Of a DNA stretch of 64,000 bases, positions 1 through 64,000 are shown piece by piece. The notes beneath the pieces were generated by a model. That model was not told the origin of the DNA and did not search any database. It saw only the letters and a program-made list of their open reading frames with translations. This stretch comes from Candidatus Moraniibacteriota bacterium (GTDB lineage: Bacteria; Patescibacteriota; Minisyncoccia; Moranbacterales; UBA2206). The first letter of the stretch is position 1, and each line of letters begins with the position of its first letter. The position numbers and the translations under genes were made by a program. Location of the stretch: the NCBI GenBank assembly GCA_026396175.1, contig JAPLXG010000013.1, positions 1,267-65,266 of the forward strand, in the 5' to 3' direction.

Positions 1-237
1 ATAAACCCAAAGAGCAAAATTCTTTTTGATTTTGCGATATTTTTCTTCTTTAAGTTCTCCTTTTTCATAGACCCCATAGCCGGAACCGGACAAATTCTCA
101 TCCCAAAAGAGCGGATGTCCAATAAAAAGCAACTTCCCAATTTTTTTCGAAAGCAAATACTCCCGCAAATCCTGAGCAGGACCAGTGGTGTAGATATGCG
201 TAGCAATAATAATTTTTTTATTTTCTAAATCTAACAT
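1..237 (-). CDS. Glycosyltransferase (probable GT1/GT4 family), N-terminal 79 codons only; gene continues past the left window edge
   Basis: Minus-strand ATG at 235-237 gives MLDLENKKIIIATHIYTTGPAQDLREYLLSKKIGKLLFIGHPLFWDE..., which resembles GT1 N-termini. It is open to the window start. The listed ORF 250..507 (-) is not this gene. Confidence 0.35.
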   Translation of the reverse strand, partial: MLDLENKKIIIATHIYTTGPAQDLREYLLSKKIGKLLFIGHPLFWDENLSGSGYGVYEKGELKEEKYRKIKKNFALWVY

Positions 238-269
238 CGAGTTTCTATATTAAAACCAAAAACATATAA

Positions 270-1307
270 CTACTGCTTCCAATTCTCCCGACTCATTTCC
301 GCCTGAGAAAAGATTCCCACGAATTTTCCCCAGGTGTAGACGATGAGCGTCACCCAGCAAGCCGGAATGTGAAAAAACCAAGCCGGATCTTTCTTGCGCG
401 AATAACCGATCAATGCTTGGATAAGCAAAGGAAAAATCAAAATCGTATAGAGCAAAAACTGCAAAAGTCCGAGAGAGGCTTCGCCGCCGATTTCGAATTT
501 GCTCCAATCAAAAACGCGCGACTTGTTTTTTTTGTGAAAGGTGTAATCTCTGATCCGTCTTTTTTGTTTTCTGATAAATTTGCCAAAATTGGCTTCGCAA
601 AAAGTGTGGATGATGCCGACTTTCACCTTGGCGATGTGCACAAAACCTTTTTCGGAAATTTCTTTGGCAATCACGTCAATGTCGAAAAGATATTTTCCCG
701 TGTTGATACTTTTTAGAAAATTAGTGCGAAAAATTGTCCCATTCGCTCCGACTGTCGGGATTCCTTTTTTGGTCAGTTTTATCCTGAGATATCCGCCTAA
801 ATCTTTTTCTTCGTGCGGGACTTCCGTCCATTTTTTGGTCAGATAATTCCAGCGGTCATAGTTGCCCAAAAAGAGACAAACCGGATCATTCATCCCGATG
901 AGCGCACAGTAGCGTTCGATATATCCTCCCTCACGGCGCCAGGTGTATTTGATCGGTTCAGCTAACATAATTTCCGCGTCCATAAAAGGCGCGACCATTT
1001 TTCTCAGCCACCCACTATCTGGCAAAAAATTATCCGAATCCAAGGTCAATGCCAATTCATTTTTTGCCTCACGCAGAGCCACAGCTTTCCCTGACTCAGC
1101 AGTTTTTAGCGGATTAGCAAAAACTTTTCCGCCATATTTATTAATAATTGAGATTGTTGAATCAGTTGATCCGCCATCTCCCACGATTAACTCAATTTTA
1201 TCCTTGGGATAATCTTGCAGAGCCAAGCAACTGAGACATTCTTCCAGTGTTGCCTCCGCATTGAGCGTTGCCATATAGACACTGATTGAAGGTAGATTAT
1301 TTTCCAT
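270..1307 (-). CDS. Family 2 glycosyltransferase
   Basis: 345 aa. The N-terminal motifs VYMATLNAE, IELIVGDGGSTDST and LTLDSDNFL carry the GT-A DxD signature. C-terminal transmembrane segments are present. Confidence 0.8.
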   Translation of the reverse strand: MENNLPSISVYMATLNAEATLEECLSCLALQDYPKDKIELIVGDGGSTDSTISIINKYGGKVFANPLKTAESGKAVALREAKNELALTLDSDNFLPDSGWLRKMVAPFMDAEIMLAEPIKYTWRREGGYIERYCALIGMNDPVCLFLGNYDRWNYLTKKWTEVPHEEKDLGGYLRIKLTKKGIPTVGANGTIFRTNFLKSINTGKYLFDIDVIAKEISEKGFVHIAKVKVGIIHTFCEANFGKFIRKQKRRIRDYTFHKKNKSRVFDWSKFEIGGEASLGLLQFLLYTILIFPLLIQALIGYSRKKDPAWFFHIPACWVTLIVYTWGKFVGIFSQAEMSRENWKQ

Positions 1308-1326
1308 TCTTCTTTTGTTTTTCCAA

Positions 1327-2328
1327 TTATTGTTTATACCCGTTCGGATGCCCCGTGTACCATTTTTTCAAGCTTTCCACACTCTCAGCGATACTTTTTT
1401 TCGGTCGCCATTTGAGCACTTTTTGCGCTTTTTGGGGATTAGCAAAAATATTGGCATATTCCCCTTTTCTTGCCGGCGCTTTTTTCTTTTTTAATTTTAC
1501 CCCAAAGTTTTTTTCTACCTCACTCACAATCTCTTTAACTGAATAGCCTTTGCCATTACCCAAATTAAACACATCGCTTTTTCCGTTTTTTTCCAAATAT
1601 TCGTAGGCAGCGAAATGCGCCTCCACCAAATCTTCCACGTCGATATAATCGCGGATTGGCGTACCATCAGGCGTTTTCACTTTGGCACAAGTGAAAGCAA
1701 AAGGCTCAATTCCCATCGCCCCGCGCACAGCATTTTGCATCAAAAGTTGGGATGGTTTTTTGCTATCGCCAATTATTCCAGACATTGCGGCACCACAAAT
1801 ATTGAAATAGCGCAAAATCACATGCCGGATTCCGGCTGACTCATACCAGGGCAGTATTTTTTCCACTAGCAACTTTGACGCGCCATAGGGATTAATTGGA
1901 TCTTGCGGATGCGCTTCATCAACTGGCAAATATTTTGTCTCGCCATAAGTTGCACAAGTGGAAGAAAAAATAATTTTTCCGACATTACGCCTCTTCATTG
2001 CCTCGAAAAGATTAAGGCTTCCCACGACATTATTTTCAAAATATAACCCCGGATTTTCCATTGACTCGTTCACAAGACAAAGCGCCGCAAAATGGATTAC
2101 CGCATCAATCTGATGCACGCGAAAAACTTTTTCAATGTCCGCCTTGTTTCGCAAATCGCCTTTAATAAAGTCCAGTTTGCCAATTTTTTTGAGAATGTTC
2201 AGCGGTTCCTTGAAGCCACGCGACAAATTATCAAAAACTACCACTCTATAGCCTTTTTCCAAAAACAACTTGACCGCGTGGCTACCGATATACCCCGCAC
2301 CACCTGTGATTAGAATTTTCTTTTGCAT
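1327..2328 (-). CDS. galE: UDP-glucose 4-epimerase
   Basis: 333 aa. Has the Rossmann motif ILITGGAGYIGSH, the active-site motif YGASK, and the PVDE / RDYIDV regions typical of GalE. Confidence 0.85.
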   Translation of the reverse strand: MQKKILITGGAGYIGSHAVKLFLEKGYRVVVFDNLSRGFKEPLNILKKIGKLDFIKGDLRNKADIEKVFRVHQIDAVIHFAALCLVNESMENPGLYFENNVVGSLNLFEAMKRRNVGKIIFSSTCATYGETKYLPVDEAHPQDPINPYGASKLLVEKILPWYESAGIRHVILRYFNICGAAMSGIIGDSKKPSQLLMQNAVRGAMGIEPFAFTCAKVKTPDGTPIRDYIDVEDLVEAHFAAYEYLEKNGKSDVFNLGNGKGYSVKEIVSEVEKNFGVKLKKKKAPARKGEYANIFANPQKAQKVLKWRPKKSIAESVESLKKWYTGHPNGYKQ

Positions 2329-2503
2329 ACGCTTACTGAGTTAAGACTTACGCAATCGCCTAAAAATTGTTCCGCACCCGTTTCTCACTTAAGATAAAAA
2401 ATCTCTATTAAACTAGCACCGGGCGGATTAAAATTAAAAAAGGTCACTTTTAGGAATAATTTTTAGGTGATTGCGTAAGTCCCGTGAATAAAAAGCCGAC
2501 TGA

Positions 2504-3979
2504 TTAGCAATTTTCTTTTTTCGCTTTCGAAAAATCAATCATTTTTCCCAGCCACTTCCAGCCAGTTATAAACAAAAATTTGATATCAGCAAAATTGCGA
2601 ATCGAAATTAGCTTTCTCCAAATGAATTGCGGACTAGCGAAAGATTTATATAGCCCCTGCACTAAATCTTTTGCTTCCTGCGAGCTGATTTGCGATTTCA
2701 TCACCATTTCTCTTTGATCGTAATGTGCATAATCTTCGGTTAGTAGCAGATTATTTTCCAAGCAATATTTATGCAGTGGCGTGCCGGGATAGGGAATTAT
2801 GATCGTGCCTTGCAATGTGTCGACATAACCTTTTTTGAAAAGTTTTTTCGCGAGGGTAATCGTCCGCTCAGCCATCTCTTTCGTTTCCCAGGGATAACCG
2901 ATCATCGCCGTGATGTGCGGCTCAAGACCGGCGTCTTTGCAAAGTTTCAGTCCCGGCTCAATTTCTTCCACTTTGAGATTCTTGTCAATCCGATCGAGCG
3001 TTTCTTGATTGGCCGACTCAAGCCCAAACAGCACAAAACGAAAACCGGCTTTTTTCATCAGTTTCCAAATTTTTTGGTCGCGAATCCCGGTAATGCGCAT
3101 ATTGCAACTCATCGTGATTTTTTTGTTGTACCCACGCTTAATCATCCCAGTGCAAAATTCTTCGAGCCACGGCCCGATCGGCAACGAGCCGGAATCTTCC
3201 ATAATTTCGCGCGCACCGAGTTTGATTAAATTTTCTACTTCATCAAGTGCTTTTACGGCTGACATCGTGCGGAAGTTTTTTCCGGGAAACATCGTCGTCC
3301 AAGAACAAAAAGTGCATCTCCCCCACCAACAGTCCCGCCCGCTCATCATGTACGCCCCGGGGGTATATTTGAAATTGCCATTTTTGTAGGCGTAGAGTTT
3401 CCATTTGGTCAGCTCGCGATCAATTAGTGGCAAATCATTCAAATCGTGCTTCGACAAATCCGCTGGTCCGGAATTGGCAGTTTTTCCTTCGCCATTGCGA
3501 AACCAAAACCCGCCTTCCAAAACTTCCCCACTTTTTAAATGATTAGTCAGATTCAAGAGCATAAAATCATAATCGCCGCTGGCAATCACAAAATCTGCCA
3601 GTGAATTTTGCATTGATTCCTCGGGAAAAGCGGTTGCATGATCGCCCATCAACACTATTTTTGTTTTGGGCAATTCTTCTTTGAGCTCAGCTATAATCTC
3701 CCAGTGCATTTTGACCACCGGGGTTTTTGTTTCGATGGCAATGAGATCTGGCTTTTCTTTGATGATTCTCGCTTTCCAGGATTCATAACTAAGCCCTTCG
3801 GCGATGCCTTCATCCCAAAACACGTCGTAGCCATTCTTTTTCAACAGTGTGGCCGCATAGGCGGGAATGACGGGATAGATATAGGTCGGAGTGTTGAACC
3901 ATTGAAACTGGCGATTTTGGCCAAGACAAGCAACGCCCTTGGCGGATTTTAAGGGTGGATAAGAAATAGCGATTTTCAT
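2504..3979 (-). CDS. B12-binding domain radical SAM protein (class B radical SAM, possible sugar C-methyltransferase)
   Basis: 491 aa. N-terminal cobalamin-binding-like domain. Cys cluster GRDCWWGRCTFCSW (Cx4Cx2C). The radical SAM core follows. Confidence 0.75.
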   Translation of the reverse strand: MKIAISYPPLKSAKGVACLGQNRQFQWFNTPTYIYPVIPAYAATLLKKNGYDVFWDEGIAEGLSYESWKARIIKEKPDLIAIETKTPVVKMHWEIIAELKEELPKTKIVLMGDHATAFPEESMQNSLADFVIASGDYDFMLLNLTNHLKSGEVLEGGFWFRNGEGKTANSGPADLSKHDLNDLPLIDRELTKWKLYAYKNGNFKYTPGAYMMSGRDCWWGRCTFCSWTTMFPGKNFRTMSAVKALDEVENLIKLGAREIMEDSGSLPIGPWLEEFCTGMIKRGYNKKITMSCNMRITGIRDQKIWKLMKKAGFRFVLFGLESANQETLDRIDKNLKVEEIEPGLKLCKDAGLEPHITAMIGYPWETKEMAERTITLAKKLFKKGYVDTLQGTIIIPYPGTPLHKYCLENNLLLTEDYAHYDQREMVMKSQISSQEAKDLVQGLYKSFASPQFIWRKLISIRNFADIKFLFITGWKWLGKMIDFSKAKKENC

Positions 3980-3983
3980 AGAA

Positions 3984-5000
3984 TTATCTGCCTAAGCGGC
4001 TATTTAATTTTTTAGTAAAAAAGAATCCTTGGATAAACCTGATCCCATACCAAATGTGAAAAGAAATGAGATATGGAATCGTGGCGACGCTGACCAAAAA
4101 ACTTTTTGTTTTTTGCATCAAAGAAAAAGTTGAATAGAGCACGGCGGTGGCATATAGCCCCAATCCTCCCAGATATAGTTCGTGAATAATCGGCGGAAAA
4201 AAGAAAATGAACAAACCCAAAAACAAATACAGCACAAAAAGAGACGGCACAAAATAGAAAGTGCTAAATTTTCTGGAAGTGGCGGGGAAAACTTTGGCAA
4301 AAAATCCGCGATGAATGCCGTAATTGCCAACTTGTTTCAAGTGCCTCCAGAACCCGGATCTTCGGTGATGATAAACAACCATATCGGGAATGTAGAGAAT
4401 CTTTTTTTTCAACTTATCGATAATATCCAAGCAAAGTTTTGTATCTTCTCCCGGCCAATAGGAAGAATCAAACCCACCCGACTTTTCAAATGCTTCTTTT
4501 TTGACGATAAAATTGACCGTGGGCCAATCTTCGATTTCTTGCACTTTTTTCCCCGACCAATAGCGAATCACCGCTTTCCCTGATAGTGGCGACATAAACA
4601 TCGCTCCGGAAACTTTCTGCCAAAAAGAATCATCCGGAGGGGTTATTTGTGGACCGCCGATGGCAGCCACTTTATCATTTTCCAAATACTTCTCAGCAAT
4701 ATTCAGCCAGTTTTCGTCAGGATAGGCATCGTCATCAGTAAACGCTAAATATTTCCCTTTGGCATATTTCAGCGCTTCATCTCTTTTTATCGCCGGGCTA
4801 ACGTGCCCCAGCGGAATAATTCGCACGCCAAACTCTTTTTCAAATTCCGGATTAGCTTCATTGGCAAATATCAAAATTTCAAAATTTTTCTTGGGAAAAG
4901 CGTTGAATTTTTGGCAAGTTTCTCGCAAGTAGTCATTCACTTCCATAATGGGAATGACGATAGAAAACAGAATTTCGTTATCATTGTTTGAATCACTCAT
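3984..5000 (-). CDS. Family 2 glycosyltransferase with C-terminal membrane anchor
   Basis: 338 aa. LFSIVIPIMEVNDYLRE and AFTDDDAYPDENWL are GT-A motifs. The C-terminus is hydrophobic. Confidence 0.75.
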   Translation of the reverse strand: MSDSNNDNEILFSIVIPIMEVNDYLRETCQKFNAFPKKNFEILIFANEANPEFEKEFGVRIIPLGHVSPAIKRDEALKYAKGKYLAFTDDDAYPDENWLNIAEKYLENDKVAAIGGPQITPPDDSFWQKVSGAMFMSPLSGKAVIRYWSGKKVQEIEDWPTVNFIVKKEAFEKSGGFDSSYWPGEDTKLCLDIIDKLKKKILYIPDMVVYHHRRSGFWRHLKQVGNYGIHRGFFAKVFPATSRKFSTFYFVPSLFVLYLFLGLFIFFFPPIIHELYLGGLGLYATAVLYSTFSLMQKTKSFLVSVATIPYLISFHIWYGIRFIQGFFFTKKLNSRLGR

Positions 5001-5090
5001 TTGTTTGGTGTGTTTTTGACTGCTTGGATTATCCCTACCTTAGACTCCCTAATTTTACCATTTTTCCAAAAACCAGACAATTGCTTAAAG

Positions 5091-6116
5091 CTATAATTCG
5101 ATACTTTTGAAATAGGCAATCGTTTTTTGGAGGCCCGCTTCCAGCTGAATAGTCGGCTCCCAGTCTAATTCTTTTTTGGCGAGAGTGATGTCCGGCTTTC
5201 TTTGTTTTGGATCATCTTGCGGCAAATCTTTGAAAATAATTTTACTGGTACTTTCCGGAATCATGGCAATCACCTTTTCCGCCAATTCCTTGATGGTAAA
5301 TTCAATCGGATTGCCGATATTGACCGGTCCGACAAAACCGTTTTCGTTATTCATCATTTTTATCATTCCTGAAATCAAATCATCAACATATTGGAAACTG
5401 CGCGTTTGTGATCCATCGCCATAAATCGTAATGTCCTCATTTTTGAGCGCTTGGACGATAAAATTGGAAACAACCCGTCCATCATGTGGATGCATATTTG
5501 GTCCATAAGTATTGAAAATCCGAATAACCCGGATGTCTACTCTATTTTGACGATAATAATCGAAAAACAAAGTTTCCGCGCAACGCTTGCCTTCGTCATA
5601 ACAAGAGCGGATGCCAATCGGATTTACTCGTCCCCAATAACTTTCCACTTGCGGATGCACTTCCGGATCACCATAGACTTCTGAGGTAGAGGCTTGCAAA
5701 ATGCGCGCTTTCGTTCTCTTGGCAAGTCCCAACATATTGATTGCGCCATGCACGGAAGTTTTAGTCGTCTGCACCGGATCGAATTGATAGTGAATTGGTG
5801 AGGCCGGACAAGCTAAATTATATATCTGATCAACTTCGACATAGAGCGGAAAAGTCACATCGTGACGCATAAGTTCGAACTTTTTATTCTCCAGAAGCTC
5901 TAGAATATTATTTTTATTCCCAGTGAAAAAATTATCCACGCAGATTACTTCATTTCCTTCTGCTAGAAGTTTCCGACAAAGATGCGAACCGATAAACCCC
6001 GCGCCACCTGTCACTAGAATTTTTTTAGAGGTACCGGTAAGTTTCTTGATTTTATTTTTGGTCAGGTGGTGAGGGGCAAGCCCCGCACCACTAGCAACTA
6101 GAATTTTTTTTGGCAT
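5091..6116 (-). CDS. uxs: UDP-glucuronate decarboxylase (UDP-xylose synthase)
   Basis: 341 aa. [23 protein letters not shown] and YDEGKR match UXS/ArnA-type SDR decarboxylases. The first 30 residues ([17 protein letters not shown]...) imitate the Rossmann start that follows. Confidence 0.8.
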
Positions 6117-6140
6117 AAATTTTATAAATGATTAAAATGT

Positions 6141-6638
6141 TTATTCAAATTTTACTCTTGCTCTTTTTTTGAGATATTTTTCATAGTTTTCCGGACTATT
6201 GATGTAGTAAATATCAAAATTATGTTTTATCCGATAAATTATCGAGTAGGATTTTATGGGTGTATCATCCACAACCACATCAGTGATTAAATGAAAAAAA
6301 GCTCCCAGAGCTAAAGCCAATAAAATTGTCTCTATGTATTTATTTTTAAACAAAAACACCAACAGCACTAGAATAATAACATATTCCCAACCATGGAACA
6401 AAACATAGATTTTACCTGATTTCAAGAATTGATAACCGTCTCGAAAATAATGCCAATTCCAGTGCCAACCAAAAACTAAATAATAATCGATAAAATGATC
6501 CAAATCGATGAGAAACCCACCAATGAGGCCAAGGATTACCGCCAGGCGCGGTTTTTTCCAAATTCGCCAAACAATCAGCCCGGCGAATAGACTCAAAAAA
6601 AGATGAATGGAAAGATGTAATGGCAAAGATAGGTTCAT
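6141..6638 (-). CDS. Membrane protein, YdjM/DUF457-like putative metal-dependent membrane hydrolase
   Basis: Start trimmed to MNLSLPL to avoid overlap with the plus-strand gene. Multi-TM protein with LDHFIDYY and HLITD His/Asp motifs. Confidence 0.4.
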   Translation of the reverse strand: MNLSLPLHLSIHLFLSLFAGLIVWRIWKKPRLAVILGLIGGFLIDLDHFIDYYLVFGWHWNWHYFRDGYQFLKSGKIYVLFHGWEYVIILVLLVFLFKNKYIETILLALALGAFFHLITDVVVDDTPIKSYSIIYRIKHNFDIYYINSPENYEKYLKKRARVKFE

Positions 6639-6695
6639 ATGAGAAACTAAAAAAAATTTACTTCTTAAGCATAATATATTAAGATTAAAAGCACA

Positions 6696-8435
6696 ATGGC
6701 ACTTACCTCCGACCAAAAACATTATATCAAGAAAAATTGGGAAGCGCGTCCGCTGGAGGAAATCGCATCTAGTTTGAGTTTGCCAGAAAAAGTTATCCGA
6801 AAATATCTCAAAAAACATTTGCCGGAAAAAAAGTACCAAAAGCTAGTTGGCCAAGCTGTTCCAAAAGAAACCCCACCATCACTGGAAAATGCTGGCTTTG
6901 ATTTGCAGCAATTTTTATCGGAAAATATCAATTATTTTGTCCTGTTTTTTATTCTGATTTTTATTGTCTATCTCAACTCTTTTGACAATGCCTTTGTTTC
7001 TGATGATATTTGGGGAGAGGACCAAAAAGCGCTTATGCGAAATTTTTTCAACTTACTCCAGCCCTTCTACTGGGGTTCGTTTTTGCATTTTATCCTGTTT
7101 AACACGGGACTAACAAGCCCATTCTATTTCCGTGCGATAAACATTATTTTTCATTTCGGATCAACTTGCCTTATCTTTATTATTTTAAACATCCTGACCA
7201 AGAAAAAACCACTCGCCCTTTTCGCCGCTTTACTTTTCGCTGTTCACCCAATTCTGATCGAAGCCGTCGGCTGGATTTCTGGCCGACCCTACAGCCAATC
7301 TGCCTTCTTCTTCCTAGCTTCTTTCTTATCCTACCTTCTTTCTTTTAGACCGGAAAGAAACGGCCGACGGCTGATGATCATTTCTGGCGTATGCTTTTTT
7401 CTTTCCGTCATCTCTTCAGAAAAAGCCGTAGCTCTTTTTGCTATTTTTCCTCTCTACGAACTGGCTTTCGGTGATTTGAAAAGAAATTGGAAAAAGTTTT
7501 TGCCTTTTTTCGTCATCGCAGTCATCTTAGCGATAGCATACTTGAGCAGAATCGGACAAAGGATATCCGACTTGAATACGACTTATTATGGCGACGGTGG
7601 TGGTTTTTATAACCCGCTTGTCCAAATTCCCATTGCAATCAGCTCTTATCTTGGTTTGATTTTCTGGCCCGCCGGACTCACACTCTACCACACAGAAATG
7701 AGCTTTGGCACCGGAATTTATGTGCTATGCCTTCTAATTTTTCTACTTTTTGCTGGTTTAATTTATTACGGCTGGAAGAAAAATAGATTCATTTTTTTCT
7801 GGCTCACTTTCTTTTTCATCTCCCTCACTCCTACCCTCACCCCGCTTAAGGTTTCTTGGATCGTCGCCGAACGCTACGCATACATCGGGATATTGGGCGT
7901 TATCGCCGCCTTCGCCTATTTTTTCAACTGGCTGCAAGAAAAATTTCCCGCCAAAAAAACTTGGCCCTATGTTATTTTTACGCTGATTATTTTAACTTTA
8001 TCCGTCCGCACAATTGTGCGTAATGTCGATTGGGATAATGAGGACAATCTTTGGATTGCGACAGAAAAAACTTCTCCTTCTGGCCACGTCATTCACAACA
8101 ATATGGGCGATGTTTATGCCCGCCGGAAAGATTACGACCAGGCGATTTTGGAATTCAAAAAAGCCATCGAAATTAATCCACGCTACGCCGATGCCTATCA
8201 CAATATGGCTAACACTTATGAAGCGTTGGGAAAAACTAATGAAGCCATCGCCAATTACCAAAAAGCGCTGGAACTCAATCCAAAGCTTTGGCAATCCGAT
8301 CAAAATTTAGCCACAATTTATTTCAAACAAGGCAACTTTCCGCGTGCAGACGAAGCAATCAAAAAAGCCCTCGAAATTAATCCGACGGATTCTAGTTTGC
8401 AAGATAATTTGAAAATGATTGAAAGCAAATTGTAA
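6696..8435 (+). CDS. GT-C type glycosyltransferase (PMT/TMTC/DUF1736-like) with C-terminal TPR repeats
   Basis: 579 aa. Polytopic N-terminal two thirds. C-terminal TPR units (e.g. AYHNMANTYEALGKTNEAIANYQKALELNP). One of only two plus-strand genes in the window. Confidence 0.65.
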   Translation: MALTSDQKHYIKKNWEARPLEEIASSLSLPEKVIRKYLKKHLPEKKYQKLVGQAVPKETPPSLENAGFDLQQFLSENINYFVLFFILIFIVYLNSFDNAFVSDDIWGEDQKALMRNFFNLLQPFYWGSFLHFILFNTGLTSPFYFRAINIIFHFGSTCLIFIILNILTKKKPLALFAALLFAVHPILIEAVGWISGRPYSQSAFFFLASFLSYLLSFRPERNGRRLMIISGVCFFLSVISSEKAVALFAIFPLYELAFGDLKRNWKKFLPFFVIAVILAIAYLSRIGQRISDLNTTYYGDGGGFYNPLVQIPIAISSYLGLIFWPAGLTLYHTEMSFGTGIYVLCLLIFLLFAGLIYYGWKKNRFIFFWLTFFFISLTPTLTPLKVSWIVAERYAYIGILGVIAAFAYFFNWLQEKFPAKKTWPYVIFTLIILTLSVRTIVRNVDWDNEDNLWIATEKTSPSGHVIHNNMGDVYARRKDYDQAILEFKKAIEINPRYADAYHNMANTYEALGKTNEAIANYQKALELNPKLWQSDQNLATIYFKQGNFPRADEAIKKALEINPTDSSLQDNLKMIESKL

Positions 8436-8540
8436 GTCTAAGCTAAGTAACTGCTATCAGAGATTGTTGCTTGCTTGCCCGCCGGATCCGCCAGCTGGCG
8501 GAGTAGGCAGGTTTCTTGTTTCTTGTTTCTTGCCTCCGGC

Positions 8541-9233
8541 CTACCACCCTTTCTCTTCCAACGCCTTCTCTGCCGCATTTCGTTGCGCTTCTTGTTTGGA
8601 GAGTCCTTCTCCTTTTGCTACCATATCTTCGCCGACATAGGCGCCAACGACAAATTTCTTGTCATGATCCGGCCCCGTTTCATCCAAAACGCGATAAGAC
8701 GGTGTGAGACCGGCTCTTTCTTGCGCTTCTTCTTGGAAACGACTCTTAGCATCAAGATATAATTTTTTCTCAATAATATTGGGCAGCTTAGTCACGACGT
8801 GTTTCAAAATAAACTTTTTGCAGGCATCGTAGCCTTTGGTTTTTTGGTCAAGATAAATTGCTCCGGTAATCGCTTCGAAGGCATTGGCCAGGAGATATTG
8901 TCGCGCTCGTCCCCGATCTTTCGCTTCGCCGCGACTCATCATCAAATATTCTTCCACGCCGATTTCCGTGGAAATTGTGGCGAGCATCTCTCCGTTCACC
9001 AGCGCCGCGCGCCAGTTGGTCATTTCGCCTTCCGGATTATTGGGATAATTATTATAGAGATATTCTGTCACGACCAGCTCAAGAACTGCATCACCCAAAA
9101 ATTCCAAGCGTTCATTGTGCTCCAGCTTATATTCTCGATGCTCGTTTAAATAGGACCGGTGAGTGACGGCTTGTTGCAAAAGATCCAAATTATTAAATTT
9201 TACCCCCACCTTTTTCGCTAATTGCTCAATCAC
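8541..9233 (-). CDS. rnc: Ribonuclease III
   Basis: 230 aa. RNase III signature ERLEFLGDAVLELVVTEY. C-terminal dsRBD ending KGEGLSKQEAQRNAAEKAL. Confidence 0.9.
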   Translation of the reverse strand: MIEQLAKKVGVKFNNLDLLQQAVTHRSYLNEHREYKLEHNERLEFLGDAVLELVVTEYLYNNYPNNPEGEMTNWRAALVNGEMLATISTEIGVEEYLMMSRGEAKDRGRARQYLLANAFEAITGAIYLDQKTKGYDACKKFILKHVVTKLPNIIEKKLYLDAKSRFQEEAQERAGLTPSYRVLDETGPDHDKKFVVGAYVGEDMVAKGEGLSKQEAQRNAAEKALEEKGW

Positions 9234-9239
9234 TGAAAT

Positions 9240-9368
9240 AGAATTTTCAATTTCTAATTTCTAATTTCTAAACAATGCTTAATTTCTCAATGACTAAATT
9301 TCTAAATTAAAAAATTGAATCATTGAAAATTGTTTTAAAATTGAAAATTGAAAATTGAAAATTGAAAA
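9240..9368. repeat. Palindromic (AATTTCT)n ... (AGAAATT)n hairpin element, copy 1 (intergenic rnc-nusB)
   Basis: aatttctaatttctaatttctaa...ttgaaaattgaaaattgaaaattgaaaa forms a long imperfect hairpin. It is near-identical to 49441..49562, which lies inside the 16S gene. Confidence 0.8.
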
Positions 9369-9374
9369 AAATAA

Positions 9375-9878
9375 TTAACCTGCTTTTTCTTCCTGAGACT
9401 TTTCGGTCTTTTTATTCTTATTAGACTTCTTTTTCTTCGTCGTATCATCCTTCATCGGCTCGCCCAGCTCACGGTAAATCGTACCGAGCACTCCATTGAC
9501 AAATCGTCCCGAAGCTTCCCCGCCAAAAGATTTAGCCAGTTCGATTGCTTCGTTGATTGCTACTTTCGGTGGCACTTCTTCATAGTTGCCAAAAAGTAGC
9601 TCACATATTCCCAAACGCAAGATATTACGATCGACCAAGGTCACTTGATCGAGCGGCCACTCCGGCGCGCATTTTTCAATCAAAGGATCAATCTTGTCTT
9701 GATTGTCCAAGGTCGTTTTCACGAGCAGTTCCACGAAAGAATAATCATCCATCCCCGGAGCAAATTCCTTGATATTTTTTTGCATAATCTCAGCCATCAT
9801 CTCCTTTTTTCCACCCTTAAAATCCCACTCGTAGAGAGATTGCATCGCTATTGACCGTGATAGGTGCCTGTTCGCCAT
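9375..9878 (-). CDS. nusB: Transcription antitermination factor NusB
   Basis: Start trimmed to [20 protein letters not shown]. The ALVNGV-like motif FVNGVLGTI is present. The protein ends in a Lys-rich tail. Confidence 0.85.
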
Positions 9879-9961
9879 TAACTTATTTGTTGAAATAAAA
9901 TTAATTCGGATGTGCGCATTCGCCTGCCTGCCGGTAGGCAGGTAGCGCGCTTTTCGCATAC

Positions 9962-10168
9962 TTATTTCTTCTTCGCCTTACGAGCCAATTTCTTGGTCGT
10001 ATCAATCACTTCTTTGCCCTTATATTGGCCACAATTACTGCAAACAATATGGGCTTCGATCTTAGTTTTACAATTCGAACATTCCACTAAAGTTTTCGGT
10101 TTTAGCTTGTAGAACACTCGGGCTCTGTCTCTTCGGGCCTTAGTATGGCGTTTTCTTGCTACTGGCAT
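9962..10168 (-). CDS. rpmF: 50S ribosomal protein L32
   Basis: 68 aa. [17 protein letters not shown] plus the CSNC...[12 protein letters not shown] zinc ribbon typical of L32. Confidence 0.8.
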
Positions 10169-10226
10169 AGTTTAAAATATAATAGTTAATCTATTGCGTA
10201 ATATATCATCAATATTGCTATTTGGC

Positions 10227-10335
10227 AAATGACATAGTTTTTTCAAAAAACTATGTCATCCTGAGCGAAGTCCCGAGTACTCTCGGGACGAAGTCGAAGG
10301 ATCTACTCGCGAACATCGTCAGTTTTGTCTATAAA
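10227..10335. repeat. Perfect 14-bp hairpin TGACATAGTTTTTT/AAAAAACTATGTCA followed by one unit of the ATCCTGAGC-[hairpin]-GTCGAAGGATCT repeat family
   Basis: gtcatcctgagcgaagtcccgagtactctcgggacgaagtcgaaggatct. The same flanks recur at 14296-14420 and 50447-50495. Confidence 0.7.
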
Positions 10336-10361
10336 AAAATTAAATTTGGGATGACAAAACA

Positions 10362-11108
10362 CTATTTTTCTACTGGAACGACGCTGGTTATAACCACATC
10401 CTCCACCGGTCGATCAGGCGTTGTCGTTTTGACATTCTCAATCTTCAGTGCCGTATCCAGTCCACTCACCACCTCACCAAAAACCGTATAATTCGGATCC
10501 AACATCGCTGAAGGATTAGCCGTCACGATGAAAAACTGACTACCATTAGTGTTCGGTCCGGAATTAGCCATCGCAAGTGTCCCTTGCGGATATTTTTCCG
10601 TTCCTGTGAGTTCGTCTTTGAATTTATACCCGGGTCCGCCAGATCCCCAACTGCTCTTCATCGCAGAATTCTTAGAAAGCGGATCTCCAGCTTGAATCAT
10701 AAAACCCTTGATGACGCGATGGAATTTCGTGTTCTCATAAAATTTCAGTTGGGCTAGTTGCAAAAAATTAGTCACGGTCAGTGGCGTGGCTGTACCATTG
10801 AATTTAACCTTAATGTCCCCCAGGCTGGTTTTAATCGTGGCAAAAGGATATTTTTTGATCAAATCCTGACTGATCACTGGCGCTTTTGGTGCATTTGAAC
10901 TCATATTATTTGATTCGTTTAATGAATTATTTAAATTAGCATTTTCCTGATCCGTGGACTTGGCGATACTATCCTGTGCTTTTTTAGGAACGCCAAGTAG
11001 ACCACTCGCCACTCCGGATTTGTCTGCGCTGTTATCGCTAGCGCAACCGGAAAAAAGAATAAGCGCTATAAACAAGCCAGCCACACTAAGAATTTTTTTT
11101 GTTTGCAT
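10362..11108 (-). CDS. Cyclophilin-type peptidyl-prolyl cis-trans isomerase, lipoprotein
   Basis: 248 aa. Lipobox LFSGCASD. Cyclophilin core FHRVIKGFMIQAGDP ... GTLAMANSGPNTNGSQFFI. Confidence 0.85.
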   Translation of the reverse strand: MQTKKILSVAGLFIALILFSGCASDNSADKSGVASGLLGVPKKAQDSIAKSTDQENANLNNSLNESNNMSSNAPKAPVISQDLIKKYPFATIKTSLGDIKVKFNGTATPLTVTNFLQLAQLKFYENTKFHRVIKGFMIQAGDPLSKNSAMKSSWGSGGPGYKFKDELTGTEKYPQGTLAMANSGPNTNGSQFFIVTANPSAMLDPNYTVFGEVVSGLDTALKIENVKTTTPDRPVEDVVITSVVPVEK

Positions 11109-11157
11109 ACTGATGATAATATAAAAAAGCTAAGACGCAGCTTTCTTTAAAAAAATA

Positions 11158-11535
11158 TTAAGCTGATTTAAGCTCCGCTTTCCCCTTCATAAAAACCTTG
11201 TATTTTACCATCTCTCTTTCTAATAGTTCCACTCGCCTAGAAAGAGAGTCGTTTTCTTTCGGGGTCAACTTTCTCTCGCCAATACGGATGAGTTCGAATT
11301 TAATTTCTTTTAATTCTTTTTCCATCAACTCGAATTTGTCATCAATATTAAAAAGATGCTTGAGCGTAATTTTTTGGTTAGCCTCCACCTCTCCCATTCT
11401 TCTCTCCAATCCGATTAAACCCTCAGCAACAAGCTGGGTATTGCCATCCATTTTTTCCAAAAGCATCATCACTTGGCTCGCACTAAATATTTTCTTTACT
11501 TCCTTGTCTTTTGAAATTCGTTTTATTTTCTTCAT
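11158..11535 (-). CDS. Hypothetical coiled-coil protein
   Basis: 125 aa, charged and heptad-rich. No recognisable domain. Confidence 0.45.
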   Translation of the reverse strand: MKKIKRISKDKEVKKIFSASQVMMLLEKMDGNTQLVAEGLIGLERRMGEVEANQKITLKHLFNIDDKFELMEKELKEIKFELIRIGERKLTPKENDSLSRRVELLEREMVKYKVFMKGKAELKSA

Positions 11536-11622
11536 AAAGTTTAATTTTACGCATTGATAGGCACTATTTTATTATACTCAGAAATTAACTCTCGGTCAAA
11601 CAAGAAATTATAGTAAAAAGGC

Positions 11623-12492
11623 CTATTTTGTCGTGGTTAATTCGCAATCACTTTTGACGCTCGCGCAATCATAGACCACATCGCCCTGCTGATCTGTGCG
11701 TAGAATTCTAATCTTATCATCTTGCAAGCGGCTCAAAACTTCTGCGGTCGGGTGTCCATAGCGGTTATCTTTTCCCACCGAAATGACTGCTTCCTTGGGG
11801 TGCACAAGCTCCAGCCATTGCGCGCTCGTGGCAGATTTTGACCCGTGATGAGCAATTTTGAGCACATTGGCGCTCAGAGGCAATCTAGAGCTAATCAACT
11901 GACTATCAGCTTCCAATGGCAAATCTCCCGTGAACAGAAAACTGTTTTCGCCATAAGTTAGCTTTGCCACAATGCTCGCTAAATTAGTATCGTCTTTCAG
12001 CCCGGAAATTATTGCATCGGTCGGACTAAACACTTCCAGTTCCGCGTCATCGGAAAGTTTAACTTTCATCCCGCGCCTCGCAATTTGTTTTTCCACCTTT
12101 TTGTCGGAAATTATTTTTTCCAAAGCGCCAAAAACTTGCGACTCACTCTGCGCTCCGCTTTCAATCACCTGGTCGACAGAATAATTTTTGAGCACGTCAA
12201 CAAGTCCCGTAATGTGATCCGCGTCCGGATGCGTCGCAATTACCACATCAATTTTCCGATCCCAAAACGGCACATATTCGCCCAACTTTTCCATTAGTTT
12301 TGTTCCGCTCGGTCCGCCATCGATGAGAATTTGTTTTTCACCATCAGAAATCAAAATCGCATCCCCTTGCCCCACATCCAAAAACGCCACCTGCAATTTT
12401 TGATTTTGCGCGTGAGAATTCACACCAAAAAAAATCAGTCCAAAAGTCAGAAGGATTCCAAGGGAAAAATAGATTAGTTTTCGGTTTGGCAT
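11623..12492 (-). CDS. ComEC C-terminal metallo-beta-lactamase domain protein (stand-alone)
   Basis: 289 aa. Signal/TM segment, then FLDVGQGDAILI ... IATHPDADHITG ... IAHHGS, the ComEC MBL module. Confidence 0.75.
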   Translation of the reverse strand: MPNRKLIYFSLGILLTFGLIFFGVNSHAQNQKLQVAFLDVGQGDAILISDGEKQILIDGGPSGTKLMEKLGEYVPFWDRKIDVVIATHPDADHITGLVDVLKNYSVDQVIESGAQSESQVFGALEKIISDKKVEKQIARRGMKVKLSDDAELEVFSPTDAIISGLKDDTNLASIVAKLTYGENSFLFTGDLPLEADSQLISSRLPLSANVLKIAHHGSKSATSAQWLELVHPKEAVISVGKDNRYGHPTAEVLSRLQDDKIRILRTDQQGDVVYDCASVKSDCELTTTK

Positions 12493-12520
12493 AAAAAAAT
12501 ATAACGCAAAAAATTTTATT

Positions 12521-12775
12521 TATATCCCCTTCTCCCTCCGGGAGAAGGTGGCTGAAAGCCGGATGAGGGAAAGGGCGTTTGATAAATAACAGCCTAGATT
12601 TGCTTAGATTATTCTTAATATATAGCCCTTGCCCTCACCTGTCATGAGTACATGACATCCCTGCCTACCGGCAGGCAGGCTCTCCCAAGGGGAGAAGAGG
12701 AATTGAAGAGACTATTCCGTAGCCTCACCTGTCCTCCGGACATCCTCTCCCGGAGGGAGAGGAGGATGTTTCATT
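12521..12775. repeat. GC-rich multi-hairpin interspersed element, copy a (about 255 bp)
   Basis: A string of perfect palindromes: CCTTCTCCCTCCGGGAGAAGG, GGCCGAAAGCC, GGATGAGGGAAAGGGCG...GCCCTTGCCCTCACC, GTCATGAGTACATGAC, CCTGCCTACCGGCAGGCAGG, CTCTCCCAAGGGGAGAAG, TGTCCTCCGGACA. Homologous copies lie at 16148, 21711 and 56088. It overlaps the last codons of the comEC ORF. Confidence 0.85.
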
Positions 12776-14236
12776 AGTTTTCTTTTTCAAATAATACACC
12801 CCGCCCACCAAAATTATATACCAAATCACCATTCCTTGCCACGAAAGCCCGACTGCGAGAGCGGAAAATTTGAGGTTGGCGAAATAGTGGATGACAAAAA
12901 TTTCATAGCGCAATGAAAGATAGGCCAGCCAAGAAAAAAGAACCGCTAGTGGTTGAAAGATAAAACTGACTGCGACCGCCAAAAATCCAATGAGCATCGT
13001 GAAGGGCAAAATTGGCAGGACTAAAATATTTGTTACGGGTGAAATAAGCGAAAGCGCTTGGAAATTAAAGAGAATAATCGGCAGAACAAAAATTTGGGCA
13101 CTGAGCGACATAAATAAAATTTCGGAAATTAGGGAAATAATGGTGGGATATTTTTTCAACTTTTCGCCAAAAAATTTTTCAAATATCGGATAGAAATAGA
13201 CGATGCCGATTGTTGCCAAAAACGACAGTTGAAATCCGACATCATAGCGAAGAAGAAGCGGATTCCACCAAAGCATCACCGTCGCCGAAAAAATTATGGC
13301 GTTCCCTGCATTTGCCAAGCGTCCATTTTTCATCGCATAGAGCAAAAGCGTTCCCATCACCCCGGCCCGAATGGCTGACGTCGGAAAGCCAGTCATTAAA
13401 ATGAAAATCCAAATCCCGATAAGGGCAAACCAAAAAGCTTGCCGTCGCCACAAACCGATAAAAAACCCAAGAATCATTAGATATTGCGCCACGATTGTGA
13501 TGTTATACCCGGAAACAGCCACGATGTGCGTCATTCCGGTACGCGAAAAATCGGCCTGAATTTCTTTGGATAAGTTGCCACTTCCACCAATAATTAATCC
13601 CTCGAGCAGTCCGGCTTCCGGAGACGGAATCAGCGCGTAAATCTTGGCACTAAATTTATTTTTCAACGCGACGACCGTGGCATAAAAACCATTGCCCAAG
13701 TTTTGACCGGTTTTCTCGATTTGTGGTTTTTGGCAAAGATAAAAAATGTCCTGTCGTGCCAAATAGGCTTTGTAATCAAATGTGCTGTCCGCCATATTTT
13801 TCGGAATCGCGAGTTGGCATTTCAGTTCCAACTCATCGCCGTAGGCAAAATTTTTATAGGCGCTTTCTTGGATGAGAATATTATAATCAGTATTGTTTGG
13901 CTTGAAAATTAAATCTTGCCGACTATCTTTTATTTTCGGCTCCGCCACGACCATTCCCCGTCCGGAAAAATCTACCGCTTCCGGAGCATTTTCAAATGAA
14001 GCTATTTTATCAATTCTTTTTTGCGTAACAAAAAAACCAGCTGCAAAAAGCAATAGCGCGAGTGTTATAAAAATTGCCTTTTTATTTCTATAAAATACAA
14101 AAAAGATAATTACCGCCGAAAGCAACACGAGTTGCGCAAAAATCGCAGGAATATAATTCGGATAAAAAAAAGAAGCGCCAAAAACGCCCCCGATAAAACT
14201 CAATGAAACAACCAAAAATATTTTCGCTTTGTCCAT
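12725..14236 (-). CDS. comEC: ComEC/Rec2 competence channel (DUF4131 plus Competence domain; MBL domain encoded separately)
   Basis: 503 aa, polytopic. TGMTHIVAVSGYNITIV matches the competence domain. The C-terminal approximately 15 aa are read from the repeat element. Confidence 0.8.
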   Translation of the reverse strand: MDKAKIFLVVSLSFIGGVFGASFFYPNYIPAIFAQLVLLSAVIIFFVFYRNKKAIFITLALLLFAAGFFVTQKRIDKIASFENAPEAVDFSGRGMVVAEPKIKDSRQDLIFKPNNTDYNILIQESAYKNFAYGDELELKCQLAIPKNMADSTFDYKAYLARQDIFYLCQKPQIEKTGQNLGNGFYATVVALKNKFSAKIYALIPSPEAGLLEGLIIGGSGNLSKEIQADFSRTGMTHIVAVSGYNITIVAQYLMILGFFIGLWRRQAFWFALIGIWIFILMTGFPTSAIRAGVMGTLLLYAMKNGRLANAGNAIIFSATVMLWWNPLLLRYDVGFQLSFLATIGIVYFYPIFEKFFGEKLKKYPTIISLISEILFMSLSAQIFVLPIILFNFQALSLISPVTNILVLPILPFTMLIGFLAVAVSFIFQPLAVLFSWLAYLSLRYEIFVIHYFANLKFSALAVGLSWQGMVIWYIILVGGVYYLKKKTNETSSSPSGRGCPEDR

Positions 14237-14289
14237 GAAAATATTATAGCAGAAATTTCAATCCATCTCATCTGGTAAACATAAAAACA

Positions 14290-14430
14290 ATTGTCATTCT
14301 GAGCGAAGCGGAGCGGAGTCGAAGAATCTGCCACAGGTTATTGTTAGCGTTACTACAAATAGCGAAGACTACGATTATAGCAAGCAGATTCTTCGACTAC
14401 GTCCGAGTACGGACTCCGCTCAGGATGACA
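14290..14430. repeat. MITE-like inverted pair of the ATYCTGAGC...TCGAAGRATCT unit
   Basis: tgtcattctgagcgaagcggagcggagtcgaagaatctgc ... gcagattcttcgactacgtccgagtacggactccgctcaggatgaca; imperfect inverted repeats of about 45 bp flanking a 52-bp centre. Confidence 0.7.
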
Positions 14431-14493
14431 TTTTTTGTTTTGACCCCTCTCCTTTACAAGAAAAGGATTAGGCCGAGGTGGATTTTGTTCTAA

Positions 14494-14530
14494 CTCAATA
14501 TTTTTACACAATCAATTTTTATGTTAGAAT
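14494..14530 (+). promoter_or_regulatory. Sigma70-like promoter (TTTACA, 16 nt spacer, TGtTAGAAT extended -10)
   Basis: tttttacacaatcaatttttatgttagaat on the plus strand, about 10 nt before the candidate ncRNA. Confidence 0.5.
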
Positions 14531-14534
14531 ATCA

Positions 14535-14880
14535 TTAGGCCTTTCGATTTGAATCTCATAGCAAGGGAGGTGGTACATTTGGACTGTCGCAACATTAACT
14601 TGCGGAAAAAATAAAGGGTGCTGAGTGGTGTATTTTCAGTTGACCCTTTAAAGGGTCATTGATGGGAGCCGCAAAGTAAGGAGCAAACAACCGCCTACTA
14701 CCTGTCAAATAGGTTAGCCATCATCCTATACTGAGAAAGGCCAAACTCCTTTAGCTATTCGCTAAAGAAAAATGATAGGAAGATTAATATATCTTCGGGT
14801 ACCGCCGACTACCCCAGGGAAAGAGACGATTGTTCTCAGTCGGAAAAGGGTAAGCTTCATATGAAACTTACCCCTTAATT
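14535..14880 (+). ncRNA. Candidate structured ncRNA of about 350 nt, possibly RNase P RNA (rnpB)
   Basis: Non-coding on both strands. Bounded by a plus-strand promoter and a plus-strand intrinsic terminator. Contains GGAGCAAACAACCGCC (cf. E. coli M1 RNA AGAGCAAACCGCC), AAGGCCAAA and GGUGCUGAG, and many local helices. The identification is tentative. Confidence 0.35.
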
Positions 14881-14890
14881 TTATTTTGTA
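14846..14890 (+). terminator. Intrinsic terminator
   Basis: GGGTAAGCttcatatgaaaCTTACCC followed by CTTAATTTTATTTT. Confidence 0.55.
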
Positions 14891-14899
14891 GCAAAAAGA

Positions 14900-15136
14900 T
14901 TACCCAACATCCACCATCTTCCTCGACGAACTTTTTCCTCCGATAATCGAAATAGCGCTTTTGGCAACGCCAAAATGTTCAGCTAAAAGTTTAATTAGTG
15001 CCTCATTGGCTTTGCCGTCGACTGGTGGCGCATTCAAGTGCACTCGATACTCGCCTTCGCTGATTTTTTCAATCTTATTTTGCGACGAGCGCGGGATGAC
15101 TTTGATGTAAATTCGCATTTGGTTAAAAGTTGTCAT
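14900..15136 (-). CDS. DUF167 / YggU family protein
   Basis: 78 aa. IKVIPRSSQNKI ... NAPPVDGKANEALIKLLAEHFGVAKS is the YggU signature. Confidence 0.7.
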   Translation of the reverse strand: MTTFNQMRIYIKVIPRSSQNKIEKISEGEYRVHLNAPPVDGKANEALIKLLAEHFGVAKSAISIIGGKSSSRKMVDVG

Positions 15137-15282
15137 TCCCGCACCCGTTTCACGAGTATAAACTCCGGCGGGAATCTAGTGTAAAAACTAAACCAACTAG
15201 ATTGACCTACTATTTAGATTAGTTATTTAAACAACGCCTTTCCACTGGATCCCCGTCTTCACGGGGATGACACAAAGAGAGA

Positions 15283-16137
15283 TTAAGCGACTTCCTCTGC
15301 TTTCTGCGCGAAAGTGTTTTTCAATTTCAAAAACAAACTCACAAACATTAAGCCCAAAAGCAAAACATTCATCCCGATAAAAATTTCTCGCATAATGCCA
15401 GACTTCAAGTCTGTTCCCAAATAATAGGCGTGAAAAAAAGCGAGGGCATAGAGCGCGATATTCAGAAAATGCGTCACACGCCAAACGCGGTAAGATAGAT
15501 ATTTGCGGAAGTATGATGTGAGAATAATCGCAACCAGGGCATACATCCCCAGCACGCCCAGCGTCACCAGCTCAGGATTATAGGTAGAAGCGAATGGCAC
15601 GAAAATATCCTTGAGACTGAATTTAAGATAATTATCACCAAGCAAGACCAAGCCGTGAATAAAAGTAAAAACTAACGCTTGGACAGAAATCCAGGCATGG
15701 AAATTATATGATTCAAGCGGTTGAAAGATATTTTTTAATCCCGGAAAACGAATTGCGATGCCGAAAAAAATTGCGAGGTAAAGTAGTAAAAAAGAAATAA
15801 GGCCACCTGCTCTCGTGAGGTACCAGGACCAAAGTTGCCTCTCCTCTTCAGGATATTGCAACACGGTTATATTTTTTGTCACGCTCGGGCTGGTTCTGTC
15901 TAATGGATTAGTACCAGCCAGCACTTCCGCTCCGTCCAAAATTCCATCGCCGTCCGTGTCGGGATTGTTGGGATCAGTATGATAGATTTGTTTTTCGCCC
16001 TCGTCAGTCAGACCATCCAAGTCACTATCAATCACCGGATTATTTCCATAATCCACCTTTGGCGTTTCCGCCGCCAACGCCACACCAAAACGTGAGCCAA
16101 GGATAATTATTGTGATGATGAGGATTATTTTTTTCAT
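15283..16137 (-). CDS. Secreted/membrane protein: thrombospondin-type-3-like Ca-binding repeats plus ferric-reductase-like (MsrQ/YedZ-type) haem membrane domain
   Basis: 284 aa. Signal peptide. DSDLDGLTDEGE / DTDGDGILDGAE (DxDxDG repeats). Six-TM domain with conserved His (HAWISVQ, HGLVLLG, HFLNIALYALAFFHAYY). Confidence 0.6.
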   Translation of the reverse strand: MKKIILIITIIILGSRFGVALAAETPKVDYGNNPVIDSDLDGLTDEGEKQIYHTDPNNPDTDGDGILDGAEVLAGTNPLDRTSPSVTKNITVLQYPEEERQLWSWYLTRAGGLISFLLLYLAIFFGIAIRFPGLKNIFQPLESYNFHAWISVQALVFTFIHGLVLLGDNYLKFSLKDIFVPFASTYNPELVTLGVLGMYALVAIILTSYFRKYLSYRVWRVTHFLNIALYALAFFHAYYLGTDLKSGIMREIFIGMNVLLLGLMFVSLFLKLKNTFAQKAEEVA

Positions 16138-16147
16138 AGTTTATTAT

Positions 16148-16402
16148 TTATATCCCCTTCGCCATTAGGGAGAAGGTGGCCGAAGGCCGGATGAGGGAGA
16201 GGGCGTTTAATTAATGACGAGTTAGCTTTGTTTAGATTATTCTTAATATACAGCCCTTGCCCTCACCTGTCATGAGTACATGACATCCTCTCCCGAGGGG
16301 AGAAGATGAATTGAAGAGACTATTCCATAGCCTCGCCTGTCCTCCGGACATCCCTGCCTACCGGCAGGCAGACTCTCCCTAAGGGAGAGAAGGATATTTC
16401 AC
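16148..16402. repeat. GC-rich multi-hairpin interspersed element, copy b
   Basis: Same modules and order as 12521-12775. Lies between the ferric-reductase-domain gene start and the ApbE stop. Confidence 0.85.
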
Positions 16403-16409
16403 AAAATTA

Positions 16410-17324
16410 TCAAATAATATTCTTCATCTCCCCCGAAACCCAAGCATTCCCTCGATAATCCAGAAAAATGCTTTTGATTTTATGCTCCTTCGAAAACTTT
16501 TTACCTTCCTCCTTGCCCTTGAGAAATAACACCTTTGCCCAAAAATCAGCTTCTGTGACGCTTGGCGCCACCACCGTCACTGATTGCAAATCAAAAGAAA
16601 AATTTTGGGGACTTTTTGGATTGATCAAATGATGAAATCTTTTTTCGCCACCCTCCCATTTGCGCTTGCCGATGCCTGAAGTGGCAATGGCTGCGTTTTT
16701 CAGCGTGACCAGTATTTTTTCCTCGGCAATTCCTTCCACATCAATTTTCCAGTTTTCGCCCTTTTGATCAACACCGCTTGCAAACATATCTCCGCCAGAA
16801 TCAATCAGAAAATTTTGGAAACCTGCTTGTCGGAGCGTCACGCAGGCTGTGTCTGTGATATAGCCCTTGGCAATTCCCGCAAAATCCATCCTGCGATTGA
16901 ACGAAATTTCTTCGCCTCTAATTATTAAATCTTTCCTCAAATCTTCTGCGCTCATTGCAGGAAAAGCTTTTTCGCTCAAAGCTATGGGACTATTTTTTCC
17001 AAAGTCTTTCACGTATCCGATCCATTCCAGCACATCAATGATCCGCGGATCAAACATTCCCTCGCTGAGCACATAATAATCCAGATTTTTTTTCGCAACA
17101 GCCAAAAAATGTGGCGAGGCTTGGGAAAATTTTCCCAAATTATGGTTGAAATAATTTAACTCACTCTCAGGAACAAAGCGGCTGAAAATCTTTTCGGCCG
17201 AAAAATAGAAATCTTTTGCCTGCTCCAAGCTCTTCTCGGCCGTACTTTTTAGCCCCTCCTCACAAACAATCTGCAAATAGATTTCCGTTCCCAGCGCCTT
17301 AAATTCTAACTCTGTTTTTTTCAT
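16410..17324 (-). CDS. apbE: FAD:protein FMN transferase (ApbE family)
   Basis: Start trimmed to MKKTELEF. ApbE core with FLIDSGGDMFASG and GIAKGY. Confidence 0.8.
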   Translation of the reverse strand: MKKTELEFKALGTEIYLQIVCEEGLKSTAEKSLEQAKDFYFSAEKIFSRFVPESELNYFNHNLGKFSQASPHFLAVAKKNLDYYVLSEGMFDPRIIDVLEWIGYVKDFGKNSPIALSEKAFPAMSAEDLRKDLIIRGEEISFNRRMDFAGIAKGYITDTACVTLRQAGFQNFLIDSGGDMFASGVDQKGENWKIDVEGIAEEKILVTLKNAAIATSGIGKRKWEGGEKRFHHLINPKSPQNFSFDLQSVTVVAPSVTEADFWAKVLFLKGKEEGKKFSKEHKIKSIFLDYRGNAWVSGEMKNII

Positions 17325-17328
17325 GCGT

Positions 17329-17652
17329 TTATTTTTCAAATTTGTCCACAATGCCGTTTTTGTTGTCATCCTTCACAATATATATTTCCTGAATATTCGG
17401 ATGCGGATCAACTGCATCCAAAATTCCATCACCATCACTATCTTTTTGTACTGTCGTCTGCGTTACCACGTCTGTCGTAGTATCGATCTTATTTGATCCA
17501 CTGGTAGAATTCGAACTACTGGTCGATTTTGTCACTGTCGTTTCACTGCCATCGTTATTGACCTCAGCTTTGGCAAAATGCAAAACAATGGAAAGAAAAA
17601 ATCCCAGTAGAAAAAATGCTAGAAAATATTTAATTTTGAACATTTTTTTCAT
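17329..17652 (-). CDS. Small secreted Ser/Thr-rich protein with a thrombospondin-type-3-like Ca-binding motif
   Basis: 107 aa. Signal peptide. DSDGDGILDAVDPHP, the same motif as in the 15283..16137 protein. Confidence 0.5.
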   Translation of the reverse strand: MKKMFKIKYFLAFFLLGFFLSIVLHFAKAEVNNDGSETTVTKSTSSSNSTSGSNKIDTTTDVVTQTTVQKDSDGDGILDAVDPHPNIQEIYIVKDDNKNGIVDKFEK

Positions 17653-17686
17653 ATTTATCCCCCACCACTTTTACTTTTGATTATGA

Positions 17687-18007
17687 TTATGATTTTCTTG
17701 TTGTCCGACTGCTGGATTTACTAGAGCTTGGCGTCGGCGTCGATACGGCAGTATTCGTTGTCGTTGTGACTTGCTGAGTTTGCAGCGTTTGCGGAGTACC
17801 GTTTAGCTGGCGTAGCTTGTTCTCTCGATCAGCCGAGATGGCATTTTGCGCGTTTAACAGGCTCGGATCAAGCGGATCCAATGTTGAGTTGGTGTCGGTT
17901 TTAAGCGCAAGATTTTTCTGATCCTGATTTTTAATCACCAAAACCGCGATCACCATCAAGAGGATGTTTATAATAAAGACTAAAATTTTATTGAGATGTT
18001 TTTGCAT
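17687..18007 (-). CDS. Membrane-anchored hypothetical protein (N-terminal TM, Thr/Ser/Gln-rich tail)
   Basis: 106 aa. Single N-terminal TM helix. Low-complexity C-terminus. Confidence 0.4.
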   Translation of the reverse strand: MQKHLNKILVFIINILLMVIAVLVIKNQDQKNLALKTDTNSTLDPLDPSLLNAQNAISADRENKLRQLNGTPQTLQTQQVTTTTNTAVSTPTPSSSKSSSRTTRKS

Positions 18008-18419
18008 ATTGTGAAACGCTTTTTATTTATCCTGCTTGCAAAGCTCTGGTAAATTATAGCAAAGAAGGGCAAAGCTAGCAATATTTAAAATTGAACATTT
18101 TCTGTCGAAGAAAACCCCCATCCATTGGACAGGGGCGGCAAAATTTGCGCCTTGAGATTACCTGAGCAGTTTATGCTCAGAGTTTTCGCGGTGGAGCCAA
18201 TTGAAAAAATCACTTGACACTATCGGCCTTGTTTCCCGCGAAACAGCAAACAGAAAATAGAGCAGCAATGCCGCAAGTCCCAAATAACGAAACACTCGCG
18301 TTATTTCCACCTTTCGACCACCTCCCTTAAAGAACAGGGTTAAAAAAACAAACACGGGAGAACTATCATTTGCTTATCAGTATATTTTCCCCAAATGAAG
18401 AAAGTGTGAAGTATTGATT

Positions 18420-29000: not shown

Positions 29001-29209
29001 TTAACAACCAGGGTCGCTCCCGGTTGCACAGTATATTTCATATCCACCACTCGGTCTTGATCCCAAACTTCATATCCGGTGATATTTCCTTCTTCATCAA
29101 TATTGGCGTGAGAAAAAAGACCAATTAAGTTTTCCGGCGATAATGGCAAAAAGGTGATTAAAAAAATAGCTGCAATAGCAGCTATGGTTACTCTTTTATT
29201 TTTTTTCAT
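26033..29209 (-). CDS. Large secreted protein: N-terminal beta-helix-like region, lipase/esterase (alpha/beta hydrolase, PGAP1/LCAT-like) domain, C-terminal Ig-like (Big) repeats
   Basis: 1058 aa. Signal peptide. VLIVPGIMGS and AHSMGGLVARQY nucleophile elbow (GHSxG). Several NxDxTxPxI Ig-like repeats in the C-terminal third. Confidence 0.7.
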   Translation of the reverse strand: MKKNKRVTIAAIAAIFLITFLPLSPENLIGLFSHANIDEEGNITGYEVWDQDRVVDMKYTVQPGATLVVKNGVTLTFKGGSINVKGDMFVNGTVNHPTILKKTGYWNYYIDVQTSGKLVIKNADISGTGFGPCTVMNNSILNQALACPVDGGINVYGGWLDIEASNIHDNNTPIYISDQNLNRVKVNRNKFSNNKNWDVYYYGTAGSQLNFKYNWWGSSAGPTVICWSPSNCYHEKLFRDVDFSNYLTQENFRDPVLIVPGIMGSAKKDGQWVLDPVGHVYDNLYAEFVGNEYVPEKDLFTFGYDWENSNVDTAKLLAQKIQEVKEKTHWPKVDIVAHSMGGLVARQYVELADYQDDVDQLITLATPNNGAPEAYLKWEGDAWFWGLADLYGKHILDQEVAESDGQYADRFDYVHNKPVASLQQLLPVYNYLQDVQNGNNDEIYPSGYPRNGFLENLNNSTNIAKLNNVEFDKIVGNAGDDAGTIAGFKVIKSSLGKLWTDGYPLGFEIIIGDRGIIKSGGDRTVPIDSAKSEKIFADYTKEINSTHTDLPTEAQSDVLEILTNKRPTSEVRNSIIHNILFAQVYSPVDIQVVAPDGKHWAGKNINGLPTADKIAGAYYTGYAGVKNEFLTIPNPEDGEYKIITEGTDEGKYTVEVSKLSEDGSGAGQATESTADITGTAVKDRVEESQATISGSDVIAKSVDSIPPTITATVMPTPNVNGWNNTDVTAHFDATDESGIKAVTPDVTFSAEGKDQTILGEAEDNAGNKNSVTVKNINIDKTKPVATAELSGAKGNGGWYVTDVTINFSATDNLSGVDEIFYALDGADVQSGNALKISDDGAHQIRFFAQDLAENREDEKTLEIKIDKTAPEIQITSPQNKSYANNTMLALEFRVSDGQSLADKISTEIFYDGNVAGQNKLDLSLEHLGAHNFSVSATDEAGNQSEKTQVDFQVVTSIGAIAQNVNHYFNLGLITKENTKTILEFRLRNIQEMLNLLSIFQSKWMPAWAKEKVVENLKRSINNQIDVLENQIERDKNFQRAIDQKIQEILAEDLEGAKV

Positions 29210-29474
29210 TTTTTACTTGGAAATATTTAATGATTAGATATATATTTAAAATTGGCCAGATTAGGAGAGAAAAGGTTTGTAGCCATTTTATATGATACGA
29301 ATCAAACATAAATGAGCCAATATTTACCAAAAAGCTCAAATTGCCCAATACCGAGAAAACGATTAGCGATAGAAATTTTTTTCTAGTTATTGCCAGGACT
29401 ATCAGCGCGATTACAACTGACGCCCCCAACAGCGTAAGACTTGCATTCAAGTCAAACGATGGATTTGAAAACAT
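29196..29474 (-). CDS. Small hypothetical membrane protein
   Basis: 92 aa, three predicted TM helices. Overlaps the stop of the upstream gene by 14 nt. Confidence 0.3.
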   Translation of the reverse strand: MFSNPSFDLNASLTLLGASVVIALIVLAITRKKFLSLIVFSVLGNLSFLVNIGSFMFDSYHIKWLQTFSLLIWPILNIYLIIKYFQVKNEKK

Positions 29475-29598
29475 ACATTTTTTCTCCCACTGTCACAAAA
29501 AATCTAACGCTTTTGTAAAAGCGAGAGTTCATTTTAATTTTTAAGCTTAATTTTACTATACCACATTTCCAAAAAAGCGAAAGGGCTTTGATGTAAGC

Positions 29599-29766
29599 CT
29601 AGCGCCCTAAAAGATGACTAAGCGCAAGACCAATGTAATACGGCCAGAGTACAACCGCCAGCACGCCTTGCCAAAATGGCAAGTGAAGAAAGCCAATTGT
29701 GAACAACCAGCCGGCAAACCAAGAGAAGGCCGTAAAACCATGTTGTTCGATTTTTATTTTTTGCAT
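29599..29766 (-). CDS. Small hypothetical membrane protein (55 aa)
   Basis: MQKIKIEQHGFTAFSWFAGWLFTIGFLHLPFWQGVLAVVLWPYYIGLALSHLLGR. Below the ORF-track length cut-off; read by hand. Confidence 0.3.
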   Translation of the reverse strand: MQKIKIEQHGFTAFSWFAGWLFTIGFLHLPFWQGVLAVVLWPYYIGLALSHLLGR

Positions 29767-29786
29767 ATGATTTAAAAATATAAATA

Positions 29787-30137
29787 TTATTTCTTCTTTA
29801 AAGATTGCGCGCCTCTTTTGGTCATCTCCTCGGCATAGCCGTCATAGCCTTTTTCTTTGATCATGTTGATGCAAGCCTCTCGGTCGGAACCGAAAATGAA
29901 AGCGAAAAGTTTTGAGATCATATTATTGAATTTTTTACACTCAGACGCCGTTGCATGCACAGTGCAATCCGCGCAACTCAGTTTTCCGCTCTCAATGCAA
30001 CATTTGCGAATTTTGCACCAAGTCGCCTTGGCATTTTTCTGGCAACCCGGGCATTTGCCTTTCAGATACCGTCCGCATTCTCCGCAATACAGTCCGCAAT
30101 AAGCGATTAAATTTTTGTTGGGTGTTTTTTGGTCCAT
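29787..30137 (-). CDS. DUF3795 family Cys-rich protein
   Basis: 116 aa. CGLYCGECGRYLKGKCPGC ... CADC pattern typical of DUF3795. Confidence 0.6.
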   Translation of the reverse strand: MDQKTPNKNLIAYCGLYCGECGRYLKGKCPGCQKNAKATWCKIRKCCIESGKLSCADCTVHATASECKKFNNMISKLFAFIFGSDREACINMIKEKGYDGYAEEMTKRGAQSLKKK

Positions 30138-30150
30138 AGGTTTTTGATTA

Positions 30151-31005
30151 TTATTTCTTCTTTATGTTTATTTTTTTTCTCAAACCGCTCTTTAGTCTTT
30201 TCTTTCGTGCTTTTTCGAGTTCTTTGATATGCCGCTCTGCTTTCAGCTCTTCCGGCATTGTGCCACCAATATCTTTAATTGTATTTCTCACTTTGCGCCC
30301 CACCTCAAAATGCGTTGCATTAGCCGGCTCCTCACCAAAGAGTTCCTCCTTGATAATTTTATCATCCGTTTGAGTGATGCGAAAAAGGTTAGCCGCTAAC
30401 TCCGTCGCTCCCGCCCGATCAAGCACGTCATCTTTGCCGATTTCTTTTTTCTTTTTAATTTCTTCAACCGTCAAACCATACAATCCCAAATAGCCATAAT
30501 TATTAAACTTTCCAAAATTGCTCACGCCTGCTTTCTTGGCTGTATCAAAAAGTTTTTTATTATGTGTTTTTACCTCGCCCCTAATGAATAATCGCTTTTG
30601 ATCTTGGTCAAGCTCTTGAAAAATTTCCTGCTTCCTGGTTTGCACGGCAAAATAGGTTTGCGCCATGGCGATTTCCACCTTTCTTGGGTCACCATTTTGA
30701 GCAATCAGATAACAAGCATAGCGAGAAAGTCGATAGTCTTCAATTTTTCGAAAAGCCTCTTTTTTTGTTCCCCTGGCGATTTTTATCATTTTGTCGGCGC
30801 CGACAAAATGATCTGCCACTTCTTGACTACTTGTACCACAAGCATCTTTTGCCCTTTGGATAGCCCCTTCGAATTTTCTCCATTCCTTATACCCCAAGAG
30901 CGGCATCAATTCTCGCGCTTCCCAATATTCAACGCCATTCTTATCAATTTTTTTGATACTCTCAAAATCCTTATGTAGTCCGGCTAATAATTCTATTTTT
31001 GACAT
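30151..31005 (-). CDS. dinD: DNA-damage-inducible protein D family
   Basis: 284 aa. WEARELMPLLGYKEWRKFEGAIQRAK ... DHFVGADKMIKI ... LSRYACYLIAQNGDP matches DinD closely. Confidence 0.8.
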   Translation of the reverse strand: MSKIELLAGLHKDFESIKKIDKNGVEYWEARELMPLLGYKEWRKFEGAIQRAKDACGTSSQEVADHFVGADKMIKIARGTKKEAFRKIEDYRLSRYACYLIAQNGDPRKVEIAMAQTYFAVQTRKQEIFQELDQDQKRLFIRGEVKTHNKKLFDTAKKAGVSNFGKFNNYGYLGLYGLTVEEIKKKKEIGKDDVLDRAGATELAANLFRITQTDDKIIKEELFGEEPANATHFEVGRKVRNTIKDIGGTMPEELKAERHIKELEKARKKRLKSGLRKKINIKKK

Positions 31006-31070
31006 AATTTTATTTTAGTTTATTATAATGATATTATACCACTATAATAATTCTTGGCAAGTTTTTGCTA

Positions 31071-31358
31071 TTATTTCTTCGGCCAACCCCAATTCCATTT
31101 CGGTTTTTCGCCTTTCTTGTAGGCAATAGCAAAGAGCGCCGTGGTTAGCAAAATTACCAAAACTAGAAAAGTAACTGGCACATCTTTTGGCGCCGACTCG
31201 TCAATTGTTTTTGTCGCCGCAACAAGTAGCGCGACATAGCCCACAATCACCAACCACCCCTGCCATTTGACCGGCGCCCAACCCCAGCCAAACCTTTTTT
31301 GTTTAAACCAAAGACCTTTAGGATTGTCTTTTGCGTATGCCAGGTATCTTTCAAACAT
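31071..31358 (-). CDS. Small two-TM membrane protein
   Basis: 95 aa. Trp-rich termini (WGWAPVKW, WNWGWP). Confidence 0.4.
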   Translation of the reverse strand: MFERYLAYAKDNPKGLWFKQKRFGWGWAPVKWQGWLVIVGYVALLVAATKTIDESAPKDVPVTFLVLVILLTTALFAIAYKKGEKPKWNWGWPKK

Positions 31359-31381
31359 ATTTTTATTTTATATAATTGTTA

Positions 31382-31738
31382 CTAACAAGCCAGATTTTTC
31401 AGATAATCCTTAATTCTTTCACGATCTTCATTTTCTTTATTGCCTTTGTAGTATATTTCAATAAATTCAATGAGTTCGACAGTCTCCGTTTTGAGATGAT
31501 AGGCATAGATCACCCGAAAGAATTTTCCCTTGGTGGAATCACAATGCATCCGCACTTTGTAGATTTCCAATGTGTCATTTTTGTGAAGCAAATTCCAATG
31601 CTTGCTTCCATTTCCCTGGGGCGCCGCAACCAGATATATTTCTTTGAGTTGGCGAAAGTCCTTTTCCAATGTGCGATATTTCTTGGAAAGTTTTTTCAGC
31701 TCTTTAACAAATTCTTGCGTTTGTTGAAAATTTATCAT
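31382..31738 (-). CDS. Putative toxin, RelE/ParE superfamily-like, partner of the Panacea-domain antitoxin
   Basis: 118 aa. Starts 17 nt downstream of the antitoxin gene on the same strand. The C-terminal half (KVRMHCDSTKGKFFRVIYAYHLKTETVELIEFIEI) is RelE/ParE-like. Confidence 0.5.
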   Translation of the reverse strand: MINFQQTQEFVKELKKLSKKYRTLEKDFRQLKEIYLVAAPQGNGSKHWNLLHKNDTLEIYKVRMHCDSTKGKFFRVIYAYHLKTETVELIEFIEIYYKGNKENEDRERIKDYLKNLAC

Positions 31739-31754
31739 CCGGATTTTGGCTTAC

Positions 31755-32549
31755 TTAGAGTTTATCATATTCCCGAACTGACAATTTTTCATCCCGATAG
31801 AACACGCCATTATATTCCACTCGCTCCCCCATCTTGGCCGCTCGCCAAGGCATGTCTTCATGAGAAAGTTCCGACAGTTCTTTGGCAGTCTTGTCCGCTA
31901 GTCTTCGCAGTTCCCAATCAATATGTTTGATTTCTTGCGCGGTGAGTGGCGTCAAATCAACTTGATAGTCAGGATTCAAGAAATATTTCTTCTGCTCCCG
32001 ATCATAGAATTTAGATTTCACTTCCTCAATTTCATTCTTAGCTTTCATTTCTTCCACAATCTTGGCAAACATTACTGGAGTTGGACCAAAATGATTTTTG
32101 ATATACACCGCTCCCATCAACTGCTCCTCAAATTTTTCATAGTAATCAAAATCGATAAAATAGAGCAGTTTATAGATTGCGGTCATACCGATATTAGGTT
32201 TGCCCCCAACTTTTTTGAGAATATATGTTAGGACAGTCTTGAATTTTTTCTGATTCTTGATCGGCACAGAAATCCTAACCTCGTTTTCAGCTTTCTTCTC
32301 TTTCTTAATGTCTGCTTTTTCCAAGACAACTTCTTTTTCCATCACTGCAGTATCCGACAAAAATTCCACGAGTGTCATGCCAAAAATTTCCGCCAGCAGT
32401 CCCGCTTCGGTCACGGTGATGTCCCGCTCACCTTTTTCGATTTGCATATAGGTGGGACGAGAAAGGCTTAATTTCTTGGCTAAATAGTCCTGAGAATAAT
32501 CCTGCTTCAATCGAAGATTTTTGATTTTCTCGGCTAGTTTCTTAGGCAT
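31755..32549 (-). CDS. HTH (XRE) plus Panacea/DUF4065 domain antitoxin (PanA-like)
   Basis: 264 aa. N-terminal HTH LAKKLSLSRPTYMQIEKGER. C-terminal IGMTAIYKLLYFIDFDYYEKFEEQLMGAVYIKNHFGPTP is characteristic of DUF4065/SocA. Confidence 0.7.
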   Translation of the reverse strand: MPKKLAEKIKNLRLKQDYSQDYLAKKLSLSRPTYMQIEKGERDITVTEAGLLAEIFGMTLVEFLSDTAVMEKEVVLEKADIKKEKKAENEVRISVPIKNQKKFKTVLTYILKKVGGKPNIGMTAIYKLLYFIDFDYYEKFEEQLMGAVYIKNHFGPTPVMFAKIVEEMKAKNEIEEVKSKFYDREQKKYFLNPDYQVDLTPLTAQEIKHIDWELRRLADKTAKELSELSHEDMPWRAAKMGERVEYNGVFYRDEKLSVREYDKL

Positions 32550-32794
32550 AGTTTTATCATTTTTGATTATATTAAAAGCTTACCTCAAGAAATAGTTATT
32601 GTCAAGTATTTTGACACCATATAGTGCTAGGTTATTTGACATCTTTTCTATCCCGTCTGCTCCCCACAAAAGCCCCATGCAAAATCGATTGCTCCGGCCG
32701 ATTAGCCAGCATAACCCCGAAATCCCCCTCCCCATCCCAATCCATGAGGAGAGAAAGTAGTTTTGGGTGGTTTATTTTTTTGTATAAAAAGTTA

Positions 32795-33523
32795 TTACTC
32801 GATGTTTTTTATGTAATGACAATTTGGATAATTGGAACAGCCATAAAAACTTTCTCCGACATGAGAACCTTTGCGCGCAGTTTTCAAAACTAAGTTACCA
32901 CCACACTTGGGACATTTTTCAGCAACGCTAGATCCAAAGACTGGACGGTTAGAGATAGTCTTGTCCAATCCGGCCAATTTCACATATTCCATCAATTTTT
33001 TTCCATCAATCAATTCAATTGGTTTTCCTATCGCGAAATTTTCCGCTTCAAGTGTGAAAACATTGGTCGTGATGAAAAAAGATTTTGCGTCAGAAAGTTT
33101 GTTCACAACGGCACCATAGAAATCGCGCATCGCTCCGACAGAAACTTGCTGGGTGATGAATTTTTTGCATTGGATGTAGTGCTTCACTCCCCCTTTCGTA
33201 GCAATAACATCAATTCCGCCGTCATTCGGACCACCAACTGCTTCAGTTGCATAACCTAATTTATCAAAAAGATGACAAATAAACGCTTCGAACTGAGTTG
33301 GAGCCAAGTTTTTTATCGCCTCCAGTGAATTCTTACTCTCAAAAAAGCTCATTTTCTTTCGCTTCTTGTATAAAACATAAATGACTATAGGCAAAAATAA
33401 AGCCACAAACATAATAGACGCCCCTAAGGCTGTATTTTTAAATAGCACCGGCAAAAACTTTATAAACACAATGAGCGCATACAAGACGAATACCATCTCG
33501 CCTACTGATTGTTTTTTAGCCAT
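32795..33523 (-). CDS. Membrane-anchored Mrr-like restriction endonuclease domain protein with C-terminal topoisomerase-type zinc ribbon
   Basis: 242 aa. Two N-terminal TM helices. Mrr_cat core GGPNDGGIDVIA ... QCKK. C-terminal CPKCGG...CSNYPNCHY. Confidence 0.7.
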   Translation of the reverse strand: MAKKQSVGEMVFVLYALIVFIKFLPVLFKNTALGASIMFVALFLPIVIYVLYKKRKKMSFFESKNSLEAIKNLAPTQFEAFICHLFDKLGYATEAVGGPNDGGIDVIATKGGVKHYIQCKKFITQQVSVGAMRDFYGAVVNKLSDAKSFFITTNVFTLEAENFAIGKPIELIDGKKLMEYVKLAGLDKTISNRPVFGSSVAEKCPKCGGNLVLKTARKGSHVGESFYGCSNYPNCHYIKNIE

Positions 33524-33603
33524 TTTTTGTGTATGTAATTAATTACGTAATTAAAAAATTATTTCTGAAACACGAGCAGATATTCGTGCATTGAACGTAC
33601 AAT

Positions 33604-33777
33604 TATTCATCTTTCACTATCTTCATCTTCATCGCAGTCTTCGGATAAATCCTCAAGTAGCCAATCTCTACCACAAGCACAATTTTCTCGATATGAATAT
33701 TGATATTGACCACCGATAAGTTTTAGGTAAAGTTCATTTCCACATTTGCATTTTATTATTATTCGTCGATTTTTCAT
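33604..33777 (-). CDS. Small zinc-ribbon protein (57 aa)
   Basis: MKNRRIIIKCKCGNELYLKLIGGQYQYSYRENCACGRDWLLEDLSEDCDEDEDSER. CxC...CxC. Read by hand. Confidence 0.3.
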
Positions 33778-33781
33778 AAAT

Positions 33782-34210
33782 TTATTTATAGCGCCTTACC
33801 AATTCCAAACAATCTTCAAAAGCATCTGCCTTACCACCAACAAATTCGTTAAGCCCGTATTCTTCAATTTTCTCACTTTCCCAAAGTTCTTCTTTCCAAG
33901 CCTTTCGATAATTTCTTGCCAAAATTGCTATATGTTTTTCTAGCGATTCTCCGGTGATTTTTTCCAAAAATCCCTTCGCCATCAGCTCAACCGTTTTTGC
34001 ATATAAGTTTTGCAGATTTTCCCATAACTCAAATGTTTGATATTTTTTATTAGAGCTAATTAATTTCCACTCATTTGGTTCGATGTCTAAAAAATCGTCG
34101 CCCTTTTCCTCTGCGTATTCTTTGCACATTATCCGAAATGGAAAATAGAACTTTTTGTGCTTATTGAGATATTTTAGTATTTTGATAGCAAGCTCTCTGG
34201 AGATTTTCAT
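33782..34210 (-). CDS. Hypothetical protein
   Basis: 142 aa, helical and charged. No motif recognised. Confidence 0.4.
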   Translation of the reverse strand: MKISRELAIKILKYLNKHKKFYFPFRIMCKEYAEEKGDDFLDIEPNEWKLISSNKKYQTFELWENLQNLYAKTVELMAKGFLEKITGESLEKHIAILARNYRKAWKEELWESEKIEEYGLNEFVGGKADAFEDCLELVRRYK

Positions 34211-34270
34211 AAAATTGAACAGAAATTAATTTTTATTTCTGATCAATTCTTGATCGTTTTGGAAATTATG

Positions 34271-35059
34271 TCAAATCGCTAATTTATAGCGACCACGCGA
34301 AACAAATTCCAAATATCCTTTGTCTCGTAAAACCTGTAATTGCTGGCGTAATTTGTCTTTGATGAAGTTGTTTTCTGGATGTTTTTCTTTCAGTTCTTTT
34401 TCAAAGGCATAAACCTCATCCAGCGAAAATTCTCTCTTTCCGATCTTATCTATGCAACTCATTGTATCCAAAATCCAACCCTTAGAAGCAAGCTCTTTCT
34501 CCTCCCGCAAAAATAAAGTTTTTTGCCAATTTTCCAAAACCTCTTTTTTGGTTTCTACTTTTCCGTTTTTTATATAAAATATTTTTCCAGTTTGAGGAAT
34601 ACTTGAAAGAGAAATATTGCATCCAACCCAGCCGGCACGTCTAGCCATTTCTGAAAGTGGTTTTCTTTTCTCGATAATGTCTGGAACAAAAAAATGCTTA
34701 GGAATAACGAGAAAGTTTCGAACTTCAAAATTTTTCAAATCGTAATTAAGAAAAAAGAAGTTGGGATTATTATTACTTTGCAACCTCTCAATCATTGTCC
34801 GATAAGCACCATCAACAATTTTATTTCCCATCGAATCTTTCTTGCTTTTAAGCTCATATTCCTCTTTACAATCATCGCAATAAAAATCAGCAACTGGCCT
34901 ATTATTTTCAAAGTGATTTATAGGACAACCGCAAGCTGGACAAAAGATTTCATTACCAACCCATCCTTCACTCATTGCCTTGATTTTCTGTGACGAGCTA
35001 TTATATTTTTCCGCTAATTTTACATCAAAAATAATCTGCATGAATTTTACTTTCTCCAA
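34271..35059 (-). CDS. DpnI-family (Dam-replacing family) methylation-dependent restriction endonuclease
   Basis: 262 aa. Collinear with DpnI: CPACGCPINHFENNRPVADFYCDDCKEE, NNPNFFFL, RKPLSEMARRAGWVGCNI, IRQQLQVLRDKGYLEF (C-terminal winged helix). Confidence 0.8.
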   Translation of the reverse strand: MEKVKFMQIIFDVKLAEKYNSSSQKIKAMSEGWVGNEIFCPACGCPINHFENNRPVADFYCDDCKEEYELKSKKDSMGNKIVDGAYRTMIERLQSNNNPNFFFLNYDLKNFEVRNFLVIPKHFFVPDIIEKRKPLSEMARRAGWVGCNISLSSIPQTGKIFYIKNGKVETKKEVLENWQKTLFLREEKELASKGWILDTMSCIDKIGKREFSLDEVYAFEKELKEKHPENNFIKDKLRQQLQVLRDKGYLEFVSRGRYKLAI

Positions 35060-35087
35060 TTACTAATTACCAACCCACTCTCCCACA

Positions 35088-35195
35088 AACCCTCCCTGTT
35101 AAATCGTATTTAACAGGGTAAATCCAACTCCTCAAAAACCCCATCGGTGAAATTGGCTGGTTTGAATCCAAAAATCGCCTTCGCGTTTTTGCTTC
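35088..35195. repeat. Hairpin CCCTGTTAAAT-cgt-ATTTAACAGGG plus a 70-bp element repeated downstream of three adjacent island genes
   Basis: caactcctcaaaaaccccatcggtgaaattggctggtttgaatccaaaaatcgccttcgc recurs at 36755-36825 with about 85% identity. The hairpin recurs at 47897-47935. Confidence 0.7.
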
Positions 35196-35202
35196 TTGCG
35201 AC

Positions 35203-36648
35203 CTACATCAAAAAATAATAATCCAATGGCACAGATACTATATTTTCTTGCATATCCAGTTTTAGTTCAGCGCCAGAAAAAATGATTCCGTAGTCAGACT
35301 TGATTTTACGCATCGTTCCCATCACTTGTTTTTTATCTTTATTTCCAAGGCCAACTTCTATGACAATTTTTTTGGAATTTCCGATTTGTAATATAAAATC
35401 CGCTCCTCCCTGAGCACTGTCATAGCGGATAACTCCATCGCCTCGCAGAATAAACTCTCGATAGAGATGCGCGCCTATCGAATCTTCCAGTAGTTTTCCT
35501 TGCCTTGTTGAATAAGTGCCTTCATTTCCGGAAAAATAAAAAAATGACATTCTTATCGCCGGGCTCATAAATAAATACTTATTGGCTTTATTGGCAATCG
35601 TCATGTTAGAACCATGTGGTGGAATCTTCACTAAAAGCTCAGCTTTCTCCAAAACATCAAAAATATTTGCCAGAGTTAGGCGACTGATGTTGAATTTATT
35701 TGCCAGCGTAGTTAAGCTTGTGATATCATTTTCTGCAATTGCAAAAAGAATTCTTTTCACTGCGCCAAGTGTGTCTTGATCAAAACTTCCAAGAGTCGGC
35801 ATGTCTTGCTTGATAATTTTTTCAAGCAAAAGCGATATATTATTATAAATTGAAATCTCATCCGGCATTATTTGCGCAAAAGGAAATGTTCCATAGGATA
35901 AATATTTTTTAATGTCATGCCTGTCTATCTTTGACCAGTAACTATTAACCAGGCCAGATAACTCAGTTAAATTATTATGAACCTCCTGGGCCGTTTTGGA
36001 AAAATAAATCGCCTGTCTTATTTTATTTTTCAATCCAGTGGTCGGATAGATTTTACTTTTTATCATCTGGTATTCGCCAAAGCACATCGGCGTCATTGGT
36101 TCAAAAATAGCTCTTCTGGCAATATTGGGCGTTGATTGCAAAACAATCGCTGAAGACCCTGTAACGCAGAAAAAAACATTGTTCGTTCTCTCAAATAACG
36201 ATTTCAATGCGATCGCCCATTTTGGATCAGTTTGCACCTCATCAAGAAATATTATTATCGGTTTTTTCAGACTTTCCAAATACTCGCCGATAATCTTTTC
36301 GTAAGCTGAAACTATTTCATTAATACCCACATCAAAATAGTTCCGCAGATCTTCCACCGAAAGAAAAAAAACTTGCACATCTTTTCCCTTAAATTCTGAA
36401 CATATTTGTGCCATGAGAGTTGTTTTTCCCACGCCCCGAAAGCCTGGAACGATAACCAGCCTATTTGAAGATTTTTTATCCAGAAAATCATTAATATATT
36501 TTTTTAATTTTATGTACAAAAAACGCTTGGGGTGCCTCTCTCCATTCGGACCATGCGTAAAATGCACCAACCGATCATCCGTGGTCAAAATCTGCTTTTG
36601 CAAATATTGGATTAATTCCTGATTCATGTATATTTTGCTATACAACAA
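35203..36648 (-). CDS. AAA+ ATPase (AAA_14 plus DUF4143, COG1373 type)
   Basis: 481 aa. Walker A GFRGVGKTTL. Walker B IIFLDEVQ. C-terminal DUF4143-like region. Confidence 0.75.
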   Translation of the reverse strand: MLYSKIYMNQELIQYLQKQILTTDDRLVHFTHGPNGERHPKRFLYIKLKKYINDFLDKKSSNRLVIVPGFRGVGKTTLMAQICSEFKGKDVQVFFLSVEDLRNYFDVGINEIVSAYEKIIGEYLESLKKPIIIFLDEVQTDPKWAIALKSLFERTNNVFFCVTGSSAIVLQSTPNIARRAIFEPMTPMCFGEYQMIKSKIYPTTGLKNKIRQAIYFSKTAQEVHNNLTELSGLVNSYWSKIDRHDIKKYLSYGTFPFAQIMPDEISIYNNISLLLEKIIKQDMPTLGSFDQDTLGAVKRILFAIAENDITSLTTLANKFNISRLTLANIFDVLEKAELLVKIPPHGSNMTIANKANKYLFMSPAIRMSFFYFSGNEGTYSTRQGKLLEDSIGAHLYREFILRGDGVIRYDSAQGGADFILQIGNSKKIVIEVGLGNKDKKQVMGTMRKIKSDYGIIFSGAELKLDMQENIVSVPLDYYFLM

Positions 36649-36754
36649 TTATACGTTTGTAGTATAGTATACTATTCAATAAATGTCAAATGCTAGTTTT
36701 TAGGCTTTAATTAGGCTTATTTCACAGCAATCTCTTGCTAAATATCCTCAACTC

Positions 36755-36825
36755 CTCAAAAACCCCATCGGTGAAATTGTCTGATTTGAATTTGAAAATC
36801 GCCTTCGCTTTAGTAGAAATTATTT
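36755..36825. repeat. Second copy of the 70-bp 3' element, plus the ccatattttacgtcttt motif shared with 38375-38395
   Basis: caactcctcaaaaaccccatcggtgaaattgtctgatttgaatttgaaaatcgccttcgc. Confidence 0.7.
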
Positions 36826-36852
36826 TAATACTCCCAAAAACCTATCCATATT

Positions 36853-38247
36853 TTACGTCTTTTTGGCTATTCTTACCAGCTTATCCTTTTCAACCAAAAC
36901 AATATTCTTTCTTTTTTTCGCCAACTTTTTCATATCTAGCGTAAAACCGCTCTTGCTGAATAATATAAACTGCTCCTTTCGACTTGCATTGTTCCAATCA
37001 ACATTTCTGGCCTTATTTTCAAGCTCAACAAAAATATTTGTCCCCACTTGCCTATTTGACCATTTTACTTCGCCAAAAATAATTTCCTTCGTTTCTTGAT
37101 TGAATCCAACAATATCAATCTCATTGCTATCATTCCACCATCTGCCGACATATTGAAAGTTATTCCCCATATTCCGCTGCGCCCATTCGCCAGCGATTTC
37201 CTCATAATTTCTACTAACCAATTCTGCAATATTACTTTTGATAATTTTCACAACTTCGCCCTGACTTCCCTCCTCGATCAATTGCTTATTGCGGAAAATG
37301 AAACGAAACCAAAACTCGAAAAAATTATCCGAAATACGATAAAACCCTTTGCGACTTTTTTCGGGAATTTTTTCAGTGATAGAAATTTCTTTTTGCACAA
37401 TCAATAATTGTTGCAAGACCGCAAGATAGGAAGAAATTGTCGCTTTGTCAAAGCCGGTATAATTCATTACTTCCGATGCCTTTCTTTTTCCAAGAGATAG
37501 TCCGAGCAAAATGGAAAAATAGTTTCTTGGCTCTCTAAATTCTTCTCTTAAGAGAAAATCGACCTCTTCATACATAAACTGTTCTTTTGAGAGCATTGTG
37601 CTTTCCATTACTTTCCAAAAATTTTTCCTACCTAAAAAATTCTTTAAGTAGGTGATTGTTCCGCCAACAACCGAATAAATCATCAATCTTTCCTCAAAAC
37701 TTTTTTTCGGAAAAATATCTTCAAGTTCAAAAAAAGAAAACGGGCGAACTAGAATTTGCCCGGATCTCCTACCATATAGTGGCGCACCATATATTAGAGT
37801 GTGCTTTTCCATCATGCCAATACTTGAACCGCACAAGATGAGATAGACCGGAGACTTGCTCAGATATAGGTCCCAGCCTTTTTGAAAAACTGATGGAATT
37901 GCCGGATCCGCATCCACCAGATAGGGAAATTCATCAATGATGATAACTATTTTTTGTTTTTTTTGCGCAATGTATCTAAATAACTGCTCCCAATCTTGGA
38001 AGCCATATTCTGACACATAGGCATCCTTAAAAAATACGCCTACCTCTTGCGATATTTTTTGTAATTGCAATTTCGGATCTAGACGTTCGGCTAGGTGAAA
38101 GATAGTCGGCTTATTTTTAGCAAATTCTAAACTTAGGGCTGTTTTCCCCACCCTTCTTTTTCCATACATAATAACCAAATGACTGCCCTTTTCCTTCCAC
38201 CAGTCATTAAGCGCTTTTAGCTCCGATTTTCTGTTATAAAACTTCAT
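36853..38247 (-). CDS. ATPase (Arch_ATPase/PF01637 plus DUF234, COG1672 type)
   Basis: 464 aa. Walker A YGKRRVGKTAL. Walker B VIIIDEFPYL. C-terminal DUF234-like part. Confidence 0.75.
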   Translation of the reverse strand: MKFYNRKSELKALNDWWKEKGSHLVIMYGKRRVGKTALSLEFAKNKPTIFHLAERLDPKLQLQKISQEVGVFFKDAYVSEYGFQDWEQLFRYIAQKKQKIVIIIDEFPYLVDADPAIPSVFQKGWDLYLSKSPVYLILCGSSIGMMEKHTLIYGAPLYGRRSGQILVRPFSFFELEDIFPKKSFEERLMIYSVVGGTITYLKNFLGRKNFWKVMESTMLSKEQFMYEEVDFLLREEFREPRNYFSILLGLSLGKRKASEVMNYTGFDKATISSYLAVLQQLLIVQKEISITEKIPEKSRKGFYRISDNFFEFWFRFIFRNKQLIEEGSQGEVVKIIKSNIAELVSRNYEEIAGEWAQRNMGNNFQYVGRWWNDSNEIDIVGFNQETKEIIFGEVKWSNRQVGTNIFVELENKARNVDWNNASRKEQFILFSKSGFTLDMKKLAKKRKNIVLVEKDKLVRIAKKT

Positions 38248-38411
38248 TTTAGTATAATTTAGATTAGTATAATTTAGATTATACTAAATATTTTACTCCT
38301 TCCCTGCAAATTGTCAAGGACTTGTATCATTAATACAGTTATTTTCTCAAGCTACCAAAAACCCTCTCAACTCCATTTTACGTCTTTGATTTTATTAAAA
38401 AGTCAGCCAAT

Positions 38412-39326
38412 TCACTCGTGCTGAAAAACTTTCCCTTGACTTCCCAGTTCGTCAACCGCTGCGAAAATTAAATCCGTTATCCATTTATTCTTTTCAAGAT
38501 TTTTGGATTTAGCTAAATTATCTTTCACCCAAGCTAATGCTTCCTCATGAGAAAAGCCCCTGCGTTCTTTAGCCGCTTCATATTGATCTAGGACGATCAA
38601 AACCCGACGCTCGAGGGCATCGACATAATTCTCCAAGATTCCGATAGTCCTGGTTTCATGCGAAGTTTTGTCCTTTTCGTTTAATTCATAGGGATCAATG
38701 TCATGATCAATGTGATGCGAACCGGCGATGATCCTGGTGTTCTCACTCAAACCTTGCGGATACTTTTCCAAAATATCATGCGTCCAATAGGCGTGCTTAT
38801 CCCAAAATTGCTGCATCGTAGTTTTTCCGCCAATTCCATATTTTTCCAACATACGCTGGGCAGATTCGAGTTCGCCCGTCTCAAAAAGTTCTCTAATCTC
38901 TTCTGTCACTAATAATTTGGTGTCACGGATATTTTCATGGGCAAATATTTTTATGATCATCTCCTGCTCCTGCGGAGTCGCTTCGGCCGGGCCGGATTTT
39001 CCGATATCGTGCAAAATAGCTGCCCTAAGCACCTCGAGACGCTGTTCGTCAGAGTGACGCAATTCCGGATATTGTTCAGAGTAACGCTCTTTCAAAAGAT
39101 TAAACACATTCCCGATCCCCTGCTTAATCTTCCGCGAATATTCATTAAATCGTGACCCTTTTTCAATCCGGATCATCCGATCAATCACATCTTCATGCAA
39201 CACTTCGCAACAACCAACCCGCTCCAGGCTAGCGAGCACGTTTTTGCGATCAGTCTCGTCTTTCCACTCCTGCTCACTGGTTTCTTCCATTGTTTCTGGT
39301 GTTTCAAACATTTTTTTGATTGGCAT
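38412..39326 (-). CDS. HD domain phosphohydrolase
   Basis: 304 aa. AILHDIGK (His-Asp doublet) and IIAGSHHIDHDIDP. Confidence 0.65.
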   Translation of the reverse strand: MPIKKMFETPETMEETSEQEWKDETDRKNVLASLERVGCCEVLHEDVIDRMIRIEKGSRFNEYSRKIKQGIGNVFNLLKERYSEQYPELRHSDEQRLEVLRAAILHDIGKSGPAEATPQEQEMIIKIFAHENIRDTKLLVTEEIRELFETGELESAQRMLEKYGIGGKTTMQQFWDKHAYWTHDILEKYPQGLSENTRIIAGSHHIDHDIDPYELNEKDKTSHETRTIGILENYVDALERRVLIVLDQYEAAKERRGFSHEEALAWVKDNLAKSKNLEKNKWITDLIFAAVDELGSQGKVFQHE

Positions 39327-39399
39327 CAGGCCTTAGATACTTATACCTCGAAATTGTTTTCCTCTTCCATCCTACCCCAAATCCATGCTTTCGTAAACC

Positions 39400-39470
39400 C
39401 TGGCGCCTTGAGTAAGTTTAATTTTCCCAAGGGCATATTTTGACAAAATTAAGGCGCCAGGGTAAAGAAA
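39400..39470. promoter_or_regulatory. Perfect 12-bp inverted repeat CCCTGGCGCCTT (47 nt) AAGGCGCCAGGG just upstream of the HD gene
   Basis: Lies between the terminator of the upstream gene and the HD gene start. Candidate operator. Confidence 0.35.
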
Positions 39471-39499
39471 AAAGGGGTTATCCATAATGCGGATAACCC
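39463..39499 (-). terminator. Intrinsic terminator (minus strand): 10-bp stem GGGGTTATCC/GGATAACCCC followed by TTTTTTCTTT
   Basis: Perfect stem with a 7-nt loop. U-tract on the minus strand. Confidence 0.6.
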
Positions 39500-39532
39500 C
39501 CTTGTTAAAACAATGTTCGAACCAGTTATGTT

Positions 39533-39991
39533 TTAAGCCTTGGCCGGTTCATCTCTGGTAACTGCTCTGGCAAAAAAATCAATCAGCTCTTTCCCTGCAG
39601 AGGGCATCTCTCCAGCCAAAATCCTTGCCTCGTTTTCAATACTGTCCAGGTGCTTCATATCCGCTCTCCCGGAAAAATGTATTGCGCATCGGCAAAATTT
39701 AATCAAATCTTCAGTGGTACCGAAGAACATTAAATCTGAGACTTTGGCAAGCACAAACATTTTGTCGTGCCGAATTTTCTGTTTCAAATGAATTGTCAGA
39801 TGCGGTGACTTCATTGACGAAATAGATCCCAACAGAATCAACGGAACCATATTGAGTCGCGAAAATTCCGGCTCAATTTCTTTGCGCTTACATTCTGTTT
39901 CTTTTAGCCAGAACTCAATATCAGTCATGAGACAGAAAATTGAATAGACTGGCCAGAAAAAAATTGCTCCGGGTTTATGTTTTTGATTCAT
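39533..39991 (-). CDS. Hypothetical protein
   Basis: 152 aa. No recognisable motif. Confidence 0.4.
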   Translation of the reverse strand: MNQKHKPGAIFFWPVYSIFCLMTDIEFWLKETECKRKEIEPEFSRLNMVPLILLGSISSMKSPHLTIHLKQKIRHDKMFVLAKVSDLMFFGTTEDLIKFCRCAIHFSGRADMKHLDSIENEARILAGEMPSAGKELIDFFARAVTRDEPAKA

Positions 39992-40242
39992 GCCTCCCTC
40001 CTTAATTTGTCGATATCGTTCCTCATCCTTTGCGCGAGGGCATCTTTCTTTTTCCCGGTAGATGATTTGACCAGCTTAAATCCAAAAACAATAGGAGCAA
40101 TCATGACTGCAACTAACGCGAACGCCATGACCGTTTTCCAAAACCCTAAATAAACAAACCCGACGATAGCCCCTACAATAAACGGAGCGGCCATCAGAAA
40201 CACGCCCAAAACAAAATATCTGTTAATCTGTATTTGATTCAT
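39988..40242 (-). CDS. Small two-TM membrane protein
   Basis: 84 aa. Confidence 0.4.
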   Translation of the reverse strand: MNQIQINRYFVLGVFLMAAPFIVGAIVGFVYLGFWKTVMAFALVAVMIAPIVFGFKLVKSSTGKKKDALAQRMRNDIDKLRREA

Positions 40243-40375
40243 CGCTTTTTCTCCCTTTTTATGCGTTTATCTCAAGAATAGCCCAAAAAACCTATTCGGT
40301 TTTTAAGTTACTGTGAAGTTAATTTGTAGCATGAATCGGAGAGATAGTCAATTGCCGGTCAAGCATAACCACAAA

Positions 40376-41230
40376 CTACCGATTGAACAAAGTTGCAATA
40401 TCCGTCTTTGGGGTAATCCGCAATCTTTCCAGTAATAGCGGATCATCCTTTAGGCTTGAGATTCCCGAATTGGTCGTCACTGCCGTTTGATAGTTAGCAT
40501 TTTTTACTTCCTTGGTAACGGCGTCAGTATATTTGCCGGAAGGATAACAAAAGTCCGTGATTTCTTGACCTAGTTTTTGGGTCAAAATTTCCCGGCTTTC
40601 TTGGATTTCTTTTTCTAAATTTGCTGGTGTTAAATTCCGCAAATCCGGATGCGTCAGTGTGTGCGAACCAAACACCATCCCGGATGCCTGCATTGTCAAA
40701 ATTTCCTCCCAAGTCAAATAACCCGGCGTGCCGATTTTGTTAACGATTAAATAGAACATTCCACTCATTTGATATTTTTGCAGTAGTGGAAACGCACTGT
40801 CAAACGCATCTTGATAGCCATCATCAAAAGTCAAAATAATCGGTTTAGCGGTCATCAAATTTGGCGCTTTGAAATATTCAGGAAAAACCGTTGCATAATT
40901 ATTTTCCTTGAGCCACTTCAAATGCTCTTCAAATTTTTGCGGAGGCACTGAAAGATTTTCGCCAATTGGATCCGCCGAGTTAGCATACGCTCGGATATAG
41001 TGATACATAAAAATCGGAACGGCCGCAGGAATCGTCCCCGTTGATTCGGTCGCCTCTTCGGCGACTCGTGAGGATACTGCTGGAGAGCTTTGAACATTCT
41101 CAATCTTCTGCTCGCTTTTTTGCACAGCGCTGTTTTGTTTTCCTTTTTTTGTGAATTGAAAAAATAGAAAACCAGCCGATAAAACTATCAAGAGAAATAT
41201 TCGTCTAAAAATTTTTGCTTTATTTGGCAT
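40376..41230 (-). CDS. Polysaccharide deacetylase (CE4 / NodB homology domain), secreted
   Basis: 284 aa. Signal/TM. TFDDGYQDAF and HTLTHPDL motifs. Confidence 0.8.
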   Translation of the reverse strand: MPNKAKIFRRIFLLIVLSAGFLFFQFTKKGKQNSAVQKSEQKIENVQSSPAVSSRVAEEATESTGTIPAAVPIFMYHYIRAYANSADPIGENLSVPPQKFEEHLKWLKENNYATVFPEYFKAPNLMTAKPIILTFDDGYQDAFDSAFPLLQKYQMSGMFYLIVNKIGTPGYLTWEEILTMQASGMVFGSHTLTHPDLRNLTPANLEKEIQESREILTQKLGQEITDFCYPSGKYTDAVTKEVKNANYQTAVTTNSGISSLKDDPLLLERLRITPKTDIATLFNR

Positions 41231-41345
41231 AAGCTAACTATAAGACAATTGATGGAAAAAATCTAATTTTGGAAAAATCAAAAAACCTGCACAGTCATTG
41301 CTATTACGCCATCATTCATCTAAAATTAAGTTATAATCAAAATAT

Positions 41346-42119
41346 TTGCAAAAAATAATGTCTATCGGCGCAATTATCATCGGACTTCTGACCGGTTTCA
41401 TTTCGGCTTTTTTTGGCATTGGCGGTAGCAGTATCGACACCCCGCTCTTGCGTGTTTTTTTGCATGTCCCTGACTACATCGCGCTGGGCAGTCCCTTGCC
41501 CACAGCTCTGCTCACAATCGCAATAGCGCTCACCGTCTATTGGAAAAAACATTTGGTCAATTATCACATTCTCAAATGGAGTCTCGCCGGAGGAATCCCC
41601 GGCATAATTTTCGGCGCATATTTGTCGGGAAAATTTTCCGGACTATTTTTGATGCTTTTTAGCGCCTTGGTTTTGTTTTTCGTCGGAGTGAACTTTGTCT
41701 ACAAAAGATTCCGCAGCGCAGAAATTAATCAGAATTATCAAGCCCAAAAACCAATAAGCGCGAGCTATATCATTTTCGTTGCGTTTATCGCCAGTAGCAT
41801 CTCCGGCATCCTCGCCAACGGTGGCGGACTCCTGCTCATCCCGGCCTATGTTTTGCTTTTCAAACTGAAAATAAAAGAAGCGATTGCCACTTCTCTTTTA
41901 ACCGTAGCGGCAATGTTCATCCCCGCTTTTTTCATCCACTATTCCCTTGGCCACATCGACCTTGGCATCAGCGTGGCCATGGCGATTGGCGTCATTCCAA
42001 TGGCCTACATCGGCGCAAAAACCAATCTCGAAACAAAATCCAACACCATCCAACTACTTTTCGGCCTAATGCTCATCATCTTTTCCATCTACTTTTTTAT
42101 CTCGCAACTTTGGGGATAA
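41346..42119 (+). CDS. TauE/SafE (DUF81) family sulfite/anion exporter
   Basis: 257 aa, eight TM helices. FFGIGGS and GGGLLLIPAY motifs. The start may be the Met at 41358. Confidence 0.8.
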   Translation: MQKIMSIGAIIIGLLTGFISAFFGIGGSSIDTPLLRVFLHVPDYIALGSPLPTALLTIAIALTVYWKKHLVNYHILKWSLAGGIPGIIFGAYLSGKFSGLFLMLFSALVLFFVGVNFVYKRFRSAEINQNYQAQKPISASYIIFVAFIASSISGILANGGGLLLIPAYVLLFKLKIKEAIATSLLTVAAMFIPAFFIHYSLGHIDLGISVAMAIGVIPMAYIGAKTNLETKSNTIQLLFGLMLIIFSIYFFISQLWG

Positions 42120-42422
42120 AAAAAATCCCCCGTCCATTGGTTGGGCAGGGGTTCTAACATCGCTGTGTCAGGTTGGGGGACGAAGCTACATCGCTCCGTA
42201 AACGGCAGTCACAAAAAAGCTTGCTCCGACTATCAGCCGGAATAAATTAAAATTCTTCAAACTTTTTCACCTCCTTTCAAAAAAGAACTGCATAAGCAGA
42301 AAAAGAATTAAAAAAACAAAAACACCTAGAATTAGGTATTTCAATTTTTATTCTTTTCTAATTATTTACTAAGTTTTGCAGAGGATTGATGTAATAATCA
42401 ATCCTCATGATTTTGAGTTTAA

Positions 42423-42517
42423 TGGTGGCACCACCTGGACTTGAACCAGGAATCCTTCCGCCTAAGCCAGAGTGCTCGTAGCCTTACGAAATGCTCTACC
42501 GATTGAGCCATGGCGCC
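42423..42517 (-). tRNA. tRNA-like gene with encoded CCA and a greatly expanded anticodon region (identity undetermined)
   Basis: Acceptor GGCGCCA/TGGTGCC. D arm GCTC-AATCGGTA-GAGC. T arm CCTGG-TTCAAGT-CCAGG. The anticodon stem (TTTCG/CGGAA) would enclose 26 nt instead of 7. Confidence 0.45.
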
Positions 42518-42539
42518 ACAATAAACTTAAACTTTAGGT

Positions 42540-42625
42540 TGGAACTATCGAATGGATTTGAACCATTGCCCTGCTGGATTTTTTGGTTAATTGCCAGCCG
42601 CTCTACCAAGCTGAGCTACGATAGC
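42540..42625 (-). tRNA. tRNA-like gene with encoded CCA and a 16-nt anticodon loop (identity undetermined)
   Basis: Acceptor GCTATCG/CGATAGT. D arm GCTC-AGCTTGGTA-GAGC. Anticodon stem GCTGG/CCAGC enclosing CAATTAACCAAAAAAT. Variable loop AGGGC. T arm AATGG-TTCAAAT-CCATT. Confidence 0.5.
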
Positions 42626-43009
42626 ACACTACCTAAATTTCTGGGAAGAGTTTTAGTTCGGCGGGGTGGTCCCGCCGCAGACAAAAAACTCAGGTGTCCG
42701 ATAATACGGAAAACTCGTTCCCAGAGAATGGGATTTGGGAGGGGGTGGAAAAAACTAACGTAACCTTCTCCCCTCTTGACTCTATTCGAAAACCCTTCTC
42801 AGCCAAAGGCTCCAGGCAAAACATCGAAATCAAGCCAAGACCAACGCCAAAGATGTCTATTACAACAGTCACCGCGCGGGTGACCTATCGACGAATCCTT
42901 GGGTCAGTTTTATTGCTCCCAAAACTGTCAAAGATCAAAACTTAACAAACAATTTGACTAAAATACCTTAATATTGCGAAATATTAAGCTACCTTACTCG
43001 CAAATCATT

Positions 43010-43585
43010 CTAGCGCTTTGTGAAAAATATGTCAACACTCCGCACAACATCCGGCAATTCCAGGCAAGAATCCTCACCTTCAATCGCCCCGGAAAAATGC
43101 TTGGCATTGTGCTTAATTATTATTTCTGCATTAAGCTTTTCCCTGAAAATATCCGCGTATTTTAAATCTACATAGGGATCATCATCGGAATGAATCGCCA
43201 CGAATCCATTTTTTGATTTGGTTTTAATTTTTTCCAAATCAATCGGCGTTTCAAAAAAATTTCCAATTTCATCAAATCCCACATTTTCATTAAATCCTGC
43301 CACAAAAAACACGCCCCCAACTTTTTCATCTTCTTTTAGGTTTTCCAAATAACGCATAATCGTCGCACAACCAAGACTGTGGCCAACGAGAAACAACTCT
43401 TCATCTGGTTCGCCAACCACCTCCTGCAATTTCGGCACCCACTGATTCATTTTGGGCAAATCCGTCTCCGGAAAAGCCGGCACCTCAACCTGAAAACCTT
43501 TCCCCTCAAGTTCTTTTTTCACCCAAGGATACCAGCAATACTGCGGATAGCCTCCCCAACAATGGACGATAATAGCTCGTTTCAT
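43010..43585 (-). CDS. Serine hydrolase, RBBP9/YdeN (PF06821) family
   Basis: 191 aa. FLVGHSLGC nucleophile elbow. Conserved Asp and His near the C-terminus. Confidence 0.75.
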   Translation of the reverse strand: MKRAIIVHCWGGYPQYCWYPWVKKELEGKGFQVEVPAFPETDLPKMNQWVPKLQEVVGEPDEELFLVGHSLGCATIMRYLENLKEDEKVGGVFFVAGFNENVGFDEIGNFFETPIDLEKIKTKSKNGFVAIHSDDDPYVDLKYADIFREKLNAEIIIKHNAKHFSGAIEGEDSCLELPDVVRSVDIFFTKR

Positions 43586-43627
43586 AAATTTAGATATTTT
43601 GCAGTTCTATTGCGTCTTTGATAATTT

Positions 43628-44506
43628 TTAATGCTCAATGCCAATTTTCCAAACACCTTTTTCTAAGAAAGCTTCGATGGTTTGACGAGTCGCCTTGTTA
43701 ATCAGACTTGAATGTGAAAACTTGTTACTTTTGGCATATTCAACTAGAGTAATAATTTTTTTACCTTCTAGATATGCCAACCGCTTATGATAACTATTAG
43801 TCAAAGCTTTGCCCACTATTTCCTCCATAACATCAGTTGCGCCTTTCGCATCAAAATCTCGAAACGCTTCGTAGTATTTTTGCCGATCAATAAATTTTAT
43901 ATTTATTGGCACAAACCCTTCCCTGATTAGCAAATAATTATTAACGGCCCGTCCGATTCGGCCATTGCCATCACAAAATGGATGCGTATGCTCAAAAGCC
44001 AGATGCAATCTTGCTATGCGCTTAATAATATTTTCATGACTCTGAGCATTATATTCGGACAGCATTTTTTCCAAACGCTCTATGACCTCTTTCGGATTGG
44101 GCGCGATATGACTACCCACACGCACAAACTCATTTTCCGCTCTAAATCTTCCGGCGATATCATCACGAATATTGCTCAGGAGCATTTCGTGCAACGTTAA
44201 AATCACAGGAAGCGTCAGCTCTTGCTCTTTAGCCTTTTTGTCAATATACGAAACAACTCGTGCCAAATTCTTAGCTTCAAAAATTTCTCGCTCGCTAATG
44301 AAGCGATCCAAATCAATTTGCAAAAGTATCTTTTCCGTTTCTTCAAGCGTAAGCGTGCTATTTTCAATAGCATTGGAATTATAGACTTGCTCAGCCACTT
44401 CCGCCTCGGAAATAAGTTGAATAAGCGCTTCTTTCCCCGTGGAAGCTTTATAATACCGCTCGCGCAACGAGCTTATTTTATTGTACGCATTGAGTGTTTT
44501 TGTCAT
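43628..44506 (-). CDS. Fic family protein
   Basis: 292 aa. HPFCDGNGRIGR Fic motif. Confidence 0.8.
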   Translation of the reverse strand: MTKTLNAYNKISSLRERYYKASTGKEALIQLISEAEVAEQVYNSNAIENSTLTLEETEKILLQIDLDRFISEREIFEAKNLARVVSYIDKKAKEQELTLPVILTLHEMLLSNIRDDIAGRFRAENEFVRVGSHIAPNPKEVIERLEKMLSEYNAQSHENIIKRIARLHLAFEHTHPFCDGNGRIGRAVNNYLLIREGFVPINIKFIDRQKYYEAFRDFDAKGATDVMEEIVGKALTNSYHKRLAYLEGKKIITLVEYAKSNKFSHSSLINKATRQTIEAFLEKGVWKIGIEH

Positions 44507-44567
44507 ATACTAGTATTATACGCTTTTTCACGGTTTTGTCAACATAACCGTGAAAAATACCAAAAAA

Positions 44568-45230
44568 TCATACATTTTCACGGTTTTGACCATTGTTCAC
44601 CTTGAACATTTTTCCATGGCCAGGAATTATATAATCAGCAACTGCTAGCAGTTTTTTTCTGCTTTCAATCAGATCTTCCATATTCATTCCCTTGGCGTGA
44701 GAATGATCTTCCTTGTTCGTATCAACCACTTGCGCTTCACCGTCAACCCACCAAATAACGTCACCCGCGATAGCAACTTTGCCTTGCGGGGTGTCAACCA
44801 AAAGCGAAAGATGTTCAAGCACATGGCCTGGCGTTTCAATGATTTCAATATCTTTGCCTAGCGCATTTTTATCGAACACCGTCAGCAAGTCTTTATCATA
44901 GATTAAATTAGAATCGAAGGTGACGTACTTCGCTTTTTCAAAAATACCCGCAAGCAAAATATGGTCAGGATGGCAGTGAGACAAGAAAACGTAATCGATG
45001 TCATCTGTGGTCAAGTTCTCACCGTGCAATGCTTCCAATAATTGTTGACGATTGCATCCCGGATCAGTGATTATTTTTTTGTCGTCAGTCGTGATCAAAC
45101 AAGTAGTCGAACTGGCTATCCAACCATTCTCAAGCTCTTTTGCATATCCTTCGATTAAAACTTTTATTGTTGTCATAGCGTTTAGGAAAAAACTCTTAAA
45201 AATTCGTTGTTTTCGCACTAGGTAAGTCAA
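44568..45230 (-). CDS. MBL-fold metallo-hydrolase
   Basis: 220 aa. LSHCHPDH, and a downstream PGH motif. Confidence 0.75.
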   Translation of the reverse strand: MTYLVRKQRIFKSFFLNAMTTIKVLIEGYAKELENGWIASSTTCLITTDDKKIITDPGCNRQQLLEALHGENLTTDDIDYVFLSHCHPDHILLAGIFEKAKYVTFDSNLIYDKDLLTVFDKNALGKDIEIIETPGHVLEHLSLLVDTPQGKVAIAGDVIWWVDGEAQVVDTNKEDHSHAKGMNMEDLIESRKKLLAVADYIIPGHGKMFKVNNGQNRENV

Positions 45231-45340
45231 AAATGGCAGATATTTGATGTTATCGGATGTATTGTTCTTTTGCAGATTTCTTCCTTGTTAAAATGCTTTT
45301 AGGGGGAGGAAAGAATTTTATCTTTCCTTTTAATTTTGGT

Positions 45341-45508
45341 TTATCTAAACCTTTTTAGTTTAAAGAACATTTGAGTTATTATTCCAGCTACCATCATCAC
45401 TGCTCCGACAATAGTAAGTATCTGTGATTTATTGCCGAAATATATCGCACCTAACAGTCCAATAATCATAGACACGTTTGCAATATTTTTAATTCCTCGT
45501 TCTGTCAT
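45341..45508 (-). CDS. Small hypothetical membrane protein (55 aa)
   Basis: MTERGIKNIANVSMIIGLLGAIYFGNKSQILTIVGAVMMVAGIITQMFFKLKRFR. Read by hand. Confidence 0.3.
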   Translation of the reverse strand: MTERGIKNIANVSMIIGLLGAIYFGNKSQILTIVGAVMMVAGIITQMFFKLKRFR

Positions 45509-45577
45509 AATCTCCTCCTTTCTCCTCCCCTAAAAGCATTCTAATCTTTTATTCAATTATTCAAGGACAAAATTATT

Positions 45578-45982
45578 TTATTTCTTGTTTTTAACAAAGA
45601 ATTTCAGATCTTTTACCGTTTTTTCTGTCAGATCATAACTGAAAACTTTCTCTAATGACACCCATTCAAAATCCGCTCCTTCGCCCAATTTCATTTCATC
45701 CTTCCTTAGATCACTTTCGACATAAAAAATATGCCTATAAATATTAAGTTCCTCGTTGAGATAATCGCATAAATAAATAACCCGATCTTCGGATATTTCA
45801 ATATTCAACTCCTCCTTCATTTCCCGCGTAAATGTTTCCTTGGGTCTTTCGTCTTTCTCTCTTGTTCCTCCAAAAAACGCCCAGGAATTGGGATTGAACT
45901 TTGTATTTGAATCACGTTTGTGCAATAAAACGGAATTATTTTGTGGATTATATAGGAATCCGCCTGACCAAAATTTTTCCAT
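45578..45982 (-). CDS. NUDIX hydrolase
   Basis: 134 aa. NUDIX box GGTREKDERPKETFTREMKEELNIE. Confidence 0.75.
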   Translation of the reverse strand: MEKFWSGGFLYNPQNNSVLLHKRDSNTKFNPNSWAFFGGTREKDERPKETFTREMKEELNIEISEDRVIYLCDYLNEELNIYRHIFYVESDLRKDEMKLGEGADFEWVSLEKVFSYDLTEKTVKDLKFFVKNKK

Positions 45983-46070
45983 AAAAAATAAATTTGAGAC
46001 GCAAATTAGATAAGAAAGCCAAAAATCATTACGAGCAGTTTAACGCCAACCATTATTACTTCCACCATTC

Positions 46071-46610
46071 CTACCAGTCGGTATTTTCCGCAATAACCTT
46101 TCCAGCCTGAACTATTCTAATATTTCCATATTCCTTTTCCACTTCCTGAATTCCCTTCAATGTGAATTCTTTCCACAGCCTTCTTTTTGTTGCTCTAATC
46201 TCCTCTGTTTTTCCAGTAATACCTACGTGTTTTTCATACATGCTAGATAGTTTGTCATAGAGAAGCAGTAACTTAATGAAGGCACTCTTGCTAGGATACA
46301 ACTCTATCGCCTGTTGGAAATTTTCAAAGGTTAGCTCTTTCACAACGTCCTTTACTTCTAGCTCAACCCATTCTGGTAACTGAAGTGAAGTGTCCTCCAA
46401 AACATCATGCAAAATCAAAGCCTTGAATCCCAGCTCTCTTTGCTCATAGGGAACCTGCGTGTCAGCAATCAACATTGAAGCACACCATAACGGATGCATT
46501 ATATATGGCACCTTACCATCCTGACGATATGCTTGGTTGGTTATGTTATTCTCCTGATAGGCAGAATAAGCAAAATCCAGATATTTTTTTAGTTCTTCTG
46601 ATTTAATCAT
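46071..46610 (-). CDS. HD domain protein (paralog of 53291..53842)
   Basis: 179 aa. HPLWCA ... ALILHDVLEDT. About 75% aa identity to the second copy. Confidence 0.7.
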   Translation of the reverse strand: MIKSEELKKYLDFAYSAYQENNITNQAYRQDGKVPYIMHPLWCASMLIADTQVPYEQRELGFKALILHDVLEDTSLQLPEWVELEVKDVVKELTFENFQQAIELYPSKSAFIKLLLLYDKLSSMYEKHVGITGKTEEIRATKRRLWKEFTLKGIQEVEKEYGNIRIVQAGKVIAENTDW

Positions 46611-46636
46611 AAATTTTTATTTTCTATTCTTTAGAT

Positions 46637-47695
46637 TTATCCAAAATAATTTTCCACCGCAAACTCAAACTGTTTCAAAAACAGTTCTTTGAAATATGAG
46701 ATATTATTCTGCTCATAAAATAATAACGTCGCCTTTTTGTATTCACCTTCATCCATACTGCGATAAGAGAGAGGGCAAGAATTAAATGATTGCAAAATAG
46801 CGTTGCCACCCAAACGACGGGTACGCTTGTTGCCATCAACGAACGGCTGGATATAGGCGACGAGTAGCATCAGGATAATTGCTTTCTCAAAAACATCCTT
46901 GGTCTCGTTCACCAACTTGCAAGTTTTTTCCAAGGCCTCTTTTATCTGAAACTCATTGTCTAGCGGTTTGTAATTTGTGCCAGTTATTCCCACCAGAGTT
47001 TTTCTCAAGTTTTTTGTCACATTCAATCCATCCACCAGCAGAGAATGAATATTTTCTATCTTCGACACAGATATGGATTGAAACTCATTTTTATTGCTTC
47101 CGATATAATCCAAGGTCTTTTTATGATTGAGAATCATAACCGCTTCTTCCTTGGAATGACCTTCGGCTTCTTGTTGGTTTTTAATTAATTGCTCGGTTTC
47201 AAGAAGGCTATAGGTATTGCCCTCAATTTTTGACGATTTCCAACTGAAATCGATATTTAACCGCTCTATCTCTTTTTTTAATGCATCAGCTGGAATATCT
47301 TTTATCTTATCTTGATAAACTCCATTCAGCTCAGAGAGTTTCTTTCTTTCAGCATCAGTAAAAATATTTTTCAGTTGGTTGAAAATATCAAAATTAAACT
47401 TTTTGTTAATTTTCCTCTGGTCAAGATCTTGGGCAAAATATTTTTCAACATCAATCTTTTTTATAATCGGATATCTAGAAGAAAGTTGATAGCTAACAGC
47501 TCGCCCAGCTGTTCCTTGTCTTTCTAGCAAATTAAGTTCCAGCATTTTTTCCAAATCTCGGGAAATAGTCATTCTAGTCACCTGGCCCAATTCCTTGCCA
47601 ATATGCTCAACTATTTGACCCACAGAAACATGCTCTTTTTCTTCGACAAGAGAGAGAATAATTTCTTGCCTGCTGTTTAATTTTTCAGTTTTCAT
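46637..47695 (-). CDS. Fic family protein with N-terminal winged-HTH (DeoR-like)
   Basis: 352 aa. N-terminal HTH. Fic motif QPFVDGNKRTRR. Confidence 0.8.
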   Translation of the reverse strand: MKTEKLNSRQEIILSLVEEKEHVSVGQIVEHIGKELGQVTRMTISRDLEKMLELNLLERQGTAGRAVSYQLSSRYPIIKKIDVEKYFAQDLDQRKINKKFNFDIFNQLKNIFTDAERKKLSELNGVYQDKIKDIPADALKKEIERLNIDFSWKSSKIEGNTYSLLETEQLIKNQQEAEGHSKEEAVMILNHKKTLDYIGSNKNEFQSISVSKIENIHSLLVDGLNVTKNLRKTLVGITGTNYKPLDNEFQIKEALEKTCKLVNETKDVFEKAIILMLLVAYIQPFVDGNKRTRRLGGNAILQSFNSCPLSYRSMDEGEYKKATLLFYEQNNISYFKELFLKQFEFAVENYFG

Positions 47696-48194
47696 ATTTG
47701 TGTAATAGTAACATTTTTATGCCTTAAATGTAACATTTATGTTACAATCGGTCAACTAAAATACCGCCTATTTCTCCAAAATGGCTGATTTAAGCCCTAA
47801 TTATTGCAACATTCTAATCTTCCAATTTCCAGCGAGCCAACACAAAAAACACCCTGCCTACCGGCAGGCAGGCATTCAAGGTGTTTTTAATAAAGTTTAC
47901 CCTGTTAAATGCTCCGGGTACGGAATTTAACGGGGTAAATCACAAACTTTTGCGATTAGTCCAAAAAACGAAGTCTAAATCCTCTGAGAGATTCATTACT
48001 GAATCAATGCGTAAGGTGTACAATACCTACGGCTACAGAATTATTTAGCTCTGTTACACTTAGCTGTTACCCTGGATTGCTCCAAAATTACGACCAGCAA
48101 GTAAAATCCACATTCCACAACATTTAGTTTGACCCAAATGTCTTCCGCCAACTGGCGGGGTGCAATGCTCTAAGATTCTACCAATATCTCCCTA

Positions 48195-50124
<1,930 letters not shown>

Positions 50125-50446
50125 AAAAATATCAGAAGTAAACCCCTTCACCCACAAACTTGCGCCTGCGAGATATTAGGGTTTACCCCTCAGCCCGCTA
50201 GCTCTGTACTTGCGTACGAAAGTATCGTGGGTGTGGGGTAAATCTGATTATATAAAAGAAAATAAATTCTTTTTTATTTACTATGCCTCCGAAGAGTAAT
50301 AGTAAATATTTGAAATAGACTCGAATTTCTTCGTCACGCCATAGCTCCGAAGAGCGACGGCGGATATAGTCTTGATTTTACTCAAGACACGGACTAATCG
50401 CAAAAAATTGCGATTTCGTCCAAATCTCTGATTTGGTAACGAAATC

Positions 50447-50495
50447 GCATCCTGAGCAGAAAATTTTTGAAAAAAATTTTCTGTCGAAGGATCTC
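50447..50495. repeat. ATCCTGAGC-[AT hairpin]-GTCGAAGGATCT repeat unit in the 16S upstream region
   Basis: catcctgagcagaaaatttttgaaaaaaattttctgtcgaaggatct. Confidence 0.6.
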
Positions 50496-50790
50496 ACACC
50501 AAAAAGATTTGAACGTTTTGTTTCTCCAAATCAAAAGGTAAGACTCAGAGAAACTATTTAATTTTTAAAGTTCACAATGTTTTCTGTATTAACGAACAAA
50601 AAACACATCTCTGCGGACAAACATAATCATACGCAAAGATGTATCTTTGACTCACCCCTAGTTTTAAAAGTCGCTATGAGTATTATTTAATGCCTTATTT
50701 GCTTTTAAATAATTATATCTGGAACTCAACTGTCTTTAGCCATTGTAGAGCGCTTTTCGAAACCTGTCAAGGGGTAATTTTATGACCGCC

Positions 50791-51309
50791 TTAGGCATTG
50801 GCTAATGCCGATTTTTCCAGCTTGACTAGGCGCGTTTCGTGGCTTTCTAAGCACTCACCTGCTTTTCCGCTTTTTTCCTTGTTATCCACGAGCGTTGATT
50901 TGACATAATCCATATCTTCAATCAATAAATCTGTTTTTTCAGATAGCACGTCAACTCTCTCGGTTAAAACATCCACTCTGACAGTTAGAATCTCAACTTT
51001 GTCCGATAAATTATCAACCCTTACAGTCAAAACATCAACTCTGTCAGTTAGATTATTAACCTTTACACCCAATATATCAATCTTATTATCTATGACATCA
51101 ACTCTTTTGGTTAAACCGTCCACTTTTTTCGAGAGATCCGAAAGTCCTTCACCGAAAACCTTAAAATCACCTTTCACATTTTCAAGCACAGCATCAAAAT
51201 GCCTTTTCATCTCTTCGGTGCTCGTGTCAAAATACTCCTTCATTTCTTCAGATTTCGCATCGAAACGTTTTCCAACTTCTTCTAATAATTTTTTATTTTC
51301 TTCATTCAT
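50791..51309 (-). CDS. Coiled-coil protein with 11-residue VDxLTxRVDxL tandem repeats
   Basis: 172 aa. About eight repeats (KVDGLTKRVDV, VNNLTDRVDVL, VRVDNLSDKVEIL, VRVDVLTERVDVL ...). Confidence 0.55.
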   Translation of the reverse strand: MNEENKKLLEEVGKRFDAKSEEMKEYFDTSTEEMKRHFDAVLENVKGDFKVFGEGLSDLSKKVDGLTKRVDVIDNKIDILGVKVNNLTDRVDVLTVRVDNLSDKVEILTVRVDVLTERVDVLSEKTDLLIEDMDYVKSTLVDNKEKSGKAGECLESHETRLVKLEKSALANA

Positions 51310-51352
51310 AATAATATTTTAGCACTTCTGAAATTACAGTCAAATTCTCGAT

Positions 51353-52666
51353 TCACGGAGACAACCGCTCGTCGACGCGAGGCGGGTCGATTTCATTGCT
51401 CTTGCAAATCTTAGCATATTCCAGCGCACTAGGGCGGATTTTCCGTTTTAGTGTTTTGTAATCAATTTCGATAAGGCCAAAGCGTGGCCAAAAACCCTTA
51501 TCCCATTCGAAATTATCCAAAAGTGACCAATAAAAATAGCCACGCACGTCGACGCCTTCATCAATTGCTCGATGAATCCAAATGAGATGATTTTTAATAA
51601 ACTCTGCTCGCTTCTCATCTGCCACATCTGCTAAACCGTTTTCCGTCACATAAATCGGCAAATTATATTTTTTCAAATTTTTCAAAATATGATAAATTCC
51701 TTCCGGATAAATTTCCCAGCCCATATCGGAAATAATTTTATTATCATTCTTTATCTTTCCGGGAAATTTAACTCGGCTATGAAAATAATATTGCGCCGCC
51801 AAGAAATCGTTATTATTCTTGGTCATTTTCAAAAATTTTCTATTCACAAAATAATTGAAAACTTTAGCTGTGGCTCTATCGAAAAAAGAGTTGCTATTTA
51901 GCGGCTCAATAAAATGCAAAATATTAGCAAAACCAACCTGAAATTTCTGATTTATTTTTTTAATTTCAACATACGCCTGATTATGCGCATCCGCCAAAAC
52001 CCGATATACTTTCTGCGCGGCAAAAATATTTTTCTTTTGTGGTGGCCAATTGCCTGAGACATAGGCATTAGAAATAACAGAGGTCGGTTCATTAATAGTT
52101 ACCCAAAAATTAACCAGATCACCTAGCTTGCTGACAACATATTGGGAATAATAAGCGAAATTACACGCGAAATCCTTGCTTTCGCACCCGCCTTTTTCCT
52201 CAAGCCACAAAGGATTAGTCCAGTGCCACAGAGTCACAAACGGCTCCATCCCACGGGCTCTTAGAGCCTGGAGCACATGCCGATAATGTTCAATTTCCTG
52301 CTCATCAAATTTTCCTTCTTCCGGCTCAATCCGCGACCATTCAATCGAAAAGCGATGGGCATTGTGGTCCAAAGATTTCGCCAAATCAAAATCTTCTTCG
52401 AAGCGGTTGTAATGATCGCAAGCTCGGCCAGAAATATAGTTTTCCGGATCAAGCATTTCCGGAAATTTTTCCTGCTGCCAAGTTTGCCATTTCCCCGCCG
52501 CTTCTTTTGCCAATCGCTCAGCGTTATCTTTCTCCCACTGCGTCCAATCATTATTCGTTCCACCCTCAACCTGATGCGCCGCTGTTGCTGCGCCCCATAA
52601 AAACCCCGCCGGAAAAGTTAAAGCTTTTGACCCGTCACTGCTATTTTTTTTATCAAAATTATCCAT
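51353..52666 (-). CDS. Glycoside hydrolase family 1 (beta-glucosidase)
   Basis: 437 aa. FLWGAATAAHQVEGG. TINEP acid/base. YVTENG nucleophile. Confidence 0.85.
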   Translation of the reverse strand: MDNFDKKNSSDGSKALTFPAGFLWGAATAAHQVEGGTNNDWTQWEKDNAERLAKEAAGKWQTWQQEKFPEMLDPENYISGRACDHYNRFEEDFDLAKSLDHNAHRFSIEWSRIEPEEGKFDEQEIEHYRHVLQALRARGMEPFVTLWHWTNPLWLEEKGGCESKDFACNFAYYSQYVVSKLGDLVNFWVTINEPTSVISNAYVSGNWPPQKKNIFAAQKVYRVLADAHNQAYVEIKKINQKFQVGFANILHFIEPLNSNSFFDRATAKVFNYFVNRKFLKMTKNNNDFLAAQYYFHSRVKFPGKIKNDNKIISDMGWEIYPEGIYHILKNLKKYNLPIYVTENGLADVADEKRAEFIKNHLIWIHRAIDEGVDVRGYFYWSLLDNFEWDKGFWPRFGLIEIDYKTLKRKIRPSALEYAKICKSNEIDPPRVDERLSP

Positions 52667-52736
52667 AATATATTAAGTGCACTAACTTTCCAGCGGGGCA
52701 AGCCCTTCTGGGAATTTTAGTTTTTTATAATTCAAT

Positions 52737-53186
52737 CTACCTCATCATATTCTGAGGTATCTTTTCGCGGCCAGCTTCCTTTGTAGAAAAATAATCCCTC
52801 ACAACATCTCTTATAAATACTGAAAGATTCAACTTTTCTAAATTATCCTTTTGCGAAACAAGCACGTAACCCTGCCCTTCCATAACTGTAATTTTTTCTG
52901 GGTCAATGTCTCTAATAATAAAAAATGCGCATTTCTGACTTCTTCCGTGAATTTCGGGAACTAGAGAATAATCACAAAATTTCACAATACTTTCTCTCGA
53001 AACATCAATCACAAGTTCTTCTTTGAGTTCGCGAATAACCGCATCAAGCTCATCCTCACCCTCCTCAATTCCACCACCAAAAGTCGCGATTTTTCCAGCA
53101 TCACGGACGCCTGGTTTATCATCCCTCTGTTGAAGAATGATTTCTCCTTTTTTTGTCATCAATAATACTCCTACATATGGCTCCAT
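52737..53186 (-). CDS. NUDIX hydrolase
   Basis: 149 aa. GGGIEEGEDELDAVIRELKEELVID. Confidence 0.7.
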   Translation of the reverse strand: MEPYVGVLLMTKKGEIILQQRDDKPGVRDAGKIATFGGGIEEGEDELDAVIRELKEELVIDVSRESIVKFCDYSLVPEIHGRSQKCAFFIIRDIDPEKITVMEGQGYVLVSQKDNLEKLNLSVFIRDVVRDYFSTKEAGREKIPQNMMR

Positions 53187-53193
53187 AATTATA

Positions 53194-53286
53194 TCCCTAT
53201 TGCCAAATCATCCTCCGTGCAAATTGTATTTGCATTTCGATTGCTATACCGGCCATTTGTCCCAAGAAAAGTTAGTTTCATTTTTT
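53194..53286 (-). pseudogene. Internally deleted remnant of an MBL-fold gene (N-terminal 21 codons joined to the C-terminal approximately 9 codons)
   Basis: Encodes MKLTFLGTNGRYSNRNANTICTEDDLAIGI. Compare the 53891..54634 product, which starts MKLTFLGTNGWYSNRNANTICT and ends PNTICVEDDLVMEI. About 85% nucleotide identity to 54571-54637. Confidence 0.5.
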
Positions 53287-53290
53287 CATT

Positions 53291-53842
53291 CTACCACTTA
53301 GTATTTTCCACAATCGCTTTGCCCACTTGCACAATGCGGATATTGCCATACTCTTTTTCTACTTCCGCTATTCCCTTAATTGTAAACTCCTTCCACAATT
53401 TTCTCTTTACCTTTTTCATAACCGCATTATTAAAAACTCCAACATGGTTTTCATACATACTAGATAGCTCATCATAAAGCATCAAAAGTTTAATGAAGGG
53501 AGTTTTATTTTCATATTCTCTTAATGCTTGCTTTTGATTTTTAAAAGTTAACTCTTTCACGACCGCCCTCACTTCTGGCTCTACCCAGTCCGGCAACTCG
53601 AGTGATGTGTCCTCCAAAACATCATGCAAAATCAAAGCCTTGAAACCAATCTCGCGCTGCTCCCAAGGAACTTGTGTGTCGGTAATCAGCATTGACGCGC
53701 ACCAAAGTGGATGCATCATATAGGGCACTTTCCCATCTTGCCGATAAGTCTGGTCAGGAGTGCTAATATAATTTTCCTGATACGCGCCGTAGGCAAAATC
53801 AAGATATTTTTTGAATTCTTCTGATGTAATTTTTCCTTGCAT
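53291..53842 (-). CDS. HD domain protein (paralog of 46071..46610)
   Basis: 183 aa. HPLWCA ... ALILHDVLEDT. Confidence 0.7.
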   Translation of the reverse strand: MQGKITSEEFKKYLDFAYGAYQENYISTPDQTYRQDGKVPYMMHPLWCASMLITDTQVPWEQREIGFKALILHDVLEDTSLELPDWVEPEVRAVVKELTFKNQKQALREYENKTPFIKLLMLYDELSSMYENHVGVFNNAVMKKVKRKLWKEFTIKGIAEVEKEYGNIRIVQVGKAIVENTKW

Positions 53843-53890
53843 AAAAGCATTCCGCAGGAGCAGAGTTGCACTCTGCTTCGTATATTTACG

Positions 53891-54634
53891 TTATATCTCC
53901 ATTACTAAATCATCCTCCACACAAATTGTATTGGGAAATATTTTTTGCGCGATTTCTTGAGCAATATCCCGCTCTTTTTGACTCGGATAATCTAAGGCAG
54001 AAAAATGAGTTAGGATCAACTTTTTCACGCCAGCTTCTTTCGCCATTCGTGAAGCTTCCTCTGGATTGGCATGTCCCCAACTACCAGCTGAAACGTCTGA
54101 TCCCATCGAGCATTCATGAATCACAACATCGGCATTTTGCGCCAACGCTTTAGCATTGTCACAAATTCCCGTATCACAAAGATAGACAATTGATTTTCCT
54201 TCAATTTTCAAGCGATACCCAAAGCACAAGTCGACGTGAAAATTTTTTTTGCACTCATATGCAATTGGAATTTCATGTCGACCCTCATTAACTTCTTCAA
54301 TTTTAACCTTAAACTTTCTTTCATTGAGCGGAGCAGTAAAAGGATGATTGATGAATTTTTCCAAGTCCTTTCTTGCTCCTTTCGGACAAATAATTGTCAT
54401 GTCATTTTCAAAACGAAATTTGGTGAAAATATGAAATCCAACAATATGATCAATGTGCAAGTGTCTCAAAAATAGAACGATCGGTTTTTTGTCTTTGATA
54501 AACTGATCAAGCTTATGAATTCCATCTCCCGCATCAAAAACAATATAATTCTTTTCCGTCTCCAAAAGCGTGCAAATTGTGTTTGCATTTCGATTACTAT
54601 ACCAGCCATTTGTTCCAAGAAAAGTTAGTTTCAT
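53891..54634 (-). CDS. MBL-fold metallo-hydrolase (RNase Z/ElaC-like short form)
   Basis: 247 aa. LRHLHIDHIVGF. Downstream D and H ligands. Confidence 0.7.
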   Translation of the reverse strand: MKLTFLGTNGWYSNRNANTICTLLETEKNYIVFDAGDGIHKLDQFIKDKKPIVLFLRHLHIDHIVGFHIFTKFRFENDMTIICPKGARKDLEKFINHPFTAPLNERKFKVKIEEVNEGRHEIPIAYECKKNFHVDLCFGYRLKIEGKSIVYLCDTGICDNAKALAQNADVVIHECSMGSDVSAGSWGHANPEEASRMAKEAGVKKLILTHFSALDYPSQKERDIAQEIAQKIFPNTICVEDDLVMEI

Positions 54635-54684
54635 TTTTTATTTTTATACCAGCTACAAAATACCAAATACTTTATACTTTTCAA

Positions 54685-56010
54685 TTATTTCTTAGAAATA
54701 ATTGAGAGATTCCCCGGCATCCATTTGCGCAAAACTTCCGGCACCGTCACCGAGCCGTCTTCATTTTGATAGTTTTCCAAAATGGCGATCAGTGGCCGCA
54801 CTGATGGCAAAGCGGTATTGTTCAGGAGATAGGCGAATTTTTTGTTGCCGTCTTTATCTTTGTATTTCACATTCAAGCGTCTCGCTTGCCAATCGACAAA
54901 GTTCGAAGCTGATCCAGTTTCACCCCAACGATCCAGTCCTGGCATCCAAGCTTCCAAGTCAAAAGCGCGATATTTTCCTGGCGCCATATCTCCGGTGCAG
55001 ATTTGCAATTTGCGATATGGTAGTCCCAGCTCTTCGTGCATTTCTTCTGAAATTGCCACCATCTCTTCTTGCATTTTGGTTGCCGCGTCAATGTCAGCCG
55101 TCGAAACAACCACTTGCTCGACTTTGAAAAATTCATGCACGCGATAGAGTCCTTTGTTGTCTTTGCCATAATCCCCAATTTCACTGCGATAGCACGGCGA
55201 AAATCCACAAACCCTGATTGGCAATTTCGCCTCGTCGAGCATTTCATCTGAAAAATAGGCCAAAAGCGATGGCTCGGCGGTGCCGACCAAAAATTTCTTT
55301 TCTTTCGAATCAGCGCCGTCCATTTCTTTGTCGCGCGTGGCGATTTGGTAGATATTATCGCTAGCGCTATCATAGTCAGCGCCCTTGAAATAGCCACTGC
55401 CAAAAAGCGCAAAACCCTTGATCAGCGTTGGCGGAATAATTGGCGCGTAACCTTTTTCTACCATTTTGTTAAGTGCATACATCATGAGCGCCATCACCAA
55501 GAGCGACCCTTCATTTTTCAAATAATATCCCCGATACCCAGAAACTTTCGCCCCTTTTTCAAAATCCACGATGTCCAAATTTTCCGCCAGTTCAATATGC
55601 GTTTTTGGCGTGAAGTCAAACTTGCGAATTTCGCCTTTGCGATATACCTCCACATTGCCACCATCATCTTTCCCAATTGGCGTGTCCTCTGATGGAATGA
55701 TTGGCACTTGCACCATGAGCGTTTCAAATTGTTTTTTCAGTTCCGCATATTCCGGTTCCGCCTTGGCCATTTTTTCCTTGACTGCTTTCCCCTGCTCAAT
55801 CGCCACTTTCCGTTCGTCATCAGTTTTGCTGAGTTGCATCAGTTCATTCAGTTTATTTTTCTCCGCGCTCAAAAGTTCGATATATTGCAAAGACTCAACG
55901 CGTTTTTTGTCCACCTCCAAAAGTTCATCAAGATCCAGCTTGATGTTTTTGTTCTTAATTGCCTCTTTTAGTTTGTCCGCATTTTCACGGATGAATTTGA
56001 TGTCTAGCAT
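54685..56010 (-). CDS. serS: Seryl-tRNA synthetase
   Basis: 441 aa. N-terminal coiled-coil arm. Class II motifs (FRSE, GxGxGxxR-like). Confidence 0.9.
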   Translation of the reverse strand: MLDIKFIRENADKLKEAIKNKNIKLDLDELLEVDKKRVESLQYIELLSAEKNKLNELMQLSKTDDERKVAIEQGKAVKEKMAKAEPEYAELKKQFETLMVQVPIIPSEDTPIGKDDGGNVEVYRKGEIRKFDFTPKTHIELAENLDIVDFEKGAKVSGYRGYYLKNEGSLLVMALMMYALNKMVEKGYAPIIPPTLIKGFALFGSGYFKGADYDSASDNIYQIATRDKEMDGADSKEKKFLVGTAEPSLLAYFSDEMLDEAKLPIRVCGFSPCYRSEIGDYGKDNKGLYRVHEFFKVEQVVVSTADIDAATKMQEEMVAISEEMHEELGLPYRKLQICTGDMAPGKYRAFDLEAWMPGLDRWGETGSASNFVDWQARRLNVKYKDKDGNKKFAYLLNNTALPSVRPLIAILENYQNEDGSVTVPEVLRKWMPGNLSIISKK

Positions 56011-56087
56011 AAATTTAAATTGCTAAATTGTTATATTGCTAAATTGCTTTTTACAAACTACAAACTGCCACTTTTTTTATTTGTATC

Positions 56088-56356
56088 CCCTTCGCCCTTA
56101 GGAAGAAGCCTGCCTGCCGGTAGGCAGGGTGGCCGTAGGCCGGATGAGGGAGGAGCCTTTTGATTAATGATGAGTTAGCTTTGCTTAGATTATTCTTAAT
56201 ATACAGCCCTTGCCCTCACCTGTCATGAGTACATGACATCCTCTCCCGAGGGGAGAAGAGAAATTGAAGAGACTATTCCATAGCCTCACCTGTCACGAGT
56301 ACGTGACATCCCTGCCTACCGGCAGGCAGGCTCTCCCTAAGGGAGAGGAGGAATTC
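56088..56356. repeat. GC-rich multi-hairpin interspersed element, copy d (longest; carries two CCTGCC hairpins)
   Basis: Same module order as the 12521 and 16148 copies, with an extra cctgcctgccggtaggcagg near the 5' end. Confidence 0.85.
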
Positions 56357-56770
56357 TCATTTTATCTTCTCCAAATCACCATCCAAAACCACCGGCTGCA
56401 TTGCTACAAGTTCATCGTGATAGGACGACTCGGGAATCGGATTTAGTAAAAATATTTTCTTTCTTAGTGCATGTGCGAATCCCATTTCTAAAAAAGTATT
56501 TCCTCCGATATAATTTTTGATGCCGTTTTTGTCGAAATTACAAATCAAAATCGCATCCGACTTTTTTATTTCCTCATAATAGCCTCGAATCAAATCATGT
56601 TCAATTTTATTTTTAGCCGATTCGTCGTGCATTTCATCATGAGAAGCTAGCGCGGCATATTCATCGGTAAAATCCGGCAAGATAACTGCGTGACCGACTC
56701 CTCTTAATTTATTCCCAATCTCTAGCATTTCCTTGGAAGCCGTCATGCTTCCGCAAATGGTAACTTTCAT
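56357..56770 (-). CDS. Nucleoside 2-deoxyribosyltransferase / DNPH1-like protein
   Basis: 137 aa. MKVTICGSM start. GGNTFLEMGFAHALRKKIFL resembles the catalytic Glu region of that fold. Confidence 0.45.
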   Translation of the reverse strand: MKVTICGSMTASKEMLEIGNKLRGVGHAVILPDFTDEYAALASHDEMHDESAKNKIEHDLIRGYYEEIKKSDAILICNFDKNGIKNYIGGNTFLEMGFAHALRKKIFLLNPIPESSYHDELVAMQPVVLDGDLEKIK

Positions 56771-56774
56771 AGTG

Positions 56775-57176
56775 TTATTTTCTCAATTTCGACGACTTAA
56801 ACCTCTCCGGCTCGTAGCTTTTGAGCCGCACTATTTCTGCCTTAAGCTTAAGGTTCCCAAGCTTTTCTGTCAATTCAGCCAAATCTACCAGCTGGTCATA
56901 CCCAATCGCAATCACATCCGGCCGATACTTTTCAATCACGGCATATTTGTCATCAAGATTTCCCAGCACAACCTCATTAGCTATTTTACTCTCTTTTATG
57001 ATTCTCCGCCTTTCCTGTTCACTGTTCACTGATCGCTGCTTCCTGATCAGAAGCACAGTCTCATCTCTCGCCACCACCACAATCAAATATTCCCCCAGCT
57101 CTTTCGCCTGCTCCAAATAGCTCTTGTGCCCCGCGTGGAATATGTCAAACGTCCCAAACGCCATTACTTTTTTCAT
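56775..57176 (-). CDS. Cytidylyltransferase-family nucleotidyltransferase (TagD/RibL-like)
   Basis: 133 aa. FGTFDIFHAGH (HxGH) motif. Confidence 0.7.
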   Translation of the reverse strand: MKKVMAFGTFDIFHAGHKSYLEQAKELGEYLIVVVARDETVLLIRKQRSVNSEQERRRIIKESKIANEVVLGNLDDKYAVIEKYRPDVIAIGYDQLVDLAELTEKLGNLKLKAEIVRLKSYEPERFKSSKLRK

Positions 57177-57177
57177 A

Positions 57178-57627
57178 TTATTTTCTTACACCAATTTTAT
57201 CAAAACACTCAAAATAAGTTTCGCCTTCACTAATGACTTCAATAACTTTATATTTTCCTTTTGTGCAAATTTCCTCTCCTTCCAAAAAATGAGTGGCTTC
57301 TAGGATTATAATACTCGCTTTTGGTCTCGACAAAACTCCATTTCCCTCAGTCTCGATTAGTGGCACTTCCCCATGTAGCCAATAATTTCTCTGCTCTTTT
57401 TTAAAAAAATCATAAATCTTCCCCACTTCCAAACTCTCCGGGATACACTCCTCAATTTTTCGCTTGCCATTTTTATGCTCCGCAATATTGCGGAGCGCCA
57501 AATCCGGATTAAATTCAACTTTGATGCCCATAAATTTTGAAAGGTCACAAATTAATCCTCGCTGCAAAATTGAAGGCGTAAAAATAATTCTGCCAGCCTT
57601 TGTCGGTTGAGTTGTATTCATTATCAA
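57178..57627 (-). CDS. Hypothetical protein (start uncertain; may begin at the Met at 57534)
   Basis: 149 aa as listed. Overlaps the upstream gene by 83 nt unless a later start is used. Confidence 0.35.
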   Translation of the reverse strand: MIMNTTQPTKAGRIIFTPSILQRGLICDLSKFMGIKVEFNPDLALRNIAEHKNGKRKIEECIPESLEVGKIYDFFKKEQRNYWLHGEVPLIETEGNGVLSRPKASIIILEATHFLEGEEICTKGKYKVIEVISEGETYFECFDKIGVRK

Positions 57628-57889
57628 ACGCGAAATAATCCGCCAACATCTCTCGCACTCGCAATAATTCTTTCAAATGACTTGGATTTTTATCGCCATC
57701 AATTGTCAAATCCATCAGTTCCAGCGCCCGATCAAAAGCCATCCGGCTATATTCGGTGTTACCTTTATTTTTCCATTTGATCGTCCGCTCAACTTCACTG
57801 CCAATATTCGCCATCTGCTCAAAAAAAGAAAGCTTCTGCCAACCACCACTAGCTAAATTTTTATGTTGGTATTCTTTTTTTATAACCAT
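57545..57889 (-). CDS. Hypothetical protein, possibly MazG-like all-alpha NTP pyrophosphohydrolase fold
   Basis: 114 aa, helical, with LSFFEQMANIGSEVER. Weak resemblance only. Confidence 0.35.
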   Translation of the reverse strand: MVIKKEYQHKNLASGGWQKLSFFEQMANIGSEVERTIKWKNKGNTEYSRMAFDRALELMDLTIDGDKNPSHLKELLRVREMLADYFAFDNEYNSTDKGWQNYFYAFNFAARINL

Positions 57890-57891
57890 AA

Positions 57892-58086
57892 TTATTGTTT
57901 TTTATCATTTTTAATAAAATTTTCCACCGAACGATCATAAGTTTTTTCAACTTCTTTGGAAAAATAACAAGCCGGCAATTCGCCTTTTTCCCTGTGCTCT
58001 TTTATGCATTCACAACAAAAACCCTTAAGCTTGCAATCATAGGTGCATGGACACGCTTTTTTATTTTCTTCTTTCTTACATTCCAT
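57892..58086 (-). CDS. Small Cys-rich protein
   Basis: Start trimmed to [31 protein letters not shown]. Confidence 0.4.
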
Positions 58087-58140
58087 AGTCCTGAACCTTG
58101 CCATACAAAATACTAAATACCATCTACTAGATACCAAATA

Positions 58141-59631
58141 CTATTTCCTCACCGACGGAAAAATCACCGTCTCGCGGATAGATTTGTTCATCAAAAATGA
58201 AAACAGCCGTTCACTCATCCCAAAACCAAAGGCTGGTGGCATGCCATATTCCAGCGCTTCCACAAAATCTTCATCCATCATCTGCGCTTCCTTGTCCCCG
58301 TCTTCGCGCGCGGCCATTTGCTCCAAGAAGCGATTTTTTTGATCAATCGGATCATTGAGCTCAGAAAAAGCATTGCACAGTTCACTGCCTCCCGCCACGA
58401 TTTGAAAACGTAAAGTCTTTTGGGGATTTTTTGGGTCAATTTTTGCCAGCGGAGAAACTTCCAATGGATGCCCAACTAAAAAGCAAGGTTGAATTAGTTT
58501 CTGACGAATGGTTTTTTTATAGAGCAAATCAATCATCCGACCCTTGGAATAACCCGGCTCGTATTTTATTTTTAACTCGTCTGCCTTCGCTCGAAGCGCT
58601 TCGGCAGATAAATCTGCATTAAGATCTAAGCCTGTCTCTTTTTTGAACTCGGTAAAATAATCCACGACTGGAAATTTTTTACTCCAATCAATTTTATTTC
58701 CTTCATATTCAGTGATAAGCTCCACGGGCTCTAAGAGCCTGGACTCCAGGCTCTTAGAGCCCGACAAATTTTTAACGATTTCTTTAAACATCTTTTCGCA
58801 AAATTCCATGCCTTTTTGAAAATCCCAATAAGCGCTGTAGAATTCCATATGATCAAATTCCTGCAAATGATCGCGATCCATCCCTTCATTGCGGAAAACC
58901 CGTCCAATCTCAAAAACCCTCTCATAGCCTCCCACAAGCAATCTTTTCAGGGGTAGCTCTAGGGAGATTCGCAGATAGAAATCTTGATCTAGCGCATTGT
59001 AGTGCGTCACAAAAGGCTCCGCGTCCGCTCCACCTGGCGTGTGCTCCAAAACCGGAGTTTGCACTTCCAAAAAATTTTCTGCCACCAGGAATTGACGAAC
59101 AGTTTGCCAAAAAATATTTTTCTTGACGAATAGCTCACGCGTCTGGGCGTTCATCATCAAATCTAAATAGCGTTTACGCAAAAGTGCTTCTTCGTCTTTC
59201 AATCCAAAATATTCCGTCGGAATCGGACGGATATTTTTGGCCAGCACCTTCCAATCATGCACTTCCAAAGTTTTTTCATCTTGCCGGGTTTTAAAAAGTT
59301 TTCCCGACACTTGAACAAAATCCCCAATTTCGATATTTTTGGCAAACAGTTTATATTTTGCCTCGTCCATATTGCGTTTATTCAAAAAGATCTGAATCTT
59401 GCCTGTGCCGTCTTCGATGTGAGCGAATGTCGATCCGCCCATCGGCCGATTGGATTTCACCCGACCAAGCAATGTTATGTCGCTTTGACCTTCGGTAGAT
59501 AACTCCCCAAAGCGCTCCAGTGCCTCAAAATTAGCCATCGACCGCTCGCATTTTTCTGGATAAGCCTCCATCCCAAACTCCTGGATATTTTTTAGTTTTT
59601 CCAGTTTTATTTCTAAAATGTCTTCACGCAT
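58141..59631 (-). CDS. lysS: Lysyl-tRNA synthetase, class II
   Basis: 496 aa. OB-fold N-domain. FLEVQTPVL, RISLELPLKRLLVGG, FEIGRVFRNEG. Confidence 0.9.
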   Translation of the reverse strand: MREDILEIKLEKLKNIQEFGMEAYPEKCERSMANFEALERFGELSTEGQSDITLLGRVKSNRPMGGSTFAHIEDGTGKIQIFLNKRNMDEAKYKLFAKNIEIGDFVQVSGKLFKTRQDEKTLEVHDWKVLAKNIRPIPTEYFGLKDEEALLRKRYLDLMMNAQTRELFVKKNIFWQTVRQFLVAENFLEVQTPVLEHTPGGADAEPFVTHYNALDQDFYLRISLELPLKRLLVGGYERVFEIGRVFRNEGMDRDHLQEFDHMEFYSAYWDFQKGMEFCEKMFKEIVKNLSGSKSLESRLLEPVELITEYEGNKIDWSKKFPVVDYFTEFKKETGLDLNADLSAEALRAKADELKIKYEPGYSKGRMIDLLYKKTIRQKLIQPCFLVGHPLEVSPLAKIDPKNPQKTLRFQIVAGGSELCNAFSELNDPIDQKNRFLEQMAAREDGDKEAQMMDEDFVEALEYGMPPAFGFGMSERLFSFLMNKSIRETVIFPSVRK

Positions 59632-59658
59632 ATATTTTTTATTTCTAAATAAATTACT

Positions 59659-60039
59659 CTATTTTCCCCCCATCCGCCTCCCCATCTTCTTTTCATATAT
59701 TTTCTGAAAAATTTTATCACCCTCGCAAAACATTAGATTTGGTCCAATAATAAGCAGGAAGGCTTTAAAATTAACTTCTTCCGCCTCTTTTCCAGGATTA
59801 TACACAAGGCACTTCCCCTTATCATAGCGTAAATGAATCGATGCTCTCTCTCCAGAACTACCTGGAATAGTATCACCATCGACATCACATTCCCACACAA
59901 GATCTTCCGCCTTTTCTTGTCCCGCTAGCGGAAGTGCTTCTTGCTTTAACCTATTACCTGGCTGACGCATAGTTTCTGCTTGCCCCAAAAAAGCTTCTTT
60001 GTCCATTTTGTTTATTTTAAAAATAATAGCTATACCCAA
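59659..60039 (-). CDS. Hypothetical protein
   Basis: 126 aa (or from MDKEAFL at 60006). Confidence 0.35.
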   Translation of the reverse strand: MGIAIIFKINKMDKEAFLGQAETMRQPGNRLKQEALPLAGQEKAEDLVWECDVDGDTIPGSSGERASIHLRYDKGKCLVYNPGKEAEEVNFKAFLLIIGPNLMFCEGDKIFQKIYEKKMGRRMGGK

Positions 60040-60165
60040 TAATCATATCTTAACTTTACCGCATTTGGCCAAAATTGGCAATTTTAGAAGAAAATTAAAA
60101 AGCCGAGCAAAACGCTTCGGCTTTTTTAAAAAACTAATCAACTAATAACCCAATTAACTAATAAA

Positions 60166-60627
60166 CTATTTCACATCCAAAATCACATATTTCACCACCC
60201 CACCCGGAGTTGTCACGTCAACTTTGTCGCCTTTCTTTTTTCCCATAAACGCTTTGCCCATCGGTGATTCATTGGAAATTTTGAGATCAGCGGGACTGGC
60301 TTCATTGGATCCGACGATTTGAAATTCCATTTCCGATCCGTTGAATTTCACACTGACACGTGATCCCAATTGCGCCACGCCCAAATTCTTATCATAGGTC
60401 GCCACTTTTGATTCCTTGAGCATAAATTCCAGCTCGGCAATCTTAGCTTCATTTTCTCCTTGCTGGGCCTTGGCGGCGCTATATTCGGCGTTCTCGCTCA
60501 AATCGCCTTGTTCCTTGGCTTCTTTGATTGCGTTCGCTATTCCCTGGCGCGTCGTCGTTTTTCTCTGCTCCAATTCGTCTTTGATTTTTTTCAGTCCTTC
60601 CTCGGTAATAAATTTGGTCATAATCAT
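60166..60627 (-). CDS. greA: Transcription elongation factor GreA
   Basis: 153 aa. N-terminal coiled coil. DLSENAEY acidic tip. FKBP-like C-domain. Confidence 0.9.
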   Translation of the reverse strand: MIMTKFITEEGLKKIKDELEQRKTTTRQGIANAIKEAKEQGDLSENAEYSAAKAQQGENEAKIAELEFMLKESKVATYDKNLGVAQLGSRVSVKFNGSEMEFQIVGSNEASPADLKISNESPMGKAFMGKKKGDKVDVTTPGGVVKYVILDVK

Positions 60628-60711
60628 TTTTTAGTTTTTATAAAAAATCGCCGCTCTTTTAGACGACATTGGAAATTGTAGCAGAAATAAATTATGTGTC
60701 AAGGTTTTTCG

Positions 60712-60870
60712 CTCCGCTGTTATTCGCTTTGCGAACCCGTGCTACGAAAACGGGACATACGAATATGATGCGTTATTCGCTTCGCCATTATTCACCTTGC
60801 GAACCACCGCTACCTGCCCGCGATGCTGCGCGAAGCGTTGCAGGCGGGCGAACGGGGGACATACGAATAA
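60712..60870. repeat. Two tandem copies of the GTTATTCGCTTYGCGAACC...GACATACGAAT element
   Basis: gttattcgctttgcgaacccgtgctacgaaaacgggacatacgaat, then a longer variant with an internal GC hairpin. A third copy lies at 62768-62815. Confidence 0.65.
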
Positions 60871-60880
60871 AACTACGCAA

Positions 60881-62767
60881 CTATTTTCTATCCTGGGAAA
60901 AATACCAATCATAGACCTCTTTTGTCACCGGCACAGCACTAGAATTTCCCTCGCCACCACCTTCCACCAAAACGACCATCGCAATTTTTGGGTTATCGTA
61001 TGGTGCAAAGGAAATAAACCAAGCGTGCGTTTTATTTTCTGTGCCAAACTGCGCCGTACCAGTTTTTCCCGCCACTGCTACCGGCAAAGTTTTGAGTACT
61101 TGCGCCGTACCGGCAGTGATTGTTTGGCGCATCCCTTCGCGCACAATTTGCATAATATCCGGAGCAATGAAATTTTTCCGGATTATTTCCGGCTGGACAT
61201 AACTGTCTGTGCCATCGCTTTTACGAATCCGGTTGACTAATTTAGGAGAATAAAGCGTCCCACCATTGGCAATCGCTGCGGTATAATTTGCCAACTGGAG
61301 TGGTGTCGCGAGCACAAATCCTTGTCCAATCGCACAGTGGTAACTGTCACCGATATACCATTTTTCACCAAGCTTATCCAGTTTCCATTGCTCGCTTGGA
61401 ATAAAACCCTTGGATTCATTCGGCAAATCAATTCCCGCTGCCGCGCCAAAGCCGAATAAATTTTCATATTTTTTCATGCGATCCATTCCGAGGCCTGTGA
61501 TATTTCCATAACCACCACCGACGGTGTAGAAAAACACGTCATTACTTTGCGCAATCGCCGTACGCACATCACTGGGATCATGCGCTTTCCAGTCGCCAAA
61601 GTGAAAACCGCCAATATTGATGCTTCCGCCTTGACCATTGATGATTGTCGTCGGAGTGATTGTGCCTTCCGAAAGCGCGGCAGCGGCTACGGCCGGTTTA
61701 ATCGTCGAACCGGGAGGATATTCTCCGCTCGTGGCACGATTAAACAGCGGCAAATTTTTATCACTGATTAAATTTTTATACTCATCACTGCTGATTCCCC
61801 TGGCAAAAGAATTGTTATCATAACTCGGCAAGCTGACCATCGCCAAAATGCCACCCGTACTTGGATCAATCGCCACCGCGGCGGCTGTTTTTGTTTCACC
61901 TTTCTCAAGCATCGTTGATAAACTGTCATAGATTTTTTTTTGCAATTCCTGATCAATATTCAAAACCAAATCATTTCCCGCTTGCGGACTAATCACGCCC
62001 AAGTTCTTCGTGATTGCCCCACGAGAATCGACTTCCACCTGCTGCGCGCCATAGACTCCCTTCAAATCCTGCTCATAACTTTTTTCCAAACCGGTTTTGC
62101 CGATATAGTCCGTCATAGAATAACCGCTATTCTTATCCATCTCTTCTTTGGTGATTTTCCCATCATAACCGATAAAGTTAGAAAAGATAGAGCTATTTTC
62201 ATAACTCCGAATGGCCGTTTTATCGAGAGCGATTCCCGGTAACTCATTGATTTTCTCCGCCAGAATCAGCGATTGATCTTGAGTGATATTTTCTTTGAGC
62301 AAGATCGGATCAGTCGATTTTTCATTTTGACTGAGCAGCGCGATTTCCACATTGCCCGAATTCAAGTTAAGAATATTCGCCACCTTTCCCGCTAAGACTT
62401 TTTTTTCTTCCCCACTTTTGGGCAAATAACTGGGAAGCACCACCACATCGATGCTGGGAGAATTGCGCGCTAGCACATTGCCGAATTTATCCAAAATATT
62501 TCCCCGCGGAGCTTTGATCACAATCTTTCGGATGCGATTTTCCGCCGAAACAACTGCGTAATAATTACCGCTAATAATATCCAGATAGAAAACTCGGATG
62601 AAAAGAAATAAAAGCACCGCAAAGGTCAAATACCACACGACAGAAAGACCGCTTCTTTTGAAGGGTTTTTCAATGATGGCTTTTTCTTTCTGCTCAACAT
62701 TCATAATCGCGTCCTCAATCTCCACGCCGCGTGCCATTCTTCTTTTTTTGAAATATCTCTTAAGCAT
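60881..62767 (-). CDS. mrdA: Penicillin-binding protein 2 (elongasome transpeptidase)
   Basis: 628 aa. N-terminal TM. Dimerisation domain. Transpeptidase motifs STIKP (SxxK) and AGKTGTAQ (KTG). Confidence 0.85.
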   Translation of the reverse strand: MLKRYFKKRRMARGVEIEDAIMNVEQKEKAIIEKPFKRSGLSVVWYLTFAVLLFLFIRVFYLDIISGNYYAVVSAENRIRKIVIKAPRGNILDKFGNVLARNSPSIDVVVLPSYLPKSGEEKKVLAGKVANILNLNSGNVEIALLSQNEKSTDPILLKENITQDQSLILAEKINELPGIALDKTAIRSYENSSIFSNFIGYDGKITKEEMDKNSGYSMTDYIGKTGLEKSYEQDLKGVYGAQQVEVDSRGAITKNLGVISPQAGNDLVLNIDQELQKKIYDSLSTMLEKGETKTAAAVAIDPSTGGILAMVSLPSYDNNSFARGISSDEYKNLISDKNLPLFNRATSGEYPPGSTIKPAVAAAALSEGTITPTTIINGQGGSINIGGFHFGDWKAHDPSDVRTAIAQSNDVFFYTVGGGYGNITGLGMDRMKKYENLFGFGAAAGIDLPNESKGFIPSEQWKLDKLGEKWYIGDSYHCAIGQGFVLATPLQLANYTAAIANGGTLYSPKLVNRIRKSDGTDSYVQPEIIRKNFIAPDIMQIVREGMRQTITAGTAQVLKTLPVAVAGKTGTAQFGTENKTHAWFISFAPYDNPKIAMVVLVEGGGEGNSSAVPVTKEVYDWYFSQDRK

Positions 62768-62815
62768 GTTGTTATTCGCTTCGCGAACCCCGCCGTGGCG
62801 GGAACATACGAATGT
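62768..62815. repeat. Third copy of the GTTATTCGCTTCGCGAACC...ACATACGAAT element, between mreD and mrdA
   Basis: gttgttattcgcttcgcgaaccccgccgtggcgggaacatacgaatg. Confidence 0.65.
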
Positions 62816-62817
62816 TA

Positions 62818-63414
62818 TTAGTATATTTTTTTACGCACTTGCAACAAATTAGAACGTTCCATCTTTTTCATTGTAAAATAAACCAACGGAAAAAACAGTA
62901 GGTTGAGCGCGATTTCTTTTACTAGCATCATGCTGAAAAAAGGCACCTGCGCACTACTCGCGACCGCTTTGCCAAAATAATTCGCTACTGAAAATAGAGC
63001 ATTCAAAAATAAATTATTCGCCAAGGTGGAAAAAATAATTGTCAAGCTTAGGATAAATATTCGCCAATTGCGCGCAATAACTAAAAATCTTTTGGAAATA
63101 AAACTGATGAAAAAAGCCACCGTAACAAAAGCGGCCACATTTGTCCCCACTAACTGAAAAGTCCCTAAATCAAGCATAAAACCGGCTAAAATATTTTTGA
63201 AAAACGCCCCTTCAAAACCCACTTGCGTCGTCCAAAAAATAACCAAAAGCAAGAGGATATTCGGCCCCAAGCCCCAAAAAAAGAAATTAGGAAAAACCGA
63301 ATATTGAAAAATAGCGAAGAAAAAAATGATGAAAAAAATTATTATTTTTTGTAACATAATTCGAAAAAAATCAGGACTTACGCCTACCCCAAAAACAAGC
63401 TTATCTATAGCCAA
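62818..63414 (-). CDS. mreD: Rod shape-determining protein MreD (probable)
   Basis: Polytopic membrane protein about 160-198 aa, between mreC and mrdA. Synteny-based call. The start may be the Met at 63355. Confidence 0.5.
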   Translation of the reverse strand: MAIDKLVFGVGVSPDFFRIMLQKIIIFFIIFFFAIFQYSVFPNFFFWGLGPNILLLLVIFWTTQVGFEGAFFKNILAGFMLDLGTFQLVGTNVAAFVTVAFFISFISKRFLVIARNWRIFILSLTIIFSTLANNLFLNALFSVANYFGKAVASSAQVPFFSMMLVKEIALNLLFFPLVYFTMKKMERSNLLQVRKKIY

Positions 63415-63524
63415 GGCTAGTCTGGAAAAAGTTTATTAATTTTAGATAATACTATAAACAATAACAAACCCTAGCAAGCTCTGCGCTTTGAAAATTGTTT
63501 TTGGGGTAGGAATAAGTCTTAAAA

Positions 63525-64000
63525 TTATTTTATCACAAAAACCGTGTCCAAATTAGAATACTTCACTCGTGAAACGACCACCGCTTTTTGAAAAAGTCGA
63601 TCATCGGAAACTTTCACTTCCTTCACTTTTCCCACCAAAAGTCCCCGCGGAATATTACTGCCCAATCCGGAAGTAATAATTGTATCCCCGACGTTGAGCA
63701 CATCCGCTTGTGTTACCATATCCATAACGAGTCCCAAGCCATATTCGCCACGAATAATCCCCTTTGCTCCCGTTTCCACATCTGTCACGTTTATAGCGCT
63801 ACTGGGATTAGTCAGCAAGCTGATCTTGGAACTAGTGGCGTAAACCTCATCCACTTTTCCCACCAAAATTCCATTATCAACAATCACTGCCATTCCGGCT
63901 GAAATGCCGTCTTTTTCTCCCTTATCAAAAACAACCCACCCTTCCGATCCTGCCGGATCTTGACCGATCACAAAACCGCCAGCAAGAGAAAATTTGTTCT
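63525..64000 (-). CDS. mreC: Rod shape-determining protein MreC, C-terminal part (gene continues past the right window edge)
   Basis: The C-terminal beta-domain has the PRGLLVGKV-type motif. The reading frame is open to the window end. Confidence 0.6.
   Translation of the reverse strand, partial: NKFSLAGGFVIGQDPAGSEGWVVFDKGEKDGISAGMAVIVDNGILVGKVDEVYATSSKISLLTNPSSAINVTDVETGAKGIIRGEYGLGLVMDMVTQADVLNVGDTIITSGLGSNIPRGLLVGKVKEVKVSDDRLFQKAVVVSRVKYSNLDTVFVIK

Follow-up and report, generated by a model that had tools for sequence, protein, structure and literature searches.

Candidate mosaic palindromic repeats of REP/BIME-like make-up and MITE-like inverted termini in Moranbacteria

The DNA analysed here, hereafter the window, is a stretch of 64,000 nucleotides from a Candidatus Moraniibacteriota bacterium (contig JAPLXG010000013.1). 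It carries composite and solo copies of what is probably a family of mosaic palindromic repeats that are interspersed, non-coding and restricted to one clade, REP/BIME-like in make-up and with MITE-like inverted termini, a reading to which we give a probability of about 0.7. Comparisons between related genomes indicate that the element is mobile, recombining DNA, which is gained or lost, inverted in place and cassette-swapped among them.

Composite elements in the window

Four homologous composites of 165-270 bp, proposed in an earlier note on this DNA, were confirmed on the plus strand: copy A at 12521-12775, copy B at 16148-16400, copy C at 21711-21875 and copy D at about 56083-56355. The last had been placed at 56088; the copy is real, with a start nearer 56083. 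The four share a 167-nt segment at 66-93% identity and align module by module. They share one orientation, and each occupies, as had been claimed, a short intergenic gap flanked by genes of the minus strand. Copies A, B and D are long forms, lying between comEC-N (Competence domain) and a separate MBL/ComEC-C gene, between a ferric-reductase-like gene and apbE, and between serS and a 137-aa ORF, respectively. Copy C, which consists of the 165-nt core H1-H5 only (five hairpins), is found between an nrdD C-terminal fragment gene and nrdG.

The module-by-module alignment showed that module content and order vary, so the identical order of eight modules attributed to all copies did not hold. In copy A, the modules run H1, H2 (GGCTGAAAGCC), the long stem H3 over an AT-rich loop, H4 (GTCATGAGTACATGAC), the CCTGCC hairpin, H5, a spacer hairpin and a second unit (TGTCCTCCGGACA and CTCTCCCGGAGGGAGAG), with the CCTGCC hairpin preceding the first CTCTCCC hairpin. 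The spacer hairpin, GAGACTATTCCATAGCCTC, was absent from the module list drawn up earlier, and copy D carries an additional, inverted CCTGCC hairpin between modules 1 and 2 (H1/H2). Nor are the hairpins all perfect, as had been described: module 1 has a G.A mismatch in three of the four copies, and the long stem contains a bulge and an A.G mismatch. The GC content, said to be far above the background, is only raised, at 49-53% against 40.6%. Six window sites matched CCTGCCTACCGGCAGGCAGG at three mismatches or fewer, with 0.00 expected, and CTCTCCCNNNGGGAGAG had 8 window sites with 0.04 expected; the modules of the window are far beyond chance.

Core anatomy and distribution of the family

Further loci were gathered through an exact 19-mer, GCCCTTGCCCTCACCTGTC, which occurred in 22 stretches of species-representative genomes and in 30 stretches of metagenome contigs. 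A core profile run over these loci returned 47 full copies, 45 of them distinct, from the Moraniibacteriota MAGs JBAQUL01 and JBAXPY01, two further MAGs and most of the metagenome contigs. Streptomyces, Ruegeria, Chloroflexota and other such matches were bare 19-mers in which the core profile found no copy of the element.

The core common to all copies is about 165 nt long and reads (AT)ATCCCC-H1-H2-H3 over the AT-rich loop-H4-TCC-H5-GAGGA. H1 has the form CCTTCKCCC-loop-GGGAGAAGG, and H3 the form GGATGAGGG(A/C)AAGGG, then about 48 variable AT-rich nt, then GCCCTTGCCCTCACC; H4 is TGTC-x-GACA, followed by TCC, and H5 is CTCTCCC-nnn-GGGMGARG, followed by AGGA. Two positions act as slots: that of H2 is taken by a complete hairpin, GGCCGAAGGCC, or by the alternative CCCCGCCGCGGCGGGG, and that of H4 by any of five hairpin types, all bounded by TGTC and GACA. 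Long forms consist of the core, the spacer hairpin and a partial second unit (H4-H5), and modules other than the CCTGCC hairpin are 11-23 nt long. The two ends of the core are inverted with respect to each other (left ATCCCCTTCKCCC..., right ...GGGMGARGAGGAT); the core HMM also matches the reverse strand of the core from end to end, and RNAalifold pairs both ends.

No Rfam family was matched at the gathering threshold or at E<=10, the best score, to unrelated snoRNA/miRNA models, being 18.6 bits where the threshold is 44 bits. Our literature searches found the element sequences nowhere in print, and likewise no link between CPR and MITEs or REPs. On these sequence data, the best reading is that of a previously undescribed, REP/BIME/MITE-like family that would be specific to a Moranbacteria clade.

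Nested and solo hairpins

The 20-nt CCTGCC hairpin, CCTGCCTACCGGCAGGCAGG, is nested in copy A at 12660-12679 (+) and in further composites at 16353-16372 (+), 56109-56128 (-) and 56311-56330 (+). Its solo occurrences had been listed in the earlier note with mixed success. Those at 9923-9942 (-) and 47853-47872 (+) are real; that at 24713-24733 (-), in the nrdD-nrdR gap, is a variant with a 1-nt insertion (GCCTGCCTGCCGGCGAGGCAGG) beside a related degenerate module at 24662-24700, and the CCTGCC-type hairpin at 8476-8514 (unstranded) has a perfect 16-nt palindrome, TCCGCCAGCTGGCGGA, in its loop. The hairpin at 9923, in the rpmF-nusB gap, sits exactly inside the loop of an older hairpin module. 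In the related locus L054, this gap holds the older module without the CCTGCC hairpin, and in L053 it holds neither. The hairpin at 47853 lies 324 nt downstream of the 3' end of the 16S rRNA gene, which itself measures 1934 nt against a 1533-position model. A solo hairpin at 62788 had been missed. It belongs to a solo compound hairpin of a second small family at 62768-62815 (unstranded), with the structure TTATTCG-CTTCGCGAA-CCCCGCCGTGGCGGG-AACATACGAAT, whose CCCCGCC..GGCGGGG core is used by other composites as the alternative cassette of the H2 slot. In the copies of this second family in L034, a CCTGCC hairpin is nested in the loop of that core.

Over all loci, the CCTGCC hairpin was found at 20 sites (11 nested and 9 solo) and the CCCCGCC..GGCGGGG hairpin at 12 nested and 7 solo sites; H1, H2a, H4 and H5 were confined to composites and never occurred alone. 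Solo CCTGCC copies are mostly located at the tips of larger hairpins, the outer stems of which differ and stay complementary. The sequences flanking the 20 sites are CTA, TTA, ATC or CAC on the 5' side and CGAA, CAAA, CTCT or CTTC on the 3' side, with CGAA 3' of the stem in 5 of the 9 solo hairpins. Aligned with their relatives, these loci show CCTGCCTACCGGCAGGCAGG as an exact indel in unpaired linkers or in the loops of other hairpins.

Occupancy and exchange between related genomes

Site A (comEC-N/MBL) is filled in the window and in L006 (JBAQUL01), with about 300 nt of element between the genes. It is empty in L053-L056, whose MBL protein is 64-85% identical, and there comEC-N and the MBL gene overlap or abut. 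Many copies have the tetranucleotide ATAT at either end, but this is a palindrome and may be part of the inverted termini; the empty site A has no ATAT, and empty sites are strongly diverged. Site B (the apbE gap) is 270 nt long and filled in the window and L006, and 19 nt long and empty in L054. Leaving aside one exact 20-nt CCTGCC indel, the L006 ortholog of copy B (5164-5416) is 92.6% identical to it. At site C, in the nrdG gap, the window and L054 (3776-3940) carry the element, and L006 has an AT-rich repeat there instead. In one further pair, L013 is filled and L030 empty at the corresponding site. Occupancy at sites A, B and C is incongruent, and a single gain on a single tree apparently does not account for it; the incongruence could partly result from deletions rather than insertions.

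Movement and exchange of parts were also evident. Copy D is 90% identical to a copy in JBAQUL01 (L005:6712) and shares its inverted CCTGCC insert, and the flanks of the two are unrelated, which indicates that the core reaches unrelated sites as one unit. An in-place inversion was seen in L014, which is reversed relative to L011 and L035 at the same site and is 95% identical to them once turned. L034 and L038 have an identical left part and a different H4 cassette, and almost every combination of H2, H4 and H5 variants is represented, which points to exchange between copies.

Gene context and captured reading frames

With gene calls made crudely from the longest ORFs in the loci, the element occupied 34 of 267 co-directional gaps, 7 of 32 convergent gaps and 0 of 31 divergent gaps. 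Since divergent gaps were never occupied, every copy adjoins the end of a gene. Between co-directional genes, 27 copies have the orientation seen in the window and 9 the opposite one.

The element also supplies coding sequence. As the earlier note had stated, the comEC-N ORF (12725-14236, minus strand) ends within copy A, which provides 16 codons and the stop (12725-12775, minus strand; tail NETSSSPSGRGCPEDR*). This tail is conserved in L006, whereas relatives without the element end in ...KKK(T) and overlap the next gene. We considered whether the element had split comEC and rejected this, since a separate MBL gene of about 289 aa is present clade-wide (120 of 120 best homologues, down to 52% identity); the element thus entered a pre-existing gene junction. 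A HypF-like gene, too, contains a half-element in its reading frame, and in the alignment with PDB 4g9i this stands out as an insertion.

Promoter- and terminator-like signals

A -10-like hexamer on the minus strand of the AT-rich loop, noticed earlier, is part of a longer motif: ATGACA or GTGACA, 17 nt, then TATATT or TAAATT, present in four of the four window copies and directed toward the downstream gene. In copy B (ATGACA-17 nt-TATATT; 16245-16273, minus strand), the -35 falls in H4 and the -10 in the AT-rich loop, with the right arm of H3 as the spacer between them. The corresponding motifs, also on the minus strand, are at 12617-12645, 21808-21836 (GTGACA/TAAATT) and 56198-56226. Of the combined terminator/promoter module that had been suggested, this -35/-10 arrangement in all four window copies stood; the wider claim is weak, given a register kept in 20 of 43 copies family-wide, composites poor in U-tracts and an element that is dispensable in relatives.

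The same signals suggest that the host might have selected the element as cis-regulatory punctuation, with hairpins that would end or stabilise the upstream transcript and a -35/-10 pair (H4/H3/loop) that would restart transcription downstream. This would agree with the motif's direction in the window, with the avoidance of divergent gaps, with ortholog stems better conserved than the neighbouring genes, with an RNase III gene near by and with the solo hairpin at 47853, which resembles a terminator of the 16S rRNA gene and alone has the look of a canonical one (on the minus strand, followed by GTGTTTTTTG). We consider it unlikely all the same. Several of the 20 copies that keep the promoter-like register stand in sense or convergent contexts and would fire antisense, and some face away from any start of a gene. 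The -10 is placed in the AT-rich loop, which evolves fastest and is the least conserved part of the element. One copy occurs in opposite orientations at a single site with its neighbours retained, no hairpin-plus-U-tract was found inside copies A-C and only two weak ones in copy D, and the relatives at 64-85% protein identity do without the element, their genes overlapping. Wobble pairs show no strand bias either (see below). The 20/43 register, the fast-evolving -10, the flip and the scarcity of U-tracts together imply that a dedicated promoter or terminator role is not the common denominator of the family, although individual copies may still have promoter or terminator effects.

Pairing, conservation and other alternatives

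Pairing statistics were based on a local-hairpin model drawn up by hand, in which 91.4% of cells are standard pairs, compared with about 50% when partners are slid. Cells changed on both sides numbered 24 against 6.8 in shuffles (0 of 500 shuffles), mostly in H2 (GCC/GGC to GCT/AGC, CCC/GGG and GTC/AAC) and H4 (CATG to CACG). When RNAalifold was applied to the 45-copy alignment, it reported only invariant long-range end-to-end pairs and no covariation. G.U-type cells were nearly equal in number on the two strands (40 on plus, 39 on minus), and the predicted folds of the two strands have similar energies (-103 and -109 kcal/mol; z -5.9 and -6.4). The stems are kept by compensatory changes without strand preference, which argues for DNA-level palindromes over a specific RNA.

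Between orthologous copies, divergence is concentrated in the AT-rich loop and the stems are almost invariant. Two orthologous copies are 92-93% identical, compared with 74-80% for flanking coding DNA, and this fits host-side selection as well as concerted evolution. The idea that orthologous copies always exceed their flanks was dropped, as it fails for window copy A against L006:2460 and for L012 against L025; such pairs are not above their flanks (75% against 79%; 72% against 68-76%). We read the overall pattern as concerted evolution among copies combined with constraint on palindromy.

Palindromy that is equal on both strands, together with an AT-rich centre between GC stems, might instead mark DNA architectural sites, cruciform or protein-binding, which by analogy with BIMEs and gyrase, IHF or Pol I would serve nucleoid or supercoiling management. 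In 41 of 49 copies, the C-rich strand carries the plus form, a bias of the kind such sites might show, but strand composition is confounded with gene strand, so replication-linked and transcription-linked bias cannot be separated in this count. Because the centre keeps no binding-site consensus and close relatives dispense with the element, we hold this explanation to be very improbable.

An even lower standing falls to independent structured non-coding RNA genes, close to the structured RNA family that the earlier note had entertained. The very stable fold and the compensatory changes in H2, H3 and H4 would suit them; the lack of any Rfam match even at E<=10, the variable content and order of modules, the occurrence of both orientations including one in-place flip, the symmetric wobble pairs, and copies that abut or overlap ORF ends and leave no room for signals of their own all speak against them. 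Assembly artefact or tandem duplication, a possibility the earlier note had itself raised, can practically be dismissed in view of unrelated flanks, copies 66-93% alike rather than identical, and recurrence in independent NCBI, ENA and JGI assemblies.

Proposed mechanism and significance

In a family of mosaic palindromic repeats such as we favour, the modules would be copied in trans, either by an enzyme whose gene lies elsewhere or through a repair or recombination pathway of the host. Such copying would most plausibly act on folded single-stranded DNA, a substrate suggested by insertion points that are unpaired linkers and loops. Frequent gene conversion among copies would then produce the mosaics and the uniform stems. 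Co-transcribed with its neighbours, a copy is predicted to form a stable multi-hairpin block in the mRNA (about -100 kcal/mol on either strand), which probably bars 3' decay or serves as a processing point and would uncouple genes that formerly overlapped. A side effect of this sort on the mRNA, rather than a dedicated promoter or terminator, would account for the tolerance of copies at 3' ends and for their exclusion from promoter-only gaps.

A bolder version is that CCTGCCTACCGGCAGGCAGG and the CCCCGCC..GGCGGGG hairpin are themselves mobile, being copied precisely into unpaired linkers and hairpin loops of folded single-stranded DNA, and that the mosaics arose step by step through nested insertion and were later co-opted as operon punctuation. 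We think this rather doubtful. If it were true, the two hairpins would be among the smallest known mobile units, and they would be copied by an enzyme or repair pathway, so far unrecognised, in a CPR bacterium poor in transposases.

Genomes of CPR/Patescibacteria are regarded as streamlined and repeat-poor, and our literature search turned up no account of REP-, BIME- or MITE-like repeats there. The 64 kb of the window hold four composites and at least five solo hairpins, and this complement is dynamic between species. The family alters gene ends and operon junctions, parting genes that overlap in relatives and giving ComEC-N a tail of 16 residues. For the question of how tiny palindromic DNA spreads when no transposase is in sight, it is a tractable case. 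It can also serve in practice as a strain-typing marker, and it calls for caution in the assembly of such MAGs and in calling their genes.

Comparison with known repeat families

REPs are imperfect palindromes of 20-40 bp, and BIMEs are built of the enterobacterial REP types Y, Z1 and Z2 plus further motifs (among them L, with an IHF site, and S). The REPs, REPINs and BIMEs of proteobacteria are mobilised by RAYT (TnpA-REP) Y1 transposases (Pfam Y1_Tnp), whose genes usually have REPs on their flanks. The earlier description of the element as a REP/BIME-type mosaic was right as to kind, the copies being modular, palindromic, situated downstream of genes, gained and lost, and inverted; it does not extend to REPs in the strict sense, on account of tag and RAYT. 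REPs are located downstream of ORFs, between unidirectional or convergent genes, and have an unpaired GTAG or CGTC tag at one end of the palindrome (PMC3733652). Our family resembles REPs/REPINs and BIMEs in its short GC-rich palindromes in many copies (the CCTGCC hairpin at 6 window sites and 20 overall), in alternating-orientation mosaics, in gap placement (34/267, 7/32, 0/31), in lying sometimes inside genes, in its predicted co-transcription and in its species or clade specificity (REP features in PMC3733652). Several mosaic architectures exist, as in BIMEs, and the CCTGCC module occurs in both orientations within composites. No GTAG/CGTC tag was present at the flanks of the 20 CCTGCC hairpins. 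Pfam searches detected no transposase, integrase or Y1/HUH protein among the 60 window ORFs, nor does the annotation of L053-L056 list one; neither the 64-kb window nor 80 kb of relatives showed a RAYT. Both in the window and among the hairpin-flanked genes of L034, the search met only ordinary genes such as those for DprA and TopA. Inspection by eye gave no similarity to enterobacterial REP/BIME motifs beyond GCCGGATG. The spreading unit also differs, being a 165-nt five-hairpin core with inverted termini rather than a REP doublet, as do the nesting of modules in one another's loops and the host, a CPR bacterium.

Correia elements (Neisseria) and ERIC/IRU (enterobacteria, Yersinia) are non-coding MITEs with terminal inverted repeats and long imperfect palindromy. 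The present elements resemble them in size (100-270 bp), in being non-coding, in both orientations being used, in fixed-point internal insertions that yield longer variants, in long hairpins that would be co-transcribed, in internal promoter-like sequences, and in a sequence that is conserved while the sites differ between species. Like MITEs, they are small and have terminal inverted repeats, with insertion polymorphism between related genomes. No unambiguous target-site duplication, of TA or otherwise, was found at the filled and empty sites compared, and the loci, about 600 kb in all, showed no parental IS that shares the termini. With no GTAG/CGTC tag, no transposase in the DNA covered and no clear target duplication at the sites compared, membership in the strict REP/RAYT or MITE classes is not supported. 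Unlike Correia and ERIC, moreover, the body here is a chain of short independent hairpins, not one long stem, and it has cassette slots.

Integron attC sites are probably a poor match: on inspection of the sequence, neither end showed RYYYAAC/GTTRRRY cores, and the genes on either side have housekeeping functions. BOX elements of Streptococcus pneumoniae (boxA-boxB-boxC) have a variable number of internal modules, are intergenic and have stable predicted RNA folds. Our family is likewise modular, with a variable module number, and intergenic, but it bears no sequence relation to BOX, and its palindromic modules also exist and insert alone. The RPEs of Rickettsia and the GC clusters of yeast mitochondria, whose mechanisms are, to our knowledge, poorly defined, are similar in being GC-rich palindromes that spread in a compact, AT-richer genome, in inserting in frame into ORFs (here the comEC-N tail and the HypF-like gene) and in nested or clustered insertion, and they differ in host and sequence. 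Taken against these systems, the Moranbacteria family is one of a familiar bacterial repeat kind, not a new kind of system.

Companion repeat families

A second interspersed family consists of a palindromic, AT-rich element of approximately 120 nt with the pattern AAATTTCTAATTTC...AATGACTAAAT...AATCATTGAAAATTG. The stretches concerned are 9242-9363, 48590-48715, 49449-49562 and 49950-50035 in the window, and four in loci of related genomes or metagenome contigs (L053:12572-12705, L054:12748-12876, L006:7820-7935 and L030:5160-5274). One copy lies in the gap between the RNase III gene and nusB, where it is kept in relatives, and a copy 85% identical to it lies in the interior of the 16S rRNA gene. 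The 16S rRNA gene in the window carries three AT-rich inserts, with an excess length of approximately 400 nt. In two orthologous gaps, the AT-rich element occupies the place where the GC-rich multi-hairpin element stands in other genomes.

A third, small repeat family is built from TTATTCG, CTTCGCGAA, a CCCC..GGGG hairpin and ACATACGAAT, in that order, and was found at 62768-62815 in the window and at 2765-2830 and 4065-4130 in the related locus L034. The two L034 copies bracket dprA, and each holds the 20-nt CCTGCC hairpin nested in its central loop. Where this hairpin stands alone, CGAA(T) follows immediately on its 3′ side in five of nine cases, and this motif could be a recognition tag.

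Genes adjoining or containing the repeats

ComEC is encoded by two separate genes, one for the DUF4131 and Competence domains (12725-14236) and the other for a metallo-beta-lactamase part of approximately 289 aa (11623-12492). This two-gene form occurs throughout Moranbacteria (120/120 best homologues), and the two reading frames overlap by approximately 20 nt in genomes without the GC-rich element. The adjacent stretch of approximately 1 kb between comEC-N and a ferric-reductase-like gene (14253-15283) contains no ORF of at least 80 aa; only 14886-15124, a small PF02594-type gene, matches relatives, and the remainder shows no conservation with L006, L053 or L054.

In another related locus, a half-copy of the GC-rich element comprising H1, H2 and the left arm of H3 (L005:741-821) lies in frame within a HypF-like carbamoyltransferase gene (ORF 149-1369). 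It encodes SPSPFGRGWSALGGPGEGKGE, and the corresponding stretch is an insertion when aligned to the solved HypF structure 4g9i.

Other features of the window

Two adjoining minus-strand tRNA-like genes of unusual length (42423-42517, 95 nt; 42540-42625, 86 nt) both score as tRNA in Rfam. ARAGORN returned one as undetermined and the other as Asn(att). Introns or a long arm may account for the length of these genes. A lower-GC island (approximately 30150-39330, GC 0.35-0.37) holds defence or foreign genes, namely Bro-N, HTH+SocA/Panacea, Mrr, DpnI, AAA_14/DUF4143 and ATPase_2/DUF234. The window also has two genes with a Fic domain, at 43628-44506 and 46637-47695.

The nrdD-nrdG region

A conserved terminator-like hairpin, CGGGGCAATCTTG...CGGGATTGCCCTG (21887-21920, minus strand), lies directly upstream of the GC-rich element copy at 21711-21875 and is also present in L054. 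The upstream gene therefore does not need the GC-rich element for termination at this site. The gene order is nrdD (22345-24606), a separate 99-aa ORF (21937-22236) and nrdG, an arrangement shared by one relative (L054:3455-3715). The 99-aa ORF is a duplicate of the C-terminal glycyl-radical domain of nrdD, with 90% DNA identity over 101 nt, and may serve the anaerobic ribonucleotide reductase as a "spare part" in the manner of GrcA.

Follow-up and report, generated by a model that had tools for sequence, protein, structure and literature searches.

Tandem accretion of islands at an att site, integron cassette arrays and Campbell-type insertion-duplication are the comparison systems for a locus in which cassettes are parted by repeated sequence. 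Among defence genes, PDC-S01 and PDC-S27 appear in the literature as single-gene, very abundant candidates awaiting validation; we found no description of conserved promoter/operator cassettes or flanking repeats of either in the literature searched. DpnI of Streptococcus pneumoniae (PDB 4ESJ/4KYW) and E. coli Mrr, with the type IV methyl-dependent enzymes, are the closest described counterparts of two nucleases discussed below. The pairing of HTH-Panacea antitoxins with mRNA-interferase or ParE-like toxins has been described as the PanAT systems (Kurata et al., PMC8832971).

Relatives of all these genes lie together in a stretch of about 10 kb (29787-39500) of a Candidatus Moranbacteria (CPR) genome. 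Positions are those of the window, the whole 64,000 nucleotides of DNA analysed. The stretch is a real and fairly ordinary anti-phage/accessory island. It is very probably a mosaic of six or more one- and two-gene units, each transcribed independently, rather than a set of operons, and it may have been assembled through repeats. Its features are as follows.

29787-30137, minus strand: DUF3795-type Cys-rich ORF of 116 aa (Pfam PF12675, marginal at 22.7 bits against a cutoff of 22.6)
30151-31005, minus strand: DinD-family gene with a Bro-N N-terminus (NCBIfam NF008573, 333 bits against a cutoff of 242)
31071-31358, minus strand: hydrophobic ORF of 95 aa, predicted to be a membrane protein from inspection of its translation
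31382-31738, minus strand: RelE/HigB-fold toxin of 118 aa (by predicted fold), partner of the Panacea antitoxin
31755-32549, minus strand: PanA-type antitoxin with HTH_3 and SocA_Panacea (DUF4065) domains (PF13274, E=5e-16; PF01381, E=2e-12)
32795-33523, minus strand: membrane-anchored nuclease of the Mrr_cat type, ending in a topoisomerase-type Zn ribbon (PF04471, 87 bits; PF01396, Zn_ribbon_Top1, 55.5 bits)
33607-33777, minus strand: orf56, a CxC...CxC Zn-ribbon-like mini-ORF downstream of DpnI
33782-34210, minus strand: orf142, a small ORF of 142 aa downstream of DpnI
34271-35059, minus strand: DpnI-family type IIM methyl-directed restriction endonuclease (PF06044, 274 bits; PF17726, DpnI_C, 112 bits)
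35125-35187, minus strand: relic a, 63 nt left from the 3' end of an HD_4-family gene, immediately downstream of the DUF4143 gene
35203-36697, minus strand: DUF4143 AAA+ ATPase gene (35203-36648; AAA_14, 85 bits, and DUF4143) with its promoter/operator
36749-36811, minus strand: relic b, a second HD_4 3'-end copy, between the DUF234 and DUF4143 genes
36853-38317, minus strand: DUF234 ATPase gene (36853-38247; ATPase_2, 90 bits; DUF234, 75 bits) with its promoter and operator-like repeats
38412-39326, minus strand: HD-superfamily phosphohydrolase gene (HD domain)
39399-39503, minus strand: 63-nt inverted-repeat element (39399-39461) in the HD promoter region, and terminator (39471-39503) of the upstream 152-aa gene

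An ORF check placed all ORFs of the stretch on the minus strand at these positions. The domain calls of the preliminary description (DinD, HTH-Panacea, a two-TM Mrr_cat protein with Zn ribbon, DpnI, AAA_14 with DUF4143, ATPase_2 with DUF234, and HD) were correct and every ORF in its gene order is present, but it had passed over the 95-aa ORF and orf142. Its reading of the stretch as a defence island agrees with three observations. Six genes matched PADLOC models in a profile search, so that defence-type genes are clustered; the GC content is 0.33-0.37 over 33-38 kb versus ≈ 0.41 in the whole window; and the content of the slots differs in a related genome (L003/L064).

The comparison with this relative separates a backbone from exchangeable cargo. 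Common to both are TauE (81% identity), HD (62%), DUF4143 (61%), the Mrr-like gene (88%), PanA (92%), the toxin (87%) and the 95-aa ORF (74%). The locus of the relative has no DpnI, orf142, orf56, DUF234 or DinD. There, the place of DpnI, orf142 and orf56 is taken by MazE, MazG, an SLFN-type helicase, a TIR-like gene and 8xMP, and that of DinD by RhuM/Fic and KilA-N. Many of the further loci used for comparison below are short metagenome contigs.

The 118-aa toxin had no match in Pfam and no sequence match in the PDB. Its AlphaFold model (pLDDT 82.5) has the topology E-H-H-E-E-E-E-H, that is, two N-terminal helices on an antiparallel β-sheet as in the RelE/ParE superfamily. The top Foldseek matches of the model were RelE (1wmi; E=2e-4, prob 1.0), HigB2, YafQ and HigB1, and homologues of the toxin are annotated as RelE/YafQ at JGI. 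The RelE/ParE-like toxin previously proposed to lie beside the Panacea antitoxin thus has the RelE/HigB fold. The pair is retained in L064 (92% and 87% identity for antitoxin and toxin, respectively), where the antitoxin is again directly upstream of the toxin, and in L043 (50% and 29%). An antitoxin with HTH and Panacea domains directly upstream of a small putative toxin, kept as a pair in relatives, is the arrangement of the PanAT systems; the difference is that the toxin here is too divergent for a Pfam or PDB sequence match and is RelE/HigB-like by predicted fold.

The neighbouring DinD gene gave an equivalog-level, full-length match to NF008573 and corresponds to the PADLOC candidate PDC-S13 (PDLC04919, E=4.6e-105). 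It has its own predicted promoter (31060-31033, TTGCCA-16-TATAAT), and this region is 85% identical to the promoter region that drives the RhuM/Fic gene in L064. The 95-aa ORF, whose homologue in the relative lies at L064 12455-12742, had no family match in Pfam, PADLOC, NCBIfam or PHROG.

In the Mrr-like protein, PF04471 was matched over positions 1-113 of 115, and PADLOC returned PDC-S02 and ZorD-nuclease-like matches; the gene is syntenic in L064. The protein thus shares with E. coli Mrr and the type IV enzymes a PD-(D/E)XK core matched over nearly the full length of the model. It differs from them at the N-terminus, where inspection of the translation revealed two hydrophobic helices in place of a modified-DNA-binding domain, and in its Zn ribbon. 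No Mrr_N-type reader of modified DNA was found, nor any Pfam match before residue 70, a region that is hydrophobic. The catalytic core therefore does not imply methyl dependence.

The DpnI homologue, which probably starts at the ATG at 35041, is covered almost completely by both family models (PF06044, 1-182 of 183; PF17726, 2-69 of 70) and by the PADLOC model mREase_II (E=7e-120). Aligned with PDB 4ESJ (E=1e-90, 53% identity over 251 positions), it retains the catalytic D..ExK residues (PVAD, ELK) and the four cysteines of both CxxC pairs. It therefore has the architecture of the family, a PD-(D/E)XK domain with a Cys4 zinc site followed by a C-terminal winged-helix domain. In contrast to pneumococcal DpnI, of which it is a full-length two-domain match, it is exchangeable cargo of an island slot in a CPR genome, with two small, unrelated ORFs after it; Pfam gave no DpnD match. 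Both small ORFs are part of the cargo of the variable slot of DpnI, which holds other genes in L064. Neither orf142 nor orf56 matched Pfam, PADLOC, NCBIfam or PHROG, and the orf142 family (113 representative clusters) had no PDB or Pfam match even by profile search. From its sequence, the nuclease would be specific for GATC-methylated DNA, G(m6A)TC. The stretch had been credited with two methylation-directed nucleases. This holds for the DpnI homologue, which is full-length with intact motifs, and not for the Mrr-like protein, which has the nuclease core, TM helices and Zn ribbon; since the latter is devoid of the Mrr N-domain, methyl-directed restriction is indicated by the DpnI homologue and by no other gene of the pair. 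The two nucleases had also been taken to imply a host that does not Dam-methylate its own DNA, which may or may not hold beyond the 64-kb window; within it, GATC is mildly depleted (observed/expected = 0.75), and no ORF of at least 150 aa contains the amino-methyltransferase motif [DNS]PP[YFW].

The two ATPases correspond in domain architecture and by direct HMM matches to PDC-S01 (DUF4143; PDLC04787, E=5e-29, residues 45-475) and PDC-S27 (DUF234; PDLC04984, E=1.4e-37). Unlike the described single genes, they stand side by side here. The DUF234 protein has the canonical nuclease motif D..EVK, whereas the DUF4143 subfamily found here has D..EVG..K; without the canonical position of the catalytic lysine its nuclease activity is uncertain. 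Strong σ70-like promoters are predicted upstream of both genes, as upstream of DinD. For DUF4143 the promoter (TTGACA-17-TATACT) and a putative inverted-repeat operator occupy 36628-36697, and a conserved ATG at 36627 is an alternative start. About 65 nt upstream of this gene are kept in 33 loci of unrelated contexts, and the inverted repeat of 10-12 bp is maintained through C:G to G:C swaps in eight sequences. For DUF234, tandem/palindromic operator-like repeats and the promoter (TTGACA-16-TAAAAT) occupy 38248-38317, and the sequence TAGTATAATCTAAATTATACTAATCTAAATTATACTAAA is kept upstream of its homologues in five other contexts. Both ATPases may be autoregulated via their own wHTH domains. 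The three promoters, together with upstream elements that are kept across unrelated loci, argue for the independence of the units.

The DUF4143 cassette is bracketed by relics a and b, direct repeats with 90% identity of which the 64-kb window contains no further copy. Relic a translates to ..AIFGFKPANFTDGVFEEL, which is 82% identical to the C-terminus of an intact HD_4 gene in L003, and relic b is 80% identical to residues 144-163 of the same protein (tblastn). In L064 an HD_4 relic likewise follows the DUF4143 gene (3316-3384). Elsewhere, 11 of 30 DUF4143 genes have similar locus-specific direct repeats on their flanks, compared with 5 of 254 for other ORFs (Fisher p=9e-9). Together, the relics and flanking repeats hint at repeat-mediated accretion of cassettes. 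As in the comparison systems, cassettes are parted by repeated copies of one sequence, here an anchor gene's 3' end (window/L003, L045, L059); in contrast to them, no integrase is seen here and the repeats are locus-specific, 20-272 nt long and often diverged.

The island may have been built serially, one cassette after another being inserted or replaced by recombination at flanking repeats. The candidate units are a DinD/PDC-S13-type gene; the PanA antitoxin with the RelE-fold toxin, which would form a translation-arresting toxin-antitoxin or abortive-infection pair; the membrane-anchored Mrr_cat nuclease; the DpnI-type endonuclease with two small ORFs, which would cut incoming GATC-methylated DNA; the DUF4143 AAA+ ATPase with a PD-(D/E)XK-like domain (PDC-S01); and the DUF234 ATPase-nuclease (PDC-S27). 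To judge from sequence, each unit would have an anti-phage function.

The DUF234, DUF4143 and HD genes had been proposed to form an uncharacterised three-gene defence system, the gaps of which would hold internal regulatory sites. The genes are indeed adjacent on one strand, both ATPases match PADLOC candidate models, and HD has a weak Cas3-HD match (E=6e-5). The 164- and 204-nt gaps were measured correctly (with the DUF4143 start at the ATG at 36627, the second becomes 225 nt), but much of their length is accounted for by the conserved promoter and operator-like repeats that belong to each ATPase and travel with its gene, and a gene-fragment relic lies between the two ATPases. None of the contexts compared reproduces the trio. 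A DUF234 or HD homologue was near close DUF4143 relatives in 0 of 32 loci (those extending 2 kb or more upstream of such a relative). The nearest DUF234 relatives (87-70% identity) lie in five unrelated contexts, which include solitary positions among housekeeping genes and a type I R-M locus, and an HD gene is present in none. In five genomes the HD gene has unrelated neighbours and no adjacent ATPase; a DUF4143 gene lies within 10 kb in two of these five contexts. One DUF234 context (L072/L073) does have DUF4143-domain ATPases on both sides, and the two types of ATPase may therefore have some affinity in function; these ATPases are ≈ 23% identical to that of the window, the order is reversed and the HD gene is absent. 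The fold of the HD protein is closest to HD-GYP (4r8z, the sole confident match by prob, 0.95-0.97, and a weak one by E, about 0.2-0.5), not to Cas3. A three-gene system is thus very improbable: the ATPase/ATPase/HD neighbourhood is due to chance, and HD is the resident gene of a solitary CPR-wide family (275 homologues, with the metal-ligand set H..HD..H..HH..D invariant in 34 of them) that lies beside the island and outside any defence module.

Extremely improbable, too, is vertical inheritance of the region as core genome, that is, of syntenic housekeeping genes with defence-like domains. The DUF4143, Mrr-like, PanA-RelE, 95-aa and HD genes do share one neighbourhood with the relative at 61-92% identity, but there the order is rearranged, different defence-type cargo lies between the common genes and five genes are missing. 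The low GC content also argues against it, and so does the fact that both ATPases have close homologues in contexts and phyla unrelated to this one. More weight is due to the proposal that the two ATPase genes are mainly selfish, self-contained mobile cassettes of promoter, operator and gene and not host defence, the island being partly a junkyard; their presence in defence islands and R-M loci would then reflect harmless insertion sites. Consistent with this are the near-identical cassette architecture in many unrelated contexts, the excess of direct repeats around DUF4143 genes, and fragments of former neighbours carried along at several loci (e.g., an HsdR_N-like protein start, MNE(S/A)ET..EYIDPK.., that follows the stop codon). 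Moreover, the ATPase homologues are very numerous, many on short contigs, and their PDC status derives solely from embedding. However, there is no transposase or integrase signature, nor did the cassette show conserved terminal repeats, and several of the flanking repeats have three or more copies at a locus. The repeats vary in length, and similar ones also surround other accessory genes (RhuM-like, LexA-like and SNase genes and the PanA-RelE pair), which points to general host recombination and not to a cassette-encoded process. Mobility and defence are, besides, not mutually exclusive. We consider selfish cassettes unlikely and favor a mosaic of accessory units.

At the outer edge of the stretch, the 116-aa DUF3795-type ORF is the outermost gene; it carries no defence annotation and had no PHROG match. 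At the opposite end, the probable start of HD is at 39311. An inverted repeat and a terminator had been assigned to this gene. The inverted repeat (39399-39461) is real, with arms of 11-13 nt and a flanking TTTAC duplication, and it is absent from the orthologous HD promoters of L003, L005 and L007. The hairpin and T-run (39503-39471) were rejected as the HD terminator: they terminate the upstream 152-aa gene, and they are kept after the homologue of that gene in L003.

The source of the stretch is a metagenome-assembled genome of Candidatus Moranbacteria (CPR/Patescibacteria), in which the HD protein is NTY33_03980 and the toxin NTY33_03945 (identical NCBI proteins). All ORFs of the stretch are on the minus strand. 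Searches with Pfam, NCBIfam and PADLOC bore out the gene list of the preliminary description, to which we added two ORFs that it had not listed, a 95-aa hydrophobic ORF and a 142-aa ORF (orf142).

Genes of the stretch
29787-30137, minus strand, DUF3795 ORF (marginal Pfam match)
30151-31005, minus strand, DinD (NF008573, 333 bits; PADLOC candidate PDC-S13)
31071-31358, minus strand, 95-aa hydrophobic ORF, predicted membrane protein (added here)
31382-31738, minus strand, 118-aa toxin of predicted RelE fold
31755-32549, minus strand, HTH_3 plus Panacea antitoxin, PanA (Pfam/NCBIfam/PADLOC annotation)
32795-33523, minus strand, protein with hydrophobic N-terminus, Mrr_cat domain and topoisomerase-type Zn ribbon (domain annotation)
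33607-33777, minus strand, 56-aa CxC..CxC ORF, orf56 (domain annotation)
33782-34210, minus strand, orf142, 142 aa (added here)
34271-35059, minus strand, DpnI plus DpnI_C (domain annotation)
35203-36648, minus strand, AAA_14 plus DUF4143 ATPase, PADLOC candidate PDC-S01 (Pfam, PADLOC)
36853-38247, minus strand, ATPase_2 plus DUF234 ATPase, PADLOC candidate PDC-S27 (Pfam, PADLOC)
38412-39326, minus strand, HD protein (domain annotation)

The proposal that these genes form an accessory or defence island was supported by low GC, by housekeeping flanks and by a stable backbone with exchanged slots in a related genome. The GC content is 0.33-0.37 across 33-38 kb compared with ~0.41 for the window, and the island is flanked by NrdD/NrdG/NrdR at one end and, at the other, by TauE, tRNAs and 16S rRNA. 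The best comparison was with a relative from the Parcubacteria group, through two loci, L003 and L064, of one 224-kb contig. The same neighbourhood was found there, with TauE (81% aa identity), HD (62%), a 152-aa ORF (36%), DUF4143 (61%), the Mrr-like protein (88%), antitoxin (92%), toxin (87%) and the 95-aa ORF (74%). The slot taken by DpnI, orf142 and orf56 in the window holds MazE, MazG, an SLFN-type helicase, a TIR-like gene, 8xMP and two unknowns in the relative, and the DinD slot holds RhuM/Fic and KilA-N. The DUF234 gene was not found in the ~38 kb of this contig covered by L003 and L064. The DinD promoter and 5' leader (30991-31061) are 85% identical to the promoter of the unrelated RhuM/Fic gene (L064 10466-10541), which suggests an exchange of cargo at the start codon behind a shared promoter. 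We also considered DinD and HD as syntenic anchors of the variable region, given a Bro-N gene 3' of HD in L003, and rejected this since the L003 Bro-N does not match the window DinD. With its constant backbone and swappable slots, the stretch behaves as a defence island does and is not a core locus. CRISPR is mostly absent from CPR bacteria, for which reliance on restriction–modification-type defence and DNA uptake has been reported (PMC12455944); the island enlarges this sparse picture of CPR immunity by a DpnI-type enzyme, a PanA–RelE pair and two ATPases catalogued as candidates. Outside the stretch, at 43628-44506 and 46637-47695, are two Fic/DOC-domain genes, one of them with an HTH at its N-terminus; hydrolase, MBL and NUDIX genes surround them in the interval from the tRNAs to the 16S gene.

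The DpnI homologue aligned end to end with Streptococcus pneumoniae DpnI (PDB 4ESJ; E=1e-90, 53% identity), and its catalytic D..ExK and four Cys are intact in this alignment. The earlier suggestion of two methylation-directed nucleases draws support from DpnI and not from the Mrr-like protein, which has an Mrr_cat core with no modified-DNA reader domain by Pfam and whose residues 1-69 are hydrophobic. There are 198 GATC sites in the window (observed/expected 0.75), so that, by analogy with known DpnI biology, an active DpnI homologue would be incompatible with Dam methylation of the host. A search of the 64 kb found no ORF of at least 150 aa with the motif [DNS]PP[YFW]. The co-cargo of DpnI, orf142, belongs to a small, conserved, uncharacterised family of 113 representative clusters. 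No match to it came from Pfam, PHROG, PADLOC or the PDB; for Pfam and PDB this was so even by profile. Relatives of DpnI, orf142 and DUF234 were not found in scans of viral contigs, which hence gave no evidence for phage-borne cargo.

The toxin gave no Pfam match, and none in the PDB at the sequence level, where it was searched both as a single sequence and as a 39-sequence profile. Its AlphaFold model (pLDDT 82.5) matched RelE, HigB2, YafQ and HigB1 in a fold search, and the label 'RelE/ParE-like' thus holds at the fold level only. The pairing of an HTH-Panacea antitoxin with an mRNA-interferase or ParE-like toxin has been described before (PMC8832971). In L064, the PanA–RelE pair is bracketed by a 77-nt direct repeat (8963-9039 and 10376-10452) encoding a small ORF (MNHSKLLSLLAQWDGEEEF..). 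Of this repeat, the window has a degenerate upstream copy only (~32699-32775), in which the ATG is lost.

The adjacent DUF234, DUF4143 and HD genes had been proposed to form a defence module. The data do not support this: their neighbourhoods are not conserved, and each ATPase has its own regulatory cassette. A metagenome scan for the DUF4143 ATPase returned 48 loci with close relatives at 49-89% aa identity; a DUF234 or HD homologue was present in none of the 32 whose upstream sequence extends for 2 kb or more, and a Panacea antitoxin, Mrr-like or DinD-like gene was nearby in a few. The DUF234 family is large (>7,900 matches at E<1e-30) and retains 53-57% identity across phyla. Its closest relatives occur between thioredoxin and NAD synthase (87% identity), inside a type I restriction–modification locus (83%), among glycosyltransferases (76%), next to MsrA (75%) and flanked by two distant DUF4143-domain ATPases, ~23% identical to that of the window and in reversed order (70%); the HD gene is in none of these five contexts. 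In the last of these contexts, L072 (3595-8327; the same in L073), the two ATPase types do cluster again, as DUF4143 (409 aa), DUF234 (70% identical to that of the window), a small reverse ORF and DUF4143 (426 aa), with subfamilies and order that differ from the window. Both PDC-S01 and PDC-S27 were already catalogued as candidate single genes, each an ATPase fused to PD-(D/E)XK (PMC12988326; bioRxiv 10.1101/2024.01.29.577857). Removing the trio hypothesis spares the pursuit of a nonexistent module.

For the HD family, 275 homologues share an invariant ligand set (H..HD..H..HH..D). Neighbourhoods were sampled by exact-protein look-ups, and a contig scan by HD alignment listed at least three loci, all distant. 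In five genomes the neighbours were MatE, PLD, a cation ATPase, cupin, ABC-F and an aminotransferase, and no ATPase of the trio type adjoined the HD homologue. The sole confident relative of the predicted fold (pLDDT 87) was the HD-GYP domain of PA4781, with weak scores. The HD protein is best regarded as a solitary phosphohydrolase of the CPR. The terminator ascribed to it belongs instead to the upstream 152-aa gene. Its supposed operator, an inverted repeat at 39399-39461 with arms of 11-13 nt, lies in the HD promoter region and occurs only once; orthologous HD promoters lack it, which rules it out as a conserved operator. Compared with L005, one of the loci with such a promoter, the element resembles a 63-68-bp insertion between copies of a TTTAC duplication. 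Given this duplication and the absence from orthologous promoters, it looks like a MITE-like insertion.

The gaps between these genes, noted earlier as unusually long, are where the individual regulatory cassettes of the ATPase genes lie. The one that precedes DUF234 (38248-38317) has TTGACA-16-TAAAAT followed by TAGTATAATCTAAATTATACTAATCTAAATTATACTAAA up to the ATG, kept in all five other contexts; tandem or palindromic TAGTATAAT..ATTATACTA repeats reach the start codon. Upstream of DUF4143 (36628-36697), TTGACA-17-TATACT is overlapped by three 10-bp boxes (CTTGTATAGT, TATACTACAA and TTGTAGTATA), and this promoter with its boxes is conserved in 33 loci. The inverted repeat formed by boxes 2 and 3, spaced as TATACTACAA-N8-TTGTAGTATA, is preserved through C:G to G:C changes in eight sequences, with a covariation score of 0.104 versus 0.057±0.011 in shuffles (0/500). 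Because one arm overlaps the -10 box, we read the boxes as putative DNA operators. Both ATPases contain wHTH domains, by which autoregulation is plausible. The DUF4143 subfamily of the window has D..EVG(L)G(N/K)K in its C-terminal domain (35203-36627), whereas a more typical member (L007 462-1808) has the canonical D..EVK; a shift in position or a loss of the catalytic lysine is possible.

The DUF4143 cassette is bracketed by a 63-nt direct repeat (35125-35187 and 36749-36811; 90% identity), with two copies only in the 64 kb. Its translation, ..AIF(K/G)FK..NFTDGVFEEL, corresponds to the C-terminus (last ~22 codons) of an intact HD_4 gene in L003 (16885-17394; tblastn identities 82% and 80%). 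The same relic lies immediately 3' of the DUF4143 gene in L064 (3316-3384), and a third remnant of 17 nt is present in L003; an intact HD_4 gene was not found in the window. We considered the repeat as part of a mobile DUF4143 cassette. It matches the end of a gene resident in the relative and is absent from the 48 metagenome DUF4143 loci, and is thus target sequence rather than cassette.

Such bracketing recurs. Same-orientation repeats of at least 20 nt flank 11 of 30 DUF4143 genes versus 5 of the 254 other ORFs of at least 250 aa that these loci contain (odds ratio 29, Fisher p=9e-9), the loci having been picked via DUF4143 and L039 and L042 being one locus. The repeats (in L023, L024, L027, L028, L030, L031, L032, L039/L042, L045, L048 and L059) are 20-272 nt long, 77-100% identical and distinct at each locus. 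The five other flanked genes are all accessory: RhuM-like, LexA-like, a secreted nuclease, an unknown and the L064 PanA–RelE pair. A DUF234 cassette is flanked likewise in L072 (45 nt). Consecutive genes in L045 and L059 are separated by further copies of the repeat, as in a cassette array, and the first copy in L059 forms the 3' end of a gene for 816 aa. For some loci, repeats with more than two copies may be dispersed elements. Directly 3' of the DUF4143 stop in L023, L027, L028 and L059, and at 35185-35202 in the window, a fragment MNE(S/A)ET..EYIDPK.. looks like the beginning of an HsdR_N-type gene, probably a remnant of an earlier neighbour that the cassette took with it.

In our reading, cassettes would accrete at hotspots via recombination on a repeated anchor sequence. 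CPR bacteria are reported to retain homologous recombination and competence genes (PMC12455944); a possible alternative driver of accretion would be an activity encoded by the cassettes. It is possible, if rather unlikely, that accessory and defence genes of these CPR genomes are acquired as compact promoter–operator–gene cassettes, chiefly the very abundant PDC-S01 (DUF4143) and PDC-S27 (DUF234), in arrays where a locus-specific repeat of an anchor-gene end, in the window the 3' end of an HD_4 gene, stands between successive cassettes. These would be integrase-free, integron-like hotspots, driven either by Campbell-type homologous recombination of excised circles or by some cassette-encoded activity. 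If true, the 'guilt-by-embedding' signal of PDC-S01 and PDC-S27 could partly reflect insertion behaviour, not function. PDC-S01 is reported to rank fourth by frequency among prokaryotic 'defences' (PMC12988326). Here it behaves as a self-contained cassette with a conserved operator, often between copies of a duplicated target sequence, which gives handles on its regulation and spread. These by-products are more useful than the original trio claim; the island itself is of known kinds, and only the cassette and repeat observations might be new.

Elsewhere in the window, the 16S rRNA gene (48196-50129) is 1,934 nt long versus a 1,533-position model, pointing to an insertion of ~400 nt, and an Rfam scan of the window gave no 23S rRNA match. 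Two adjoining long tRNAs of 83 and 92 nt (42423-42625; Rfam), with implausible ARAGORN anticodons, are probably class II or insertion-bearing.

Follow-up and report, generated by a model that had tools for sequence, protein, structure and literature searches.

Tandem tRNA-like genes with enlarged anticodon loops in an accessory segment of a Moranbacteria genome

Introduction

The tRNA introns of archaea and eukaryotes are spliced by an EndA-type endonuclease at a bulge-helix-bulge motif. The genes that carry them resemble the pair described here in having extra nucleotides in the anticodon arm while the rest of the cloverleaf is normal, and the length range of the short archaeal introns includes the 9 to 20 nt of the present inserts. 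In bacteria, tRNA genes can also be interrupted within the anticodon loop, in that case by group I introns, which are longer than 200 nt and have a catalytic core; the present inserts, by comparison, are 9 and 19 nt long and match no intron model.

Other RNAs have kept part of the tRNA fold for purposes other than decoding, including the tRNA-like domain of tmRNA, the bacterial Y RNA YrlA, mascRNA, and the tRNA-Other of Bacillus cereus. Their likeness to the present genes lies in an acceptor/T-arm module, in tRNA-type end processing (which is predicted for the present pair), and in the absence of normal anticodon function. In YrlA, the topology is permuted and Rsr is the partner, and tmRNA carries an mRNA domain and works with SmpB, whereas the genes described here have no match to either RNA in Rfam and fully keep the D arm and the anticodon stem.

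Two further groups come from phages and mobile DNA. The tRNAs of Lak megaphages contain unexplained “enigmatic introns” (Devoto et al. 2019, PMC6784885) and, like the present pair, are bacterial or phage tRNA genes with unexplained insertions that standard bacterial prediction leaves unclassified. They differ in that their isotype and anticodon can be assigned once an intron is allowed and in that intron-less alleles exist (PMC6784885), neither of which is true of the present pair. Irregular tRNA-like sequences that do not work in translation have been tied to transposable elements and toxin-antitoxin systems (PMC7609411), and they share with our genes a location on accessory DNA, a sometimes tandem arrangement, and a form that is unusable for translation. 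They show an unusual 8/4 or 9/3 acceptor/T geometry, long variable arms, or extra loops (PMC7609411), whereas the present genes have a strictly canonical 7/5 class-I body in which the anticodon loop alone is aberrant.

Here we describe two tandem tRNA-like genes, called tRNA1 and tRNA2 below, from a Moranbacteria bacterium of the candidate phyla radiation (CPR). They were analysed within a stretch of 64 kb, referred to as the window, and were compared with related assemblies, with a large set of species genomes, and with metagenomic and viral sequence collections.

Results

ARAGORN calls exactly two tRNA genes in the 64 kb of the window, both on the minus strand (Table 1), at the same coordinates that an initial annotation made from the sequence had given, and the Rfam tRNA model RF00005 agrees. 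Both genes match this model from end to end (model positions 1 to 71), tRNA2 with 53.0 bits and tRNA1 with 49.1 bits (E of ~1e-8 in each case), for a gathering score of 29. The sole large insertion in either alignment is in the anticodon loop and amounts to 26 nt in tRNA1 and 15 nt in tRNA2. ARAGORN finds no valid anticodon in tRNA1 and forces “Asn att” upon tRNA2. As the source of the window is a metagenome-assembled genome, we considered whether the resemblance to tRNA could be due to chance or the extra bases to assembly or sequencing error. Against this, both genes are called by two independent programs with very low Infernal E-values, and three further assemblies (L001, L002, and L136), built from different sequencing runs, contain the pair with 100% identity. 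This identity indicates that the pair is real, and an artefactual origin is excluded.

Table 1. Positions of the tRNA-like genes and of associated features, counted from the first nucleotide of the window
Feature	Coordinates	Strand	Description	Evidence
tRNA-like gene 2 (tRNA2)	42540..42625	-	86 nt including encoded CCA; U73 discriminator, G1-U72	ARAGORN, RF00005, sequence
tRNA-like gene 1 (tRNA1)	42423..42517	-	95 nt including encoded CCA; A73 discriminator, G4-U69	ARAGORN, RF00005, sequence
Intergenic spacer	42518..42539	-	22 nt	ARAGORN coordinates and sequence
Enlarged loop of tRNA2	42578..42593	-	16-nt A-rich loop CAAUUAACCAAAAAAU, closed by GCUGG/CCAGC; replaces the 7-nt anticodon loop	
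Insert of tRNA1	42461..42486	-	26-nt insert UAAGGCUACGAGCACUCUGGCUUAGG, closed by UUUCG/CGGAA; at the anticodon loop site	
Promoter-like site	43007..43035	-	Best upstream candidate: TTGACA, 17-nt spacer, TAGAAT; 380 nt before tRNA2	11/12 consensus matches only
Hairpin-rich stretch, possible leader	42626..43005	-	Between the promoter-like site and tRNA2	
Perfect hairpin	42381..42406	.	10 bp; 17 nt past the tRNA1 CCA	
Terminator-like hairpin	42310..42337	-	ACCUA-AUUC-UAGGU, then U run	Sequence; conserved in relative L137
Lineage-specific segment	42348..47934	.	5.6 kb; tRNA pair at the downstream edge	Absent in relative L137

Outside the anticodon loop, both genes have the features of intact tRNAs. 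Written as RNA, with stems and loops set apart, tRNA2 reads GCUAUCG UA GCUC AGCUUGGUA GAGC G GCUGG CAAUUAACCAAAAAAU CCAGC AGGGC AAUGG UUCAAAU CCAUU CGAUAGU U CCA, and tRNA1 reads GGCGCCA UG GCUC AAUCGGUA GAGC A UUUCG UAAGGCUACGAGCACUCUGGCUUAGG CGGAA GGAUU CCUGG UUCAAGU CCAGG UGGUGCC A CCA. The 7-bp acceptor stems, the GCUC/GAGC D stems, the T loops (UUCAA(A/G)U), and the encoded CCA of both genes can be read directly from the sequence, as first annotated, and all stems pair. In each gene, 21 of 21 stem pairs are formed, with one G-U pair per acceptor stem and one more in the anticodon stem of tRNA1. The anticodon stems are 5 bp long (GCUGG/CCAGC in tRNA2 and UUUCG/CGGAA in tRNA1), the variable loops are 5 nt, and the 7/5 acceptor/T geometry is that of class I in both. 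All of U8, A14, G18, G19, A21, G53, U54, U55, C56, A58, and C61 are kept in both genes, and the 15:48 pair covaries between them (G15:C48 in tRNA2 and A15:U48 in tRNA1). The usual signs of neutral decay (broken stems, lost conserved bases, and a low model score) are absent from both.

An anticodon loop of 7 nt that has U33 and, at position 37, a purine is absent from both genes; their loops measure 16 nt (tRNA2) and 26 nt (tRNA1) instead. In tRNA2, the stem GCUGG/CCAGC that had been drawn around the 16-nt loop is seen both in the sequence and in the RF00005 alignment, and the loop is unpaired in the centroid fold. A resemblance between this loop and an insertion in the 16S rRNA gene was considered and is within chance. 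For tRNA1, a 26-nt loop with an inner TAAG/CTTA extension had been proposed. That pairing exists, and the predicted fold allows the insert to lengthen the anticodon arm as an irregular hairpin with a GCAC cap, but the fold is no better than that of shuffled sequence (z of -0.5 to -1.2).

The identity of the two tRNAs, which the initial annotation had left unassigned, proved unassignable by the methods used here. BLAST against annotated phage tRNAs returned a mixture of Asn, Met, Pro, Thr, and Ile matches, and no isotype stood out among the nearest neighbours in a set of 171 labelled insert-bearing tRNAs. Among the sampled bodies, tRNA2 is closest to an archaeal tRNA-Asn(GUU) (L103; 78% identity), with which it has the GCUGG anticodon stem in common and whose loop starts with CUGUUAACCAA. 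This likeness rests on few positions, mainly those of the common anticodon stem. The loop of tRNA2 starts with CAAUUAA. Its U36-A37-A38 is the signature of ANN decoders, but positions 33 and 34 are both A. In tRNA1, the heptamer CUACGAG was considered as an Arg-ACG loop and was rejected, as it has no flanking stem and A20 is absent.

To ask whether the extra nucleotides behave as introns, we enumerated all single contiguous deletions between the D stem and the T stem and scored as resolved any product that regained a stem of 5 bp and a loop of 7 nt in which U33 and purine 37 are present. None of the deletions in tRNA2 leaves U33 together with four or more stem pairs. For tRNA1, the enumeration gives a sole product, in a shifted register, in which a G-G mismatch closes the stem, the variable loop is 4 nt, and the loop is CUUAGGC. 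This product would combine a class-I body with a Leu-UAG loop, and to our knowledge bacteria use no such tRNA. The earlier statement that simple deletion yields no canonical U33 loop thus agrees with the enumeration, apart from this mismatched product of tRNA1. The test was calibrated on insert-bearing class-I tRNAs from 185,579 species genomes, a set that is mostly archaeal among the matches listed and is not a census; 83 of 86 archaeal intron tRNAs (96%) among the matches listed were resolved. Decoding is therefore impossible for both genes as encoded and after any single excision, with the sole exception of the shifted, mismatched register in tRNA1.

The motifs and machinery of known introns gave the same result. 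A script that searches for the strict bulge-helix-bulge motif (3-nt bulge, 4-bp helix, 3-nt bulge) found it in neither gene; its sensitivity is moderate, since of the 98 archaeal hits listed it recognised 41, and the 16-nt loop of tRNA2 is in any case too short to contain one. A permissive Rfam scan of 42000 to 48300 matched the two tRNAs and the 16S end and nothing else, so that neither a group I intron nor any other intron family was detected in this region, and the inserts of 9 and 19 nt are an order of magnitude below the length of group I introns. A Pfam search of the window ORFs of 110 aa or longer, and of those surrounding the pair, found no splicing endonuclease or RtcB-type RNA ligase. 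Likewise, neither tmRNA nor Y RNA was matched in Rfam, and no SmpB or TROVE domain was found among the scanned window ORFs. With the excision, bulge-helix-bulge, Rfam, and ORF tests all negative, the analogy to archaeal and eukaryal introns that had been suggested for these genes is unsupported; the present pair also differs from those systems in its bacterial host.

Comparison with other insertions still gives some reason to consider that these are genuine tRNAs with a new type of short intervening sequence, in which the extra 9 and 19 to 20 nt would be removed after transcription by machinery new to bacteria. The tRNA bodies are intact and CCA is encoded, and the inserts may parallel the insertions in CPR rRNA genes, of which the 16S gene of this organism has three with ~400 nt in total, as well as the “enigmatic introns” of Lak megaphage tRNAs. 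A Parcubacteria tRNA with a 21-nt hairpin insert, the removal of which leaves a clean Lys-UUU loop, and the recurrence in IMG/VR of tRNA-Gln-like phage genes with 15- to 16-nt loops also fit such a process. We nevertheless regard it as very unlikely, because tRNA2 has no product with U33 at all and tRNA1 has one only with a mismatched stem, in a test that nearly all of the archaeal intron tRNAs listed pass; because neither the bulge-helix-bulge motif nor a gene for an endonuclease or ligase was found in the genes and the scanned window ORFs, respectively; and because the pair is not conserved in relatives, as essential isoacceptors would be.

The pair lies within a cluster of defence-type genes that adjoins the 16S gene. 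Housekeeping genes occupy the ends of the window (encoding RNase III, NusB, NrdD, SerRS, a class-II aaRS, GreA, PBP2, and MreCD), and accessory and defence-type genes are clustered in its middle, at ~29.7 to 47.7 kb. The cluster includes genes for Bro-N, an HTH-SocA antitoxin-like protein, Mrr, DpnI, the PDC-S01 and PDC-S27 ATPases, two SoFic/PDC-S04-like Fic proteins, a PDC-S07 NUDIX protein, and an MBL-fold protein. The 16S rRNA gene in the window is bacterial, is 1934 nt long, and has three AT-rich insertions; the 23S gene is absent from the window. Long 16S genes with AT-rich insertions are typical of the CPR, and CPR rRNA insertions have been reported to be missing from transcripts (PMC9297842).

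Comparison with relatives shows that the pair belongs to a segment specific to this lineage. In the relative L137, the region downstream of 16S (window 47935 to 48207) is joined to the terminator (window 42300 to 42347, which matches L137 13303 to 13351 by BLAST) with ~80 to 110 nt between them. Since L137 joins both flanks, the window sequence between them is a lineage-specific segment, in which the order is tRNA1, tRNA2, Ser_hydrolase, SoFic-like Fic, MBL-fold, NUDIX, a 179-aa protein, and HTH-Fic. The tRNA pair is the last element of the segment and lies directly upstream of the old terminator. A second relative, L138, has the same order as the window for polysaccharide deacetylase, TauE, a small gene, HTH-Fic, and the 16S-downstream region, and it is without the tRNA pair and the four genes beside it. 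The order of the deacetylase and TauE genes is conserved in relatives, and TauE has 81 to 85% protein identity in four of them, but no tRNA was found within 10 kb of TauE in L137, L138, L139, or L260/L261. The Ser_hydrolase beside the pair is identical to a protein of a Candidatus Moranbacteria bacterium, and its homologues (72 to 86% identity) on six contigs have no conserved gene order and no tRNA. There were no direct att-like repeats or repeated tRNA fragments at the borders of the segment, and no integrase. The segment looks like an insertion at a recombination hot spot rather than a classical integrative element, and, judged from sequence comparison, the tRNA pair is accessory and outside the core tRNA set.

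This setting, an accessory segment beside the SoFic/PDC-S04, PDC-S07, PDC-S01, PDC-S27, Mrr, DpnI, and HTH-SocA genes, fits that of the irregular tRNA-like sequences introduced above; the PDC-type neighbours, Mrr, and DpnI match families that are candidates for a role in defence. The candidate link between the pair and the Fic, NUDIX, and MBL genes is one of adjacency only. In the SoFic papers, the enzyme is linked to EF-Tu and not to RNA, and no relative of the Fic neighbour was found in viral contigs.

The sequences around the pair suggest a further possibility. The hairpin-rich stretch between the promoter-like site and tRNA2 has a fold z of -4.65 on the minus strand and of -3.65 on the opposite strand, with no Rfam match and no BLAST match in L137 to L139. 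In mitochondrial transcripts, tRNAs serve as handles for processing by RNase P, as does mascRNA in the case of MALAT1, and the sole role of the present pair could likewise be to direct RNase P cleavage and so set the ends of neighbouring RNAs, for example, of the 380-nt upstream stretch. Such a role needs no anticodon, and it would agree with the unusual degree of structure upstream and with the position of the pair directly before a conserved terminator. It is highly improbable, as the opposite strand of the upstream stretch folds nearly as well and may simply contain generic inverted repeats, as the stretch is unconserved in relatives, and as tandem copies and an encoded CCA would be superfluous.

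Searches for related genes used exact patterns, all of which match the window itself. The pattern for the tandem junction had no match in 185,579 species genomes or in the JGI metagenomes. The tRNA1 core pattern (D stem, anticodon stem, any loop of 7 to 37 nt, and variable loop) had none in the JGI metagenomes or IMG/VR; the tRNA2 core pattern had none in IMG/VR, the sole collection scanned with it; and the 3' halves of both genes had none in IMG/VR. Because matching was exact and the scans were few, relatives could have been missed. The JGI metagenomes contain close Moranbacteria relatives, and the absence of the tRNA1 core from them implies that tRNA1 did not arise recently by copying of a conserved host tRNA.

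The same collections contain other tRNA genes with enlarged anticodon arms. In IMG/VR, at least 120 matches have extra bases between the D arm and the T loop, and 66 of those listed have paired acceptor and anticodon stems. No anticodon loop could be recovered for 33 of these 66 well-formed listed genes. Several of the IMG/VR genes were confirmed as RF00005 matches of 81 to 82 nt, and part of the matches are ordinary eukaryote-type or archaeal-type introns from giant or archaeal viruses. Gln-like bodies with U-rich loops of 15 to 16 nt recur in six phage contigs among the IMG/VR matches listed. Among cellular genomes, the 21-nt insert of the Parcubacteria tRNA (L044) forms a significant hairpin (z of -2.95), and its removal gives the Lys-UUU loop mentioned above. 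We found no report in the literature of short anticodon-loop inserts in CPR tRNAs.

Discussion

Non-decoding tRNA-shaped RNAs are the best-supported reading of the present pair, and recently disabled tRNA genes are the main rival. That the pair consists of accessory tRNA-shaped RNAs unable to decode, outside the core tRNA set, is a tentative conclusion to which we would give somewhat less than an even chance. The accessory status of the genes, the relatives that lack the pair, and the failure to detect related genes with the patterns used together favour non-decoding tRNA-derived elements over essential intron-containing tRNAs. The intact tRNA bodies, which match RF00005 over its full length despite the inserts, and the stability of the sequence across four assemblies also speak for this reading. 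The initial annotation had left both options standing, functional tRNAs with unusual processing or tRNA-derived elements; the excision and motif tests speak against the former, and an accessory, non-decoding pair is consistent with the latter.

If the genes are instead recently disabled tRNA genes, they would have arrived with the segment or been duplicated into it and then acquired small insertions and substitutions in the anticodon loop, with no decay elsewhere so far. Inactivation was in that case possibly under selection against foreign decoders. Several observations agree with this history. Neither gene has a usable anticodon loop, and both are accessory, lineage-specific, and absent in relatives. 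The first seven bases of the tRNA2 loop resemble the N-U-N-N-U-A-A loop of an ANN decoder in which U33 and position 34 have been altered, in keeping with the Asn call forced by ARAGORN and with the archaeal tRNA-Asn(GUU) as the closest sampled body. The inserts have neither significant structure nor conservation, and very recent inactivation would also leave the bodies intact. Disablement is nonetheless somewhat unlikely in our estimate. Its effects are confined to the same loop in two bodies that keep all of their stem pairs and tertiary nucleotides, which is odd for neutral decay, and a loss limited in this way in two unrelated bodies is unlike random decay. No parental copy was found, the JGI metagenomes are without the tRNA1 core, and the isotype similarity is weak and unspecific. 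CPR genomes are also small and rarely retain dead genes.

If the pair does encode non-decoding RNAs, a single transcript would cover both genes and stop at the hairpin and U run. The transcript would probably undergo tRNA-like end trimming, with RNase P acting on the 5' side and CCA already encoded. The resulting RNAs would adopt an L shape and may act as mimics through their tRNA-like surfaces, binding or occupying proteins that recognise tRNA bodies or CCA ends without entering decoding. Possible targets of such mimics include tRNA-targeting toxins or nucleases, modification enzymes, and EF-Tu-linked factors.

The interplay of phages and hosts offers a setting for RNAs of this kind. tRNAs are major targets in phage-host conflict, as seen in anticodon nucleases, PARIS, retron effectors, and tRNA-tail cleavage. 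Anticodon-less tRNA mimics, with a perfect tRNA body and CCA end but an enlarged loop that does not decode, might then form a class that is widespread yet unrecognised on defence islands and in phage genomes. Enzymes directed at tRNAs would be baited, deceived, or regulated by them. From the cellular side, the Moranbacteria pair would belong to this class, and the 33 IMG/VR genes listed without a recoverable loop would be examples from the phage side. So broad a generalisation is decidedly unlikely to hold in full, but aberrant tRNA-like genes of similar kind are common on mobile DNA (IMG/VR sample; PMC7609411).

The meaning of the pair depends on which of these readings holds. If the genes are dead, they are an ordinary case that illustrates how gene finders report aberrant tRNAs in metagenome-assembled genomes. 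If the inserts are removed, they would represent bacterial tRNA splicing by a new mechanism, with a bearing on the insertions in CPR rRNAs and megaphage tRNAs. The side result from IMG/VR, where about half of the well-formed genes listed with extra bases are without a recoverable anticodon loop, suggests that the question is broader than the Moranbacteria locus. If the RNAs are made and are stable, a bacterium with a minimal genome would have kept tRNA bodies for a non-decoding purpose beside its defence-type genes, and a tRNA-shaped decoy or sensor would be a new kind of player in the conflict between phages and their hosts.

Genomic setting of the tRNA-like pair

The 16S rRNA gene of the window exceeds its model in length and carries three insertions. 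In the middle insertion, TTTTCAA and GAAATTA are repeated in tandem, and these repeats could form a long AU helix by mutual pairing. No 23S gene follows the 16S gene within the window. About 260 nt immediately 3′ of the 16S gene are kept in relatives, namely at L137 and L138, two loci that share a TauE gene with the window. At L137, this conserved region is preceded by just the last ~12 nt of a 16S gene (CACCTCCTTTCT), and there is no SSU match anywhere in the 20-kb locus.

A cluster of defense and accessory genes adjoins the 16S gene. It encodes Bro-N, HTH-SocA (Panacea), Mrr, and DpnI, along with an HD protein and the PDC-S01 and PDC-S27 ATPases. Also encoded are two Fic proteins resembling SoFic/PDC-S04, a PDC-S07 NUDIX protein, and an MBL-fold protein, the last of which has a weak Apyc1-like match.

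Relative to shuffled sequences, folding is much better in both of the intergenic stretches that flank the tRNA-like pair (z = -4.65 for 42626-43005 and -6.2 for 42120-42422), and the opposite strand of 42626-43005 also folds well (z = -3.65). Neither stretch has an Rfam match, and conservation of the two was not found in relatives. An ORF for a small hydrophobic peptide (LKNFNLFRLIVGASFFVTAVYGAM) lies beyond the terminator that would end the tRNA-like unit, and a similar ORF is found at L137 (13171-13263, minus strand).

Features of the window and of the compared loci
Feature	Position	Strand	Remarks
16S rRNA gene	window 48196-50129	-	1934 nt vs 1533-nt model
16S insertions	window about 49935-50055, 49425-49585, 48565-48752	-	AT-rich; at variable-helix positions
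Counterparts of window 47935-48207	L137 13432-13657; L138 12696-12762		
Defense and accessory cluster	window about 29700-47700		
Flanking intergenic stretches	window 42626-43005, 42120-42422	-	
Hydrophobic-peptide ORF	window about 42189-42260	-	good ribosome-binding site
Phage tRNA-Gln-like genes	IMG/VR loci L145, L169, L181, L192, L210, L229		U1:A72, G73
Class-I tRNA-like genes	L032 1625-1710, 2777-2864; L089 739-826; L098 462-544		loops CUGUAG...GU(C/A)AU
tRNA, Parcubacteria group bacterium FeB_17 (CPR)	L044 2799-2895	-	anticodon "loop" 28 nt

Insert-bearing tRNA-like genes elsewhere

Among the IMG/VR matches listed, the anticodon loop was not recoverable in half (33/66) of the well-formed insert-bearing viral tRNA-like genes. 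The phage tRNA-Gln-like genes have loops of 15 to 16 nt (e.g., UUUUUUGAAGGUUUUA), with a U run whose length differs among contigs. Three other viral tRNA-like genes (IMG/VR loci L235, L259, and L167) differ in their stems and have in common a conserved ~34-nt insert, CCCUCAYGGYRAAGGRCC..AAACGC.GGGAAUAA, which represents either a conserved module moving between tRNA bodies or a long variable arm misparsed as an anticodon-loop insert.

The loops of the class-I genes at L032, L089, and L098 resemble the tRNA-Tyr(GUA) introns of giant-virus contigs. Their source MAGs are labeled Dysgonomonas, Brevinema, and a gammaproteobacterium, and these genes may represent contamination, viral DNA, or something new. 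The loop of the FeB_17 tRNA holds a significant 8-bp hairpin (z = -2.95), and removal of 21 nt leaves a clean GUUUUAA loop, Lys-UUU. This insert is a candidate for a genuine short bacterial intervening sequence, at position 31/32 to 32/33.
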